A DNA stretch of 62,914 bases, filler included, from Parasitella parasitica NRRL 2501 (GCA_025201805.1; 8 parts of 8 records of this genome joined end to end with filler, not necessarily neighbours in it); one strand, 5' to 3'; positions 1 through 62,914 are shown, counted from the whole stretch's first letter. The notes: a model not told the origin generated them from the letters alone. Made by a program: numbers and translations.

Positions 1-460
1 TGGGTGTTGATGTAATAGTGTCTTTGACAATGGGAATGTCAAGTAATTCTAAATAAAAAGCTGATCGAACAGAATGAAGGGCTGATCGACCATAAATGTT
101 TAATATAGTTGCTAGTGGAGGCGTAGTAGTTGATTGTTCATAGTCCTGTGTCAAATGAATGGATGCTAGGATATAACGACCGCCATCAATGCCTTCAGAT
201 ATAGGATGAATTGAAAATTTGGTGGATAAAGATACGATGCCGCAATGTTGAGTCCAATGGCTCGACTTGCTTTGAAAATGATTATTTAAAAGATCCATGG
301 TAATAGAGTCTGTTGCGTGTGTTTCTTGGAGCACTAAAATATCGTAATCTAGTGTTCTAAGATATCTAATGAATTGTTGTCTTTTTTTTGGATTTTCTGA
401 TTTTTTGAGGCCACGGCAATTAAGGGTGGCGATTTTAACTGTATGGTGTATAATATTCAT
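1..460 (-). CDS. LINE ORF2, N-terminal APE endonuclease domain (runs off window start)
   Basis: Manual translation from ATG at 460: MNIIHHTVKIATLNCRGLKKSENPKKRQQFIRYLRTLDYDILVLQETH, containing the APE motifs TLNxRG and LQETH. Starts 4 nt after the ORF1 stop. Confidence 0.9.
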   Translation of the reverse strand, partial: MNIIHHTVKIATLNCRGLKKSENPKKRQQFIRYLRTLDYDILVLQETHATDSITMDLLNNHFQSKSSHWTQHCGIVSLSTKFSIHPISEGIDGGRYILASIHLTQDYEQSTTTPPLATILNIYGRSALHSVRSAFYLELLDIPIVKDTITSTP

Positions 461-464
461 TAAA

Positions 465-1940
465 TTATTGATTAAGCGGAGGTTGGAATACTGGCGAGGC
501 AGGAAGCAAGCTGCTCTGTTCATTAACTTGATTTCTTATGGAACTAATATCAGAAGAACTGTTTCTTCTAGCAAATTTCGAGGCTGGTTTGGAAGGATCC
601 ACAGTAGAAGATCGATCCGTCGGTATATCACGGGAGACAAGGGTTAATGCCATAGCATCAGAAATAACAGAAGTGGATTTAGGAAGGGTATCCTCAAAAC
701 CCTCATTCGATGTATCCGTGGCAGCAGAATCTAGTGATACTCCCATTAGCTCGTCTGCTGTCTCATAGGGTGGGCGAGAAACTTCGCCCATCAACTGGTC
801 CTCTTCTTTCCCGTTGATGCTAACATAATTCGAATTGGAAATATCAGTACCAGTACCAGTAGCAACTGATGACTGGGTATTCGCTTTGTATGAGGCAGTA
901 GTTTTATTGCTTTTGCGATCCTTGGTTTTGGAAGGGGAGGATTCCACAACCCTCACTTTCGCTGGCACTGACTCAGAATTGTTTCGGTCACAGTTTTTAG
1001 CAACATGCCCATGTTTGTTGCAATGGTAACATCTAACCCATTTTTTGTAATCCGGGCAATCCGCACGGCAGTGATCAGAAGCTTGACAGTTGCGACAAAA
1101 GTTAGGCATAGTATCCCATTGTAAGAGAATCTTGCGAGGATCAATTGCAAGAGGGTCCCAAATAATAACCCGAGATAGCTGCTCCAATTGGTTGAAGCGC
1201 GAACAAGATGATCCATGAGTGTGTGTTTCCTGACACTGACTCTCAGCAGAGTTTTTGACGGTGAGGTTTAAGGTAGCATAACCTTCCCCATGAAAGATGC
1301 CATCTGTTTTAGAGATGCCATGGTCCAAAACATTGCCAAAATCAGACAAACGTTTTGCCATTTCGTCTTTTAGTTCCATTGCTGGAAGAAAAGGAAGGTT
1401 TTCCAACTTCAAGCGAACAATGGTGGCGTCCGCGTTGTAGGATGGGAAACCTTTAACAAAGGTGCCATCTTCAAGAGTGATACCAGAGTCAATGATAGTC
1501 TGGCGGCTAGGAGAAGAAGGAGTCCACATCGTTTCGAGGAATTCATGTCCAAGATATTTACGGGTTTGGCGTCGATAACCCAAAAATTCTTCAGTAAGTC
1601 CATGTTTTTCAGCTTCCTCGTTGAACTTGAGAAGTTCTTTGTTCAAGAGCGATCTATCTTTGATAGTCGTAAGGTCAATTAATATAGAATCCTGCTCCAT
1701 TCCTTTAATGAACGGACGTATAACGGCCATGGGAGCCGGAGGTGTAGCGCCGTTGAGTGCATTCTGAGTCGACTCTGCCTCAGTTACTGGTCTCGTTATC
1801 AATGTTGGGTTGAAAGAAACAATCTGTTCCTTTTGATTTTTGCCTTTTTTTCGAGATTTGACAACATGGGTCCATAACATGGGCCTCCTGTTGTTGGAAT
1901 CGCTAGAAGATTGTTGCTGTTGCTGTTGTGATTCTACCAT
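465..1940 (-). CDS. LINE ORF1, gag-like nucleic-acid-binding protein with two CCHC knuckles
   Basis: 491-aa ORF with RRM-like VRLKLENLPF, CRNCQASDHCRADC and CYHCNKHGHVAKNC, directly upstream of an APE ORF. Confidence 0.88.
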   Translation of the reverse strand: MVESQQQQQQSSSDSNNRRPMLWTHVVKSRKKGKNQKEQIVSFNPTLITRPVTEAESTQNALNGATPPAPMAVIRPFIKGMEQDSILIDLTTIKDRSLLNKELLKFNEEAEKHGLTEEFLGYRRQTRKYLGHEFLETMWTPSSPSRQTIIDSGITLEDGTFVKGFPSYNADATIVRLKLENLPFLPAMELKDEMAKRLSDFGNVLDHGISKTDGIFHGEGYATLNLTVKNSAESQCQETHTHGSSCSRFNQLEQLSRVIIWDPLAIDPRKILLQWDTMPNFCRNCQASDHCRADCPDYKKWVRCYHCNKHGHVAKNCDRNNSESVPAKVRVVESSPSKTKDRKSNKTTASYKANTQSSVATGTGTDISNSNYVSINGKEEDQLMGEVSRPPYETADELMGVSLDSAATDTSNEGFEDTLPKSTSVISDAMALTLVSRDIPTDRSSTVDPSKPASKFARRNSSSDISSIRNQVNEQSSLLPASPVFQPPLNQ

Positions 1941-3172
1941 GCGAAAAAAGTAATTTTGTTTTCGAATTGTCCAAATAGAGTTTTTGAAAGAATTTTTTCT
2001 TTCTGGTTTTGGACGCTTTTAATCTCAGCTATTAAAGAAAAATGGAGTTTTTTTTTGAAGAAAGGATTAGCTTTGAAAAGCCATAGCTTACCCGAATCAA
2101 GAGAAAAATAATTGAAACCTAGTTTATTTAAATATTGCGCTTCTTGGATTTCTAATGGTGGTTCTTGCATGTCTGTACATAGCCTGAGGATCTCACACCC
2201 CGATTTTGAAAAATACTTTTCCGAAAAAGAATTAAAAAAGTCGCTACCTTCATTTGATGTCAGCTTAAAAAGTACAAAAGCTTGCTCTAAACTATGCAAA
2301 TATCTAATCAAAAGGTGTCTTATAGTCCAATGCATCAGTTTACATTACTTTTTTTGTGTTTGAAACCACTAAACATTGTTTTCTTTCAGTTTTTGTCTTT
2401 TTTCTGATAATGACACACTGAAGTTCGCATAGACCAAAAAAAATCTAAAGTCAACAAACACACTTACACCCAGGATCGCAGATGTTTGTCAATAGACAGC
2501 CGTTACCTTTTTTCTAAGGCTACTTTTAACTAAAAGATATGATGTAGATAGCTTATTTCACAACTCATTCTCTTTATTTTCACTATGAATGAAACAAAGC
2601 AATTACTTTTTTTTTTTTTCTTAAACATGGAAAGAAATCTTTTTGGAGACACATCTTTCTTCTCTCAGAGACTTTCTAGCTTTTATCAAAAATAAAATGC
2701 TTTTTACCAGAGACTCTTACATATATCACCACAATCACCATCACCTTTATTAGTTACTTGAACTTCTTTTTTTCAGAAACTACAAAATGACAATATGATG
2801 ATAGATGCTGATCAGGCGTAGCAGATCAATTGTGAGAATAAAACTACTTAGATTTTAATTATGGTAATAACTAAGATCAAAATAAGAAGAACTAAAATTA
2901 CTGCCATCCCAGTATCTGGTAGGAGTTGAACCTACTTATAATAATTGCTTCATGTAAAGTGAGACATCATGAAATGTGAATCATAACAGACAACTTGATA
3001 GATATGAATGAAAACATGGATACAAATGTCTGTCTTGCCCGCGGACCTGTTAGCTATTCTAATCTTCCAACTACAAACACAGTCGGTATGCGTTATGTGG
3101 TAATTTATAATTTGGTATGGTATGAAATTATGATCAATGATCAAAAAGTTTCCTGTTTGTACCTGACAGCGT

Positions 3173-3299
3173 TGTCGTACACTAGTTTTGACACTCAACT
3201 TCAAAGCAATATAAATAGCAGATCATATATCAAATTGATTAAACCTCATCTTTAACTGATACATATATCTGCCTTATTGACTTTAAGATTATCACGACA
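3173..3299 (+). mobile_element. 127-bp solo LTR (family A)
   Basis: TGTCGTAC...CACGACA termini. Aligns over its full length with the 5' LTR at 52350-52476. Confidence 0.85.
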
Positions 3300-3300
3300 A

Positions 3301-3398
3301 AAGTTAGAGATGAAAAAGATGATGTTTATTCTTTTGTGTTTCAACTGAAATTTATACTAACTAAAAGTGTTACACACAAAGTCTGTGTGTACCTGACA
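3301..3398 (-). mobile_element. Partial short LTR (family B)
   Basis: Reverse complement TGTCAGGTACACACAGACTTTGTGTGTAACACTTTTAG... aligns with 45390-45485. Confidence 0.75.
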
Positions 3399-3447
3399 TT
3401 GGAAATATTTCAAACATCTCACTTTATTGAAAAAATGTGAAAAAAAA

Positions 3448-3520
3448 TGCCTGCTAACAGAATTGAACTGTTGACCTTCTGCTTACTAGGCAGACGCTCT
3501 GCCAACTGAGCCAAACAGGC
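3448..3520 (-). tRNA. tRNA-Thr(AGT)
   Basis: 73-nt cloverleaf GCCTGTT...AGCAGGC-A, anticodon arm TCTGC-CTAGTAA-GCAGA, TTCAA T-loop, followed by a T-run Pol III terminator. Confidence 0.95.
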
Positions 3521-3532
3521 TTTTCTGCTATT

Positions 3533-4018
3533 TGACGGTAGTCAAATTTTATATGTTGTAATTATTAATTATAGTATAGAGCAGAAGCACGTGATATACA
3601 CTATGCTATGCTCGTGTTGAGATCTGCTAGATCGAAAATAAGCAAAGTATAAAATAAAACGTTGAATCAACGAAACACAAAAACTTGAGATTACTTTATT
3701 AAAGCTTCAACTTTGCATCTGTTATTTATACTTTTTACAACCACATAAATTTTTGGTGACTTATTTAAGAGACTAGTCGACACTAATCGATATAAGAGTA
3801 ATTTGCAAGCAACATCATATCCTTAACAGGCACAATGTATTATTATACTATAAGTCTATTGATATTTGATCTGAAAATACCTTATTGTTTGTTAATCATA
3901 CAGATCTGTGTTACAGATAAGCTTCTTGATGTGAACCAAAGACTTTATTCTCCTGTTTAGACAATTATAACAACACATCATAGGATAAGCTCCAATCTTT
4001 AATTGAAGTACATTATCA
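3533..4018 (+). mobile_element. Candidate solo LTR upstream of tRNA-Thr
   Basis: TGAC...ATCA ends. Shares ordered motifs GCACGTGAT, GCTATGCTC and TCTGTTATWTATA with the reverse complement of 44861-45222. No clear TSD. Confidence 0.5.
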
Positions 4019-4296
4019 TGATCTTCTATCCTACATTATTCAAAGAATACATCTAGATCAGATCGCGGGATGTCGGGAAGACATCCTACCCAATCTTGTT
4101 TTTAATGTAAAATAGAAAGATAGGGCTATCCTGCGAAATGCTGTGATTTGATAAGGTTTGACACTTCTTGTCAAACATCAGATGTTATGTGGATAAACAT
4201 TGATTGGGATGTGTTTTAGTATAAATAGAGATCGTATCTTATGTCGGTAAAAGTATTTATTACTTTATACATTTCACAATGTTTCGTACGATATCA
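4019..4296 (+). repeat. Dispersed LTR-like repeat
   Basis: 4036-4171 is a near-identical inverted copy of 20526-20660. TGAT...ATCA ends and a TATAAATA motif near 4220. Confidence 0.6.
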
Positions 4297-7160
4297 ATTA
4301 GTTTTATAAATAACACAAAGGATACATAACATTTCTTTATCATGACAGAAATTGGCTGCATAACCCTGCCTGAGGCATTATTCCGTCTTTACTCATTCAT
4401 CACACTGAAGAATATCCGTAAATTATAGCGCGCTACCCTTTTATTTTGACATTGCTGTACCAAGCTGATTCATCACCATCTGTCGTTGCACCTGTCAGCA
4501 CGCCATCCCCCGAAGTTGCATACCCAATTGACACCTCAGCCTTTTCTCCCTCTGCAAGTCCCTATACCACACAATTATTTCAGATGATTAACAATACCAT
4601 CTCTAAGTATCATAACTGCAGTATCCAATATAAATGAAATTCATGCTGTCAAATAGATTTTTATGACTAAAGTACTTGGACAAAGCGACCAAACCAAAAA
4701 AAAAAAAAATTGACTGAGCATGACTATAACTTGTGTTTTGCATTTCTTCTGTCTCTCTGTCAGTTTTTCATCAAAAGTAGTATATTCATCTGCATATTGT
4801 TCTTGCTGGTTTGATTGGGGTGGATTAAATGACATTGCTTGTTAAATCGACACTATCTAGTAAAATTGTAAAAGAAAAGAAAAATAGGCTTAGTAAATCT
4901 AACACAAAACCAACATCTCTACACACGACAGTTATACCAAAGTTATCCTATAGATCTCATGTACAAGGTCTCGCTCTTAGATTATGTCCAAAAGTCAATT
5001 TGGAATAAACTCGCCAAAGAATTACTCATTATTACGGATACACCTAATGAGCGTATTCATACACATAAATGATACTTGGTGGTTTATAATTCAAAGATAC
5101 TGCCTACATTAATAGGCACAAGTTGATTTTAACCAGTCTTCTAATATAACAGCCGAAATTGATACGATGGCGTTGATATTGAGTAAAGTGATTCCGAACA
5201 AGAAGTCGACGTCAATAGGATTGGAGGCGATGTTACAAGCAATGATGACTTATCATGCATAAGTGAATACTTGAAATCAATTCAAGATAAACTCGGACGG
5301 AATGAATTGCTCCAAGCCTATTGCAAAGATGGCACATATTGGGTCAAGACATAGCTTGAACTAAAAGTAGGTTGAACATTTCGATCCTTGATTAGTACGT
5401 TTTATAAATGCTCTTCATTATCATCTTCTTTTATCCAAACAATTGCCATATTTTTGTGTCAATCTGTGATTTTGCCATCACCGTTAGAAAATACCATTTG
5501 CTGCTGCGTAAGTTATTGAGATTTGGCCTGGTGTCTCTGATATTCAAAAGAAAAAAACTTTTGGTATAGCACCTCTCTAGCGTGCTTTTATTTCATTCTG
5601 TTAAATGGAAAGCTATACACCAACTGCTGCAGAATTTCCAACAGAGCAACAAACATTCAACGAAGATATGCTACCACTCCTACTAGCATGATGTCGATAA
5701 CTTTGACAGCATTTCTAATATTATCAGCGCTACCACTTGCAACATTTACTGCAAAAGCTGACAGACTCTTGACCAACTGCAGCTATTTTGCTGAACACCA
5801 TTGTACCAAATATGCAAATGTTCATGTTCATACGCCAGAAGAGAGGCCAATTTCAGAAAACTAATTTCCAAATCAACAATAAATAATTTAGGAGGAAGGC
5901 CCTCTCTCAACATTTGGAAACTCAGTAAATAATGGTGCCGCATCAGTAATGGCATTACTATCTTCTATAAAATACGTGACCTATTGAGGAATTACTCTAA
6001 AAAACAAAAGGCAAAAAAATTGTCGAGACTGAGCGATTAAGTGAGCCAACAATCCTTGGGATGAATGTTTTTGCTCGGAACACCTCAAGAAGTGTTGTTG
6101 TACCAGAAAACTCTTATATTAAGATTCGACAGCCTCAAGATTATTCTGTCTCTTCTTCTAGCAATCAACTTCCAAGTGTTTCGAGGACCGCAAAACTGTA
6201 ATGAAATGAGTGTAATAACACATCAAATATAAATCCTAGCTTGTTGCTTACTTAAATCACTTTCTCTTTATTACACTAAACCATTTCTCTTTTTCAATAA
6301 CAAATACTTATGGGAAATTACATTTAAAATTACAAAGCTGCTGCAGATTTATGAAGCTTTTTTATTTCATGTCTGTTTTACGATTGTCTTATCAGCCTTC
6401 ATTTTTTCCTTGTTGAATTGATTGACACTGTTGCAATTTTTGGAAATCGAACCAGTGTGAAGTATTTTATTGAATCTACTAGTAACCTGCAAAATTTCCT
6501 TTTACTCCTCAGCGAAATTTTATTCCTTTGTTTTCTCTCGGCTTGTTCTGCTTCAAAGAATTTTTCAGATACTATGTGTTTGCGTACCATTTCTCTTGTT
6601 TTCATCTACAAGGTCAAGAATATTGAAAGTATTGAATCTTCACAAACACATACATAGTTTTTTACTTTTATTTATGTGTGTGTGTGTTTTTTACTGTGTA
6701 TCTAGTATTTCGTTTCTATTATTTTACGTTTTGATTCAAGATCAATCGTGAGATGTTACGGTATAGATTCATGCTCTATCTTAAAGCATAACATTGAGGC
6801 TTTTCAGCAAGATAGTCCCAGTGACTACAGATCAAGAAAAAAATTTATTGCCATTCTGTTGAGACTCAGAGAAGTTATAAAAGCTATGAGTCCATAGCCA
6901 CAGTCAACGTTTTTTCTTTTATCCAACTTTCAAAACACTATTGTAAAAAAGGTAAATATTAAGGATTCGTTAAAAAGATAATTTGATATGTGGTTGCAAG
7001 TGATGATTAGTACACTATGGCATAGTTCAACAGACGCTGGTCTTACTAACCTAATTGAATGTTGACAAAAAATTCTTTCGCCCCTGTCTGAAAGCATCAC
7101 ATTTCATTTTATACGTCTTTCTTTTGTATTTTCTGAAAATTTTGCTAATATATCTTGTAT

Positions 7161-8100
7161 TTAGGTTTTAACATATTGAGGTCCTCGGATCTTTATATAG
7201 CTTTTTATACAAATTTTTTTTTTGACATTAAACTTTTTTTTTAAATCGTAATTTCTAATTTCTAATTGTTTGCAATGTGTTGAGTTTCCTGGATTTCGAG
7301 CCAAGATGGTAACCGCTTTTATATTCATCCTGGTCCAGCTTTGCATGCTCTCATCTTCTAATCCAGAGCGTATAATATTTTGTTTTGCTAATATCAAAAT
7401 AGAAAATATGCGAAGCTTCCCCATGTATTACCCGATGTAATACAGGCAACCGCTTTTCTCCAAAATGAGTAAGAAGTATATAACAGTTCTTTAAAACTGA
7501 CATGTGCTTGGAGAGAAATCGTCGTTCTGATTAGAAACTTGGATGGACAATGTTCTCTATACCTTGAATGAAAGCTTTTATTAGATGATATCACCCGTTG
7601 AAAGAATTTGACCATTAAAGAGATGTTGATAAAGACAAAAATTGATTTCGAGTCTTTGTCGTGTGCCTGCCAAAGAAGTTCTTTGGCACTACATGAGTTA
7701 TTGAACTCAAGAAAAACTCTTAAGACGTAGACCGGACAACTCTGATTTTGACATACACCTAAAGCTAGAGGAGATCACTTACATTACCAGCATTAAGCGA
7801 CATGTCCTGATCAGAAGCAGAAGAAGATGGATATATCACATAGTACCAGCTGCCTGGTTTGGCCCTGTTATTTTCGATTTCAGTTTTTTGGATAAAATCA
7901 ACAACTGTGCCAATATCAGCAACATCTAGAACAGCAAATTTCTTGGCTTCATAATCGCGAAATGACTGAACCATAGGTATATTCTTTGTGTATGGTGATG
8001 TTTGAGTGTAATTTCATTGCCTCAACAAAAGCATATAAGCTGCCAGAAGTTTGATCTGAGACAAGATCGAGATTGCACTCAAAAAAGAATAGTGCTTTGC
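7161..8100 (-). pseudogene. Degenerate transposon-derived coding remnants (possible CACTA-like transposase C-terminus and tyrosine-recombinase fragment)
   Basis: Broken frames such as LYAFVEAMK..IPMV..KKFAVLDVADIGTVVDFIQK and LGVCQNQSCPVYVL. Weak motif resemblance only. Confidence 0.3.
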
Positions 8101-8785
8101 CAACAAACCAGTGGGGAATTGGCGCACATTGACGATTGACTTTACCAGTCTGATTAGTAAAGGTAATCGCAGTGGTAGTCTATGTGAAATTCTATCTACT
8201 TTTTTCTAACGTTTGAATCAAAGATGATGTATTCACTTCTTCTTTCATCGCCACCACCAGAATTCGATGTATTCTTTTTCTCAAGTAGTGCTGATTGTAT
8301 GAGGTGCGCATCAAACCAAAAGCTTTGACGATCCATTCTACCTCTGTTATCACGTTCAACAGGAAACCTCTCAGGGTCTTTAGCAATGTTGCAAGAGGCC
8401 AATAGCGCTTGCTGATTTTCGTCATTTGCTACCTCCCCAAGACCCCTCCCAATGCCACTATCCAATTCTTGGATGATAAGGCCCGTTTTTCGCACAACTC
8501 AAGAACCCCGAGAATGCCAGCCAACCTGTGCCTGGGGGTATTGACAACGATAAAGCCTGTGATGACCCTGAAAACCATTTCTTCTGGGACTCGTGGGACC
8601 CTTCCAAGGAATTGCATTATGCTTTTAGGTGCGTGGGCTTCTGAACATTCCACGTCCATGTATAAGATCAAGTCAAACTAATTCATATTAATTCATACGC
8701 TTTATTCTTGAAAGAGGGCATAATAATGGCATATTTACATACATATTTACATTTAAAATCATAGTATTTGTCTCAATAAATCGCA

Positions 8786-11671
8786 CTACCAATAAAGAAC
8801 ATCGGTCGACGTGTTTGCAATGGAATTATCGCCGCTATTAGAATAGTCTATGGCCTTTGGAGAAGATACGAAAGTTTGCTCTTGGCTGTTTCGTTGGTTT
8901 GGCTCGGGTAGGAAGCCAAACAATACGCTTTGCGAAGGCGACATGGGCAAGTCTAGAGACGACATTGGCTTTGAGTGCCTGGGTTGTTGGTCGTAGATGT
9001 AGTTTGACGTTTGTTCAAATGATTTGGAGGTCGAGTTGAGCAAATCAGTTAGTTGCTGTTCTTGCGGCGATGGCTGCGGTTGCTGCTGCTGTAAATTATC
9101 AAAGTAGGCGTTCCATTCCTCTGTGTTTAGTGAAGTAGGCATTCCCCAAAACGCAGTGCCCAAGGGGTCGAATTCTTGCTGTTGGAGTGGGCCAGGAACA
9201 ATGCCAGGAGCCGCAAAGGGATCCATTGTAGGCGCAATGCCCAGAACTGACGTTGAAAAAGAGCGCTGATTGCTATTAGGAAGATTCTTATGTTGGGAGT
9301 TGCTAGAATCCAAGGATGCCGATCTGCCATGCTGAATTGACGGGCGCACGGAAGAGACCTGCACGGAAGTACTAGTAGTCGGTAAATAGAGCGAGAGACT
9401 CGTGCCAAAGTCCTTTTGGGTAGCAGGAGTTGAGTTAGGGGACGAATTGGACGAATTCCATCCGTTATTATAATCAATCGAGATGGGCTGCATTGCTACC
9501 ACAGCCTGCTGCTGATAATCCCTGTTCAGTTCAGGCGAGTTTGGGACCGCAATACACGGAGGGGGACTTGTCTTGTTGTCCAATTTTGGCACGTATTTAT
9601 CAGACTCCAGTTTGATGTCGCGTAAGCCAGCCAACTCGCCCAAGATGTTGCAGCAGCGAGCAGCGTTCATCCAGGTTAATTCCAGGTCATCCAGAGCACG
9701 CATGATTCTGTTGATATTAATCTTGGCATCAAAGGCGCGGTCGGGGTCGGCAGAAGATGCGACTTTGATAAAGATGATCCCGGCAGTGAACACAAAGAAA
9801 ACCGAAAAATTGTGCACAAATCGCAGGTGGTTTTCACCCAGCATGATGTTTACAATGTCCAGAACAGAAGTTGCTGCAGACTCGCAAATTTTGTACGACG
9901 GTAAAGAAATGGGCAGCTGCGATTGCGTTGGGCCCGGGATAAACGAACGATGCAGCAAAATCATGGTAGTGTAATAGGTAAGGTGCAGCTGGCAGATGGC
10001 AGACGGAGGATCAGGCCCCTTTTCGCCTATTTGTGTGTTGGGCAGTTTGTACTGAAGTGCGATGGGCAGGCTGCTGTGCCATTGAAGCAGCTGTCGATGC
10101 AATGTAGTGAGGATTCGGTCAATGTAGTGCGAATCGGTGTGGTGCTTAGCCTTGACAAAGTAAATATTTTTCAGCACGTGGCCCAGAATATCACAAATCT
10201 TGATGTTTTGAGTAAACACTTCCAAGAGCCGAATGGGTGGTCTAGATTGATCTTGGTTAGCGGCTGCGATAGGCTCATCGTCGTCCACTGCCGGGAAAGG
10301 GACGTCGCAATCCTTCTCTTCAAAGTTGGGTGCACGGCCATAAATAGCACTGGTAACTCTATCCACAATGTAGCAGCACCAAAACACCCGTTTCCTGCGG
10401 TCTCTTTCTTCGGGTGAGATGTTCCAATGATCACAGTTGCGATTGAGGCCCAAATCTTGAGCCATGCGAAAAGCCATACCGCTGTACAGCCATGCTCTGG
10501 CAGATTTCATAGCGCCTTGCTGGTGGCTGGCCATTAATAACAGCGCCTGCACGGTAGATATTTTGGGGGTGTCGTAATAGTCATCCAGTAAACATTTAGC
10601 CCTTTCGTAAAAGATGTCACCGGCGGTGTCAGGTGCATGCGGATCAGATCTCACACGTTCATCAGAGGATACTCGTGATGCAATGGCGTAAATTGCATTC
10701 AAAAGAAGGGGAGAGACAGGCTCGAGTGGCGATGAAGAGCAGACCAAGCGCCTCTTGTAGAACATGGGGAGCACAGGGTAGAAGTGGGTAAAGTAGAGTG
10801 TAATCAAGTGCTCAGACAGGTCTTTTGGCGGCAGATCAAGCGGATCAACATTGGAATATCGCCGTTTGCGAGATGACTGATACAAGTTCTGATCTACTTT
10901 GAATTGATGAGCGTATCCAGAAAAGTGAAAAGCGCCATTCTGGTAGGTGCGGCTGTCTGATAGCAGGTAGAATCCAGAAGATTTACCGAGGTAGCGGACC
11001 CCGCCGTTCTCATCCATCGACAGCTGTCCTGCGCTATCAATGGCAGGCGATCCAGAGGCTGAGGTATCTTGCTCACCAGGAAATTCGCTGTAGGTCAGCG
11101 TTGGACTGTCAAACAAAGGAGACAAAGGTGAGGCCATTACAGTATCGGTGTCTGTCTTGGAAGATTGCGTGCTTCGCCGTTGTCTACGTTGAGGTCTTCC
11201 ATTGATCTTTTCACCAGCGGGAGTCTCCAGCGGAGATTGCAGCTCCTTGATCAATTCCAAGGCACGAGGATCGACCTGATCGTCCTTTACAAGGTCGTTT
11301 AGGTAGGCCTCTAGTTTATGTAGCCTGTTTTCAATGGCTTCAATGTAGCCTTTGGGAGGACCTCTCTGATTGAAGCTTCTTTAGTTTGATTTCCGAGAGA
11401 GTTCGTCGTAGTAATAGTGACTCACCTTTTTAGTAGTATCTTTGTATGAACAATCCAAGTGGAAGGCCTGGCAATTCCCACAGACAGGAGAAGCCCCATC
11501 ACACTTGATCTTCTTTTTTCTGCATAGATCACTAAAGAGAACGTTAAAAAGTTGTTAACTGATGGATCTCGGATGGCGAATAAATGTGGGGTAAAGCCAA
11601 ACAAAAGAAACTTACCATGCACGACTCACTCTCTGTCGCTTGTTTGTTGCTTCATCACTGCTAATTGACAT
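8786..11671 (-). CDS. Zn(II)2Cys6 fungal transcription factor with fungal-specific TF middle domain (2 introns at the 5' end)
   Basis: Spliced N-terminus MSISSDEATNKRQRVSRAC|DLCRKKKIKCDGASPVCGNCQAFHLDCSYKDTTKK|RGPPKGY; then YLGKSSG, AFRMAQDLGLNR and RRKRVFW motifs. TATAAATA at about 11728-11735 (- strand). Confidence 0.93.
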
Positions 11672-13567
11672 TGTATCGATTGACAATAAAAACAAAAAAA
11701 AAAAAAGAATGAGAGAAAGAAACAAGGTATTTATATCTTTGATAAACTGTTATAAAGGGGAAAAAAATAAAAATAAAAAATGGAGATTTTGAATGTCGAT
11801 ATCACAAACTCAGAAGGTTACTTTTTTGCCTTCAATGTAAAGTGCTATCGATGCGTTTCCGTATATTTATTATAACCAGAAAAGATCCGGGATTTGTTTA
11901 TCTGCACTTTGTATGCTGCAATGGTACGAATAAGGCTATTTCTGATGTTATAACTTACTATAATCGTATTTATACGACGTTTAGCCAATGCTCCTCAAAA
12001 TTAATCATCAGCCGAAAATGGTTAATTTGGCCTCTTTGGAGAATTAAAAAAACAAGGCGCATTCTTGTATGACCTCATACCAGACTTTTCATCGTGTTTG
12101 TTGATGGCAATGCTATCGTCCGCCTTGTAATGTCTAAACAGATTCGATTTTTCATTTTCTGATCTGTCCAGAAGAGAGAGAAAAAAAAAAAAGGAATCTT
12201 GAACAACTCTTTTATTCGCGGCAAATGTCTTGTGCTGATGAACTGAAAAACAAAACACTCGGGAGACAAGCAACATAAAAAGTGCCAAGATTAATAGATT
12301 ATAATATCAAAACTGAGGCGCCCCATCTATAATTTTCCCTATTTTTGACATTTATATTTTTGAAACTGATAACGACACTAAACAAACAAGAGGAAGTATC
12401 AACAAAGGCTAAACAATTTGGATAAAAGTGAATATATAGATATTTTTGGAAAATAAGGAGTACAGTAGGGCCTATCTACCAGCACCATCTCAAAGGCAAC
12501 TTGGTTTTGAGTTATAATGTACAAATCTGGTGTGATAGCAATACCAAGGCTGTATACAACTACCCAAAGGCCAGATGTCTTGCAGTTTTACAAAAATATC
12601 GTCCGTGCATCATCATATACAAAAAGTTGACCGACAAGGAATTTCGCGGTTTCCAACGTCGTCAAACAGATGAATTTGTCGAAAATTATGGCAATAGCAA
12701 TACTCTCGCTTGTGATTTTAACGCAAATTCTCAAATGTCAATGATGGAATTAGCAACTTTAATAAAAAGGGAAGTAAATTATATACTTTTTCAAGAGAGA
12801 GAGTTGCGAACAACCCTAGCTTGAAGCATTGAGCTAGTGCTAGTAGTATTCCGATTGGGAGCATTTGCCTTGAACACATTGAACAACGTTCAGAGCAGTT
12901 TTCACATCACTGTACTAAGCCCTCTTTAATGCTTAATTTATGTTGAAGAATTTTTTTCAGTCCGTGTGCCAAGTGGTACAATTTGCATGCCATTTTAAAA
13001 CAAAACCAAGGCCCTTCCAAGTGAGTAAACTGATTATCGTCCCAACTCAACTTTTTTTTTTCATAGCTAGCATTTTGAAAATATTTGACAAGGAAGGTCG
13101 GACTCAAGCCAATAGATCGAAATTCCAGATACAGGATTGTACTCTCTCTTCAAGTCTTACCAAGTAAGAACTTGAAAGGCCAATCCGATCTCTTGGTAAG
13201 TGTAATGATAATTTGTCAAAAAATATTGGCGCTACCTTCAAGATAAGCTTTTTGAGGCTAGCAAGTTTACTCACTCGGAATGCCCCCTCTTCTTCAACAA
13301 AGGTTGTGGCCACTTTTTCCTTTGTTCATCGATTACTATCGAGGAATACGGCTTTTTTTTTTTTTGATTCATGGCATATACCATCTAGCAAAAAAATACT
13401 GAAAAATTTACATGGATTGAAAATTTCTTCAATTTTATTTTCGAGCATTAAACGCATTGTATTACATGGTATTTTTAGATAGTATTTGGTGCACTGCCTA
13501 TTTGTTTAGATTACATAATCACCAATGATTTGTTATCGTCATACGTGCCATAAGCTGTATGCACACT

Positions 13568-16500
13568 CTAAGCATCATTAGTGGCGATAGTAGTTTCGTT
13601 GTTGGTCTGTTGGATCAACATAGTCAAACGACGGAGGCGCTTCAGGTTTAACTACAAGGGATAACATGGTTAGTATTTTGTCCTTGCTGACTGCTACCAT
13701 ATATTGTCACATACCCAAGATGGCAAATATATCTCAGCTTTGGTGTATCTTGGAACAGGGATCTCAAACGGGTTGGAGGTGTTCTCAATAGACACAGAGT
13801 CCAACAGAAGCACATCGCTCTTATCTCCGCTGACGACGTGGGATGCAACTGCTTTGAGTATTTCAGGTTTGACGGGGTTTTCATAATCGGCAGTGTAGTA
13901 TTGAGAGATCAGCTTTTGGATCTGTGTAGGCGAGAGGATCCAGCAAACGTCGTAGATATTTTCGATATCTTCCAATGTCGCCTTTTTGAACTGCAGTAAT
14001 TTAGTCGTCTGCATCAGATGTTCCAATTGAAGTGCTCCTTCGGGGATATCATGACTCTTGCACCACTCCTCAATTCTTGTGATGTTGTATTGGATTTGCA
14101 TTGCTGCCAAACAAACGTCAGGTTATTTATAACCAGCTAATCTCAGAATAACCTTTCTTACCTCTCTTCCATGAGCAAAAGTTCTTTCTCATCAGTAAAT
14201 CGTTGAATGCAGTGACACCAATCAGCTTCAACAGTTCAGTGAGAGCTTGCGTTGCAACAGATTGTTCAATGTAGTAGCACTTCATGGTACGCCAAACCTT
14301 GTTTAAAAAGTTTAAAAGATCATCCATCGAGTAACTTGGCTGAGAAGAACCGATTAAAAGCTTGTTGAAGAAACGGCCATTATCGCTAGTGATGAATCCC
14401 GGTAAAGACTGGCCTTCGACCACGGCAGGAATGACCATCTTGCTCAAATGCTTTTTAATTTCCTTCATCCACGCATGGAAAATATTGTCCTCCAAACACT
14501 GCATCTCAAACTTGATAGTCTCCATCAATTTGCTGAAATCATGTCTTCCGACAGTCTTGCGTTTATCTTGATACAGCTCTTGGTCAATCTCCACATGCGC
14601 AATGCAGATCAATGACAACAGCTCGTGCACATTGGTCAACCAGAAGGTACATGGTACCACGGCATCTTCGTCAGAGAAGCTCAAAAACTGCTTCTGGATC
14701 GTGTCCATCACGTTAAACAAGAGTCTCTCCGATTCCTGGACATAGCCCAGATGCCACATTTCATTTACACAGACACTAATAGTGTGTGCAGGGAACAGGA
14801 TTTCCTTTTGAGAGGGCGGGTTTTGCAGCGTAGGTAAGGGCATTTTGACAGATTTGATCAGACCTTGTAGGATTTCTTCCTGTAGTGCTTCTTCGTTGCG
14901 CAAGAGAGCGTGTATCTCGTCTTCAGGACTTTCATCAATGGTGCCTGCTAGTCCTCCTGTAGATTTATTAGCCATAAGTGCGCCCACATGATCAATAGAA
15001 GTAGGGCGAGGATTCTTTCGATGGTCCTCGGCATTTCGAATGTTATCAATCGAGTTCTTGAGTCGGCTTCCATTGGCCATGTCCGCAGAACTGTTGCGGC
15101 GAGCGCGACGATGGTTAGGGACAGGCAAACTGGGGCTGTTACTGCTGCTGACGGCAGGTGGCGGTACAGGCGAGCGACTTCTATGACGAGCTGCTGCAGA
15201 CTCTGGATCCAAGGAATTAGGCGAGGGTGAGACATTACGCATGCCAGGCGCAGGCGAGATGGCACGCAACGCATTATTAGACCCTTGCCTGCGGGGAGCA
15301 TGAAGAGCTTGCGATAACTGAATCTTGAGCGCTGCCAGTTGGCTTCGTAATTCTGCCACCTCTGCTTCGTCGGTTGCGTGTTTAGCACGTTCATCAGCTT
15401 CTTCAAGATTCTTGCGCAACGAAGCGCTTTCTGCTTGTTCAGCCTCCAGCTGGCTCTTGGTCTGCGTCAGTTCGCGATCCTGACTCTTGATCTTTTCCGT
15501 GGCGACGCGATGTTCGCTGGTAACAGTAGCCAGTTCAGCTTGCAAGGCATCATGCTGCTCTTTGGGAACAGTAGGTTCCTGTAGCTTCTCATCAAGGCTT
15601 TTAGCGCGACGCTCCAATTTCTCATACTTGTCTGTCCAGCTCTTTATTTGAGCCTCCAATTGTACTGCACGCTCGTTAGCCAGTTTCTTTTCATCACGAA
15701 CAGCAGTGAGCGTTTGTGTCAGCTCAACAACCTTGTTCTCGAGCGCATACGACACCTCTTTGAAATGGCTGACGGAGCGAGCCTCGGTTCGTAAAGCAAA
15801 CAGCTTTTTGCGAGCAATGTTGCGACGAACGCAGGACTGAATATGAATGATGACCTCTCTTTGCGTCTTGTAGCTTTTTCTTGCAAACCATCCGCGAGCA
15901 AGCCTTTGGATTTGAACAGCTGCGTGGTTTTCGCGCAGGGCAACATAATTAAGTCTGGCCAGATAGGAGCGACTCGCAGTCTGCAGTTTAAGGATAAACG
16001 CTTGCTTGGAGAGGAATTCCTTGCGAGCAGTGTATCTGCGCCAGTGTTTTTGGATGGCAATGGCAGCTTTGTCTTGACGCAATACTTGCATTTGAGCTAC
16101 TGCAATCTTGCGACGGGCAAAACATTGGATCTGGATAGCCAGCTCCTTGGTACGCACATAGCGAGTGCGATAGATAAAACGCCTCATGTGCTTTTGTAAT
16201 GTAACAGCACATTCGTTGAAGCGATCAGATCTTAACTTTTCCAAGTAGGCCAACTAGAGATAGGAAATGCGCATTTAGAGCAGCTATATACACTAGCAAA
16301 AATCAAACTTACCTGTCCTGCTCGGAAAAAGATCTTGGTAGTACCGACTTGGAACTTGTCTTGGTCCTTGATCGAGTTGTCCAGGATGACTGAGCATAGC
16401 TGTCTTACTTCTGGCTTCACCTTGGGGTCCCAATGTTTAGATGATACAAGCGCAAAGTATCGATCGGCGAACTCTTCAAATGTCCATCGCGACGGGTAGC

Positions 16501-18995
16501 CTGCACAACTGATGCGGATGGTTTCTAGCACACCACAAGCACGCAGCTGAGATAGCACCATGCTGGGATCAAACTCCCATGCTACCTTGGCTTCGTTAGG
16601 TTTAATACAACGGATATAATGGACATTTGTGCCACCAATAGTTTCCATAAGGTTGATTAACGATAATTTGAAAATGGAGCCAAGGGTAGGTTTTCTCGCA
16701 ATCATGCTCATACGCTTGTTGTTCTCGGGCTGTTTGAAAAAGAAAAAAAAAAAAGGCAAAGGTGTTAAACACTAGCCATACACTGTGCAAAGTAAACTTA
16801 CAATGGGGGTGGGATTATTAGCTGCTGCTTTGTCCAACACCTCAACCAAGAAATCAAAGTCGGAACCTTGCAAAAGTGCTAAATGCTCGTCAGGCACGGT
16901 ATCCTTGTTCTTGTCGATAAAGCTTTCAGCTTCGTACTGCACATCCAAAGCATAATGAGCAATGGTAAACGCGTTGTTCGAGAAACGTGGCTTTTTGAAA
17001 TAGTTCTTGAAATTAGGGCCTTCAAAGTTGGAATAAAGTTTCTGGACAAAGCCTTGATCCGATCCAGAAGGTAAGCGAGATTCCTAACATGACAACGTTA
17101 ACGCACCACGGAAACCGCACAAGAGCACTATAAGCTTACCTCATCCAGTAGCGACAAAATACCCAGCTTTGCCTCTATCAGTTCAATACACTTTTGGTTG
17201 TCGCTGAATTCGATAAAGGTCCAGTTAATCTTTTCCCTGACATACTCTTCTTGCTCCAGTTTGAACACATGTTGGTTAAACTGCTGCTGCAGCTTTTCGT
17301 TTGCATAATTAATACAAAACTGTTCAAAGGAATTCTTTTTAAAATGCTCAAAGCCATAGATATCGAGCACACCGATGAAATTAGCCACTAGAGAGGCGTT
17401 GGGACATGATAGGCTCTCGTTTGTTACAGAAACCAGCCACTCAAACAGATTAGCGTACACATATTTTGCTACAGAGTCCTTTACAACGTGTGCCTGGGCC
17501 GGGCTAAGGTTTGTAACGATCTTTTCCGAGCGAGTGACAATTTGTTTACGGACGATCCATTTTCTAAAATCAGCAGTTTTGATACCAAGCAAACGAGTGG
17601 TGGTCAACAGGGCTCCATCTGTTTCAGATAGCATAGCATCGCCACGGCCTGTGATCTGAATATTACCCAAGTGCAGCAGCGCTGCCAACAGCCGAAATAT
17701 CTTCCACTGCAATTGTACAGAGAGGCCGATCGTAGATAGTGCTCGTTGCGTAGTTTCGAATTCTGCAGCATCGTCAACGCCAGGAATTACTCCAGTACCA
17801 CTCTGATTCAAATAATGAAATTGACTATAATCACCAAGTTCGAACTCCTTTTTTTCTGACAGAGGAATGCCCGCGCAAAGCTGTAGCGATCATGCATGCA
17901 ATGATGATGAGTTTTTTTTTTGTGTCATAATGGATAGTGCCCTTACCTGGTAAAAGATATGGTAGTTTCTCTCAATCTCAGGCTGGTAGATCAAACGAGA
18001 GCGCTCTAGCAGGTAAGTCCTGATCTTTGCGCCTACAATATTGGCCTCATTATCAAACTGGATTTCAATGTATTTACCAAATCTAGAAGAGTTGTCGTTT
18101 CGAGTCGTTTTAGCGTTACCGAATGCTTCCATGATGGGATTAGTAGCTGTGAATTACACCTTGTGTATTAGTAAATAATGCTCATCAGGTGCCATTTCCA
18201 CACAAAAGTTACCCAAGATCTGTTCTTCTACTTCTGTCATGCCTCCGCTTGATTTCTGCTTTTTGCCCTGCGACTCCTGATCATCTGCAGTAGCAAAATA
18301 ACGCATAATATACTTTGCGCTCACTGTTTTACCCGCACCACTCTCACCAGACACCACAATAGTTTGATTTACTTGCTCACGAATCATGCAACGATAAGCG
18401 TCCTCTGCAATAGCAAATAAATGCGGCTCCAGTTCGCCTCTTCGTCTGCCTGAATACTGTTGAACAATGTCCGGATCATATAGAGCTACACGGTCAAAAG
18501 GATTTACTGCAATCAACACAATACCAGAGTAGGTATAAATCAGACGCTGCATATAACGAGTGCGGATCGTGTTTAAAACTACAGAGTACATGAGTCATGG
18601 TATTCAAACTCTCACGCACACTCTCACTTTATTACCTGCTGGCTCATTTAGATAGCTAAGATTTGTTAAATCGTCCGTGTACTCCATCTTTGGAGGATTT
18701 CGAAGTGGTGGCAGTAGCGATCCGCTATTCTTTTCAACTTCCTTGATAGTAGATTCAAAGACATATTCCTATTATTTGTTTAGAATATGCAAGTGCCATT
18801 TAATATCACGTTGTATTGTATGTTTGTATACAGTACACATACTCTTTCGTCATTATCGCTCTGAAACACTAAGCGAATTTTATCGCCCTGAACTGCATTT
18901 GAGATACATGTTGTGGATACCCAAGCTTCTCTGTCGTCTTCAAACCAAGCTTTTGTCCCCTGAGTATAGACCTCGACTGCTTGAAGGACGTTCAT
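13568..18995 (-). CDS. MYO2: Class V myosin heavy chain (multi-exon)
   Basis: P-loop [33 protein letters not shown], tandem IQ motifs, coiled coil, C-terminal dilute (DIL) domain, GT-AG introns. Last exon LNLKRLRRL...NDA* ends at 13568. Confidence 0.96.
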
Positions 18996-20525
18996 TTCTC
19001 TTTCAGTTTGGCGTACAAGCTTGTGCAGAAAATTATGATTTATTCTTTTTTGATAAAAAGAAAAATAACAAAAAAAAAAAAGAGAGAAAGAGAAAATTGA
19101 TGGAATTCTTTATGTTGCACCTATTTTATAATAGTTGTACAGTCCAGGAACGAGATATTAGAATAGGTGCGGACTCGAACTATTTATTTATACAAAACGG
19201 AATCACCCATCATCCTCCACTGATAGATTATTAAAAAACATGCACAGTTTTTTGTCACTTGATGTTGTATCTTGCTTATGCATATGAAGGTGTGTATGAG
19301 GACATTATAGTGCACAAAAGCAAATTTGCGTGTATCAGCGTCCAATTTTCAAGCAAGATATGATAATCATTCTTGCTTCGTTCAGTATTGTTAGAGACTT
19401 CTCCATGTTCAAGCCATTATATACGGTAAAAGAGAAGAACTAGAATATAACGTGATAAATGAGGCTTGTATAACTCTAATCTTTCTTAGTTTCAGAAAAA
19501 TACTACGTTTATATAGTTTATAGTAAATAGAGTGTCTTGTTGATTTCAGTAGATGTACATAACAAAGTGTTCACCTTTGCCTATAGCGATGCCCTATATC
19601 CTTTGATATAGTTATTCGCACCTTTGTATCATTACTCTAAATGGTTACTACAAAATGTGTGCCATTTGTAGTACAATATAATGGCTAAAAACCCGACTAA
19701 TCTGTCTTCCAGGTCATTCATATTGAATATTGGACACCTGCTTGTTTACATTATCTCTGATATATCATTATGCAAATGTAATCTCAGTTAGAAGTAATTG
19801 CTTAAGATTCGGTCTTTAATCCCTTAATGCTAATCATTCAAACTTACATCTCATCATTCTTCTGCGATTCAGTCTGGCATCCTCTGCCATTGTCGCCTAA
19901 TGTCTTTGATCGTTTTACGCAATTAAGAATATTTTATAGGTTAGGACTAGGATCTCACTTACATTAACTGTCTTAGCATGATTGAATTTGGGCCACTCAA
20001 ATAGCCCTACTTGGAAAGAGAGATACCGAATCTTCAACATTTAAATTTGTTCAATGGAATAACCTTGTAACATGCACATATCATAAATACAGCGAGAATA
20101 AAATGAATAGATACTTGTGTATTATATACAGGTGAAAAGAAAAGATCAAGTATGTGTAGCGAGAATTCGAAAATAATCTCATCTGAGCTTTTGCCATTAA
20201 AGCTGCTAAAAACTTGATCCTTTAGCAATATTATCACGAATGTATTTCCTGGTTTTATAGCATATGTATTTGTAGCAACAATCAAAATGTTGCCGAAGCG
20301 AAGGCTGGAAATGTGGTAAATGCTCTCAGAGCCACGCTTTATTTTTCATATATATAGTAATAATAAATTTGAATCCCTTTCTTCCCTATATCTTTCAATG
20401 CTGCTATGTGATAATATATAATTCANNNNNNNNNNNNNNNNNNNNNNNNNNNNNNNNNNNNNNNNNNNNTTAATTAATTAANNNNNNNNNNNNNNNNNNN
20501 NNNNNNNNNNNNNNNNNNNNNNNNN

Positions 20526-20660
20526 ACAAGAAGTGTCAAACCTTATTAAATCACAGCATTTCCAGGACAGACCTATCTTTCTATTTTACATTAAAGAGAA
20601 GATTGGGTAGGATGTCTTCCCGACATCCCGCGATCTGATCTAGATGTATTCTTTGAATAA
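20526..20660 (-). repeat. Copy of the LTR-like repeat at 4036-4171, abutting a gap and the DIRS element
   Basis: Direct sequence match in inverted orientation. Confidence 0.75.
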
Positions 20661-23659
20661 GCCTGGAACCTTGCAAGAGGTCCAATTACAACTTGTAGCT
20701 TATTCCTTATTTGTAAAAGAATTACCAACAATTAATATCATGATCCGTGCATTACGACTAAGTTAGATATGACATATGTAGCCTTTATATGGATACAACA
20801 GTTATGAAGAAGCAATCCTCAAGAGCGCAACGTCCAAATCGTATGGAGGATTCAAACCTAGAAGAGACCGTGGCAGAGGCTCGAACAGAGGTTCACGACG
20901 AGGACAGTTTTTTGGCAGGGGCCGTGGTCGAGGTTTCACCCCACCGACAAAGGATGACCACCATCAGTCAACGCCCAACAACCAGTGAGACTAAAAACAC
21001 CAGTAATAGATCAAAAAATCCAAAAACAGCAAAAAATAAAAAACAACAAAAAAAAACAAACAGTGAACAACAACAAACAAACAATAATCAACAACAATCA
21101 TTATACAATCCCCACAGACGGAATAGCCCCAGGGGGGCGTCTGCAGCACTTCCTGCAAAACTGGAAGAAGATCACGACACATCGATGGCCCTTGTCTGTT
21201 ATCAGCCAAGGGTACTAGATCCAATTTCAGTCCACGCCAATCCCTTGGAAGAGCAAGAACCGGACACTCAACCCAACATTGGACCCAATTGTAGAGCAAT
21301 TTTTGGAGCCAAAGGTGATCGAAGTATCACCCGATCAAGACTCTCGTTTTCTGTCAAAATTGTTCACAGTCCAGGAACTAAACAAGCTTCGACCTATCTT
21401 GGATTGTCGCAGAATAAACCAACACATCCAGGTTCAGCATTTCAAGATGGAGGGAGTACCTGCGTTACGCCAATTGATCCAACAAGAAGATTACGTAGTA
21501 AAAATCGACCTGGAGGATGCATATGTAGTGGTTCCAATCCATTTCCAGTTGAGAAAATACTTATCCTTCGAGCACAGAGGTATTGTATACCGTTACTCGT
21601 TGTTAGTGTTTGGGATGAGCTACTCTCCATTGGTTTTCGCCAAGCTGACTCGTTTTGCCTTATAATCCCTCCGCCAAGAGGGTATAAGGATGGCCAACTA
21701 CTTGGACGATACTTGCATCCTGGGCAGAACAAGAAAAGAATGTCAATTGAATGCCGAGAGAGTGGTGAAACATCTTCAGGACCTTGGTTTTATTATCAAT
21801 TTCCAGAAGAGCAATCTGGAACCAGCACATGTCCAAGACTTCCTGGGCTTCACTTTCAACACCCTCAAGTTGAAGATCAGTGTACACCACAGAAAAAGAT
21901 GCACAATCGTTTCTCTCGAATAAAGCAGTTACGGAACTCACCGAAAGACAAGTCATGTCGATGAATTGCAGGGATTATTGGGAAGATGACAGATATGCTA
22001 CCAGCCATCGGCGAAGCGTTACTACATCCACGATTTTTGCAAAGAGATCTCGCGCGAAACCTTCGTTCAAACAACTTCAATTGGGAAAAGGTTCATGCCC
22101 TCTTTCACAACGCGCATTTGGAGACCTAGACTGGTGGGACAAGACAGCTACCATAAAGGATCGTCTACCGCTGAGAGAGCAGCAAGAGCATCAACCTCCT
22201 GCAATAACTATCCATTGCGACGCTTCCGACTCCGGATGGGGAGTCGCCTCTTCCCAGATCCAAAAAGCAGGTTTCTGGCCCACAGCCAAAAAAGAAGATT
22301 CATCAATGTGAGGGAACTGAAGACAGTAAAATTCGCTCTTTTCCTGCATGCAAGAGAATTCGAGGGAAACACTTACAAATCTTCACCAACAACACCACCG
22401 CCGTAAAATACGCCATGAGATCAGGCGGTACAGCATCAGTAGCCCTCCAAGATCTCGCGATAGAAATCCAAGAGATTATCCATCGGAACAACATTCATAT
22501 GAAGTTCCATCATATACTAGCAGGCAAGAACAACACAACAGCGGATTCCCTGAGCAGACGAGAAAAACCGCTATACGAATGGAAACTCCCCAGGAGATTT
22601 TTCAAGATGCTGGAAACTCGATGGGGTCTACTAAAGGTCGACGCATTTGCTTCGAGAGAGAACAGATAAACAAGGGAGTTTTGGTGTTATCTCCCCAACC
22701 CAGAGGCAGCAGCGACAGATGCGTTTCAACAAGATTGGCACCGGAAGGGACTATATTTTCACCCACCATGGCAATTAATACCAAGAGTGGTCCACAAGGT
22801 GCAAGAGGACAAGGTTACCAAGGTCATCTTAGTCACACCGAATTGGCCAATGGTTCTGAATCTGAGCAGGTCACCCCCAATCAAGCTAGAAGTGTCAAGG
22901 AAGTGGACCTTGATCGCTTGGCAATTATCCGGGAATACCGAGGTGATGAGATAAAGGAAGCAGTTTCTGAGTACCTCCATTCAGCGAACCGAACAGGTAC
23001 TCATAAACAGTATGATGGTTTGTGGAAGCAATGGGCATCGTGGTGCCACGGAAGACAGTAGAGTCCTCGAGAATACAACCCTACAAGAATTGTAGAATAT
23101 TTATTCTCTCGAAACTAAGATGCATATTCTACATTGAATTCAGCAAGATCAGCCATTGCATCTGTATTCAAAATTATTTATCCAACCAAACCACCTATAG
23201 CTTCTCCTCAACTCATAGTGGATTTCTTCAGTGCCAAGAAACGAAGATCTCCAAAATTGCCTAATAAGGACCAAGAAACGTTTGACATAACCTTAATTAC
23301 AAACTATATTCTGTCTTGGGGAAATACAGGAACTTTGTCCTTATTTCAACTGCAACAAAAGGCTTTGTTGTACCTACTGACGGTTTCAACTATGTGGCGT
23401 CCTAGGTCAGACATCGGTACAATTCAAGGGAAATATCTTGAATTCATTATCAAGGATTCCGTACTCAAGGGCCTTACTGTTATCAGCCGGGCTCCTAAGG
23501 AAATCACGCCAAAGAAATCGAAGCTTGGGGTTCTTGACGAGGAAGTGGTTTGCCCAGTCAAGACTTTGTTTGAATTTGTCGCTCGTTCAAGAAATTTGCG
23601 TTGTAATCTCCCAGAAGACCAGACTTTATTCTTAGCCAACATTGAGGATGCATCCTCAT
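20661..23659 (+). mobile_element. DIRS1-like tyrosine-recombinase retrotransposon, frameshifted and truncated
   Basis: RG-rich gag tail; RT motifs GGRLQHF..W, HFKMEG, IDLEDAY, FGMSYSP, YLDD; RNase H DASDSGWG and ADSLSR; Dam-like MTase DAFASREN..YFHPPW; YR motifs WRPRSDI and CPV. Confidence 0.9.
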
Positions 23660-23857
23660 TGATGTATATTTCAGATATTTCAATACAATAAAAAGAAACT
23701 TGTGATGATTCACAGCTTTCAACCGTATTCGAACAATAAAAGAAGTATCTGGTTTATTATGATATAAACACAGGGTATTTATATCTTCAATTATTTACTA
23801 CTACGGGTGAGATAGTAGCTGCAACAACCAATAGATTAATACGATAGTATGTTGTTG
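23660..23857 (-). repeat. LTR-like repeat truncating the DIRS recombinase
   Basis: Inverted copy of 26360-26557. Both interrupted ORFs end in the same peptide SLMYISDISIQ. Confidence 0.75.
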
Positions 23858-25698
23858 TCACTGTTGATAAACGAATAGAAAATACACCGTGTTAGCACTG
23901 TCAATTGGTTTGATATGTTTCATTGTTGATGTTGATCCAAAAATATATATGAGCTGATGTAACATATCAAATATAGTTTGTTTGCACTTTGAAATTTGAG
24001 CAAGTCCGCCTATATTGTTGATGTCATGGCAGCTGAGACATTGCGTTATCCAGTGTCAGTTGATGAGATATTATACTGATATATACGAATAATTGCTATG
24101 CAAAAATATATATAGTTATAATTGACAGATAGTATGTTTGCCGACTGTAAAAACAAAGAGATACTATTCAATAATATAAAGTTCGTATAAAAGGACTAGT
24201 TCTCTGTAATATAAATAAAAATACACTAGAGAGGAATGTATGTAAAATAACGTAAAGTTAAGTTTACGAGAGAAAAAGGTTGTTTATTATCAATGTTGAC
24301 ATATGCAAAGCATATGCAATTTGCAGTAAGATCGATCAATTACTATATAAANNNNNNNNNNNNNNNNNNNNNNNNNNNNNNNNNNNNNNNNNNNNTTAAT
24401 TAATTAANNNNNNNNNNNNNNNNNNNNNNNNNNNNNNNNNNNNNNNNNNNNTTTTTTTTGGGAAAGATCACCATAGATGATGCAAGGGGCGGGTATTTAT
24501 CACATTTTTGGCCCCCACCGGACGGAGTTTTCAAACATCTGGTAAATTGAGGGTGGAAACATAGTAAATGCCTTGTTGATGGATTTGGACATATCCTAAA
24601 GTGCTGATGAGAACCAACACCAGAACTCATGGGAGAATAAAAAAGTGTCTACGCCGCAATATTGACAGAACTCTGTATCAAACGATAATGTTCCAGCAGA
24701 TGTATTTTTAGCAGATAAAATAAATGAGCAAGTAGTTTTGTCTGTCATTGCAGATGGGCAATTTATTGTTGAGAGTTTATTTGTCATTTTTATAAAAACG
24801 AATCTGGAGGCTCTTTTATACGTTTGGAAGGCGCTATCCTGAAAATCGAGAAATTAGGCTGTTTTCTCGATCCTCGTCCAAAATTACTCTATTTTTACTA
24901 ATTCGATCAATTGGCAAATGTTTTGTGAATATTTCTATTCCGGTTATAGTATGAGTTTTGTGTGATGTTCTATCGAAGTCTATTCATTTTGTTCTTTGTG
25001 ATTCTACGCAAAATTATGCATATCGCATAGTTGGTCGATATTATTTAATGTTATTACCTTTGATGAGTCTTGTTGCATCAACGAAACGTAATTATCCGTA
25101 GTTTGAAACTCGAATTCTGTATCATTCGCTGTTAGATGTCACTAATACCGTAAGAATACAAGTAATGTATTTGATAGTGCCGTTGATACCCCGTACATGG
25201 CATATATAATGCTCAAAGATGACAACAAGCATTAAGCCATTTTAAGTAATTCATGCCATCTTGATGGGTTCAAATAATTGAATCACGAACAATCTCGATT
25301 ATTTTAAATGAAAATCGATTCGATGCTTTTATTTCGATGAATGAAAAGAATTCTGAGAGAAGATTTTTTCTCACAATATATAAATTCGTACTTTTCGATA
25401 TCGCCTTCATGTACATGTATCAAGGACACTGTAGCAAGTTTTTTTCCTCATCTACATTAAAAGTATGCGACTTTGAGGACTCCATTTACTGTATATAAAC
25501 AGTGCCTGATGACTCGCCTAAACTCGTAGCTACCACCCAATGTAGTTTTCAGCAAAAATTATGATCTAGTAAATGACGAGATTTCGCATGATGGCGTTTG
25601 ATAACTCTTAGCTGGGTGTCTAGTTAAACGCAAACTGCAGCCACAAATTTTCATTGAGTTTTTCAAATACATAAAGTAGGGGAGTTTGATCATTTGTC

Positions 25699-25700
<2 letters not shown>

Positions 25701-25775
<75 letters not shown>
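25701..25775 (-). repeat. Poly(A) tract on the - strand (possible LINE tail)
   Basis: 75-nt T run adjoining a gap. Confidence 0.4.
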
Positions 25776-26359
25776 NNNNNNNNNNNNNNNNNNNNNNNNN
25801 NNNNNNNNNNNNNNNNNNNTTAATTAATTAANNNNNNNNNNNNNNNNNNNNNNNNNNNNNNNNNNNNNNNNNNNNACAAGAGGTCATCTCAAAATTTGAA
25901 AGCAAACATGTACAAACAAAATATATACTTTATTCAAGTATATTGCTACTGGCGCTAGCATTATTACCACCAGCGTCCTCTTCAACATTTTGAACAACAT
26001 TTTGGTTTTAGAAATAAGTATTTCTTCGTCACTTTTTGCTTTCAGATGAACATTTGTATGATTGTGAGAGCATAAATAAACTTTTACTCAAAACAGATGC
26101 GATCTTTGGAATGCAATACCTCAACAAATATTTGGTAGCAAATGTTACTACCAGCACAAAAAAAACCGAAATGTCTCAGAAATAGTATTATGTCATTAAA
26201 AATGAGCTATCTCAACTTTTTATTTATAAACGCACATTCTGTGGCAAAATTATTTAAGTTCTCACAAGCACATAAATACTCCCATGACCCTAATAATGTT
26301 CCCATTTGAGCACATTTATGTTTACCGAGAACATCCAGGAGGCCATAGTGCGTTCATCG

Positions 26360-26557
26360 ACAACATACTATCACATTAATCTATTGGTTATTACAGCTAC
26401 CATCTCAGTTGTAGTAAATAATTGAAGATATAAATACAGGGTATTTATATCATAATAAACGATATACTGTACTTCTTTTATTGTTCGGATACAGTTGAAA
26501 GCTGTGAATTATTACAAGTCTCTTTTTATTGTATTGAAATATCTGAAATATACATCA
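26360..26557 (+). repeat. LTR-like repeat truncating a LINE RT
   Basis: Ends ...TATACATCA; matches 23660-23857. Confidence 0.75.
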
Positions 26558-27278
26558 GGGATACTGACAGGCGAGAGGGTAACACCAGAAAGACCAGGAC
26601 AAGCAAGCAGAGAACGAAGAAGTGGCTCAAACGCCAAATTGAACAGCAATGGAGACAATGGATCACCTTGACGAAGACCTCGCAATTGAGGCACAGGAGC
26701 ACCAAGCCAACCATTGATAGACACCGAAATCTTTGTTCCAAAAAACAAAGAAGACAAACATGACACCAAAGCAACAGGAAAACCGAAACGCAGCAAAACA
26801 CGACGAAGGTAGTCGGGATGCACCCGATCATACGCCTTTTCTTGATCTAACAACACAGCAACTTGAGGCAGATCCGGAGCGACAGTACGTAAATGAGACA
26901 TAATCAACTGATTGAGCCAGCCATTATCAGAGATGAGCCGATGTGGCATAAAACCAGTTTGATACGGATTAATCAGCTTCGGGAGGACCTTGTTGAGACG
27001 ATTAGCAATGAGCTTTGTAAATAACTTGGCATCACTGTTAATTAAGGACAAAGGTCTCCAATTCACCAGTAGTTGAGGATCGCCTTTCTTGAACAAGAGC
27101 ACCATACGTGTTTGCTGCCACGATGGCGGAAATGCACCCGTAAAAGCTCCACCCAGCACCTCCACAAGCAAGTCAAGAAAAGCAGAAGAGACACCAGCAA
27201 GATATTGATACAATTCAAAAGGTAGACCATCAAGACCAGGACTTTTAGACTTGGGAGAGTGAGCGAGCAAAAGGTAGA
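26558..27278 (-). mobile_element. LINE reverse transcriptase fragment
   Basis: KSPGLDG, NWRPLSLINSDAK, QTGF, LDQEKAYDRV, GLRQGDPLSPLLF. Confidence 0.92.
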
Positions 27279-29365
27279 NNNNNNNNNNNNNNNNNNNNNN
27301 NNNNNNNNNNNNNNNNNNNNNNTTAATTAATTAANNNNNNNNNNNNNNNNNNNNNNNNNNNNNNNNNNNNNNNNNNNNTGACCCTCTGGCATAAAAGTGA
27401 CCCTCCAAGCAGAACCAAAATAAATGATTTTTTACGCAAGACGTTTTACTAACTAATTTATTATTTATTTATTACATCGATTTATCACAGGCATTATTTT
27501 GAACATAAGATCCAATCCAGGAACGGTTGCCATTGTGAAATACATTTACTATGATGATCTGCATTCCATTTCTAGTTTCATTCAATTACCTTAAATTGAT
27601 ATAGACTACATATGTGCACAGTGAATAGGATGTACAATACAGATTTATACTATATAAGATGCAAGCTATATAAGATTTATGCTTCAGATGCGTATTCCCA
27701 GTTTCTAGATACGCACTATAAGACATATACTTATATCCATGATACTAGCTACAGATACATTATGTACTACAGACTTGTAAAATATGTGCAATGCTATAGG
27801 TATGCTTATGACATGCTATAGACATGCTACATATACCGATATATGCAAGATGAATACCAAGTGATATACACTCAGACATGTACTATTAATATAGACTGGA
27901 TAAGACTATACAAGAAATGATATACGCTTATGGATCGATATTAATAATCTTCGTATAAAGATTGATCAGGGTACCTCGGTAAAGTCTATCTCCTCACTCA
28001 AACAGATTTAAGTTATCTTGAGTCTGCTGATATGTTGGTTAGCACAAAGTTAAGATGCTAGTTACGCAGTATTGTCGTACATGTTAAATTGCGAGAATAG
28101 AACATTTATCCATAGCTTAAGTATGTAAAAGTTCATCTACCTGGTCAGTAGATGAACTAAAGCTTCATACACCTGTCGATTTGATAATAAAACCTATACC
28201 TTTATCAAGTTGACATTTTTTTTTATTTTTTCTCAGTGAATCTTTATAACATATATTATGCCGATTCCACAGCCATGACAACGTAATCAAAATAAATAAT
28301 TTTTTCTGATATGAGAAAAGCATTATCTAATGCTGGCAAGGTTAATGATGACTTTTATGTATTTCATTTGAAAGTAATAATTATGTTGGATCATTACAAG
28401 AAACAACATTAGATTGGCTTAAGCCTAAAAGATGATATTCGTAGCGAAGAGTAGAGCTCTTATTGTTTTGTTCATTGGTGAAATTTGTGGAGGGTTAAGT
28501 CTGGGAGAAAAGAAAATATCAGTGTCAAATTGCTGACCTTTTTACTGCTGGTTGACAAGTGTTAGGCTTCAAAGGCAGGCAGAGGGTCANNNNNNNNNNN
28601 NNNNNNNNNNNNNNNNNNNNNNNNNNNNNNNNNTTAATTAATTAANNNNNNNNNNNNNNNNNNNNNNNNNNNNNNNNNNNNNNNNNNNNTTTTGTAATCG
28701 TGTCCCAACTCAATTTGGAAATGACCAAAATTTATTTTCATTGGCCCAACCTAGTTTCGTCAACTGTACCTGTTTAATCCCTTATATATTTTTATTTCTT
28801 AAAGTTAGTCAGCTATAAACCAGTTGCTCACTTTTATTAGATCGATCCGTCTTAGAAAATTTGTCTATAAAACCTATTATTCATCTTAAGGAGCTGTGTA
28901 CCCCCAATAAAAACGAAGGTCGAAAAATATCACCGTAGTTCGGGGGGGGGGGTGTATAAAAGCTCGTCTTAAAATTAAAACTTAACTTGAAACTAATATC
29001 TCTACACACGACATGCTTAATTTTAACTTTTTGGTTGTTTTTTATAGTGGCAGATGCCACAACTAAGCCTCTAATAGTGCGATAATCGGCTCATGAGCAG
29101 GTTAAGTAAAGTTGGCAATATTTAGATTTATCACTCTGGACAACATATACTACTGAATATCTGTATGTGTATATCGTAAGAAGAATGACAAGAAAGTTCA
29201 CCTATTCGCATAAAGTCCATTCACAGAGGTTTGATTGGCTATACAAAATTCTTGCGATTTGAGAGGTTGTTTCTTTTTTTTCTTTTTTCTTCTTGTCGAC
29301 ATATGAACTTCAGCAGTGTTTTAGACACGACTTATAAGTCCTTGACTAAACGACTAATTGCCAAC

Positions 29366-31504
29366 ATGAGTGAAGAGAGTAAATTAAGTCTTGCAAAAAC
29401 AGAGTGAGAATAAAAAAAAAAGTTGAGCTGACGTCTATGTATAGTAGAAGAGATAGACGCCAAAAAGCCGAAAATTAACGATGACGATCTCCATTTGACA
29501 GCTAAACAGAGAAAGAAGGCAACCAAGGCTCTCAAACTGGGAATGGCATATCAAATTGTCGATAACGAATTGGTAAGGGTTCACATTTATAATGCTATGT
29601 GAGCAATGGTTAAGTATAAACTAGACTATCCATCCCAAACTTTTTTTCAAGCAATTTAATGATTTTGCATCCATGAAGGATGCTCGCAATTTAATGTTGA
29701 CTGCATTAGCACCCAAGGGCAAACAATCACGGCTTGCTGATATTCCTAATTTTCCGGGTGTAGCCCCTGTTAAAAAGGCGATAATTTTAGATGTGCCTAT
29801 TTTCGATCCGTCCGAGATGGGTTTGCCTATGGAGGCGCGCAGTGTATCCAACGTAGAATCACCCAAAGTGTACGAGCAATTCAAAAATGAACCCATATAT
29901 ACTTACATTAAACAGATCAATAATGATCAAGACAAAGAGATTTTGGGGTTGGTCAGCGCGGCGGGATTTGACCAGTACAAACGAGTTCATGACAGATTTT
30001 TGGATCTTTTGGAAGTGCCCTTATCTAAAGGTGAAATTAAAAGAAAAAGAGAGGAAGAGGACAAAGGTATGAGGTCACAATCAACATCATATGGTAACAT
30101 ACTTATGCATGCATCACTAGATCCTGATCAAAAGAGGGCTATTGTTCCCGAAGTTTTGATCATGTCTAAAGAAGAGCTGCAAATGGAGGATTTCCCTATA
30201 CCCACTGTTTTGGATCCTGACAGCGTCTTGGAAGATGGTTGGGTAGATACACTACCTGGAACGGGACTAGTACCAAAAAAATTGGTTGCTTTAGATTGTG
30301 AAATGGTCAGTGCAGGTTTAGGATTATGCAATCACAGAAACGCTTACAATTATATTACGTTCTTAGTGTAAAACAGTCAACGGCTATGCAGTGACACGGG
30401 TTGCCTTGGTTGACAGAGGTAATTATCAGGCATTAGAGCATGAGACTCCTATTAACTGTTGGTACTATATTTATACATCTTTATTGCAGAAAACAATCAA
30501 CTGATCAACGAACTGGTTAAGCCCAATGAGGAAATTACAGACTATGTGACGCACATTAGTGGAGTAGACGAAAAGTCCTTGGTGGGGATCAATACCAGCC
30601 TGGCCGACATTCAGAAAAAGATCCAGACATTTGTCGATGGAGACACGATCCTTGTGGGCCATGGGCTCGTGAATGACATGAAATGTTTAAAGATGAGACA
30701 CCCATACATCATTGACACTGCAGTCATATACCATCACAAAAATGGACCGCCTTACAAGCCAGCGCTTCGCGATCTAACCATTCGATACTTGAAACGCGCA
30801 ATACAAATCAGAGATGAGGACAAAAGGCCAGAAGAAGATAAAGGTCATGACCCTTGCGAGGATGCTACTGCAAGTTTAGAGCTTCTGGAAAGGAAGCTTC
30901 GCTATGGTATCAATTATGGTTTGGCAGGATTATGCCAGGTAGAAACTGTCACAGAGTTTTTGAAGCGTAATCATCAACAAGGCGTAGTTATCGAGTGTCG
31001 TGCTGACCTTGGTCAGCTGATGAGGATGAAATTTGCCGAAAATAGTCGGGATGATTACTGCTCACAAGAAAATGATGAACAAGTAGCTCAAAAAGTAATT
31101 GATCATCACAAGCATAAGGATCTTGTCATTGCTAGATTTGATTTACCTCAAGAATCCGAGAACGATAGGCGGGTCGCATTTTTTAATTTGTTTGAAAAGA
31201 TACATCAAGAAATGGAGCCTAATACTGTCTACTGTATTACCACAGGCTATAGATCCAATAAGCAACGTGAAGCGTAAGTATCACGTCTGTACAAAATGGC
31301 CGTTTCTGACTCAAAGATATTCGCAGACTAAGAGAAAAGCGCGTTGCATTTAAGAAAATGTTGAAACTTGTGGGTTTAGCTGATATTCCCATGGAGAAGC
31401 GTTGGAGCATAGAAGATGAACACTTGCTAGAAAAGATTGCTGATGACACTCGCCGAGGATTTATATTTGCAACTATCAAGAATCCTCGAGTCAAGTTGCA
31501 ATAA
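29366..31504 (+). CDS. REX1/REXO-like DEDDh RNA exonuclease (multi-exon; start approximate)
   Basis: ALDCEM|C, ITDYVTHISG, LVGHGLVNDMKCL, IDTA, GHDPCEDA. Confidence 0.88.
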
Positions 31505-31903
31505 ATAGTATATACTATTTTCATAGCACTAGCGAGATCTCCGGAGATTACTTTCTATTTAGTAGCATTAGCCATCCTTATTATATCTAGTGTTTCTGAA
31601 CATGCAGCTATTCCTGAAAGTATGTATGCCAATATGCATGTGCATGAACATGAGGAAGAGACCGTGTGTGTGTGTGTGTATGGTCTAATGATGGGCTGGT
31701 GAGCTTGAATTGTCTCTGTCCCTGATATTATACAAACGATCAAAGGAAAGCATAATGAGCACCATGCAGATACATGTTGTATCACAATGAACGTCTTGAA
31801 AAAGGAAATTATGGGCGTTAAAGAACTGAAAACATATATAAATGTTTAAACTTTGGCGTTTATCCTTTTTTTCTCTCTACATTTTCGCTACAATATAAAC
31901 AAC

Positions 31904-34348
31904 ATGTTGGGACCATCTCCTATTCCAAAGGTACGAAACTATTTTGAAACGAAATAAACAGAAAAGAGGAGAAAGATAGCTAACTGTTTTGAACAGCAGC
32001 AAGAACAACAACAACAACGCCAACATCGATTCAACGATTTCCTTTCCATGATCAAAGATGAGATGCAAGAAAATGATCTCTGGAAGTTTTTCGAAACTAT
32101 CGCAAATGAAATGGGGCGAAAGGGCCAAGACTCTTCCCCCACTGTGCCTCCAACTCCTTCTAGCGCTCCTACTGGTGCTAAGTGGACTCTGAACGCCCTG
32201 AATGATAACTTTAAGGCCGTGTTCCACATCAATTCTACCAATACTGGTGCTATTAAGGATTTTTTCACTTTGACTCCCAGAGATCAGTTTACTTTACTGG
32301 CAGCAATGATTGAAAGGTAAGCATTCAAAAGATAAGGCGGGTCAACTATACATCTAACAACCGCTGGTCTCTATAGATTGCTCAGTAAGAATTCACCTAC
32401 TAATGATCGCCGCAATACGTTTGAAAATGTCATGAATATTTTGGGGCGTTTGAGCCCTGATCAAAGTGATTTGATGTATGTCGTTACTCAACCATTGATT
32501 GAGATGTATCATGTTAGTACCGTTTTCAATGGATATGTAGAGAAAGGGAGCAAAGCAGGATTCTAACCAAGTGATATTAAATAGAACGACATCCCCAAGC
32601 CTTTTATTAACTATGTGGGAAAGCAGTTCCGTTCTGCAGATGGTAGCGAGAACAGTGTTCTTTATCCCAGTGTTGTAAGTTTTATTTGACTTGGAATGCG
32701 AGGATAGATGATTCAACGTATATTTAGGGCCAAGCTGGAAACAATTACGTTCGGTCTGTCACCAGCACCAGCAGAAACAATCCCAATTTACCATCACCTA
32801 AGGAAGTGTTTGATAAGCTATTGAAGAGACCTGATGGAGTGTTCAAAGAGCATGAGGGTGGTATTAATATGTTGCTATTTTATTTGGCCATCATTATTAC
32901 CCATGACTTGTTTTACACAGACCCAAACAATCCAATGCGTAACTTGACAACTAGTTATTTGGACATGTAAGTAATTCGACTCATTAATAATACTTAATTC
33001 ACCGTATACCTAACTTCGTGTCACTATAAAAGGTCTCCTCTGTATGGAAATAGCCGTAAGGATCAAGAGTCAGTCCGTCAAATGGAGTTTGGTCTGTTGA
33101 AACCCGATCAATGGTTTGATAGACGTCTCGTCATTCAACCAGCTGGTGTCGCAGGTCTCATGGTAGTGTTCTCCCGCAATCACAATTACATTGCAAAGCA
33201 ATTACTGGAAATTAACGAAAATGAGCGCTTCTCTTATGGCCATGGTAAGAGATTGAAAACCAAGGAAGAGCAAGATGAGAAGCTATTCCAAACAGCTCGT
33301 TTGGTTAACAATGGCTGTTACGTCAATATTATCATCCACGACTATATTCGTACGATTAATGGCACTGCTGCTGACTCAAATTTCTTCCTCGATCCCTTTG
33401 CTACCCCTAGCAACCCCACGGATGGCAACGCTGTTTCCATTGAATTCAATGCTATTTACCGTTGGCATGCAGCCATTGGTAAGGAAGACTCTGAATGGCT
33501 CACTGAAGTGATGAACTTGCTTATGGCCAAAATGCAGGCTAGTCGTAAAGAGGAAAGCTATCCTGGCCTTGATAGTTCATTGATTAACAAAGGTGCTCAA
33601 ACAGACAGTATATTTGACCGATTGCTGGAAGGATTCAACGAGCATTTTGTCAAGGCTAGTCCTGAGGAATTGGCAAGAGGTCTGCCAATTGCAGGCACCC
33701 ACCGTGCAGAGGATGGTGCTTTTGCTGATACAGATATCCTTCGATTACTGAGAAATGGATACAAGCAACGAGCATCTGAACTTGGTAATGGCCTCAATAC
33801 GCCCGCAGCATTAGAACACGTAGAAATTGCCGGTATCAACCAGGCCCGTATTCTCGACACCTGTTATTTCAATGATTTCAGAAAGTTTTTACGTTTGACA
33901 ACATTGGATACATTCGAAGATTTCTCTGAAAAAAAGGAAGTCCAGGACGCTTTGAAAGAGTTGTACGGTCACCCTGATAAAGTGGAATTGTATGCTGGTT
34001 TGATGGTCGAACGTGCCAAGCCAACGGGTTTAAGATTGCCCTATTCCATGGGTAGAGCAATTTTGAGTGATGCTGTCAATTTATTGAGGAACGGTAAGTG
34101 TAGAATTTGTAATTTGCAACACAAAAATGCTCATTATGATATCATTACTAGATCGTATTTTATCCAAGGAACTAACACCTGCCAACTTGACCAATTGGGG
34201 TTATGACTACACTCTTGGTGATCCCAAATCCAACAACCGTGTTTTACCCACTATGTTAAGCAGCCTCTTACCCAATGGATCTACCGAAGCTTTTACTAAG
34301 GAAGAGCTCAGAACTTTGTTCCAAACACCCGGGTTCAACAAGAAGTAA
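31904..34348 (+). CDS. Heme peroxidase-cyclooxygenase family fatty-acid dioxygenase (linoleate diol synthase-like DOX domain), multi-exon
   Basis: IITHDLFYTD, NLTTSYLD, FSRNHNYIA, LFQTARLVN, EFNAIYRWH (catalytic Tyr and proximal His), VELYAGL. Confidence 0.9.
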
Positions 34349-34810
34349 ATATATACCTTAAAAAAAAAGGATATATGCTTATGAAGATATATGATTATGA
34401 CAAAAGGATATTCTAGTATATGATTATGAAAACTTATGAATCTTTATTGATCCGGTTTCCCCCTCCTTTTCATCATTTATTCTAATAAAAAACTAATTGA
34501 AAAACAAAAAACAAAAAAAAAGCAAATATCGCAGATGAGTGTCGTCTTGTGTTGTTTGACTAATCGTTTCATATACTGATCGACTATTTCACTATTAAAC
34601 TGTATTTAACCCTCACAGTGTGATTCAAATGTGCAACCTACAAAGTAACAAATAAACGTGGTTACATTAACAGATAGAAAAAGATTGGGGCACCAATAGA
34701 GTCAGTTCTACAAGAAATTTTATTTTTCAAAAGCTAATATATGTACAGAATATATAATAAAAGAGGAACAGAGGGGAAGAAGGGTATCATGTAAGTCGAC
34801 AGGTCGAATT

Positions 34811-35101
34811 TTAATGCTGATATAATTGTTGATGATTGGCAAGATTTCCTTTGGAATGAAACTTACGTTGACATGAGTTGCATCGGACAACCGATGATCG
34901 ACAATGTTTGATGGCGATTTGTCTTTGTTGTTGCTCTTGCTGAAACTTGATTGATGTCGCTGATGTCATGACATTTTCTTCTAATTCATCCAAAGGCCAA
35001 CCATAATAATAACATTGTTGTGGTCGACTATAAATCTTCGCAATGGCAGAGTTTTTTGATGGTGGAGTCGCATTAGCGGCGGTGGATAATGGAGCTAGCA
35101 T
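34811..35101 (-). CDS. Small C2H2 zinc-finger protein
   Basis: C-terminal CNSCQRKFHSKGNLANHQQLYQH; TATAAATA at about 35158-35165 (- strand). Confidence 0.7.
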   Translation of the reverse strand: MLAPLSTAANATPPSKNSAIAKIYSRPQQCYYYGWPLDELEENVMTSATSIKFQQEQQQRQIAIKHCRSSVVRCNSCQRKFHSKGNLANHQQLYQH

Positions 35102-35379
35102 TGTATATATGTAAATGTATATGAGAATGAAAGAAAAAAGGAGGGAAAAACGCACAGGTATTTATATCTTTTTACCATATATGCGGGACAGCATTTCGCT
35201 CACTTTCTCTCTAAAAATGGGTCTCACATGATGCACCTCATCATTTGAAAGTAATGTGGGTAAACCACCCTTTTGTTTGTCAACTGAGAGCGGAATATCT
35301 TAGAGCTTTCTTTTCCAAGTAAAGTCTTGCAGCTTGTAACCTGACCATATCGTCAAAGTTAAAAGAGACATAAGGAAAC

Positions 35380-35600
35380 CATCCAATAAGCACATTAAGA
35401 GCATCTCCAACAGAGATGCTAATTTTACAAAATTTCCAGAAGAAAATTGCTGAGAGGACGATACTTTCTTTTTTTTTTTGGACAATTTTACTCACCTGTA
35501 ATGGTGTATAGGATAAACCGAATACCCATGGCGTATCAAAGAGTAATGTCAATGACACACAATGCTTGCAATTATTCTTTTGATTCAGAACGCTGGAATG
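35380..35600 (-). ncRNA. Putative Fanzor omegaRNA scaffold plus flank-derived guide
   Basis: Lies between the Fanzor stop and the element end. Nested stems and a terminal hairpin are visible. Expression is inferred only. Confidence 0.5.
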
Positions 35601-37478
35601 GTGAAAGACGAACGCCATTGTTTCTTGCTGCATGTAAAAATATGTTGAGGATGTTTTTTGCAGCCATTATATTGCGATTCCAGTAATATTACAAGCTACA
35701 AGCTGTTGCTTGACACTGTAATACAGAATGTACTCTTCGCTTTGCTGATCGTTGCACAACGTTTTCAACATTTCTTTTTTTGCAGCTGTTGCAGACTTGA
35801 CTGGTGAGGTATTCGTCTACTATTTGGACTGTAACACCACGATTTTCTTTACATTTTTGAAGAGCTTTTATGATAGTCTTTGTAGGTCCATCTCCATAGG
35901 CAATGATGATTTTATTTGCCTTAACTGATCCATCAAGTGGTGGAGGGCGGGAGTAAGAATTGTTGTTTCCCGTTGCTGTCTTCACATTGGTGGACGCACC
36001 CGCACGATATTTGATGCTATCATGAGTAAACATCTTGACTATTCGCTGAAGGCTTTTTGCTTCTTTCTATAACATCTAAACTTTAATTTTGAAGACCTAT
36101 TCCATTTGGTTAACACATCTTTAAAATATGTACAAGTGTTTGCTACACTTACCAAAGGCCTCTGTTATAAAATTCATACATTGTATCGTAGGATTCTATA
36201 CGCTTTATGCAAGCAATCAAGAATTTTGAAACTTCTCCGGTTTTTAATGAATCCAGTTATGTTATCAGTCTATGAGTGTTTGTGTGCTTCGCTTGATGAA
36301 TCTTTTGAATGTGAGCTGCATCATTAAACCAACACAAGTGATAATACTCCTTTTGACCAAGTTATCTCACTCTACCAGCTTGGTCAAATATAGTAAAAAC
36401 CGTGTTAATCCCAGGGTCTACCACCCACACTTGGCACCCATTGTCAATATCTGTTTTCAGGTCAGATGGCTTTACGGGAAGGGAGTCTTTCTTCTTTTTT
36501 GCTGTAATTCTTGAACCACCTTCTTTTCTTTTCGTTTTGGACAGAGTTTACTGGTAGACCTTGCATGATCTGTCTGTTTACATGAAGGACACAGCATTGG
36601 TTTGTTGGATTTGTTTTGTTTCTTGAACTCCTCTAAAGCAACAATTTTGTCTTCTTTCTGTTGGACTTTCTTAGATAAAGTAAGAGTTTTGCTGGAAGAA
36701 GAGCCTATATCATTAAATGAGCTAGCAGTCTTTTCTGTTGTGCTAGAAGCCTTTGCTGTTGAACTCGAAGCATCGTTGGTGGTGGGAATACCTGGTGTTG
36801 TCAAATCAGCCCCTTCTTTTTGGTGATTCAAATCTGCAACTAAAACATAGTAAGACATATATTCTTTTCACAATGTATGTGTTAGATATTTACTTCTTAT
36901 AGCTCTCTTTCCTTTCCTATCTGGTGGATCGTCTTTATGTTTACGCTTCATATATGTGTGAGGAGTAAATTCAGGAAAGAAAAAGAAGGGATGAACTTAC
37001 AACATTCAGTGATGTATTATGTTGAATTTGAAAAATTAGGCTCAATACAAAATCTCAAAGTGCATTACGATCAACACAGTGGATACTCGAAAAAAAAAAG
37101 AGTATAGTGTATAAACTTTAACTAACTATACAAACTTTATTAACATTTCCTAAAATGGCCAGTATTTCTGTCCTGAATGCTCATATTAATGTTAGAAGTG
37201 TGAGGTTTATAGTATGAGATATATAAATATGGGTTGAATAAAAGTAGTGAGCACCAGCTCCTGTTTTGAAAGTAGAACGACTTTGCATAAAGAAGAAAAG
37301 GTATGAGGAAAATAGCAAAAGAGAATACAATGGATTCAAGAGCCAAGGGAGTAATTCAAAGAGCTTCAGAGATAAAAAAGCAAAGCAACAGTAAGCAAGC
37401 AGACAAAACATTTCCGGGTTGTAAAAAAAAGGGGTGCTTTAAATGGCTTTTTGTTTAGCATCTCTGTTGGAGATGCTC
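35399..37478 (-). mobile_element. Non-autonomous PIF/Harbinger-type DNA transposon carrying Fanzor
   Basis: Perfect 24-bp TIRs GAGCATCTCCAACAGAGATGCTAA (35399-35422 and 37455-37478), TTAA on both flanks, no transposase ORF. Confidence 0.88.
35572..36951 (-). pseudogene. Fanzor1 (TnpB-family RNA-guided RuvC nuclease), internally deleted and frameshifted
   Basis: RuvC-I VWVVDPGINTVFT (about 36416), KEYYHLCGFN, KLKFRCYRKKQK, IIIAYGDG, RuvC-II/Zn finger VDEYLTSQVCNSC..VHSVLQC..C, RuvC-III WNRNIMAAKNI, end NGVRLSPFQRSESKE*. Confidence 0.88.
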
Positions 37479-38318
37479 TTAATCCAAAATGTCAGATCTG
37501 GTTGAGAAGAAAATAAGGGAACAAAAATTTAAGCATTATCTTGTCTCCTCGATACAATACTTTTGTTTACATGGGTGTGTACCTATTATACCTAGAAACT
37601 GTACACCGGCGTCGACACAAAAGATATTCCTAGAAACATTCATCTACTAGTATATTAAATCAATTATTCATTAGGTGTCTCCTTGGAGCTGGAAGAGCCG
37701 TTGACTTTTTAAGGTTTGCATCCATTCATTTACTCAAATAAACCCCGTGTTTCGTTTGTAGAATGAGGATCAAGCGCTCTGTTGATCGGATGGAACCAAT
37801 GCAGCTAATAAATGTTGACACATGTTTTAAAGTTTATTCTGTTCCGTAGCCTATTTGTCTATATATCAAATAAACAAAATGAAAATGGCCTGGTGATCCT
37901 ATACTACATGCATCAGACAAAAGTCTTTATTTGGATAAATGAGAAATTCAGCCAAAATGGCTGAACAATTATGAGGTCTCTCGACACCGCTCCATCGTTT
38001 TTTTTTTTTTGTGAGCTTCCCAAGTGCATTTTGTGTATGTATTTATAGATAGTGCATATAAGCGGTCATCCATGTATTGAATAAGCCTTATGCTAAAATT
38101 ATAAACGGATATGTGGCGGTAAGCAAACCCAAAGTGAATTAGAGTGACCTCACTGTTTGTGGTGGGATGTGGAATTCCTAAAAAGACAAAGGTTGAGCGA
38201 TATATTATCCACTCACCAGTCTGTCCTCTCTTTTGCTGGCTGGAGGTGAAAGGATGAATGAATACGTGTCGCAGTAGTCAATTTTTTTCCCTTTCTTCAT
38301 AATAAGCAACTACATATC

Positions 38319-39463
38319 ATGGGTGCCTTTGTAAGTAACTTGGCAACTTTTCACTTCGATGATCAATTAATTAAGACTTCTCTATAGGAAATTACTATCA
38401 AAACACTTTCACAAAAGCAATTCAAACTTTCTGTTGATACATCTGATTTTGTAATTTTTTTTTGTATAGTTGTATAATATAAAAAACTAATCTTGTATTA
38501 TTCTGTCGACATTACAGATTCTTTCCGTAAAGGAAAAAATTCAAGAATCCCAGAAACATCCTGTAGAGCAACAAAAACTTATTTTTTCTGGTATGAATGG
38601 ATTATTTTTTCAAAAAAAAACTTTTCATAATGACATCCATGAATAAATAGGTAAGATTCTCGAAGATGGAAAAACGATTCAAGATTACAACATTGGCGAG
38701 AAGGATTTCTTAGTAGTTATGATTTCCAAGGTATGAACTTCCAGTTCAATGTATAAAAGCTTGCAAAATTAATTCAATTTTAAACCAAATAGCCAAAGGC
38801 AACTCCTTCTACTGCCAGTACACCCAAGGCCACCGCCCCTACAACAGCTACTCTTGAAGAGCCTACTCCTGCTGTTCCTGCTGCTGCTCCTGTCGCCGCT
38901 GCATCTGCTGTTGTTCAAGAAGTTCCTGTTGCCACCACCACGACTGCTACTGAGACACCTGCAAATGCTGCTTCTCGACCTGACAATTCATTAGGTAATT
39001 TGTCATACGACAGAAGAGATGAAAAGCCCAATTGATAACCATATTTTGATAGTGACAGGATCTCAACTTGATAGTGTCATTCAGAATTTGATGGAAATGG
39101 GTTTTGAGCGTGAACAATGTGTCCGCGCTCTTCGTGCTAGTTTCAACAATCCTGATAGAGCTGTGGAATATTTGTTCAATGTATGAAATTTGCTATCTGC
39201 CAATGCAAGAATTAAATCACAACAGACTCATAGCTCCAATGTAGGGTATTCCTCAAAGTATTTTGGATGACATGAATGCTGATCAACAAGCACAGCAAGA
39301 ATCTGCTACTGCTGCCGCGGTCAATTCTCCTTCGGCCCAAGCTACTTCTACTCCTGAAAATACTGCAGGTACGACGATTTGCTTGAAGATGTGAATTACA
39401 CGACGCTGATAGGTTTTATCAGGTACCCCACTCAATTTATTTGCTGCTGCCCAACAACAAGCT

Positions 39464-39496
<33 letters not shown>

Positions 39497-39987
39497 TCCG
39501 CTGACGGAAGCGCCGATTTTTCACGTTTGAGAAATACACCTCATTTTCAACAAATCCGTCAGTTAGTGCAGACAAATCCTGCTTTACTTCAACCTTTACT
39601 TCAACAATTGGGGCAGTCAAACCCTGAACTTCTTAGATCTATCGAAGCTAATCCCAATGAGTTTTTGCGAACTTTATTGGAAGGCTCTGATGATGAGGAG
39701 GGTGGCGCATCGTCCATGATTCAAGTGACACAAGAGCAAAAGGAAGCTATTGATAGAGTAAGTTTCCTTCTATGATTGCTTTTGACCATTGAATCACGAT
39801 GAGGTTAATCCCATGTATAGTTGATGGCTTTAGGATTCGAAAGATCTCGGGTTATTGAAGCTTATTTTGCCTGTGATAAAAATGAAGGTAAATGCTCGAA
39901 TAACTGATCGAGAAAGTATTAATGTTTTCTATAGAATTGGCAGCAAATTATTTGCTTGAACGGCAATCTGAAGACGGCGAAGAATAA
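38319..39987 (+). CDS. RAD23: UV excision repair protein Rad23 (UBL-UBA-STI1-UBA), multi-exon
   Basis: ITIKTLSQKQFKL, QQKLIFSG, ALRASFNNPDRAVEYL, QTNPALLQPLLQQL, EAYFACDKNEELAANYL. Confidence 0.95.
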
Positions 39988-41998
39988 ACGAGTTTCTTCT
40001 TGGAATGTGTTGTTTCAAAACTATTTTCTTCAAATAAAAGTGATATAATATGATGACTCGCGCAATTGTATGTACCAATCTCATGAGCAATCATTATATT
40101 GAAAAATAGAAAAAACCCATCCTTATATTGACGCTATTGGGAGATAATTACTAAAACACCTAAAGATTTTTATAAGCAAAATAAACTCCAAGTTTTGTTT
40201 GCATCATGCTACCACTTGTACTATTATTATTTAACTCATTAAGATATTTGAGGTCATCGGTTTCCTGTTTATAAAAATATGATAAGCCTGCGAAAATGTT
40301 TGCCAACGAAAAATAAGTCAACGTACGAAAGGAGCAACACGTACTACTATGATACTGTATTCCAACCAGCAATTGTCTAAAATCTCCTCCGCTTGAAGAT
40401 TGAATTAATCGCCTTGACCGAGAACAATGGCCAAGTTGAAAGTGCAGAAATAGTTACACCTTTTCTCGAGGGCATCGTAAACCAATCTGTTCTGATCGAT
40501 GCAGCTACCAAATTCATTGATACTAAGATAGTAAACCAATTCGCATAAACTTAAATTCTGCCTCAGTGTCATTTCTCATGCTCTCTGCACTTCTTTCTAT
40601 TTATCAAAACCGTTGCTTGTCTTTTTATCTTTGGAAACTTGACAAATGTATGCTGTATCTCGCTACTTTTGCTATGCTTTACTCGCCGTTAATTGGTAGC
40701 TGTTAATCACATACGCATTTATTTGCGATAAATATCAGGTACAACTTTCTTTTTTTTCTGATAAAGCAGAATGTATTGGGCATCCTAAACAAAAATTTAG
40801 CTATACATAGGTATTGGGTAACGCCTCACATTTTATTATGTTTTGGATCAATACAGCTAGAAAAACTCTACCTGGCTGTTCAGTATGTGGTGGAGTTTAA
40901 CTTGTTATTGGTTGGTATTTGTGATGTGCTCACTCCATTGTAAACATTGAAAGGTGAAATAACGTCTTCATTATTAAAAGGGAGCGTTTGCACTAAACAG
41001 TTATTGATTCAGTCGACCGACATATCGAGGAGTGGTTTTTAGCGGTTTATACATTTTAAGTTATTGTAGATTATGGCAATACTTAAACAGAAAACAGACA
41101 ATAAAAAATCAAATTCAGAGACGGGCGTAGTAACATGATGGTGAAATCAGATTTACCTTAAAAGGTACAAGCTTGGTTCGAGAAAGCACACGAATGTAGT
41201 TTTGATTATGCGAAATAAATTATGAGCACTGTATCCAAATGCACTTTGAATGCGTCGGAGATCTAGTGTCAGAAAACATGCATTGATTCAGGTCCAATTC
41301 TAATTTATTCTGTTGAGAAGAATCCAAAGCAACTTCAAATAGATATTCATATCAAATCACTCGATAACTCGAAAATTCGGATATTTCTGTGATCAGGACC
41401 TTCAATAGTAAATATAGTCAAGCAATAAGAAAATCTGGGGTAAACGGACTTTTTTGTATTTAGTGGAGAGAATCAGATCAAAAACCTTCAACTATGAATA
41501 AATCGCTTTGTCCTCTAAACAGTCAAGACATTATCTAAAATTCATGCACTACAATCGATTTAGACATAGTCTCTCGAGGAAAGAGGTCCCAATTATTTGA
41601 GATATAATTGATCTCATACACGCTTCAAATGTACATGTCTAAGGAAGGGGGTACATGACTGCAAGGATCTTGACGATTTTCACCGTGGCTAGCAGACATG
41701 CAAAATCCTGAAAAATTGTGTATCCCCGCTTTTTTTTTGCCATCTTCTTGTTTATGATTTTGATTGAACCTTTTTATCTTTGTCTTGGGGATAAATCAAG
41801 ATGAATACATTTTGTTGGGGTGAAAAAAAAAATAAAATGGGTTGATTTCGAGTCACAAAAAAAGTTTTTCATAGTAAAATACACCTTCCCTACAAGCCCA
41901 TTTGAAGTTAAAATCTTCAATTCGCAAGTGAAAAACTAGGACGCAAAAAAAAGTTTCTGCTAGAAATTTTCTTCTTTGTTTCTTTCTTCTTTTATTTA

Positions 41999-43500
41999 AT
42001 GGATCAGCAAGCAGGTAATGCGAACATAAAGGCATCATTCGAAGCATTTCTAATCCACATGATTTAGTTGATATTAAAAACAAGAAAGCTACTGCACCCA
42101 CACCTCAAAACACTCCCATCAACACAGCTCCTATCAACTCTCATTTTAACCCATCCATTCCAGCCATCACTGAAGAAATGGAAACTATTACCACTCCTGG
42201 TAAATCACAAAAGAGTGTGCTGTATAATGTATCATAGCTTAAGTCTTATTTCTTCATCAGGCGCTGCTTCAGGCAACCCTGCTCTTATGAGCATGCTTCA
42301 AGGTAAGTTGGGTAATCTCATTGGGGAGCCCCTTCCTGCTGCTGTCCAACGCCGTATAAACGGCCTCAAATATCTCCAATCCAAGCATACTGAACTTGAA
42401 GGCAAGTTCCAAGAAGAAGTTTTGGCTTTGGAAAAGAAATATTTCGAATTGTATCGTCCTTATTATGACAAGCGTGCTGAGGTTATTGCTGGCAAGTATG
42501 AACCCACTGAAGAAGAAGTTGCTATCGGGGCAAAGGTGGATGAGGATAGCGATAACGACCAAGAGTCTACAGTTGAAAAAATTGAGGAAGATAAGGAAGA
42601 TGAAGAAAATGTTACCGGTATTCCTGAGTTCTGGTTGACCGCCTTAAAAACTCATCCTCAAATCGCTGAGACTATCTCTGAAGAAGACTGTGCTGTTCTC
42701 AAGCATTTGGTTGATATCCGTATGACTTACCTCGAAAAGCCTGGCTTCTGTATTGAATTTGAATTCTCTGAGAATGACTACTTTACCGATAAAATTCTAA
42801 CCAAGACGTACCACTATCAAGACAATGTCAGCGGCGGTGATTATGTTTATGATTTTGCCGAAGGCTGTAAGATCAACTGGAAAGAAGGTAAGGACTTGAC
42901 TGTCACTGTCGAAACAAAAAAACAACGCCACAAGGGCACCAACAAAACTCGTGTCGTAAAACGCACTGTTCCTGCTGAAACTTTCTTCAACTTCTTTAAC
43001 CCTCCCACTATCCCGGACGAAGAGACTGATCTTGACGAAGAGGAAGCTGAAGGTTTGGATGCCAAACTGGAAGCTGATTACGAAATGGGTAATACTTATG
43101 TTTTCCATCATGCATCATCTAACACTTTGCTAATATTCTCGATAATTATTCTTTAGGCGAGGAATTCAAGGAGAAGATTATTCCTCACGCTGTTGATTTC
43201 TTTACTGGGAAAGCTCTTGATTACGAGGATTATGATGATGAAGATGATTTTGAGGTAAAATAAATAAGCATGCGATAATACCATGCACTGAAGTAACTCA
43301 TCTTTTTTTTTTCTCGATAGGATGATTTTCCTTCTGATGACGATGACGAAGAAGATGAAGATGAAGATGATGACGAGGATGATGATGAAGATGCCGTAAC
43401 TATCTTGAATTCTTGTTGTGATGAATTTGATTGCTAAATGTTTTATTTTATATAGCAACCTGCCAAGGGTGAAAACGCTCCAGAGTGTAAACAATCTTAA
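41999..43500 (+). CDS. NAP1: Nucleosome assembly protein 1, multi-exon
   Basis: GIPEFWLTAL, KKQRHKGTNKTR, ETFFNFF, acidic tail, C-terminal ECKQS*. Confidence 0.95.
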
Positions 43501-44360
43501 ATTGAACATATCTTATTTTACTTATATAAATCGTTTTTATTCTATTCTTCTATGTTTTTTTTCTTCTTCACTCTTTCTTTTTTATATGAAATAAACTTAT
43601 AAATATACAAACATACATTATGACAGCTCATAAAATAGAGTTTACTCAAATTAAGAATTCATAAAAGTGAACGAAAGCATAAAATTATTGATACTACTTC
43701 TAGTGCTTAGAAATAATACTATGCTGCAAAACTCAACAGGAACTGGTGGACATCGCTGTGCTCAAATCCGAGCGCTCAGATGTTCAGACCAAGAAATCGC
43801 AACATTACATGGCGATATCCCTGGATACTTATGTCGTTAACTGATCTAACCAACAAACGGCATGAAAACGATACCGTAGTTACCATAACCGTTCCTGAAC
43901 GGATCGAAGGTTAAACGGCATCGATTATTCAATCTAGTAAATAGAAATATTCAATAGAATGTCTTGTATAAGAAACCAACATTTGGGTTCCACTTATTCT
44001 AAATTGCGAAGCTCAACTTATCGATGAATGATTCAGATTCATAATGATTAGCTAATTAAATATAGAAATAGGCCTTGCTCTGATTACTTCAGTGTTGACA
44101 ATTAAATATCAAACATGATCTGATTGTATTTTATAGACTGAATCAGATAGATTTATTCGAATATAAATAGACAGCTTCTTGTCAATCAATAAATCAATAG
44201 TTTTGTATCTGGTAAATTAAGTCTTTATAACTTTCTTATATTCTTTATGTCACATACAATCACCTGCTGTGGTCATTTTCAAGACCTGGCACAAAAGTAT
44301 TATGAATAAAATTGTAATTCTTTGGCAGATATATTTTATCAGACATTTGACATAACACTT

Positions 44361-44854
44361 TTTTAAATTGTATATCGAGAAAATGAATTAAGATCTAGGC
44401 TAATTGGTGTTAAATGTTAAAAAATAACAATAGTAACTAAAAGTAAAAAAAAGGAAAATTCAATTGTGTTTATTAAAAATGAAAATGATCGTTTTTATAC
44501 TATTTCATAATGTCTATCATCCACATGTCTACTTTCTAAAATTCAAACTATCAAATACTGCCAAACCAAACTGTCAAATCTCCATTTCAAAATATAAAAA
44601 TAATTGCCTCAGATCAAAATGTAACCATGGATTCCAACATTTAGCCATCGGCAGTAATTATAATCCAAAATAAGAGACTGAATTCAGATCGATCTTCACC
44701 TCTCAGAATACATTAAGGCTCCAGAATAAACATGCTTCGACAACACCATTTTAAGTAGGTACTACATGATTAATACTCTTAAACATCACGTGAAATAATT
44801 GCCTCTTTGAGAGTTAGTATAGCGTTTGCAATTTAAAAAGATACGCATATATCA
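44361..44854 (-). mobile_element. Diverged, 3'-truncated LTR of the 45675 Gypsy family
   Basis: Reverse complement aligns with 45675-46170 with many substitutions; starts TGATATATGCGTAT. Confidence 0.85.
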
Positions 44855-44860
44855 ATAAAT

Positions 44861-45222
44861 TGATACTCTGCGGTGCGGGTTTTGTGAAATTTGTAGCGAT
44901 GTGTTGGAAAGATCTTGCAGTAAACATGCCAAAGCCGAGACTAATTAGACTGTTTTGCTGTTGTTTAAGTGTATATTATGTCGAATAACTAAGATGGGAT
45001 GGTAGCTCAGCGATATAGAATAGCAAGTAATTATATATAACAGAATTTAAACATCAGAAAGTTCAATTTACTTCAAATGTAAAGCATAATTCAATATACA
45101 TATCTAATGCGAGACGTTCCCAGCATTTAAAATCAGACTCAGGAGCATAGCTTCCATTGGCTCAAACTTTGATCACGTGCGGATAACTAACTGCACAAGA
45201 ATAATACTTTACACTTATTCCA
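44861..45222 (-). mobile_element. Candidate 362-bp solo LTR inserted between the older LTR and tRNA-Leu
   Basis: TG...CA ends, AAAT on both sides, motifs shared with 3533-4018. Confidence 0.6.
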
Positions 45223-45230
45223 AAATATAT

Positions 45231-45313
45231 GGAAAGATGGCCGAGTTGGTCTAAGGCGTCACGTTAAGGTCGTGATCTCTTCGGAGGCGTGGGTTCAAAT
45301 CCCACTCTTTTCA
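45231..45313 (+). tRNA. tRNA-Leu(AAG)
   Basis: 83 nt, acceptor GGAAAGA/TCTTTTC, anticodon arm TCACG-TTAAGGT-CGTGA, long variable arm, GTGGG-TTCAAAT-CCCAC. Confidence 0.96.
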
Positions 45314-45378
45314 CTTTTGTTTTCACTTGGCTGCCTATGCAGAGGCGGTGTTAATTATATATTTTGCGTTATATTTTG

Positions 45379-45555
45379 TGTCGTACATTTGTCCGGTACA
45401 CACAGACTTTGTGTGTAACACTTTTAGTTATTATAAATATCAATTGAATACAAAAGAATAAAGATCTATCTTTCATCTCTTACTCATATTTTATATACGC
45501 TTAATAAAGCAGCACAAAACTAACACATCTCTGCACACGACATCTTCACACGACA
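45379..45555 (+). mobile_element. Short solo LTR composite (11 bp of the family A start plus family B 45390-45542)
   Basis: TGTCGTACATT then TGTCCGGTACACACAG...CACACGACA; matches 3301-3398 and 4888-4930. Confidence 0.7.
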
Positions 45556-45581
45556 CATAGGCAGCCAAGTGAAAACAAAAG

Positions 45582-45664
45582 TGAAAAGAGTGGGATTTGA
45601 ACCCACGCCTCCGAAGAGATCACGACCTTAACGTGACGCCTTAGACCAACTCGGCCATCTTTCC
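45582..45664 (-). tRNA. tRNA-Leu(AAG)
   Basis: Identical inverted copy of 45231-45313. Confidence 0.93.
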
Positions 45665-46289
45665 ATTTATTTTTTGATACATGCGTATTTTTTTGTGCTG
45701 TCAACTTACGATATACTATTTCTCAAAAAGGCAACTCATTTTCACGTGATGTTTATGAAGAGTCAAGTAATACGTATTTTTTAAATGGTGTTTGAATGCA
45801 TGTTTATTCTGGAGTCTCAAGTGTTCTGAGGTGAAGGTCAATCTAAATTTAGCCTCTTATTTTGGATTATGTAATTGTTGCCGATGGCTAAATGTTGAAG
45901 TTCATGGTTACATTTTGATCTGGGGCATTTATTTTTACTTTGAAATGGAGATTTGACAGTTCGATTTGACAGTTTATGATGGTTTGAAATTTTAGAAAGT
46001 AGACATATAGATGTAGATAGACATTATGAAATCGTATAAAAATGATCATTTTATTTTTAATAAACCATATCGAATTTTTCTTTCTTTTACACTTTAGTTA
46101 CTATTGTTATTTTTTCACATTTAACACAAACTACCCTAGATCTTAATTCATTTTCTCCATATACAATTTAAATAGCTCTTACAGTCTCCCTATTTACAAA
46201 CAAATTTATATCACTTTGACTTACCTGCTCACTTACGAAGGTAATCATAAAAGAGAACTTGACATTTATCAGTTGGTCCGGTTTACAAG

Positions 46290-47276
46290 ATGAATACTAA
46301 CTATTCTGTGTCTACGAAGATAATTACAATGGCTCTCGAACGTAAATATGGTTCTGGTTCTTCTGGCGCAAGGTTCATGAGGGAACCTAAGGTCTTCGAT
46401 GGAAAAGACGAAGAAAAGGCCTCGGTTTGGCTGGCACGCATGAACAGGCTCAAGAAAAGTGCCAAGATTACTGACGAGGAAATGTTGATAATCGTGGAGG
46501 AGAACCTGGTCATGAAGGCTGAATCGTGGTGGAACGTTGTTGGTGCCAAGGCAGAGAATTGGGCTCAATTCGAAGATGCCTTTAAGAAGCAATACTTGGT
46601 GGATCTGGACGATAAATGGTGGGCTGCGGTCTATGCATTGAAACAAGGCGAAGAATTTCGTACTGTTACCGATGTTGCGATTAGGTTGGAAGAACTGTTC
46701 AACTTACTGGGTAACAAGGATCAAGGCTTGCTGGTACGCACCTTCTTGAATGCTATTAAATCAAGCATTGCATACGAGGTTGAGAAAGAGAACCGCCCCA
46801 CAACCTTTGCAATTGCCAAGGAAAGAGCATGCCAAATCGAGAAGTCCCAGGTTAAGTACGGGATCTCGAAAGGTCAGGGTGATGTGCCTGGGCCTGATGC
46901 CAAGGTGATGAGTTCCAATGGTCAAGAAAGGGATTTCGCCGATAACAAGTCCGAGTCCACGGCGATCTCGAGTGTGATGTCCTTGGTTGATAAGCTGGAA
47001 AAGTTATCTATCAACTTGGTAGCTCTTCAGGATGCAGCAATCTCGAACAAGGGTGGTCTCGTTGCTGGAGGCAATAACTATGGTGGTGGATTCAGACGCA
47101 ATGGTCAAACAGGCATTGTGTGTTTTAGATGCGGGGAACCTAGCCATAAAAAGTATGAGTGTTCGGCTGAATTTAGCGACAAGCTGGATAAACCTACCTC
47201 CCCTCCGCTAGCCACGGGTCCGAATGCTATTCCTTTAGGTAACCAGGCGGGAAAAGACAAGGAGTGGTCCCAATAG
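46290..47276 (+). CDS. Gag (element 1)
   Basis: PKVFDGK capsid motif, AESWW, LKQG, zinc knuckle CFRCGEPSHKKYEC. Confidence 0.9.
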   Translation: MNTNYSVSTKIITMALERKYGSGSSGARFMREPKVFDGKDEEKASVWLARMNRLKKSAKITDEEMLIIVEENLVMKAESWWNVVGAKAENWAQFEDAFKKQYLVDLDDKWWAAVYALKQGEEFRTVTDVAIRLEELFNLLGNKDQGLLVRTFLNAIKSSIAYEVEKENRPTTFAIAKERACQIEKSQVKYGISKGQGDVPGPDAKVMSSNGQERDFADNKSESTAISSVMSLVDKLEKLSINLVALQDAAISNKGGLVAGGNNYGGGFRRNGQTGIVCFRCGEPSHKKYECSAEFSDKLDKPTSPPLATGPNAIPLGNQAGKDKEWSQ

Positions 47277-49886
47277 GGGATGGTTCCACTCCAATTGTTA
47301 ATTCCCCCAAAATCCCCATATCCACTCCGGTTAATATGATCGACACCGTTGCCGAGGTGGATGAATTGAATGAGGTGTTGGCTGTGAAACGTGGGCATGC
47401 ATCGAATGAAATTCCAATTGCTGTTCCAGATCAGCAAGTCCAGGTGAATAAAAGAGCCAGGCAACAAGGGCCGCCACCTGTGGAAATCCAGCCCATTGTC
47501 GATGCTGCAATGAAGGAACCAATTAAGAGACGTGCTAGGCCACAGCAAAGGGTTTTGTCGGTGCCAACTCGATCGCTAAATATATGGGAAAGGCTGGCTA
47601 ATCTGGATGCAGGGTTGTCTGTACTAGATTGGGTTGCGATTGACAAGGATGCAGCCAAGGATCTGGTTGATGGCTTGCGAGACTTGAGAAAGCAGAGGCC
47701 TAAAAGAACAAGACGGCATCTTGAAAAATTTGAAGGGATCGAAGTTCCAAACAGGGTCAATGCGGTGGGGCATCTGATGGACGGTGATGATGGTGATTCT
47801 CTTTCTCTTTCATCGTGCTATGACTCCAATGGCGACTCCTTGGATAGTGTTAGCTCATCTGACGAAGACTTGGATTTGGACGACATCAAGTCGGTGTATA
47901 GGTATCCTTATGACCTGTCAAAAATGAAATGGAGTTCTCCTTTGAAGGCTGAAGTTTCAATTAACGGCAAGAAGGTCATTGCTTGTTTTGATACCGGGGG
48001 TTCTATCAGTGTAATTAGTAAAAGGCTGTGTGAGGAACTTGCTTTGGTTACAAATGGGGATACTCTCCAATTAGTGGGCTTTGATAACAATACGGCGGGT
48101 GCTCGAGCCGATATCGTGATGGACGTACCCATCTCAATTCAAGGTCATGTACGTCCTGACCATATGTGTGTGCAAGCTGACGCGACCGATAATCTATTAA
48201 TTCTTGGGGTACCATGGTTCCAAGCCTATGGTGTTGAGTTAGACATTGCCAAATCTGTTATTAAGGTACCTACGACTTCTGGCGTGATTAAGTTGCAAGG
48301 ATATACCTCACACGTACCGGGCCTAGTCAACAAGGAAATCTATAAGATCGAACTGGCTAAGAAATACAGTAATTCTTTGGAGGAGGATTTGATACCGGAT
48401 ACAGGCAATGAAGGCATGGTTTTTACCGAAGACAACATTACAGAAGGCGTCCCTAATTTCTTGAAGCAAGTTGTACAGGACTTCAAGCATACCTTTTCTG
48501 AAGTGTCTGGTCTAACTAAAATCAAAGGGTACAAAATGAGAATTCAGCTTGTTGAAGGCGCTGAGCCGATCAGATCGAAATGCTTTCGACTTACTTGGGA
48601 AGATGAAGACGCTCTCAACCAGTACATTAACGAAATGCTGGAGCTGGATTTGATCGAAGAGGCCGACGGTACTTGGAGTTCTGCTGCGTTTTTGGTGGGT
48701 AAAAAGGATGGTGCAAAAAGATGTGTGATTGATTATAGGCGGCTCAATAAATTGATTGTACAATCGTACTTTCCTACACCAACAGTAGCTGAATTGACTG
48801 AACTGACCGCCGGTATGAACTACTTTTCGTGTTTTGACGCTTCCTCAGGTTACCATCAGCTGGAAATTGACCCGCAAGATAAGCTTTCCAGGGACGTAAC
48901 AGGTTTCATTACCAAGAGAGGCATTTTTCGCTATAAAGTTTTGCCAATGGGGGTGTCTGTGGGTGGATCAGAATTTCAAAAATGTATGAATGATATATTC
49001 AAGGATCTCGTTGGTGTTTGTTTGGCCATTTTTTATGACGACGTGTTATGCTACTCGAAAACCGAGGAAGAACACAAGATCCACTTGAGATTGCTATTTG
49101 AGGCGGCAGAGAAAGCAAACCTGAAGTTCAAGCGCAAGAAATGTCATTTTGGTCAAGACTGTGTTGAGTATCTAGGCCATGTTATTGGTAGTCAAGGAGC
49201 TAGACCTGGGGATAGGAATATCGAGAAGATAAAAAACTTCCCAGCGTGTCAGGACGTTTCGCAATTGAAGAGCTTCTTGGGTCTGACTGGCTTTTTTCGT
49301 AAATTCACACCTAATTATGCGGTAGTGGCGGCTGATCTGGTTAAATTGACAAGAAAAAGTGCAAGATTTGTTTGGGGTAAGGAGCAGCAAGAAGCCTTTG
49401 ATAAACTTAAGGAAATTCAATGCTCAAAACCGGGGCTGGCTTTTCCGGATCGCGAGAAATTTCAAATTTTGACGGTAGATGGGAGTTCATCTGGTCTTGG
49501 GTGTGTATTGACCCAGGTGGATAAAGAAGATGTGACAACAAGAAAGCGTGAACAAGTAATTGGATACGGCTCTAGAAGCTTAAGGGGATCTGAGCGCAAT
49601 TGGCACATTCACGAGATTGAAGCCTTTGCCGTGGTTTGGGCCATTCAATTTTACAAGCATTACTTGCGAGGACGAAAATTTCTGTTAGTGACGGATCATT
49701 CGAGTCTTGTATATTTATTCAAGCCCACAAAGCAATCTCCCAAATTAACAAGATGGTGCGCTAGTGTAATGGAATACGACTTTGACATCATGTATAAACC
49801 GGGTCCCGAGAACATTGCTGATCCACTGTCAAGATGCATTCCCTTTGAAGAATTTAAACAGGAGATGGGATTTATAAATATAGTAT
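47249..49886 (+). CDS. Pol: protease-RT-RNase H (element 1), in the -1 frame, ends at a gap
   Basis: FDTGGS protease, IDYRRLN, DASSGYHQ, LPMG, FYDD, TVDGSSSGLG, TDHSSL, ADPLSR. Confidence 0.92.
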
Positions 49887-50307
49887 NNNNNNNNNNNNNN
49901 NNNNNNNNNNNNNNNNNNNNNNNNNNNNNNNNNNNNNNNNNNNNNNNNNNNNNNNNNNNNNNNNNNNNNNNNNNNNNNNNNNNNNNNNNNNAAAGGGAGA
50001 GAGACATTAGGACATTATTATTATTATTATCAGAGAAATTTTATTATTATAAAAGAACATCAATCAATAATCAATCAAGAAAAAAAAGAAGAAATCAGAA
50101 AATAAAAGAAAAACAACCTTTCTGACGCTTACTTAAATTTGGGACAAATTTTCCACTTTACTTGGCTCTTCTCCTATACGAAAAACCATTTAATCTCGGT
50201 AAAAGGTCTTAATCTAGTCTCGGTTTGGTTGTTTCCCTTCAACTAGTTATTGTTGATTTTAATTAATTGTATTATCTTGGTCGTATCGCAATTGAATCGT
50301 TGGTATC

Positions 50308-51675
50308 ATGGCTATCTCATTTCCCTGGTATTTAAGTCTCTACTATTATCTTCTAAATGGATCATATCCCAAGGATGCTGACAATAAGGTGTGTCGTAAG
50401 GTTCGTTATCAATGTGGTAAATTGAAGTTGGCTGAGGATGGACGTTTGCTTGAAATTAAATCTGGTCGAGAGCTGTTACATGAAGGTAATGCTCTGCAGA
50501 GAGTACAAGAAGTTCATCAGGAGGGTCATCAAGGAATTTTGAATACATTGGATAAGATCTCGAAGTACTACCTTTTACACGAAGCTCGTGATATGGTCGA
50601 AGTTGTGGTGAAATCGTGCGAGACATGCCAATATAGGGCGAGAATTCGTTTTACTAGGTCCAATCCTATGAAGGTGGTGAAGACTCCTAGACATCCCATG
50701 TTCTTTGTGAGTACAGATGCTATAGGTCCTCTCCCGGTTACGTCCAAGGGTAATCGATATATTTTGACAGCTATTTGCGGTTTAACGAGGTGGCCCATGG
50801 CTCGAGCAGTTGCTGAGATTGATGAAGTTACTACTGGTGAATTCTATTTCCATGAGATTGTTAAGAATTATGGTGTGCCTAATTATTTGTTGAGTGATCG
50901 AGGTGCAAATTTTATATCCACTTACGTTCATCAATTCCTGAAACAAATTGGCTGCAAAAATATCATGGTAACAAGTTATCGGGCTGCTGCAAATGGTATG
51001 GTTGAAAAGTTGAATCATTCTCTGGTGTCTATTCTGGCAAAATTAGCAAGAGACGATAAGAAAATTGATCAGTGGGATCAATACCTGGATGCTGCGTTGA
51101 TGATACTGAGGTCTACTAAAAACGCCGGTACTGGTTATAGCCCACCAAGTTACTTGCTTTATGGTTATGAATTCCGTACTCCAGCTGTTTGGGTGTCGCC
51201 TTGTATTGATTATGTGGAAGGTGAAGAAGAAGAACTACTTGAGCGTATTGGTTTGATTAGTGACAAGCTAAAAGGTGTGAGAAAAAACGCACGCGAATAT
51301 TCAGATGCTAGAAAAGCAAGAGCGAAGATCAGATACGATGCCAATGTCCATTTTGTTCGACAATTTGAAATCGGTGAGCTCGTTCTGTTGAAGTGCCCGA
51401 ATCCTACAAGCAAGTTTGGAGATAAATGGGAAGGTCCTTTTAAAGTGGTGCAAGTGAATGCAAGTTCTGGTACATACCATTTAACGGGAAAGAACAGTTT
51501 AAGGTTGAAACATGCTGTAAATGGTGACCGTTTGAAGCCTTATAATGATGAAGTAAGGCGCATGGTTCCTGATGTGTTGGTTTCTCAAGCTACTGATCAG
51601 TTTCAAAGGTGGATTAACAAGAGAATCAATATGGTTGAATCGTTGGAAGAAAAGGTGTTCTTCGAATTAGTATAG
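50308..51675 (+). CDS. Integrase (element 1), HHCC-DDE-GPY/F, no chromodomain
   Basis: HQEGHQG..CETC, TDAIGP, SDRG, NGMVEK, WEGPFKV. Confidence 0.92.
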   Translation: MAISFPWYLSLYYYLLNGSYPKDADNKVCRKVRYQCGKLKLAEDGRLLEIKSGRELLHEGNALQRVQEVHQEGHQGILNTLDKISKYYLLHEARDMVEVVVKSCETCQYRARIRFTRSNPMKVVKTPRHPMFFVSTDAIGPLPVTSKGNRYILTAICGLTRWPMARAVAEIDEVTTGEFYFHEIVKNYGVPNYLLSDRGANFISTYVHQFLKQIGCKNIMVTSYRAAANGMVEKLNHSLVSILAKLARDDKKIDQWDQYLDAALMILRSTKNAGTGYSPPSYLLYGYEFRTPAVWVSPCIDYVEGEEEELLERIGLISDKLKGVRKNAREYSDARKARAKIRYDANVHFVRQFEIGELVLLKCPNPTSKFGDKWEGPFKVVQVNASSGTYHLTGKNSLRLKHAVNGDRLKPYNDEVRRMVPDVLVSQATDQFQRWINKRINMVESLEEKVFFELV

Positions 51676-51962
51676 CGCAAGTTTAGGGGGGGATACGTGA
51701 TACATGCGTATTTTTTGTGCTGTCAACTTACGATATACTATTTCTCAAAAAGGCAACTCATTTTCACGTGATGTTTATGAAGAGTCAAGTAATACGTATT
51801 TTTTAAATGGTGTTTGAATGCATGTTTATTCTGGAGTCTCAAGTGTTCTGAGGTGAAGGTCAATCTAAATTTAGCCTCTTATTTTGGATTATGTAATTGT
51901 TGCCGATGGCTAAATGTTGAAGTTCATGGTTACATTTTGATCTGGGGCATTTATTTTTACTT

Positions 51963-52192
51963 TGAACTTCAACATTTAGCCATCGGCAACAATTACATAA
52001 TCCAAAATAAGAGGCTAAATTTAGATTGACCTTCACCTCAGAACACTTGAGACTCCAGAATAAACATGCATTCAAACACCATTTAAAAAATACGTATTAC
52101 TTGACTCTTCATAAACATCACGTGAAAATGAGTTGCCTTTTTGAGAAATAGTATATCGTAAGTTGACAGCACAAAAAAATACGCATGTATCA
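51963..52192 (-). repeat. Inverted partial LTR of element 1 (palindrome arm)
   Basis: Reverse complement of the first about 230 bp of the LTR. Confidence 0.9.
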
Positions 52193-52202
52193 AAAAATAA
52201 AT

Positions 52203-52285
52203 GGAAAGATGGCCGAGTTGGTCTAAGGCGTCACGTTAAGGTCGTGATCTCTTCGGAGGCGTGGGTTCAAATCCCACTCTTTTCA
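52203..52285 (+). tRNA. tRNA-Leu(AAG)
   Basis: Identical to 45231-45313, with a different 3' flank carrying a T-run terminator. Confidence 0.93.
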
Positions 52286-52349
52286 TTTCTTTTTTAAGCT
52301 TGTTATTTGCGGAGACAGTTTTTATTTTACGTTTCTGTTGTTGTCAGTT

Positions 52350-55300
52350 TGTCGTACATTAGTTTTGACACTCAACTTAAAACAATATAAATAGTAGATC
52401 TTATGTCAAATTGAATAAACCTTATCTTTTTACTGATACATATATTTGCCTTATTGAATTTACAATTATCACGACAATTGGTAGCATCTGGTTCAGATCT
52501 CAATAGCCACATCATTCAAAGCATTTTCCTTAATTGATGAACGACAGCAAAACAACTGAAATATACATTTGGCTCAAATCTGTTGAATACATACTAAACA
52601 ACAAACTTCCATCAGACAAGCACTATCAGTTCAAAGAATTTCACAACAACATCTTTAAAAATAAACCAATTTCATATTCTGAATTCACTGTAGCAAAATA
52701 CATCAAGAATATAAGCCAACTGCCCCAAATCAACGAATCAATCTTACACAACAACGTCAACCTCATTCTAACGGCTTACCAGCAATATCAACAACAAAAA
52801 ACAATGAACAGTGATGATGATATTTCGAAAGCTGACATACTAGCTTTATTACAATCTTTGCTACAGCAATCTTCTTCTCAAGCCCCTACCAACTCTGGTC
52901 CTCTAATCAGAGTTGCTGAACCTTCAAAATTTTCTGGGCAACGAGATATTGCCACCATCGACGCTTGGTTACTTTCCATGGAAAGATACATGACTCATTA
53001 CAAGATTGACCCTAGTAATTGGGTGTCAAATGCAATTCATTTTTTGGATGGCCGTTGTTTAGGATGTAAAGGCTAAGCGAGGTGGGTTGTTGAGTTGATG
53101 TTGTGCCTGAGATCCAACTTGGGTATTCTCACAATTATGCAAAAGTATTATACCATGGTTACACTCATTAGAAATCCTTTATACCACAAGGCGATTATAC
53201 TCTTTCTCAAGACCACTATCCTTCCTGTCTCCTTCTGGTAATAACTAGTTTACGATTAATCGTAATAGCAGCACATGGCTAGTAATTGGTTCTATCTGGT
53301 GCAAGTTTATTAAGCCTCGATTCCACAAGCATGCAACCGATGTCAGCACTCGAAAAGTATAAATAGTCTAGGCAAATGTTGTGTAGAGAGGGATCATCTT
53401 ATTTTTTTATACGAATAAATATATCCAGTTTTAATTGTATATCTATTTCGTATATTAAAACAGCCGTGCCATCATATGGTGGAATAGATTACAAGTTGCT
53501 GACAAATGCCCCAACAACTGGGCTAGCTTCAAACACAAATTGAATTCAGAATTCAAACCATTGTTTGCGCAATTGACAGCCCGTGATCGGTTTGCTAATC
53601 TCAAGCAGGGCAATAAATCGGTCCAGGAATATGTCCATGCTATGCAAGATATCTTGCTGGAAGCAACTGATATCGCCCAGCCTGAGGCTATCGATCATTT
53701 TGTTCGACATTTAAAGCCTCAGCTCTTTGCCAAGGTGAGAAGCTCTCAACCCTCCACATTAGACGCGGCATACAAAGCTGCTTTTGATGAGGAAATTTGC
53801 CTTTTACCTTCTGGTGTTGCTGTCTCGTCTGGCTTCTCTCCTGTCTCTGTGTCTGCTCCGTCTGCCTTTGTGGATGATCCTATGGATCTCTCTGTTATAT
53901 CTCAAAACTTGTTCTGTGAATGGTGCAAGAGAAAAGGGCATACCATGGATATTTGTCGCACTAAAGCTTATGCCATTCGTCAATTTGAAAAACAACATTT
54001 GCAACAACAGACCAACAAACCAAAGTTCCACAATGGTTACAAGAAAAATAACAATTGGAGACAGAGTAGAAACAAATTTGCCAACAATGACCGCAATAAT
54101 AATACGCAATTATTGAACATGCTTTTGGAAAAAATGAATCTCACATCTGCTTCTATTGATGATAATAAAAATGATCTTGTTGATTTATCTTCTGATCATG
54201 AGGAAGATAATCGCTCATCTTATGTTTCTACTGTCCCTTATGATTCTTCAATTGTGTCCTCTGATGTCAAACTCGTGAATAACATCTCCAATAATCTATC
54301 GGCTAAATTACCCCTATTTTCTGCTATGGTTGGAGGATCTCATTTCAAGATAATGATTGACAGTGGTGCTAGCGCCAACTATGTTCATCCTAAATTAATA
54401 CACTATGCAAAAACAAAAGCGAATATCAAGAACCAAGCGGTAGAAACTGCTAATGGACAGCAAGCGTGTATTACACAAATAATCAATTTTGATATCTACC
54501 TTGGTGAGGATTACGAATTCAAAAACAATGTGAACGCGTTTGTCTTTGAATCCAAATTTGACATTATTTTGGGCAATGCATGGTTGAAACAGATCAAGCC
54601 TTCTCCTGACTGGTTCTCGGATACTTGGACTCTAACTCACCGAAATGGGATTGATATCACTATATTGAAGCCGTTGAAAGAGAAACGGGTATCCAAATTA
54701 TCTACTGATATAGACTCTACTAACCAATCTTTGTCAAACAATAATACAGCCAATCCTCACAATAATGAGGTTTTAAACAATGCTACGACGTCTCTATCCT
54801 CGACATTTTTTGATATCAAGAATGCATATGATCCTGATGAGTCGCAAGATGCACTGTTACCGCCTAATATCCCAACGGATGATTACTTGCTTTCATCAAA
54901 TCAATTAGCCCGTCTACTTTAAGAAAAACCAAATCTCGGAATGCTTTGTCATCAATTTCATGAGTCAAGACTCTGACAATACTCTGATCACACCAATATA
55001 TCCGCCAACCTTTCAACATAGTCATCAATTCAACCATTTAGAAATTTCAAAAGGCAATGTAGGCGAGCATTGGAACTAAAGGAACTGCGTCGCCAGCTCA
55101 ACGATTTAGAGAAGAAAGGTTTGATTGTGCCTACTGCTTCTCCATGGGGTGCTCCTATTCTCTTTGTTCGAAAGACTAACTCAAAAGAACTGCGCATGGT
55201 TTGTGATTTTCGTGCTTTGAACCGTATCACCATATCGCAGAAGATTCCAATTCCTCGAATTGATGAATGTTTGGATCTTCTTCATAAAGCCACCCATTTT

Positions 55301-56260
55301 TCCCAAATTGACTTGACTGGAGCATTCAACCAAACCAGATTATCGGATTCAGATTCTTTCCGGGCCACGATATCGCATCGGTTCGGACAACACAGATGGC
55401 TGGTTACCCCTTTCGGACTCCGAAATTCAGGCCCTTATTTTCAATCTCAAATGAATTTCGTACTCCGCGATTGCACTGATTTTTCTGTCTGTTATCTTGA
55501 TGACATTTTAATATTCAGCAAAAGCGAAGAGGAACATAAGGAACATGTCAAAACTGTATTAGCTAAACTAGATACAGCAAAATTTGTGATTAACAAAAAC
55601 AAATCTCATTTTAATATTAAAGAGCTAACATTTTTAGGCTTTGACATCACTAAAGATGGCATATTACCATCCAAGAAGAAGGTTGCTGCTGTACAAAATT
55701 GGCCGGTCCTTACGAATGTTCAACAAGTTCGACAGTTTTGTGGTCTTGCGCAACATTACAAACGTTTTATTCCTAACTATGCTGGAATTGCATCCTGTCT
55801 GACGGATCTTACTGCTGGTTCAGGCTCCAAGACTCGACCTATTACTTGGACTACGGAATGTCAGCAAAGTTTTGAACAATTGAAGTCTCTATTATGTTCT
55901 GCTCCTGTACTGAGTACTCCTGACATGGACAAACCGTTTCGCATTGAATGTGACAGTAGTGATTTAGCAATCGGTGCTGTGCTGCTTCAACAAGATGATA
56001 ATCAACACTGGAAACCTTTAGCTTTTGAATCAAAAAAATTATCGAAAGCTGAACGCAATTACCCAGCTCAAGAACGGGAACTGTTGGTAATATTAATCGC
56101 TCTTCGCACATGGAGATGCTTTATTGATGGTAAAAATTATGTTGTTCTAACTGATCATAAACCTTTGATACATTTGCAAAAACAACAAAAAGTAACTCCA
56201 AGATTGGTACGATGGATATCTGAACTTGATCTATACAACCCAACAATTGAATATGCAATA
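52350..56260 (+). mobile_element. Ty3/Gypsy element 2 (127-bp LTR), disrupted and truncated after RNase H
   Basis: LTR 52350-52476, PBS TGGTAGCA at 52479 (iMet-like), gag PSKFSG and CEWCKRKGHTMDIC, protease IDSGA, RT SPWGAP/YLDD, RNase H CDSSDLAIG. Confidence 0.9.
53056..53462 (+). mobile_element. 407-bp solo LTR inserted in the gag of element 2
   Basis: TGTTTA...TAAAACA ends, 5-bp TSD GCCGT. Removal restores the gag frame. Confidence 0.92.
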
Positions 56261-56409
56261 AAATTGGGATCAATTTTATGTGAAAATAAAAAAAATAAAA
56301 AAATAAAGCCAGAGAAATACAATTATAGTCTTTCCACCTTTATTTTCGATTAAAAGAAAAACTGAAAAAAAGATACATGATCTTTAAGAGAGCTTGTATT
56401 TATACTACT

Positions 56410-58723
56410 TGTAAAATTGTCTCGCTACAGTGAGAATGCTTATTTTACAGCTTATTTGAAGAATGACTTTTGTTGACATTCTCTCACTTGTATTGTAGTT
56501 GAGATTTCGATATGTTGGTATTGAAATTGATACTATGGTTTTGGGCAGGATTGTCATATTTGAGGATCCTGATTATTTCTAATGCGACTGAGCTTTCCTT
56601 ATTGTGTAATAAACAAGCCATTTCTGGCATCTAGAATTATTGCAATTGTTTTNNNNNNNNNNNNNNNNNNNNNNNNNNNNNNNNNNNNNNNNNNNNNNNN
56701 NNNNNNNNNNNNNNNNNNNNNNNNNNNNNNNNNNNNNNNNNNNNNNNNNNNNNNNNNNNNNNNNNNNNNNNNNNNNNNNNNNNNNNNNNNNNNNNNNNNN
56801 NNNNNNNNNNNNNNNNNNNNNNNNNNNNNNNNNNNNNNNNNNNNNNNNNNNNNNNNNNNNNNNNNNNNTAATTGTGGTGCTATATAATAGGTGCCATTTC
56901 ATTACACTCTCCCCCGCCAAGCTTTTTGATAGGGGAAAAAGCTGATTTTTATTTGTAAAATGCTCAGAGTATTTGAGTTGTCGCGCATGCATGCAAGAAT
57001 TTTGGTGTAGTAGTATCATAATTGTTATAAGGTACAACGTTGTATTTGATTGATTAACCAACAGGATAAGTATGTTTATTGTTGAGATTTGCAATACAAA
57101 ATAAAAAAGCGGTGAAGCCAAAAAAAATTAAAAGTATAGCAATCTATTTACGCCTCTTTGGGGCTTGTGGAGTAGATGAATCACTAGTGGCACGTTTGCG
57201 GCCACGGCGACTCGGTTTTTGAGGTGTGGATTTCTTATTATTACCATTTCCTTTGTTTGGGTGTGCTTTTTGAAGCTTCTCCCAGTAAGTTTGAATAGGT
57301 ACAGGAGTTGAAAATAAATCCTCGGTAATGTACTCATTGTGGCGATCTTCATAGCCAGCCCATTTGACAAGGTATTCAATTATACCGTCTGGGCGAGTGT
57401 ACGGTGATCTCGGATTTCTTCAACTTCGAAAATTTCATTTTCGATATCAGTTTCGTCAATATTGACAAGTTTTAATTCAGATGGTGTATACTCACGATGG
57501 AGTAATTCATTTGTTTCATCCTTCAAGATGTAATTGCCTGCCTGAGTACGACGAACCACAATGTAGGGGCCAGCGTACAAGGGAGATAATTTTGATTGAC
57601 GACCTTCAGGCAGTCGAATCATTACAGCTGAATCAAAGGGAATATCTTTGATAATCATTCTGCGACCATCTAATCTTTTGTTATACTCCTCTGCTAAACG
57701 TTTTGTGCGTTCTTGAATTGCTGGAAATACAATATTACTCATATATTGTATCCTTTCATGTAATTCCTCGATGGATAATGGCTTTCGGCCATTCAGATTT
57801 AGTTTATCAGTTTCTCTACGAGTATTCACTTGTCGAGCAAACATCAAACTAAATGGAGTGCTAGCGGTTCTTGTTTTGACTTTCATGTTCATAACTAATT
57901 GACAAATAGATAGTTTATCATCCCAATTATGGGAGTCATTGCCGCACATTTTGCGCACTGTTTGAGTAGCAGTTTTAATAGCATTTTCTGCTCCACCATT
58001 AGATTGTTTGTAATAGGGTAGTGAGAAATGCTATTTGATGGACAATGTCTTCAGAAAATGTCTCATCAAATGGTTTCGAAATTCTTTGCCATTATCACTT
58101 TGGAAAATAGTCAGAGCAACACCATAATCTCCAAATATATCCATGATACATTGGGCCACAGTGCTACTATTTTTGTTTGGTAGTGCACGAAGGATTACAT
58201 AGCGTGTGCACAAATCAAGGAGCACAAGGCAATAAACATTACCCTTATCAGTAACATGAAGCGGACCAAGTAGATCAACAGCGACATGGTCAAATGCTTC
58301 AAAGCTTACAATGCTCTTGGCCGGATTAAATCCTTTTTTGCTAATATTGTGTTGAGCGCATTCACGACAAGATTTTAAAACCTCTTTAACGTCGGCAAAA
58401 ATGCTATTCCAGTGTAGGCCATGGTACGTGTGAATATGAGCAACTACGGAAGCTTCTCCAAAATGTCCTAATTCATGGGCATCTCTGATTATTTGAGCAC
58501 GTTCACTTTCTGGAGGGCATACATAATCAGTAGTTGATTGTTTGAAGGATTTATCATTCAATTTGATAGCCAACACATTTAGATCTTTGTCTTTGCTATC
58601 GAAAGTTGTTTCTTTAACAAGCTGCTTTTGATTATTAGAGGCTCGTTTTATTAAGATTAGCTTTTGCAATCTCTTAATTTGCTTGTCAGTTTCATCTGCC
58701 AACAGTTTGTCCTCCTCAATTGG
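56410..58723 (-). mobile_element. Chromovirus-type Ty3/Gypsy 3' fragment (integrase, chromodomain, PPT, 3' LTR)
   Basis: HELGHFG..CREC, VDLLGP, SDNGKEF, YAGPY, frameshifted chromodomain FEVEEIRDHR..EYLVKWAGY (stop at 57144). PPT GGCGGGGGAGAG then TGTAATG at 56906; far LTR end uncertain. Confidence 0.88.
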
Positions 58724-59465
58724 NNNNNNNNNNNNNNNNNNNNNNNNNNNNNNNNNNNNNNNNNNNNTTAATTAATTAANNNNNNNNNNNNNNNNNNNNN
58801 NNNNNNNNNNNNNNNNNNNNNNNTTTAGTTGCGTCTTAGCCAAGGGTGGCGCTCAAGCCTACGGAGACTGTTCACGATAAAAGCCAAGTTCCATACCTTA
58901 CAAAGCCCTACAGTATGGTCTTGGCGGTCATAGTGCTGTAAAAGCAGTACCAAACCGTGTTTATCCATGAAGGAAAAGGTGCTTAAAAAAAATAAAGAAT
59001 ACTTCCCTTATGTTTATCTCTTAAAAAGGGATATTAGTAATCGATATTTATAGACCTATCTAGTTGTAATTATAAAATTACCTTCAATGGCACAGTTCAA
59101 CCTAATAAAGCCACAAAAAAGGAGACTACGTCTTCAGCTTGTAGTTAATTTCAAGTTATATTTTATTTTGATTCCATAAGATAAATAATCACAGGAAGCA
59201 ATTATACCGTTGTGTGGGAGATTTGACTAGTTAACATTACTTAATTTTTTTTCTCATCACATCGTTGTTCTTTTATTTACCGTTAGTTACTTTTGAAAGC
59301 GCATCAATACCAGTTAATTTAATTTCATTCCCGTAAGTAAAGGTCTAAAAAAGAGATTAAAAGAAAAGTTTTTTTTGGGCGTTTTTGGGTTCACATGATT
59401 TTTAAAAAAATAATTTTGCCGAAAGCACCGTCACTTATTGTTGCCCTGTTGTGAAACTAGAGTTA

Positions 59466-59583
59466 CAGTCGTTCCAACGCCAAAGGGCGGTTTTTCGAGA
59501 AAAAGGGCGGCCATTTAATACAAACACGTATAATTGACCCGAACATTTTTTTGAAAAACCGCCCTTTGGCATTGGAACGGCTG
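59466..59583. mobile_element. 118-bp Tc1/mariner-type MITE
   Basis: 31-bp TIRs CAGYCGTTCCAAYGCCAAAGGGCGGTTTTTC (2 mismatches), TA on both sides. Confidence 0.85.
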
Positions 59584-59966
59584 TAACTCGGTGATCTTCT
59601 CTTTTTGGCTTTTCTCAAGCATACAATTCTATAGCACAGACACAGTTTTAGCAACAATTGACTTATATATACAGTCTATTCGGTCTATTTTCTATACATT
59701 TAACCATCCAACAAAGCGTCAAATATGTAACGGAAAATTTCCTAATAACATCGTAACACATATTTTCCCTCATTTTAAAGTCCTTCATGTTTGGATTGGT
59801 GTGGATCCATTTGCACCTGTAGAAAACCAGTCACTTAATTTTCACATCTTATTTTTATGTGTTAACTTCTTCTTCCTTTTTTAGGTTTTTGGTATTTTTT
59901 TGATTGGCTCAATTGGTGTAGAAAAAATTTTAAATGTTTGAAAAATCAAATTTATCCAATTATTAA

Positions 59967-60369
59967 CAAGTTGGGATTACCCCGATCGGCCCATTTGGGC
60001 CGACCCTTCCATAATAAATTCCTCCACAGAAATTGAAGATAACATGCTAAAAACTCTTTTTAATATTGAAATGGGTGTTCTTGTCAGCGATCTAATTGAT
60101 TTTGTTTGAAAAAAGTGAAAATTGAGCTATCAGGGATTGATTTTCCGGAGGCTGTTTTGCCCGATTTTAATCAGCCCAAATGGGCCGACTTTTCGATTAT
60201 ATATAATTTGTATAGTGTATAACAATTTATAAAAAAAAAAATTTATAGAAATATACTTAAGCTAATGTAGAATTATTCAAGAGCTGTTGGCGAGACCAAA
60301 CTTCTTGTATATGTCTGTCATGACAAGGTTTGCACATGGGCACATCTGGGTTACAAGTGCAAGATTTCT
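59967..60369 (-). mobile_element. Possible piggyBac-like transposon 3' end
   Basis: Cys/His-rich ORF end KSCTCNPDVPMCKPCHDRH..., subterminal GCCCAWWTGGGCCGAC repeats, TTAA at 59963-59966. Confidence 0.35.
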
Positions 60370-60469
60370 NNNNNNNNNNNNNNNNNNNNNNNNNNNNNNN
60401 NNNNNNNNNNNNNTTAATTAATTAANNNNNNNNNNNNNNNNNNNNNNNNNNNNNNNNNNNNNNNNNNNN

Positions 60470-60818
60470 CTCTTACAAATACTGTAATGGCAACTGAATA
60501 CTACATACTCCTAAAGCGTTTCTAATATGTATGGTTAAATCCATACTTACAAAAGCAAGCGACACTTGTTGTCAAATCTCCAAACTGTGATTATATAGAG
60601 TTATACATATTAGAAGATGTCGTCTCAAGTGAAATTAAGGGGTTTCTGAAAATCTCTGAAACTATTCTGAATAATTTGGACAGATTGTCTTTTAATTATC
60701 AACATCTTGGTAAAAAAACTAGACAGGCTTCCACACATTTTTCCTCGTCGTTTTTTATATTTCATCAAATCATTTTTCTTTATTTCCTCGACAGTCCTGA
60801 ATAATTTGGGAAAAACTG
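60470..60818 (-). mobile_element. Tc1/mariner-like terminus inserted at a TA
   Basis: TA|CAGTTTTTCCCAAATTATTCAG; the motif CTGAATAATTTGG repeats at 60667 and 60797 (IR/DR-like). Confidence 0.55.
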
Positions 60819-62139
60819 TAGATAGGTAATAATGACTCTGCCACGGAAGGACCATCACCCAATAAGTGCAGAATGATATTATAACAGGTAGCCAACAGGT
60901 ACGACAACATGCTGCTTCCCTCCTCACCTTCAAATATATCGTCTTTATACAGCATGCGTGCTATATCATGTAACTGCAACTGGTATGTGAACAAATCAGT
61001 CTGTCTGAGGCTCCATTTACTCGTCATTTCAATGCTCTCTAGATCAAACCGAATGTCGATTAAACGTTGACGTAAGGACTCTACAATAGGTTGATTATCT
61101 GCATTCAACAGATCATGACTTGCATTAAAGTTCTTTTCAAGCATGTCTACCAGCGCGCCTTGGCCTAAAAAAGGTAAAACATCTTGCTCGTCTGCATTTT
61201 TTAAAAAGATGCCAGTTTTTCCTCGCACATTATCAATCTTCAGCAGCTCTTCCTGGATCGGGTAAATGTCATGTTCATCGTAGTGCTTTTGGAATGCAAC
61301 ATTGATCAACTGGCGACGAAGTTCCAAGAGTTTCTCTCGTATAGGGATTCTATACAGGCAGGGGAAAACCCGATCAGGCAATGAATTCTGACACACAAGA
61401 TGAAAACTTACAGGGTTGGAGACATGTCACGGATCAATGAAAACAATTTGTCGTAGATACGCTCTGCAAGCGGAATAAGTAGCTTTAAAGGATTGCATTA
61501 CTGACATGTATAGAGAAAAACACTCACTACAAACTGAATAATTGTATCGAACCAATTCCAAAATAGGTGGAGGTAAAGCGCAATTCTGCTCATCTTCTGT
61601 CAAGAGGCTTTCCAGCTGCTGCAATTTTTTACCGTAAGGCTTTAGGGTATTTTCGTCGTAAATGCCAATTTGTTCCAATTGATAAAAGCAATTCTTGATG
61701 GCAAGAACCTGGCAAAAAATTGCAGGGCCTTTCATTTCATCTGCTAATTAAAAATACTGGACTTACAATCATTTTGAACTTACTTTCATGCCACTTTCCA
61801 GTTGTCATAAAGCACAGACTCATTAATTGACAAACTTTATGCAGCTCATCATCCGTTCTATTGTTGATATGATTCTCCTTGAACAAGGCACCACCTCGAA
61901 CTTGAATCAATTGTGTAATTGTGCTCTCAAAATCTTCCTGAAGAGCCAAGAGATCCTGTGGTGTCATTTTTTCTTGGTTTTTCAGTACCATAAGCCGCTG
62001 CTTAATTCTCAACAATTTATCGAAAATGGGATACTCCTCTATCTTAAATTTAGACTATGAGGAACCATTTGATGTACAAAACCTCACCGGAAATGGATAT
62101 AATTTGCTGTGGCTGCTCCTCTGGGTCTTGTCTCATCAT
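60819..62139 (-). CDS. DUF2408/UPF0662-like protein (yeast YPL260W-like), multi-exon, apparently 3'-truncated
   Basis: LMSLCFMTTGK, QLEQIGIYDENTL, IQEELLKIDNVR, GQGAL, WSLRQTDLFTYQLQL, LSYLLATCY, ESLLPIY, recognised from memory. Confidence 0.7.
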
Positions 62140-62914
62140 TATTAGTCGTTCAATGTACACAGTTTATAAGAAAAAAGGAAGGAAGGAAATTTATGCCATT
62201 GTCTGGTTAATGCACATCACCAAGCGGAGCACGGAAACTACTAGTGGTGGTATAGTATCTTATCAGAATGTTTAACCGAAGCCATCAAATAATATCTGCT
62301 GTAATACATAGCGCTTATACAGGTAACTGTAGAAATATTTGAAGGCGAAGACTCGAATCTAGTTTTATGGTCACCGGGCGTCAGGATTAAGGTTTTTATT
62401 GTTTTGCATGTAAAGCGCAAGAAAGTCATGAGTAACGCAATAAATTTGTCGATGTGCCTTGCAGGTTGCATGTAAATATTTTGTCGATGAAAATCTAAGT
62501 GTGTTTGTTGTCTCTTGCCCTTCGTCTTCTATTGTTACGATCTGAATTATATCAAGTTAGTAAAGAAGATAAAAACTCTCGCCAATATAATAGTCCTCAA
62601 ATGTAAAAAGCAAAATAAATAAGAGTTATCTAAAAAAAGTATGCTGGGAAACTCGCCTGGGAAACCAGCTTGGAGGTCTCCCATTTAAAATAATTGAAAT
62701 TCAGATTTTGACAAAATAAAGTGATATCATTGGATAAACTCTTATGTTATTTGACATGAAAGTGTACCTAATGCATTGAATACTGGTGTCTTTATACTGT
62801 TAATTGATTATTCTTGTATATATTCACTATAGTAGATTTTCTACTGAATATTTTTTATTGTCTAAGGTTATTTTTAATATCTTTTAAGCAGTTTATAAAA
62901 GAGCTTTACTAAAA

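Follow-up and report, generated by a model that had tools for sequence, protein, structure and literature searches.

The window, i.e. the whole stretch of DNA analysed (62,914 nucleotides including filler, from Parasitella parasitica NRRL 2501), contains three identical tRNA-Leu(AAG) genes, each accompanied by LTR sequences. tRNA #1 (45231–45314, plus strand; ARAGORN and Rfam RF00005, 55 bits), tRNA #2 (45581–45664, minus strand; ARAGORN and Rfam) and tRNA #3 (52203–52286, plus strand; 52203–52285 according to Rfam, with one extra base at the 5′ side according to ARAGORN) have their mature 5′ ends at 45231, 45664 and 52203, respectively. The first two genes form a convergent and the last two a divergent pair, and the ncRNA matches obtained with Rfam on the sequence piece were tRNAs only. 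The 3′ ends of tRNA #1 and tRNA #2 enclose a solo LTR of a second family (45390–45543, plus strand) with the termini TGTC...GACA, which was delimited by contig depth, by contig joints at 45390 and by a motif search. Its summed contig depth is far above that of a single contig, and other genomic copies carry, in contigs, the PBS-like sequence TTGGTAGCATCTG directly after the position corresponding to 45543.

Next to tRNA #2 and pointing away from it lies a retrotransposon, termed element 1, with the complete Ty3/Gypsy order of gag, PR-RT-RNase H and IN. Its 5′ LTR (45675–46271, plus strand, 597 nt, TGATAC...TATCA) was defined by the repeat pair and by alignment and is separated from the tRNA by the spacer ATTTATTTTT (45665–45674). 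The distance of 10 nt between this LTR and the tRNA end at 45664, as claimed in the initial annotation, proved exact to the base, with TGATAC starting at 45675. The LTR is followed by a PBS-like stretch (46272–46289, plus strand), of which GTTGGTCCGG is kept in the relatives; CAGTTGGTCCGG was found at the LTR end of nine loci from four species. The PBS match of Ty3 is short, as it is here. The gag ORF (46290–47276, plus strand) gives a weak Pfam match to Retrotrans_gag and shares 60–65% identity with Mucor and Rhizopus gag proteins, while an exact-sequence look-up with the gag of the window returned no match. In a different frame follows the ORF for PR-RT-RNase H (47264–50125, plus strand; Pfam Asp_protease_2, RVT_1 and RT_RNaseH) and, behind a stop-rich gap of ca. 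180 nt, a separate integrase ORF (50308–51675, plus strand; Integrase_H2C2 and rve). The succession of Pfam domains, gag, PR, RT, RNase H and then IN, is that of the Metaviridae. Among solved structures, the Ty3 RT (pdb-code: 4ol8, E = 3.7e-76) is the best relative of the RT-RH portion, and homology to Ty3 is apparent from residues 424–859 of RT/RNase H, which match 4ol8 and 7q5b with E values of about 1e-76. Compared with partial Parasitella parasitica proteins, the identity amounts to 89% for pol and 96% for IN; with Rhizopus and Mucor proteins it is about 70%. A metagenome scan with a pol profile yielded only short, distantly related contigs (27–40% identity) devoid of tRNAs.

The polypurine tract AGGGGGGG followed by ATACG (51685–51697, plus strand) lies just 5′ of the 3′ LTR, an arrangement common to the relatives. 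The 3′ LTR (51698–51966, plus strand) is truncated at about position 270 and 99.6% identical to 45675–45944; 45689–45944 and 51711–51966 are identical. Because the LTRs match over the ca. 270 nt retained by the 3′ LTR, except for one indel in a T-run, element 1 is considered young and little filtered. Element 1 itself thus displays a PBS, a PPT and direct LTRs bounded by TG...CA, and a short TSD of 4–5 bp is seen in its relatives, the TSD of element 1 being unreadable owing to the truncation. Altogether, the element and its relatives form a Mucorales Ty3/Gypsy lineage characterized by TGATA...TATCA LTRs, the PBS-like GTTGGTCCGG and ORFs for gag, PR-RT-RH and, separately, IN.

The surroundings of tRNA #1 revealed two LTRs stacked in front of the gene. 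The outer one is the older of the two, a solo LTR belonging to the element 1 family (44362–44854, minus strand, BLASTN) with a truncated U5 end, which shares 82.9% identity over 508 nt with positions 1–498 of the element 1 LTR. Its 5′ end (TGATAT...) faces the tRNA, and on the left, at ca. 44360, it is adjoined by a high-copy repeat in the contigs. The inner one, LTR2 (44861–45222), is a 362-nt solo LTR of a different high-copy family, recognized by its TG...CA ends and its AAAT/AAAT TSD; its summed contig depth far exceeds that of the flanking single contigs. The end starting with TGGAAT is next to the tRNA, and CACGTGAT is found 44 nt from that end, as in related LTRs; on the basis of these weak motifs LTR2 is probably on the minus strand. 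The hexanucleotide ATAAAT between the two LTRs (44855–44860) consists of AT, the portion of the original 10-nt spacer furthest from the tRNA, and AAAT (44857–44860), the first TSD copy of LTR2. The spacer AAATATAT between LTR2 and tRNA #1 (45223–45230) starts with the second TSD copy (AAAT, 45223–45226), followed by ATAT and the gene. LTR2 is a later insertion than the older LTR and landed 8 nt from tRNA #1. When LTR2 and one AAAT are deleted, the older LTR comes to lie 10 nt from position 45231, with the restored spacer ATAAATATAT between ATCA and GGAAAG, which confirms what had initially been proposed for this gene.

A family LTR is thereby found at 10 nt from each of the three tRNA-Leu genes of the window, in the case of tRNA #1 after removal of LTR2. 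At tRNA #3 this LTR is an inverted copy of positions 1–230 (51963–52192, minus strand), which is 100% identical to 45675–45904, turns its 5′ end towards the gene and is separated from it by the 10-nt spacer AAAAATAAAT (52193–52202), identical to that of tRNA #2. This third case did not figure in the initial annotation. The 3′ LTR of element 1 runs directly into the inverted LTR (positions 230 to 1) leading to tRNA #3, and the near-palindrome at 51927–51966 has only 36 nt of unique sequence at its centre. The third case could therefore be a rearranged copy instead of an independent hit. Elements targeted to the divergent tRNA #2 and tRNA #3 would come to lie tail to tail and form a long quasi-palindrome, and a central deletion of the latter would join a truncated 3′ LTR to an inverted LTR. 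Such a central deletion is a plausible origin of the right-hand end; a mis-join is possible as an alternative.

As LTRs are high-copy repeats and the fusion of the 3′ LTR with an inverted LTR has a shape that assemblers can make, the arrangement was compared with public sequencing data. In six public runs of five studies, 71–80% of the sampled words from 42000–46300 are present. For four runs, each from a different study, Logan contigs were placed on 43900–49899; since such contigs break or are mis-threaded at repeats longer than 31 nt, they serve as junction evidence only, and contigs threading the 84-nt tRNA copy, e.g. the joint of 45390 and 45567 on opposite strands, were ignored. The three critical junctions, older LTR–ATAAAT–LTR2 (contig 44719–44887), LTR2–AAATATAT–tRNA #1 (contigs 44948–45258 and 44968–45328) and tRNA #2–10 nt–5′ LTR (contig 45567–45718), were found without any difference, several of these contigs reaching just 26–28 nt on one side compared with a bridging rule of 31 nt. 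Because contigs from four studies carry the junctions unaltered, the core is unlikely to be an assembly artefact. Collapsed or mis-joined repeats as the explanation for the entire pattern appear very improbable, given these matches, the same geometry in independent assemblies of other species (see below) and the biological reading available for the palindrome, i.e. tail-to-tail LTRs of a divergent tRNA pair with a central deletion. The contigs also display tandem LTR junctions elsewhere in the genome, composed of an LTR end, 4–5 nt and an LTR start. The summed contig depth of the LTRs is much higher than that of the element 1 interior, which is covered by a single contig; although summed depth is no copy number, this suggests that most family copies in the genome are solo LTRs.

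The generality of the geometry was evaluated with relatives that were picked by gag, pol or IN homology, blind to tRNAs, and whose flanks were inspected afterwards. All relatives with a readable 5′ flank adjoin a tRNA gene, the LTR starting 8–12 nt (mode 10) away from it. In Mucor velutinosus, one element (L042) is found 10 nt from tRNA-Leu(CAA) with the TSD ATTT, and another (L001) 12 nt from a 15-nt 5′ fragment of tRNA-Thr with the TSD GATT. The M. circinelloides element (L044/L045) is located 10 nt from tRNA-Asn(GTT), and a further P. parasitica element (L048) 11 nt from tRNA-Ala(TGC). In Rhizopus delemar RA 99-880 (L006), the distance to tRNA-His is 9 nt, the TSD is TCTC, and a later insertion of 7.2 kb interrupts the 5′ LTR. 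Four cases stem from JGI 3300066330: 9 nt from tRNA-Gly(GCC) with the TSD GTTGT and 10 nt from tRNA-Glu(TTC) (both L007), 8 nt from tRNA-Arg(ACG) (L046) and 9 nt from tRNA-Leu(AAG) (L049). Unscored were an M. circinelloides 1006PhL locus (L043) with an N gap at the 5′ LTR, a Lichtheimia locus (L047) cut at the contig end, and the main element of L049, whose 5′ end was destroyed by another insertion.

Together with the four events of the window, the nine of the relatives make a sample of 13, drawn from loci chosen for containing an element. The spacers, counted from the mature tRNA 5′ end, measure 8 nt (twice), 9 nt (three times), 10 nt (six times), 11 nt and 12 nt. Without exception among the 13 events, the U3 or 5′ end of the LTR is directed towards the 5′ end of the tRNA; the polarity is unambiguous in the eight full elements and relies on weak motifs for LTR2 and for the stretch 838–2424 of L046. 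Under equal odds, such a uniform orientation has a two-sided probability of ca. 0.0002, and the chance of a random insertion into a window of this kind is estimated at roughly 5 in 100,000 (based on ca. 240 tRNA genes and ca. 46 Mb in R. oryzae). Nine tRNA types are used (Leu-AAG, Leu-CAA, Asn, Gly, Glu, His, Arg, Ala and Thr), and apart from A/T-richness the variable spacers and TSDs share no motif, leaving the tRNA gene as the sole common feature. A tRNA carried along as a part of the element was considered and rejected because nine different tRNAs are involved. Both a window of a few nucleotides and the use of many different tRNA genes, as expected for targeting of Pol III start sites, are hence found among the 13 events.

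Two further explanations have to be weighed against these data. All three cases in the window might go back to a single event, if one block of LTR, spacer and tRNA had been copied by inverted or segmental duplication. The tRNA genes and their flanks of 9–25 nt are indeed 99% identical, the LTR fragment at tRNA #3 matches the 5′ LTR completely over 230 nt, and the spacers of tRNA #2 and tRNA #3 are the same. However, the LTRs at tRNA #1 and tRNA #2 differ by 17% compared with one of 34 nt in the tRNA flanks (binomial p ca. 0.014), and therefore these LTRs were not copied along with the tRNAs. LTR2 has a TSD of its own, and five other genomes show the same geometry, with individual TSDs, at eight further tRNA types; the TSDs GATT, ATTT, TCTC and GTTGT, which flank four full elements, identify these as integrations and not as products of block duplication. 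We consequently regard block copying as an improbable explanation of the window, accounting at most for the case of tRNA #3. The other explanation invokes random or regionally biased insertion followed by selection which spares survivors near tRNA genes. Regional preferences of the Ty1 type combined with purifying selection do shape transposon maps, and the main text of Ma et al. (2009) reports co-localisation only. Yet selection offers no route to a 5-nt window (8–12 nt) with a single orientation in all 13 events, leaves stacks spaced by exactly one TSD length unexplained and fits poorly with the youth of element 1, so that we give this explanation hardly any credence. The pattern is beyond chance, and neither block duplication nor misassembly accounts for it.

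Serial stacking provides additional information on how the position is determined. If a newer element enters between the gene and an older LTR, the two LTRs are expected to be about one TSD length apart. In the window, the two LTRs are 6 nt apart, the second having landed at 8 instead of 10 nt. Corresponding stacks were observed in L045 (TATCA-TAT-TGATAC), in L046 (TATCA-TTT-TGTTGC) and in L042, where another element begins with its 5′ LTR immediately behind a 3′ LTR and its ATTT TSD; the tandem LTR junctions in the contigs agree with this. Repeated hits thus produce stacks of the type LTR–(3–6 nt)–LTR. As the next hit occurs at the same distance even though the upstream DNA now consists of LTR sequence, the distance is measured from the tRNA gene body.

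On these grounds we interpret the locus as a nest of LTR retrotransposons whose members entered the Pol III start region of tRNA genes one after another, each at a defined position and in a defined orientation, and assign a probability of about 0.9 to this interpretation. The claim of the initial annotation that Ty3/Gypsy elements integrate position-specifically just upstream of tRNA genes and stack serially holds in the window and is extended by the readable relatives in five other Mucorales genomes, with nine tRNA types, TSDs and one orientation. Mechanistically, the intasome probably docks onto the Pol III pre-initiation complex, in which TFIIIB is placed by TFIIIC bound to the internal A and B boxes. 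In this interpretation, the elements make a staggered cut of 4–5 bp, the centre of which lies ca. 7–10 nt ahead of the first mature tRNA nucleotide; the U3 end of the 5′ LTR is thereby positioned 8–12 nt from the tRNA, and the element is transcribed away from it. The tRNA gene stays intact and continues to serve as a target; a later element entering at the same distance pushes the older LTR outwards and creates the LTR–(3–6 nt)–LTR stack, and most copies subsequently collapse to solo LTRs.

A close point of comparison is Ty3 of Saccharomyces cerevisiae, likewise a Ty3/Gypsy element, whose insertions at the Pol III start of tRNA genes are confined to a few nucleotides and leave the gene intact. 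The integrase of element 1 was modelled on the basis of a 28-sequence alignment (mean pLDDT 75). The model comprises an NED, an HHCC NTD, a CCD, a long linker helix and an SH3-like CTD; its NED-NTD-CCD-CTD layout is shared with Ty3, and Foldseek matched it to chains of the PFV and Ty3 intasomes. Beyond the SH3-like CTD, there are about 45 poorly modelled residues with only a low-confidence helix. A Pfam chromodomain was not detected in integrase residues 300–455 even at E = 10, and PF00385, which would indicate a chromovirus, is present in none of the homologues with at least 42% identity (P0049–P0095). In Ty3, the integrase is positioned at the same kind of site, the CTD touching TBP and the vestigial chromodomain touching Brf1 (PMC8632968). 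Judged from the geometry, the integrase of element 1 likely reads its position from the Pol III pre-initiation complex as Ty3 does. Because no chromodomain was detected, the Brf1 contact of Ty3 is not simply transferable, and the protein contacts with the Pol III complex may differ from those of Ty3. Three additional differences are apparent: Ty3 inserts in both orientations according to a review, compared with 13 of 13 events directed away from the tRNA here; IN is encoded by a separate ORF behind a stop-rich gap; and the host belongs to another phylum, the Mucoromycota.

These differences bear on the question whether the targeting is real but mediated by a tether other than TFIIIB, such as TFIIIC, a factor peculiar to Mucorales or, by analogy with Ty1, a subunit of Pol III, in which case the similarity to Ty3 would be convergent. 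An integrase ending about 45 residues past its SH3-like CTD, in contrast to the chromodomain-mediated Brf1 binding of Ty3, would fit such a tether, as would the fixed orientation, which is found neither in Ty3 nor in DGLT-A, and a distance set from the gene body agrees equally well with TFIIIC. On the other hand, a window on the scale of single nucleotides at the expected start region is the signature of TFIIIB and Ty3, whereas tethering of the Ty1 type generates a broad pattern of ca. 1 kb. Moreover, the RT-RH portion appears closer to Ty3, with 260 bits compared with 201 and 135 bits for two other Gypsy lineages in Mucorales, values that come from different programs; as scores rather than a tree, they provide a weak hint of shared ancestry with Ty3. 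We consider a different tether a serious alternative, albeit one that is less likely than not.

Outside Saccharomyces, further fungal Ty3/Gypsy elements are found near tRNA starts, namely Tj1 of Schizosaccharomyces japonicus, Ylt1, Tyl3 and Tyl6 of Yarrowia and Tca8 (beta) of Candida. The distances upstream of the tRNA start, as tabulated in a 2018 review, are 1–10 bp for Tj1 and about 5 bp or 6–30 bp for the other ascomycete elements. In contrast to the Mucorales lineage, all of them reside in Ascomycota, and the likeness drawn here concerns the element type and the insertion site. In Dictyostelium, several unrelated retrotransposon lineages (DGLT-A, Skipper-2 and TRE5/TRE3) use tRNA genes as landing sites, in the upstream as well as in the downstream region; the orientation of TRE5 is fixed and runs counter to that of the tRNA, and the window likewise harbours a second LTR family just downstream of tRNA genes. 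DGLT-A, however, inserts 13–33 bp upstream with both orientations occurring, the TREs belong to the non-LTR retrotransposons, and the host is an amoebozoan, which makes the resemblance an analogy and not a relationship. Following this analogy, one may speculate that Mucorales tRNA genes are landing pads for several LTR lineages obeying different rules, with a lineage at −10 upstream and a family 25–75 nt downstream. The upstream one would be the orientation-locked, chromodomain-less lineage, reading the Pol III start at minus 10 by a contact other than that of Ty3, and the downstream one the TGTC...GACA family with the PBS TGGTAGC, settling 25–75 nt behind the tRNA 3′ end. We put this combined proposal forward tentatively and consider it rather unlikely as a whole; if true, it would constitute a fungal counterpart of the upstream/downstream system of Dictyostelium, independent of yeast Ty3.

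The initial annotation knew of no description of such targeting in Mucorales. The association as such had been noted before, however: Ma et al. (2009) reported that Ty3/gypsy elements co-localise with tRNA genes in Rhizopus oryzae (delemar), a member of the same fungal order and the source of the tRNA-His case described above. Their main text devotes a single sentence to the observation, besides the title of supplementary Fig. S1, with no distance, orientation, TSD, stacking or cross-genus comparison given there. The geometry at the nucleotide level, in turn, appears undescribed: the 2018 review on Pol III targeting covers Ty3, Tj1, Tca8, three Yarrowia elements and the Dictyostelium families and includes no Mucorales element, nor is one mentioned in a 2016 survey of tRNA targeting or a 2011 survey of fungal LTR elements, and we found no paper giving exact position, orientation or stacking in Mucorales. 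To a phenomenon known in outline for one species, the present data thus add its precise insertion point, its strictly uniform orientation, the serial stacks, its occurrence in several genera and the domain layout of the integrase.

The Mucorales lineage represents a genuine case of the "safe-harbour" targeting familiar from yeast Ty3. Ty3/Gypsy elements that target Pol III genes with nucleotide precision are documented in the reviews consulted for Ascomycota yeasts and Dictyostelium only; their range is hereby extended to an early-diverging fungal phylum, in which the targeting is conserved in at least four and probably five genera. For the Mucorales genomes themselves, the tRNA-proximal LTR stacks represent predictable polymorphic markers and explain assembly breaks at tRNA genes. 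The fixed orientation combined with the lack of a detectable chromodomain renders the lineage a natural comparison for the reading of TFIIIB by intasomes, and as Mucor lusitanicus (circinelloides) is genetically tractable, the mechanism is amenable to experimental testing.

The integrase (IN) of the lineage to which element 1 belongs is encoded by an ORF of its own with an ATG start, downstream of a gap of 180–500 nt which contains stop codons in all frames and is kept across species. This gap spans 50126–50307 in the window, 12536–12869 and 9546–9892 in the M. velutinosus loci L001 and L042, and 3877–4392 in a further relative locus, L003. It could constitute an intron, or IN could be made by re-initiation. 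At the 3′ end of element 1 (51927–51966), the truncated 3′ LTR (positions 1–270) is joined to an inverted LTR copy (positions 230–1), forming a near-palindrome with a centre of 36 nt. This joint reflects either tail-to-tail LTRs after a central deletion or a mis-join by the assembly.

Eight tRNA-proximal LTRs from several species carry a CACGTG(AT) E-box 41–69 nt from the LTR start, located at 45743, 44792 and 45179 in the window and also found in R. delemar (L006), in P. parasitica (L048) and in L007 and L049 of JGI 3300066330. The motif, missing from the Mucor copies, may act as a promoter element. LTR stacking differs between two M. circinelloides assemblies of the same tRNA-Asn locus (L044 and L045): one strain contains a single LTR ahead of gag, the other a solo LTR followed by TAT and a second, more diverged LTR. 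This difference is a strain polymorphism or the result of LTR-LTR recombination at the stacked site. In the window, the old LTR borders at its truncated end on a very high-copy repeat (43900–44360). The summed contig depth of this repeat exceeds the depth of single contigs nearby by a factor of hundreds, and its contigs include many length variants.

A second, high-copy LTR family with TGTC...GACA ends and a PBS-like TTGGTAGCATC occupies six tRNA loci, spread over two genomes, where it lies 25–75 nt downstream of the tRNA 3′ end: 45390–45543 and 52343–52477 in the window, 4791–5125 and about 7222–7429 in L007, 551–about 705 (minus strand) in L046 and about 16484–16645 in L049. Element 3 of the window (gag-PR, 53540–54922; RT-RH, 55070–56353) belongs to this family and is cut off after the RNase H domain by a further, minus-strand Gypsy element (56400–58723), whose IN (58031–58702) runs past the end of the piece. 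An exception occurs in M. velutinosus, where an LTR of this type (L042 12246–12544) lies 10 nt upstream, not downstream, of a tRNA; therefore, no single placement rule can be read for the TGTC...GACA family.

In L001 the start of a LINE-like element (1087–5698; ORF1, 1383–2339; ORF2 with endonuclease and RT, 2765–5698) lies no more than about 220 nt upstream of an intact tRNA-Thr. The element is directed away from the tRNA, a single case that recalls Dictyostelium TRE5.

Beside tRNA-Glu in L007 (4298–4330), a minus-strand element likewise starts 10 nt from the tRNA. It lacks the GTTGGTCCGG motif; its PBS, canonical and 18 nt long, is complementary to the tRNA-Arg(ACG) 3′ end. Given this different PBS, the minus-10 rule, an LTR start 8–12 nt upstream of the mature tRNA with the element pointing away, is common to more than one LTR lineage.
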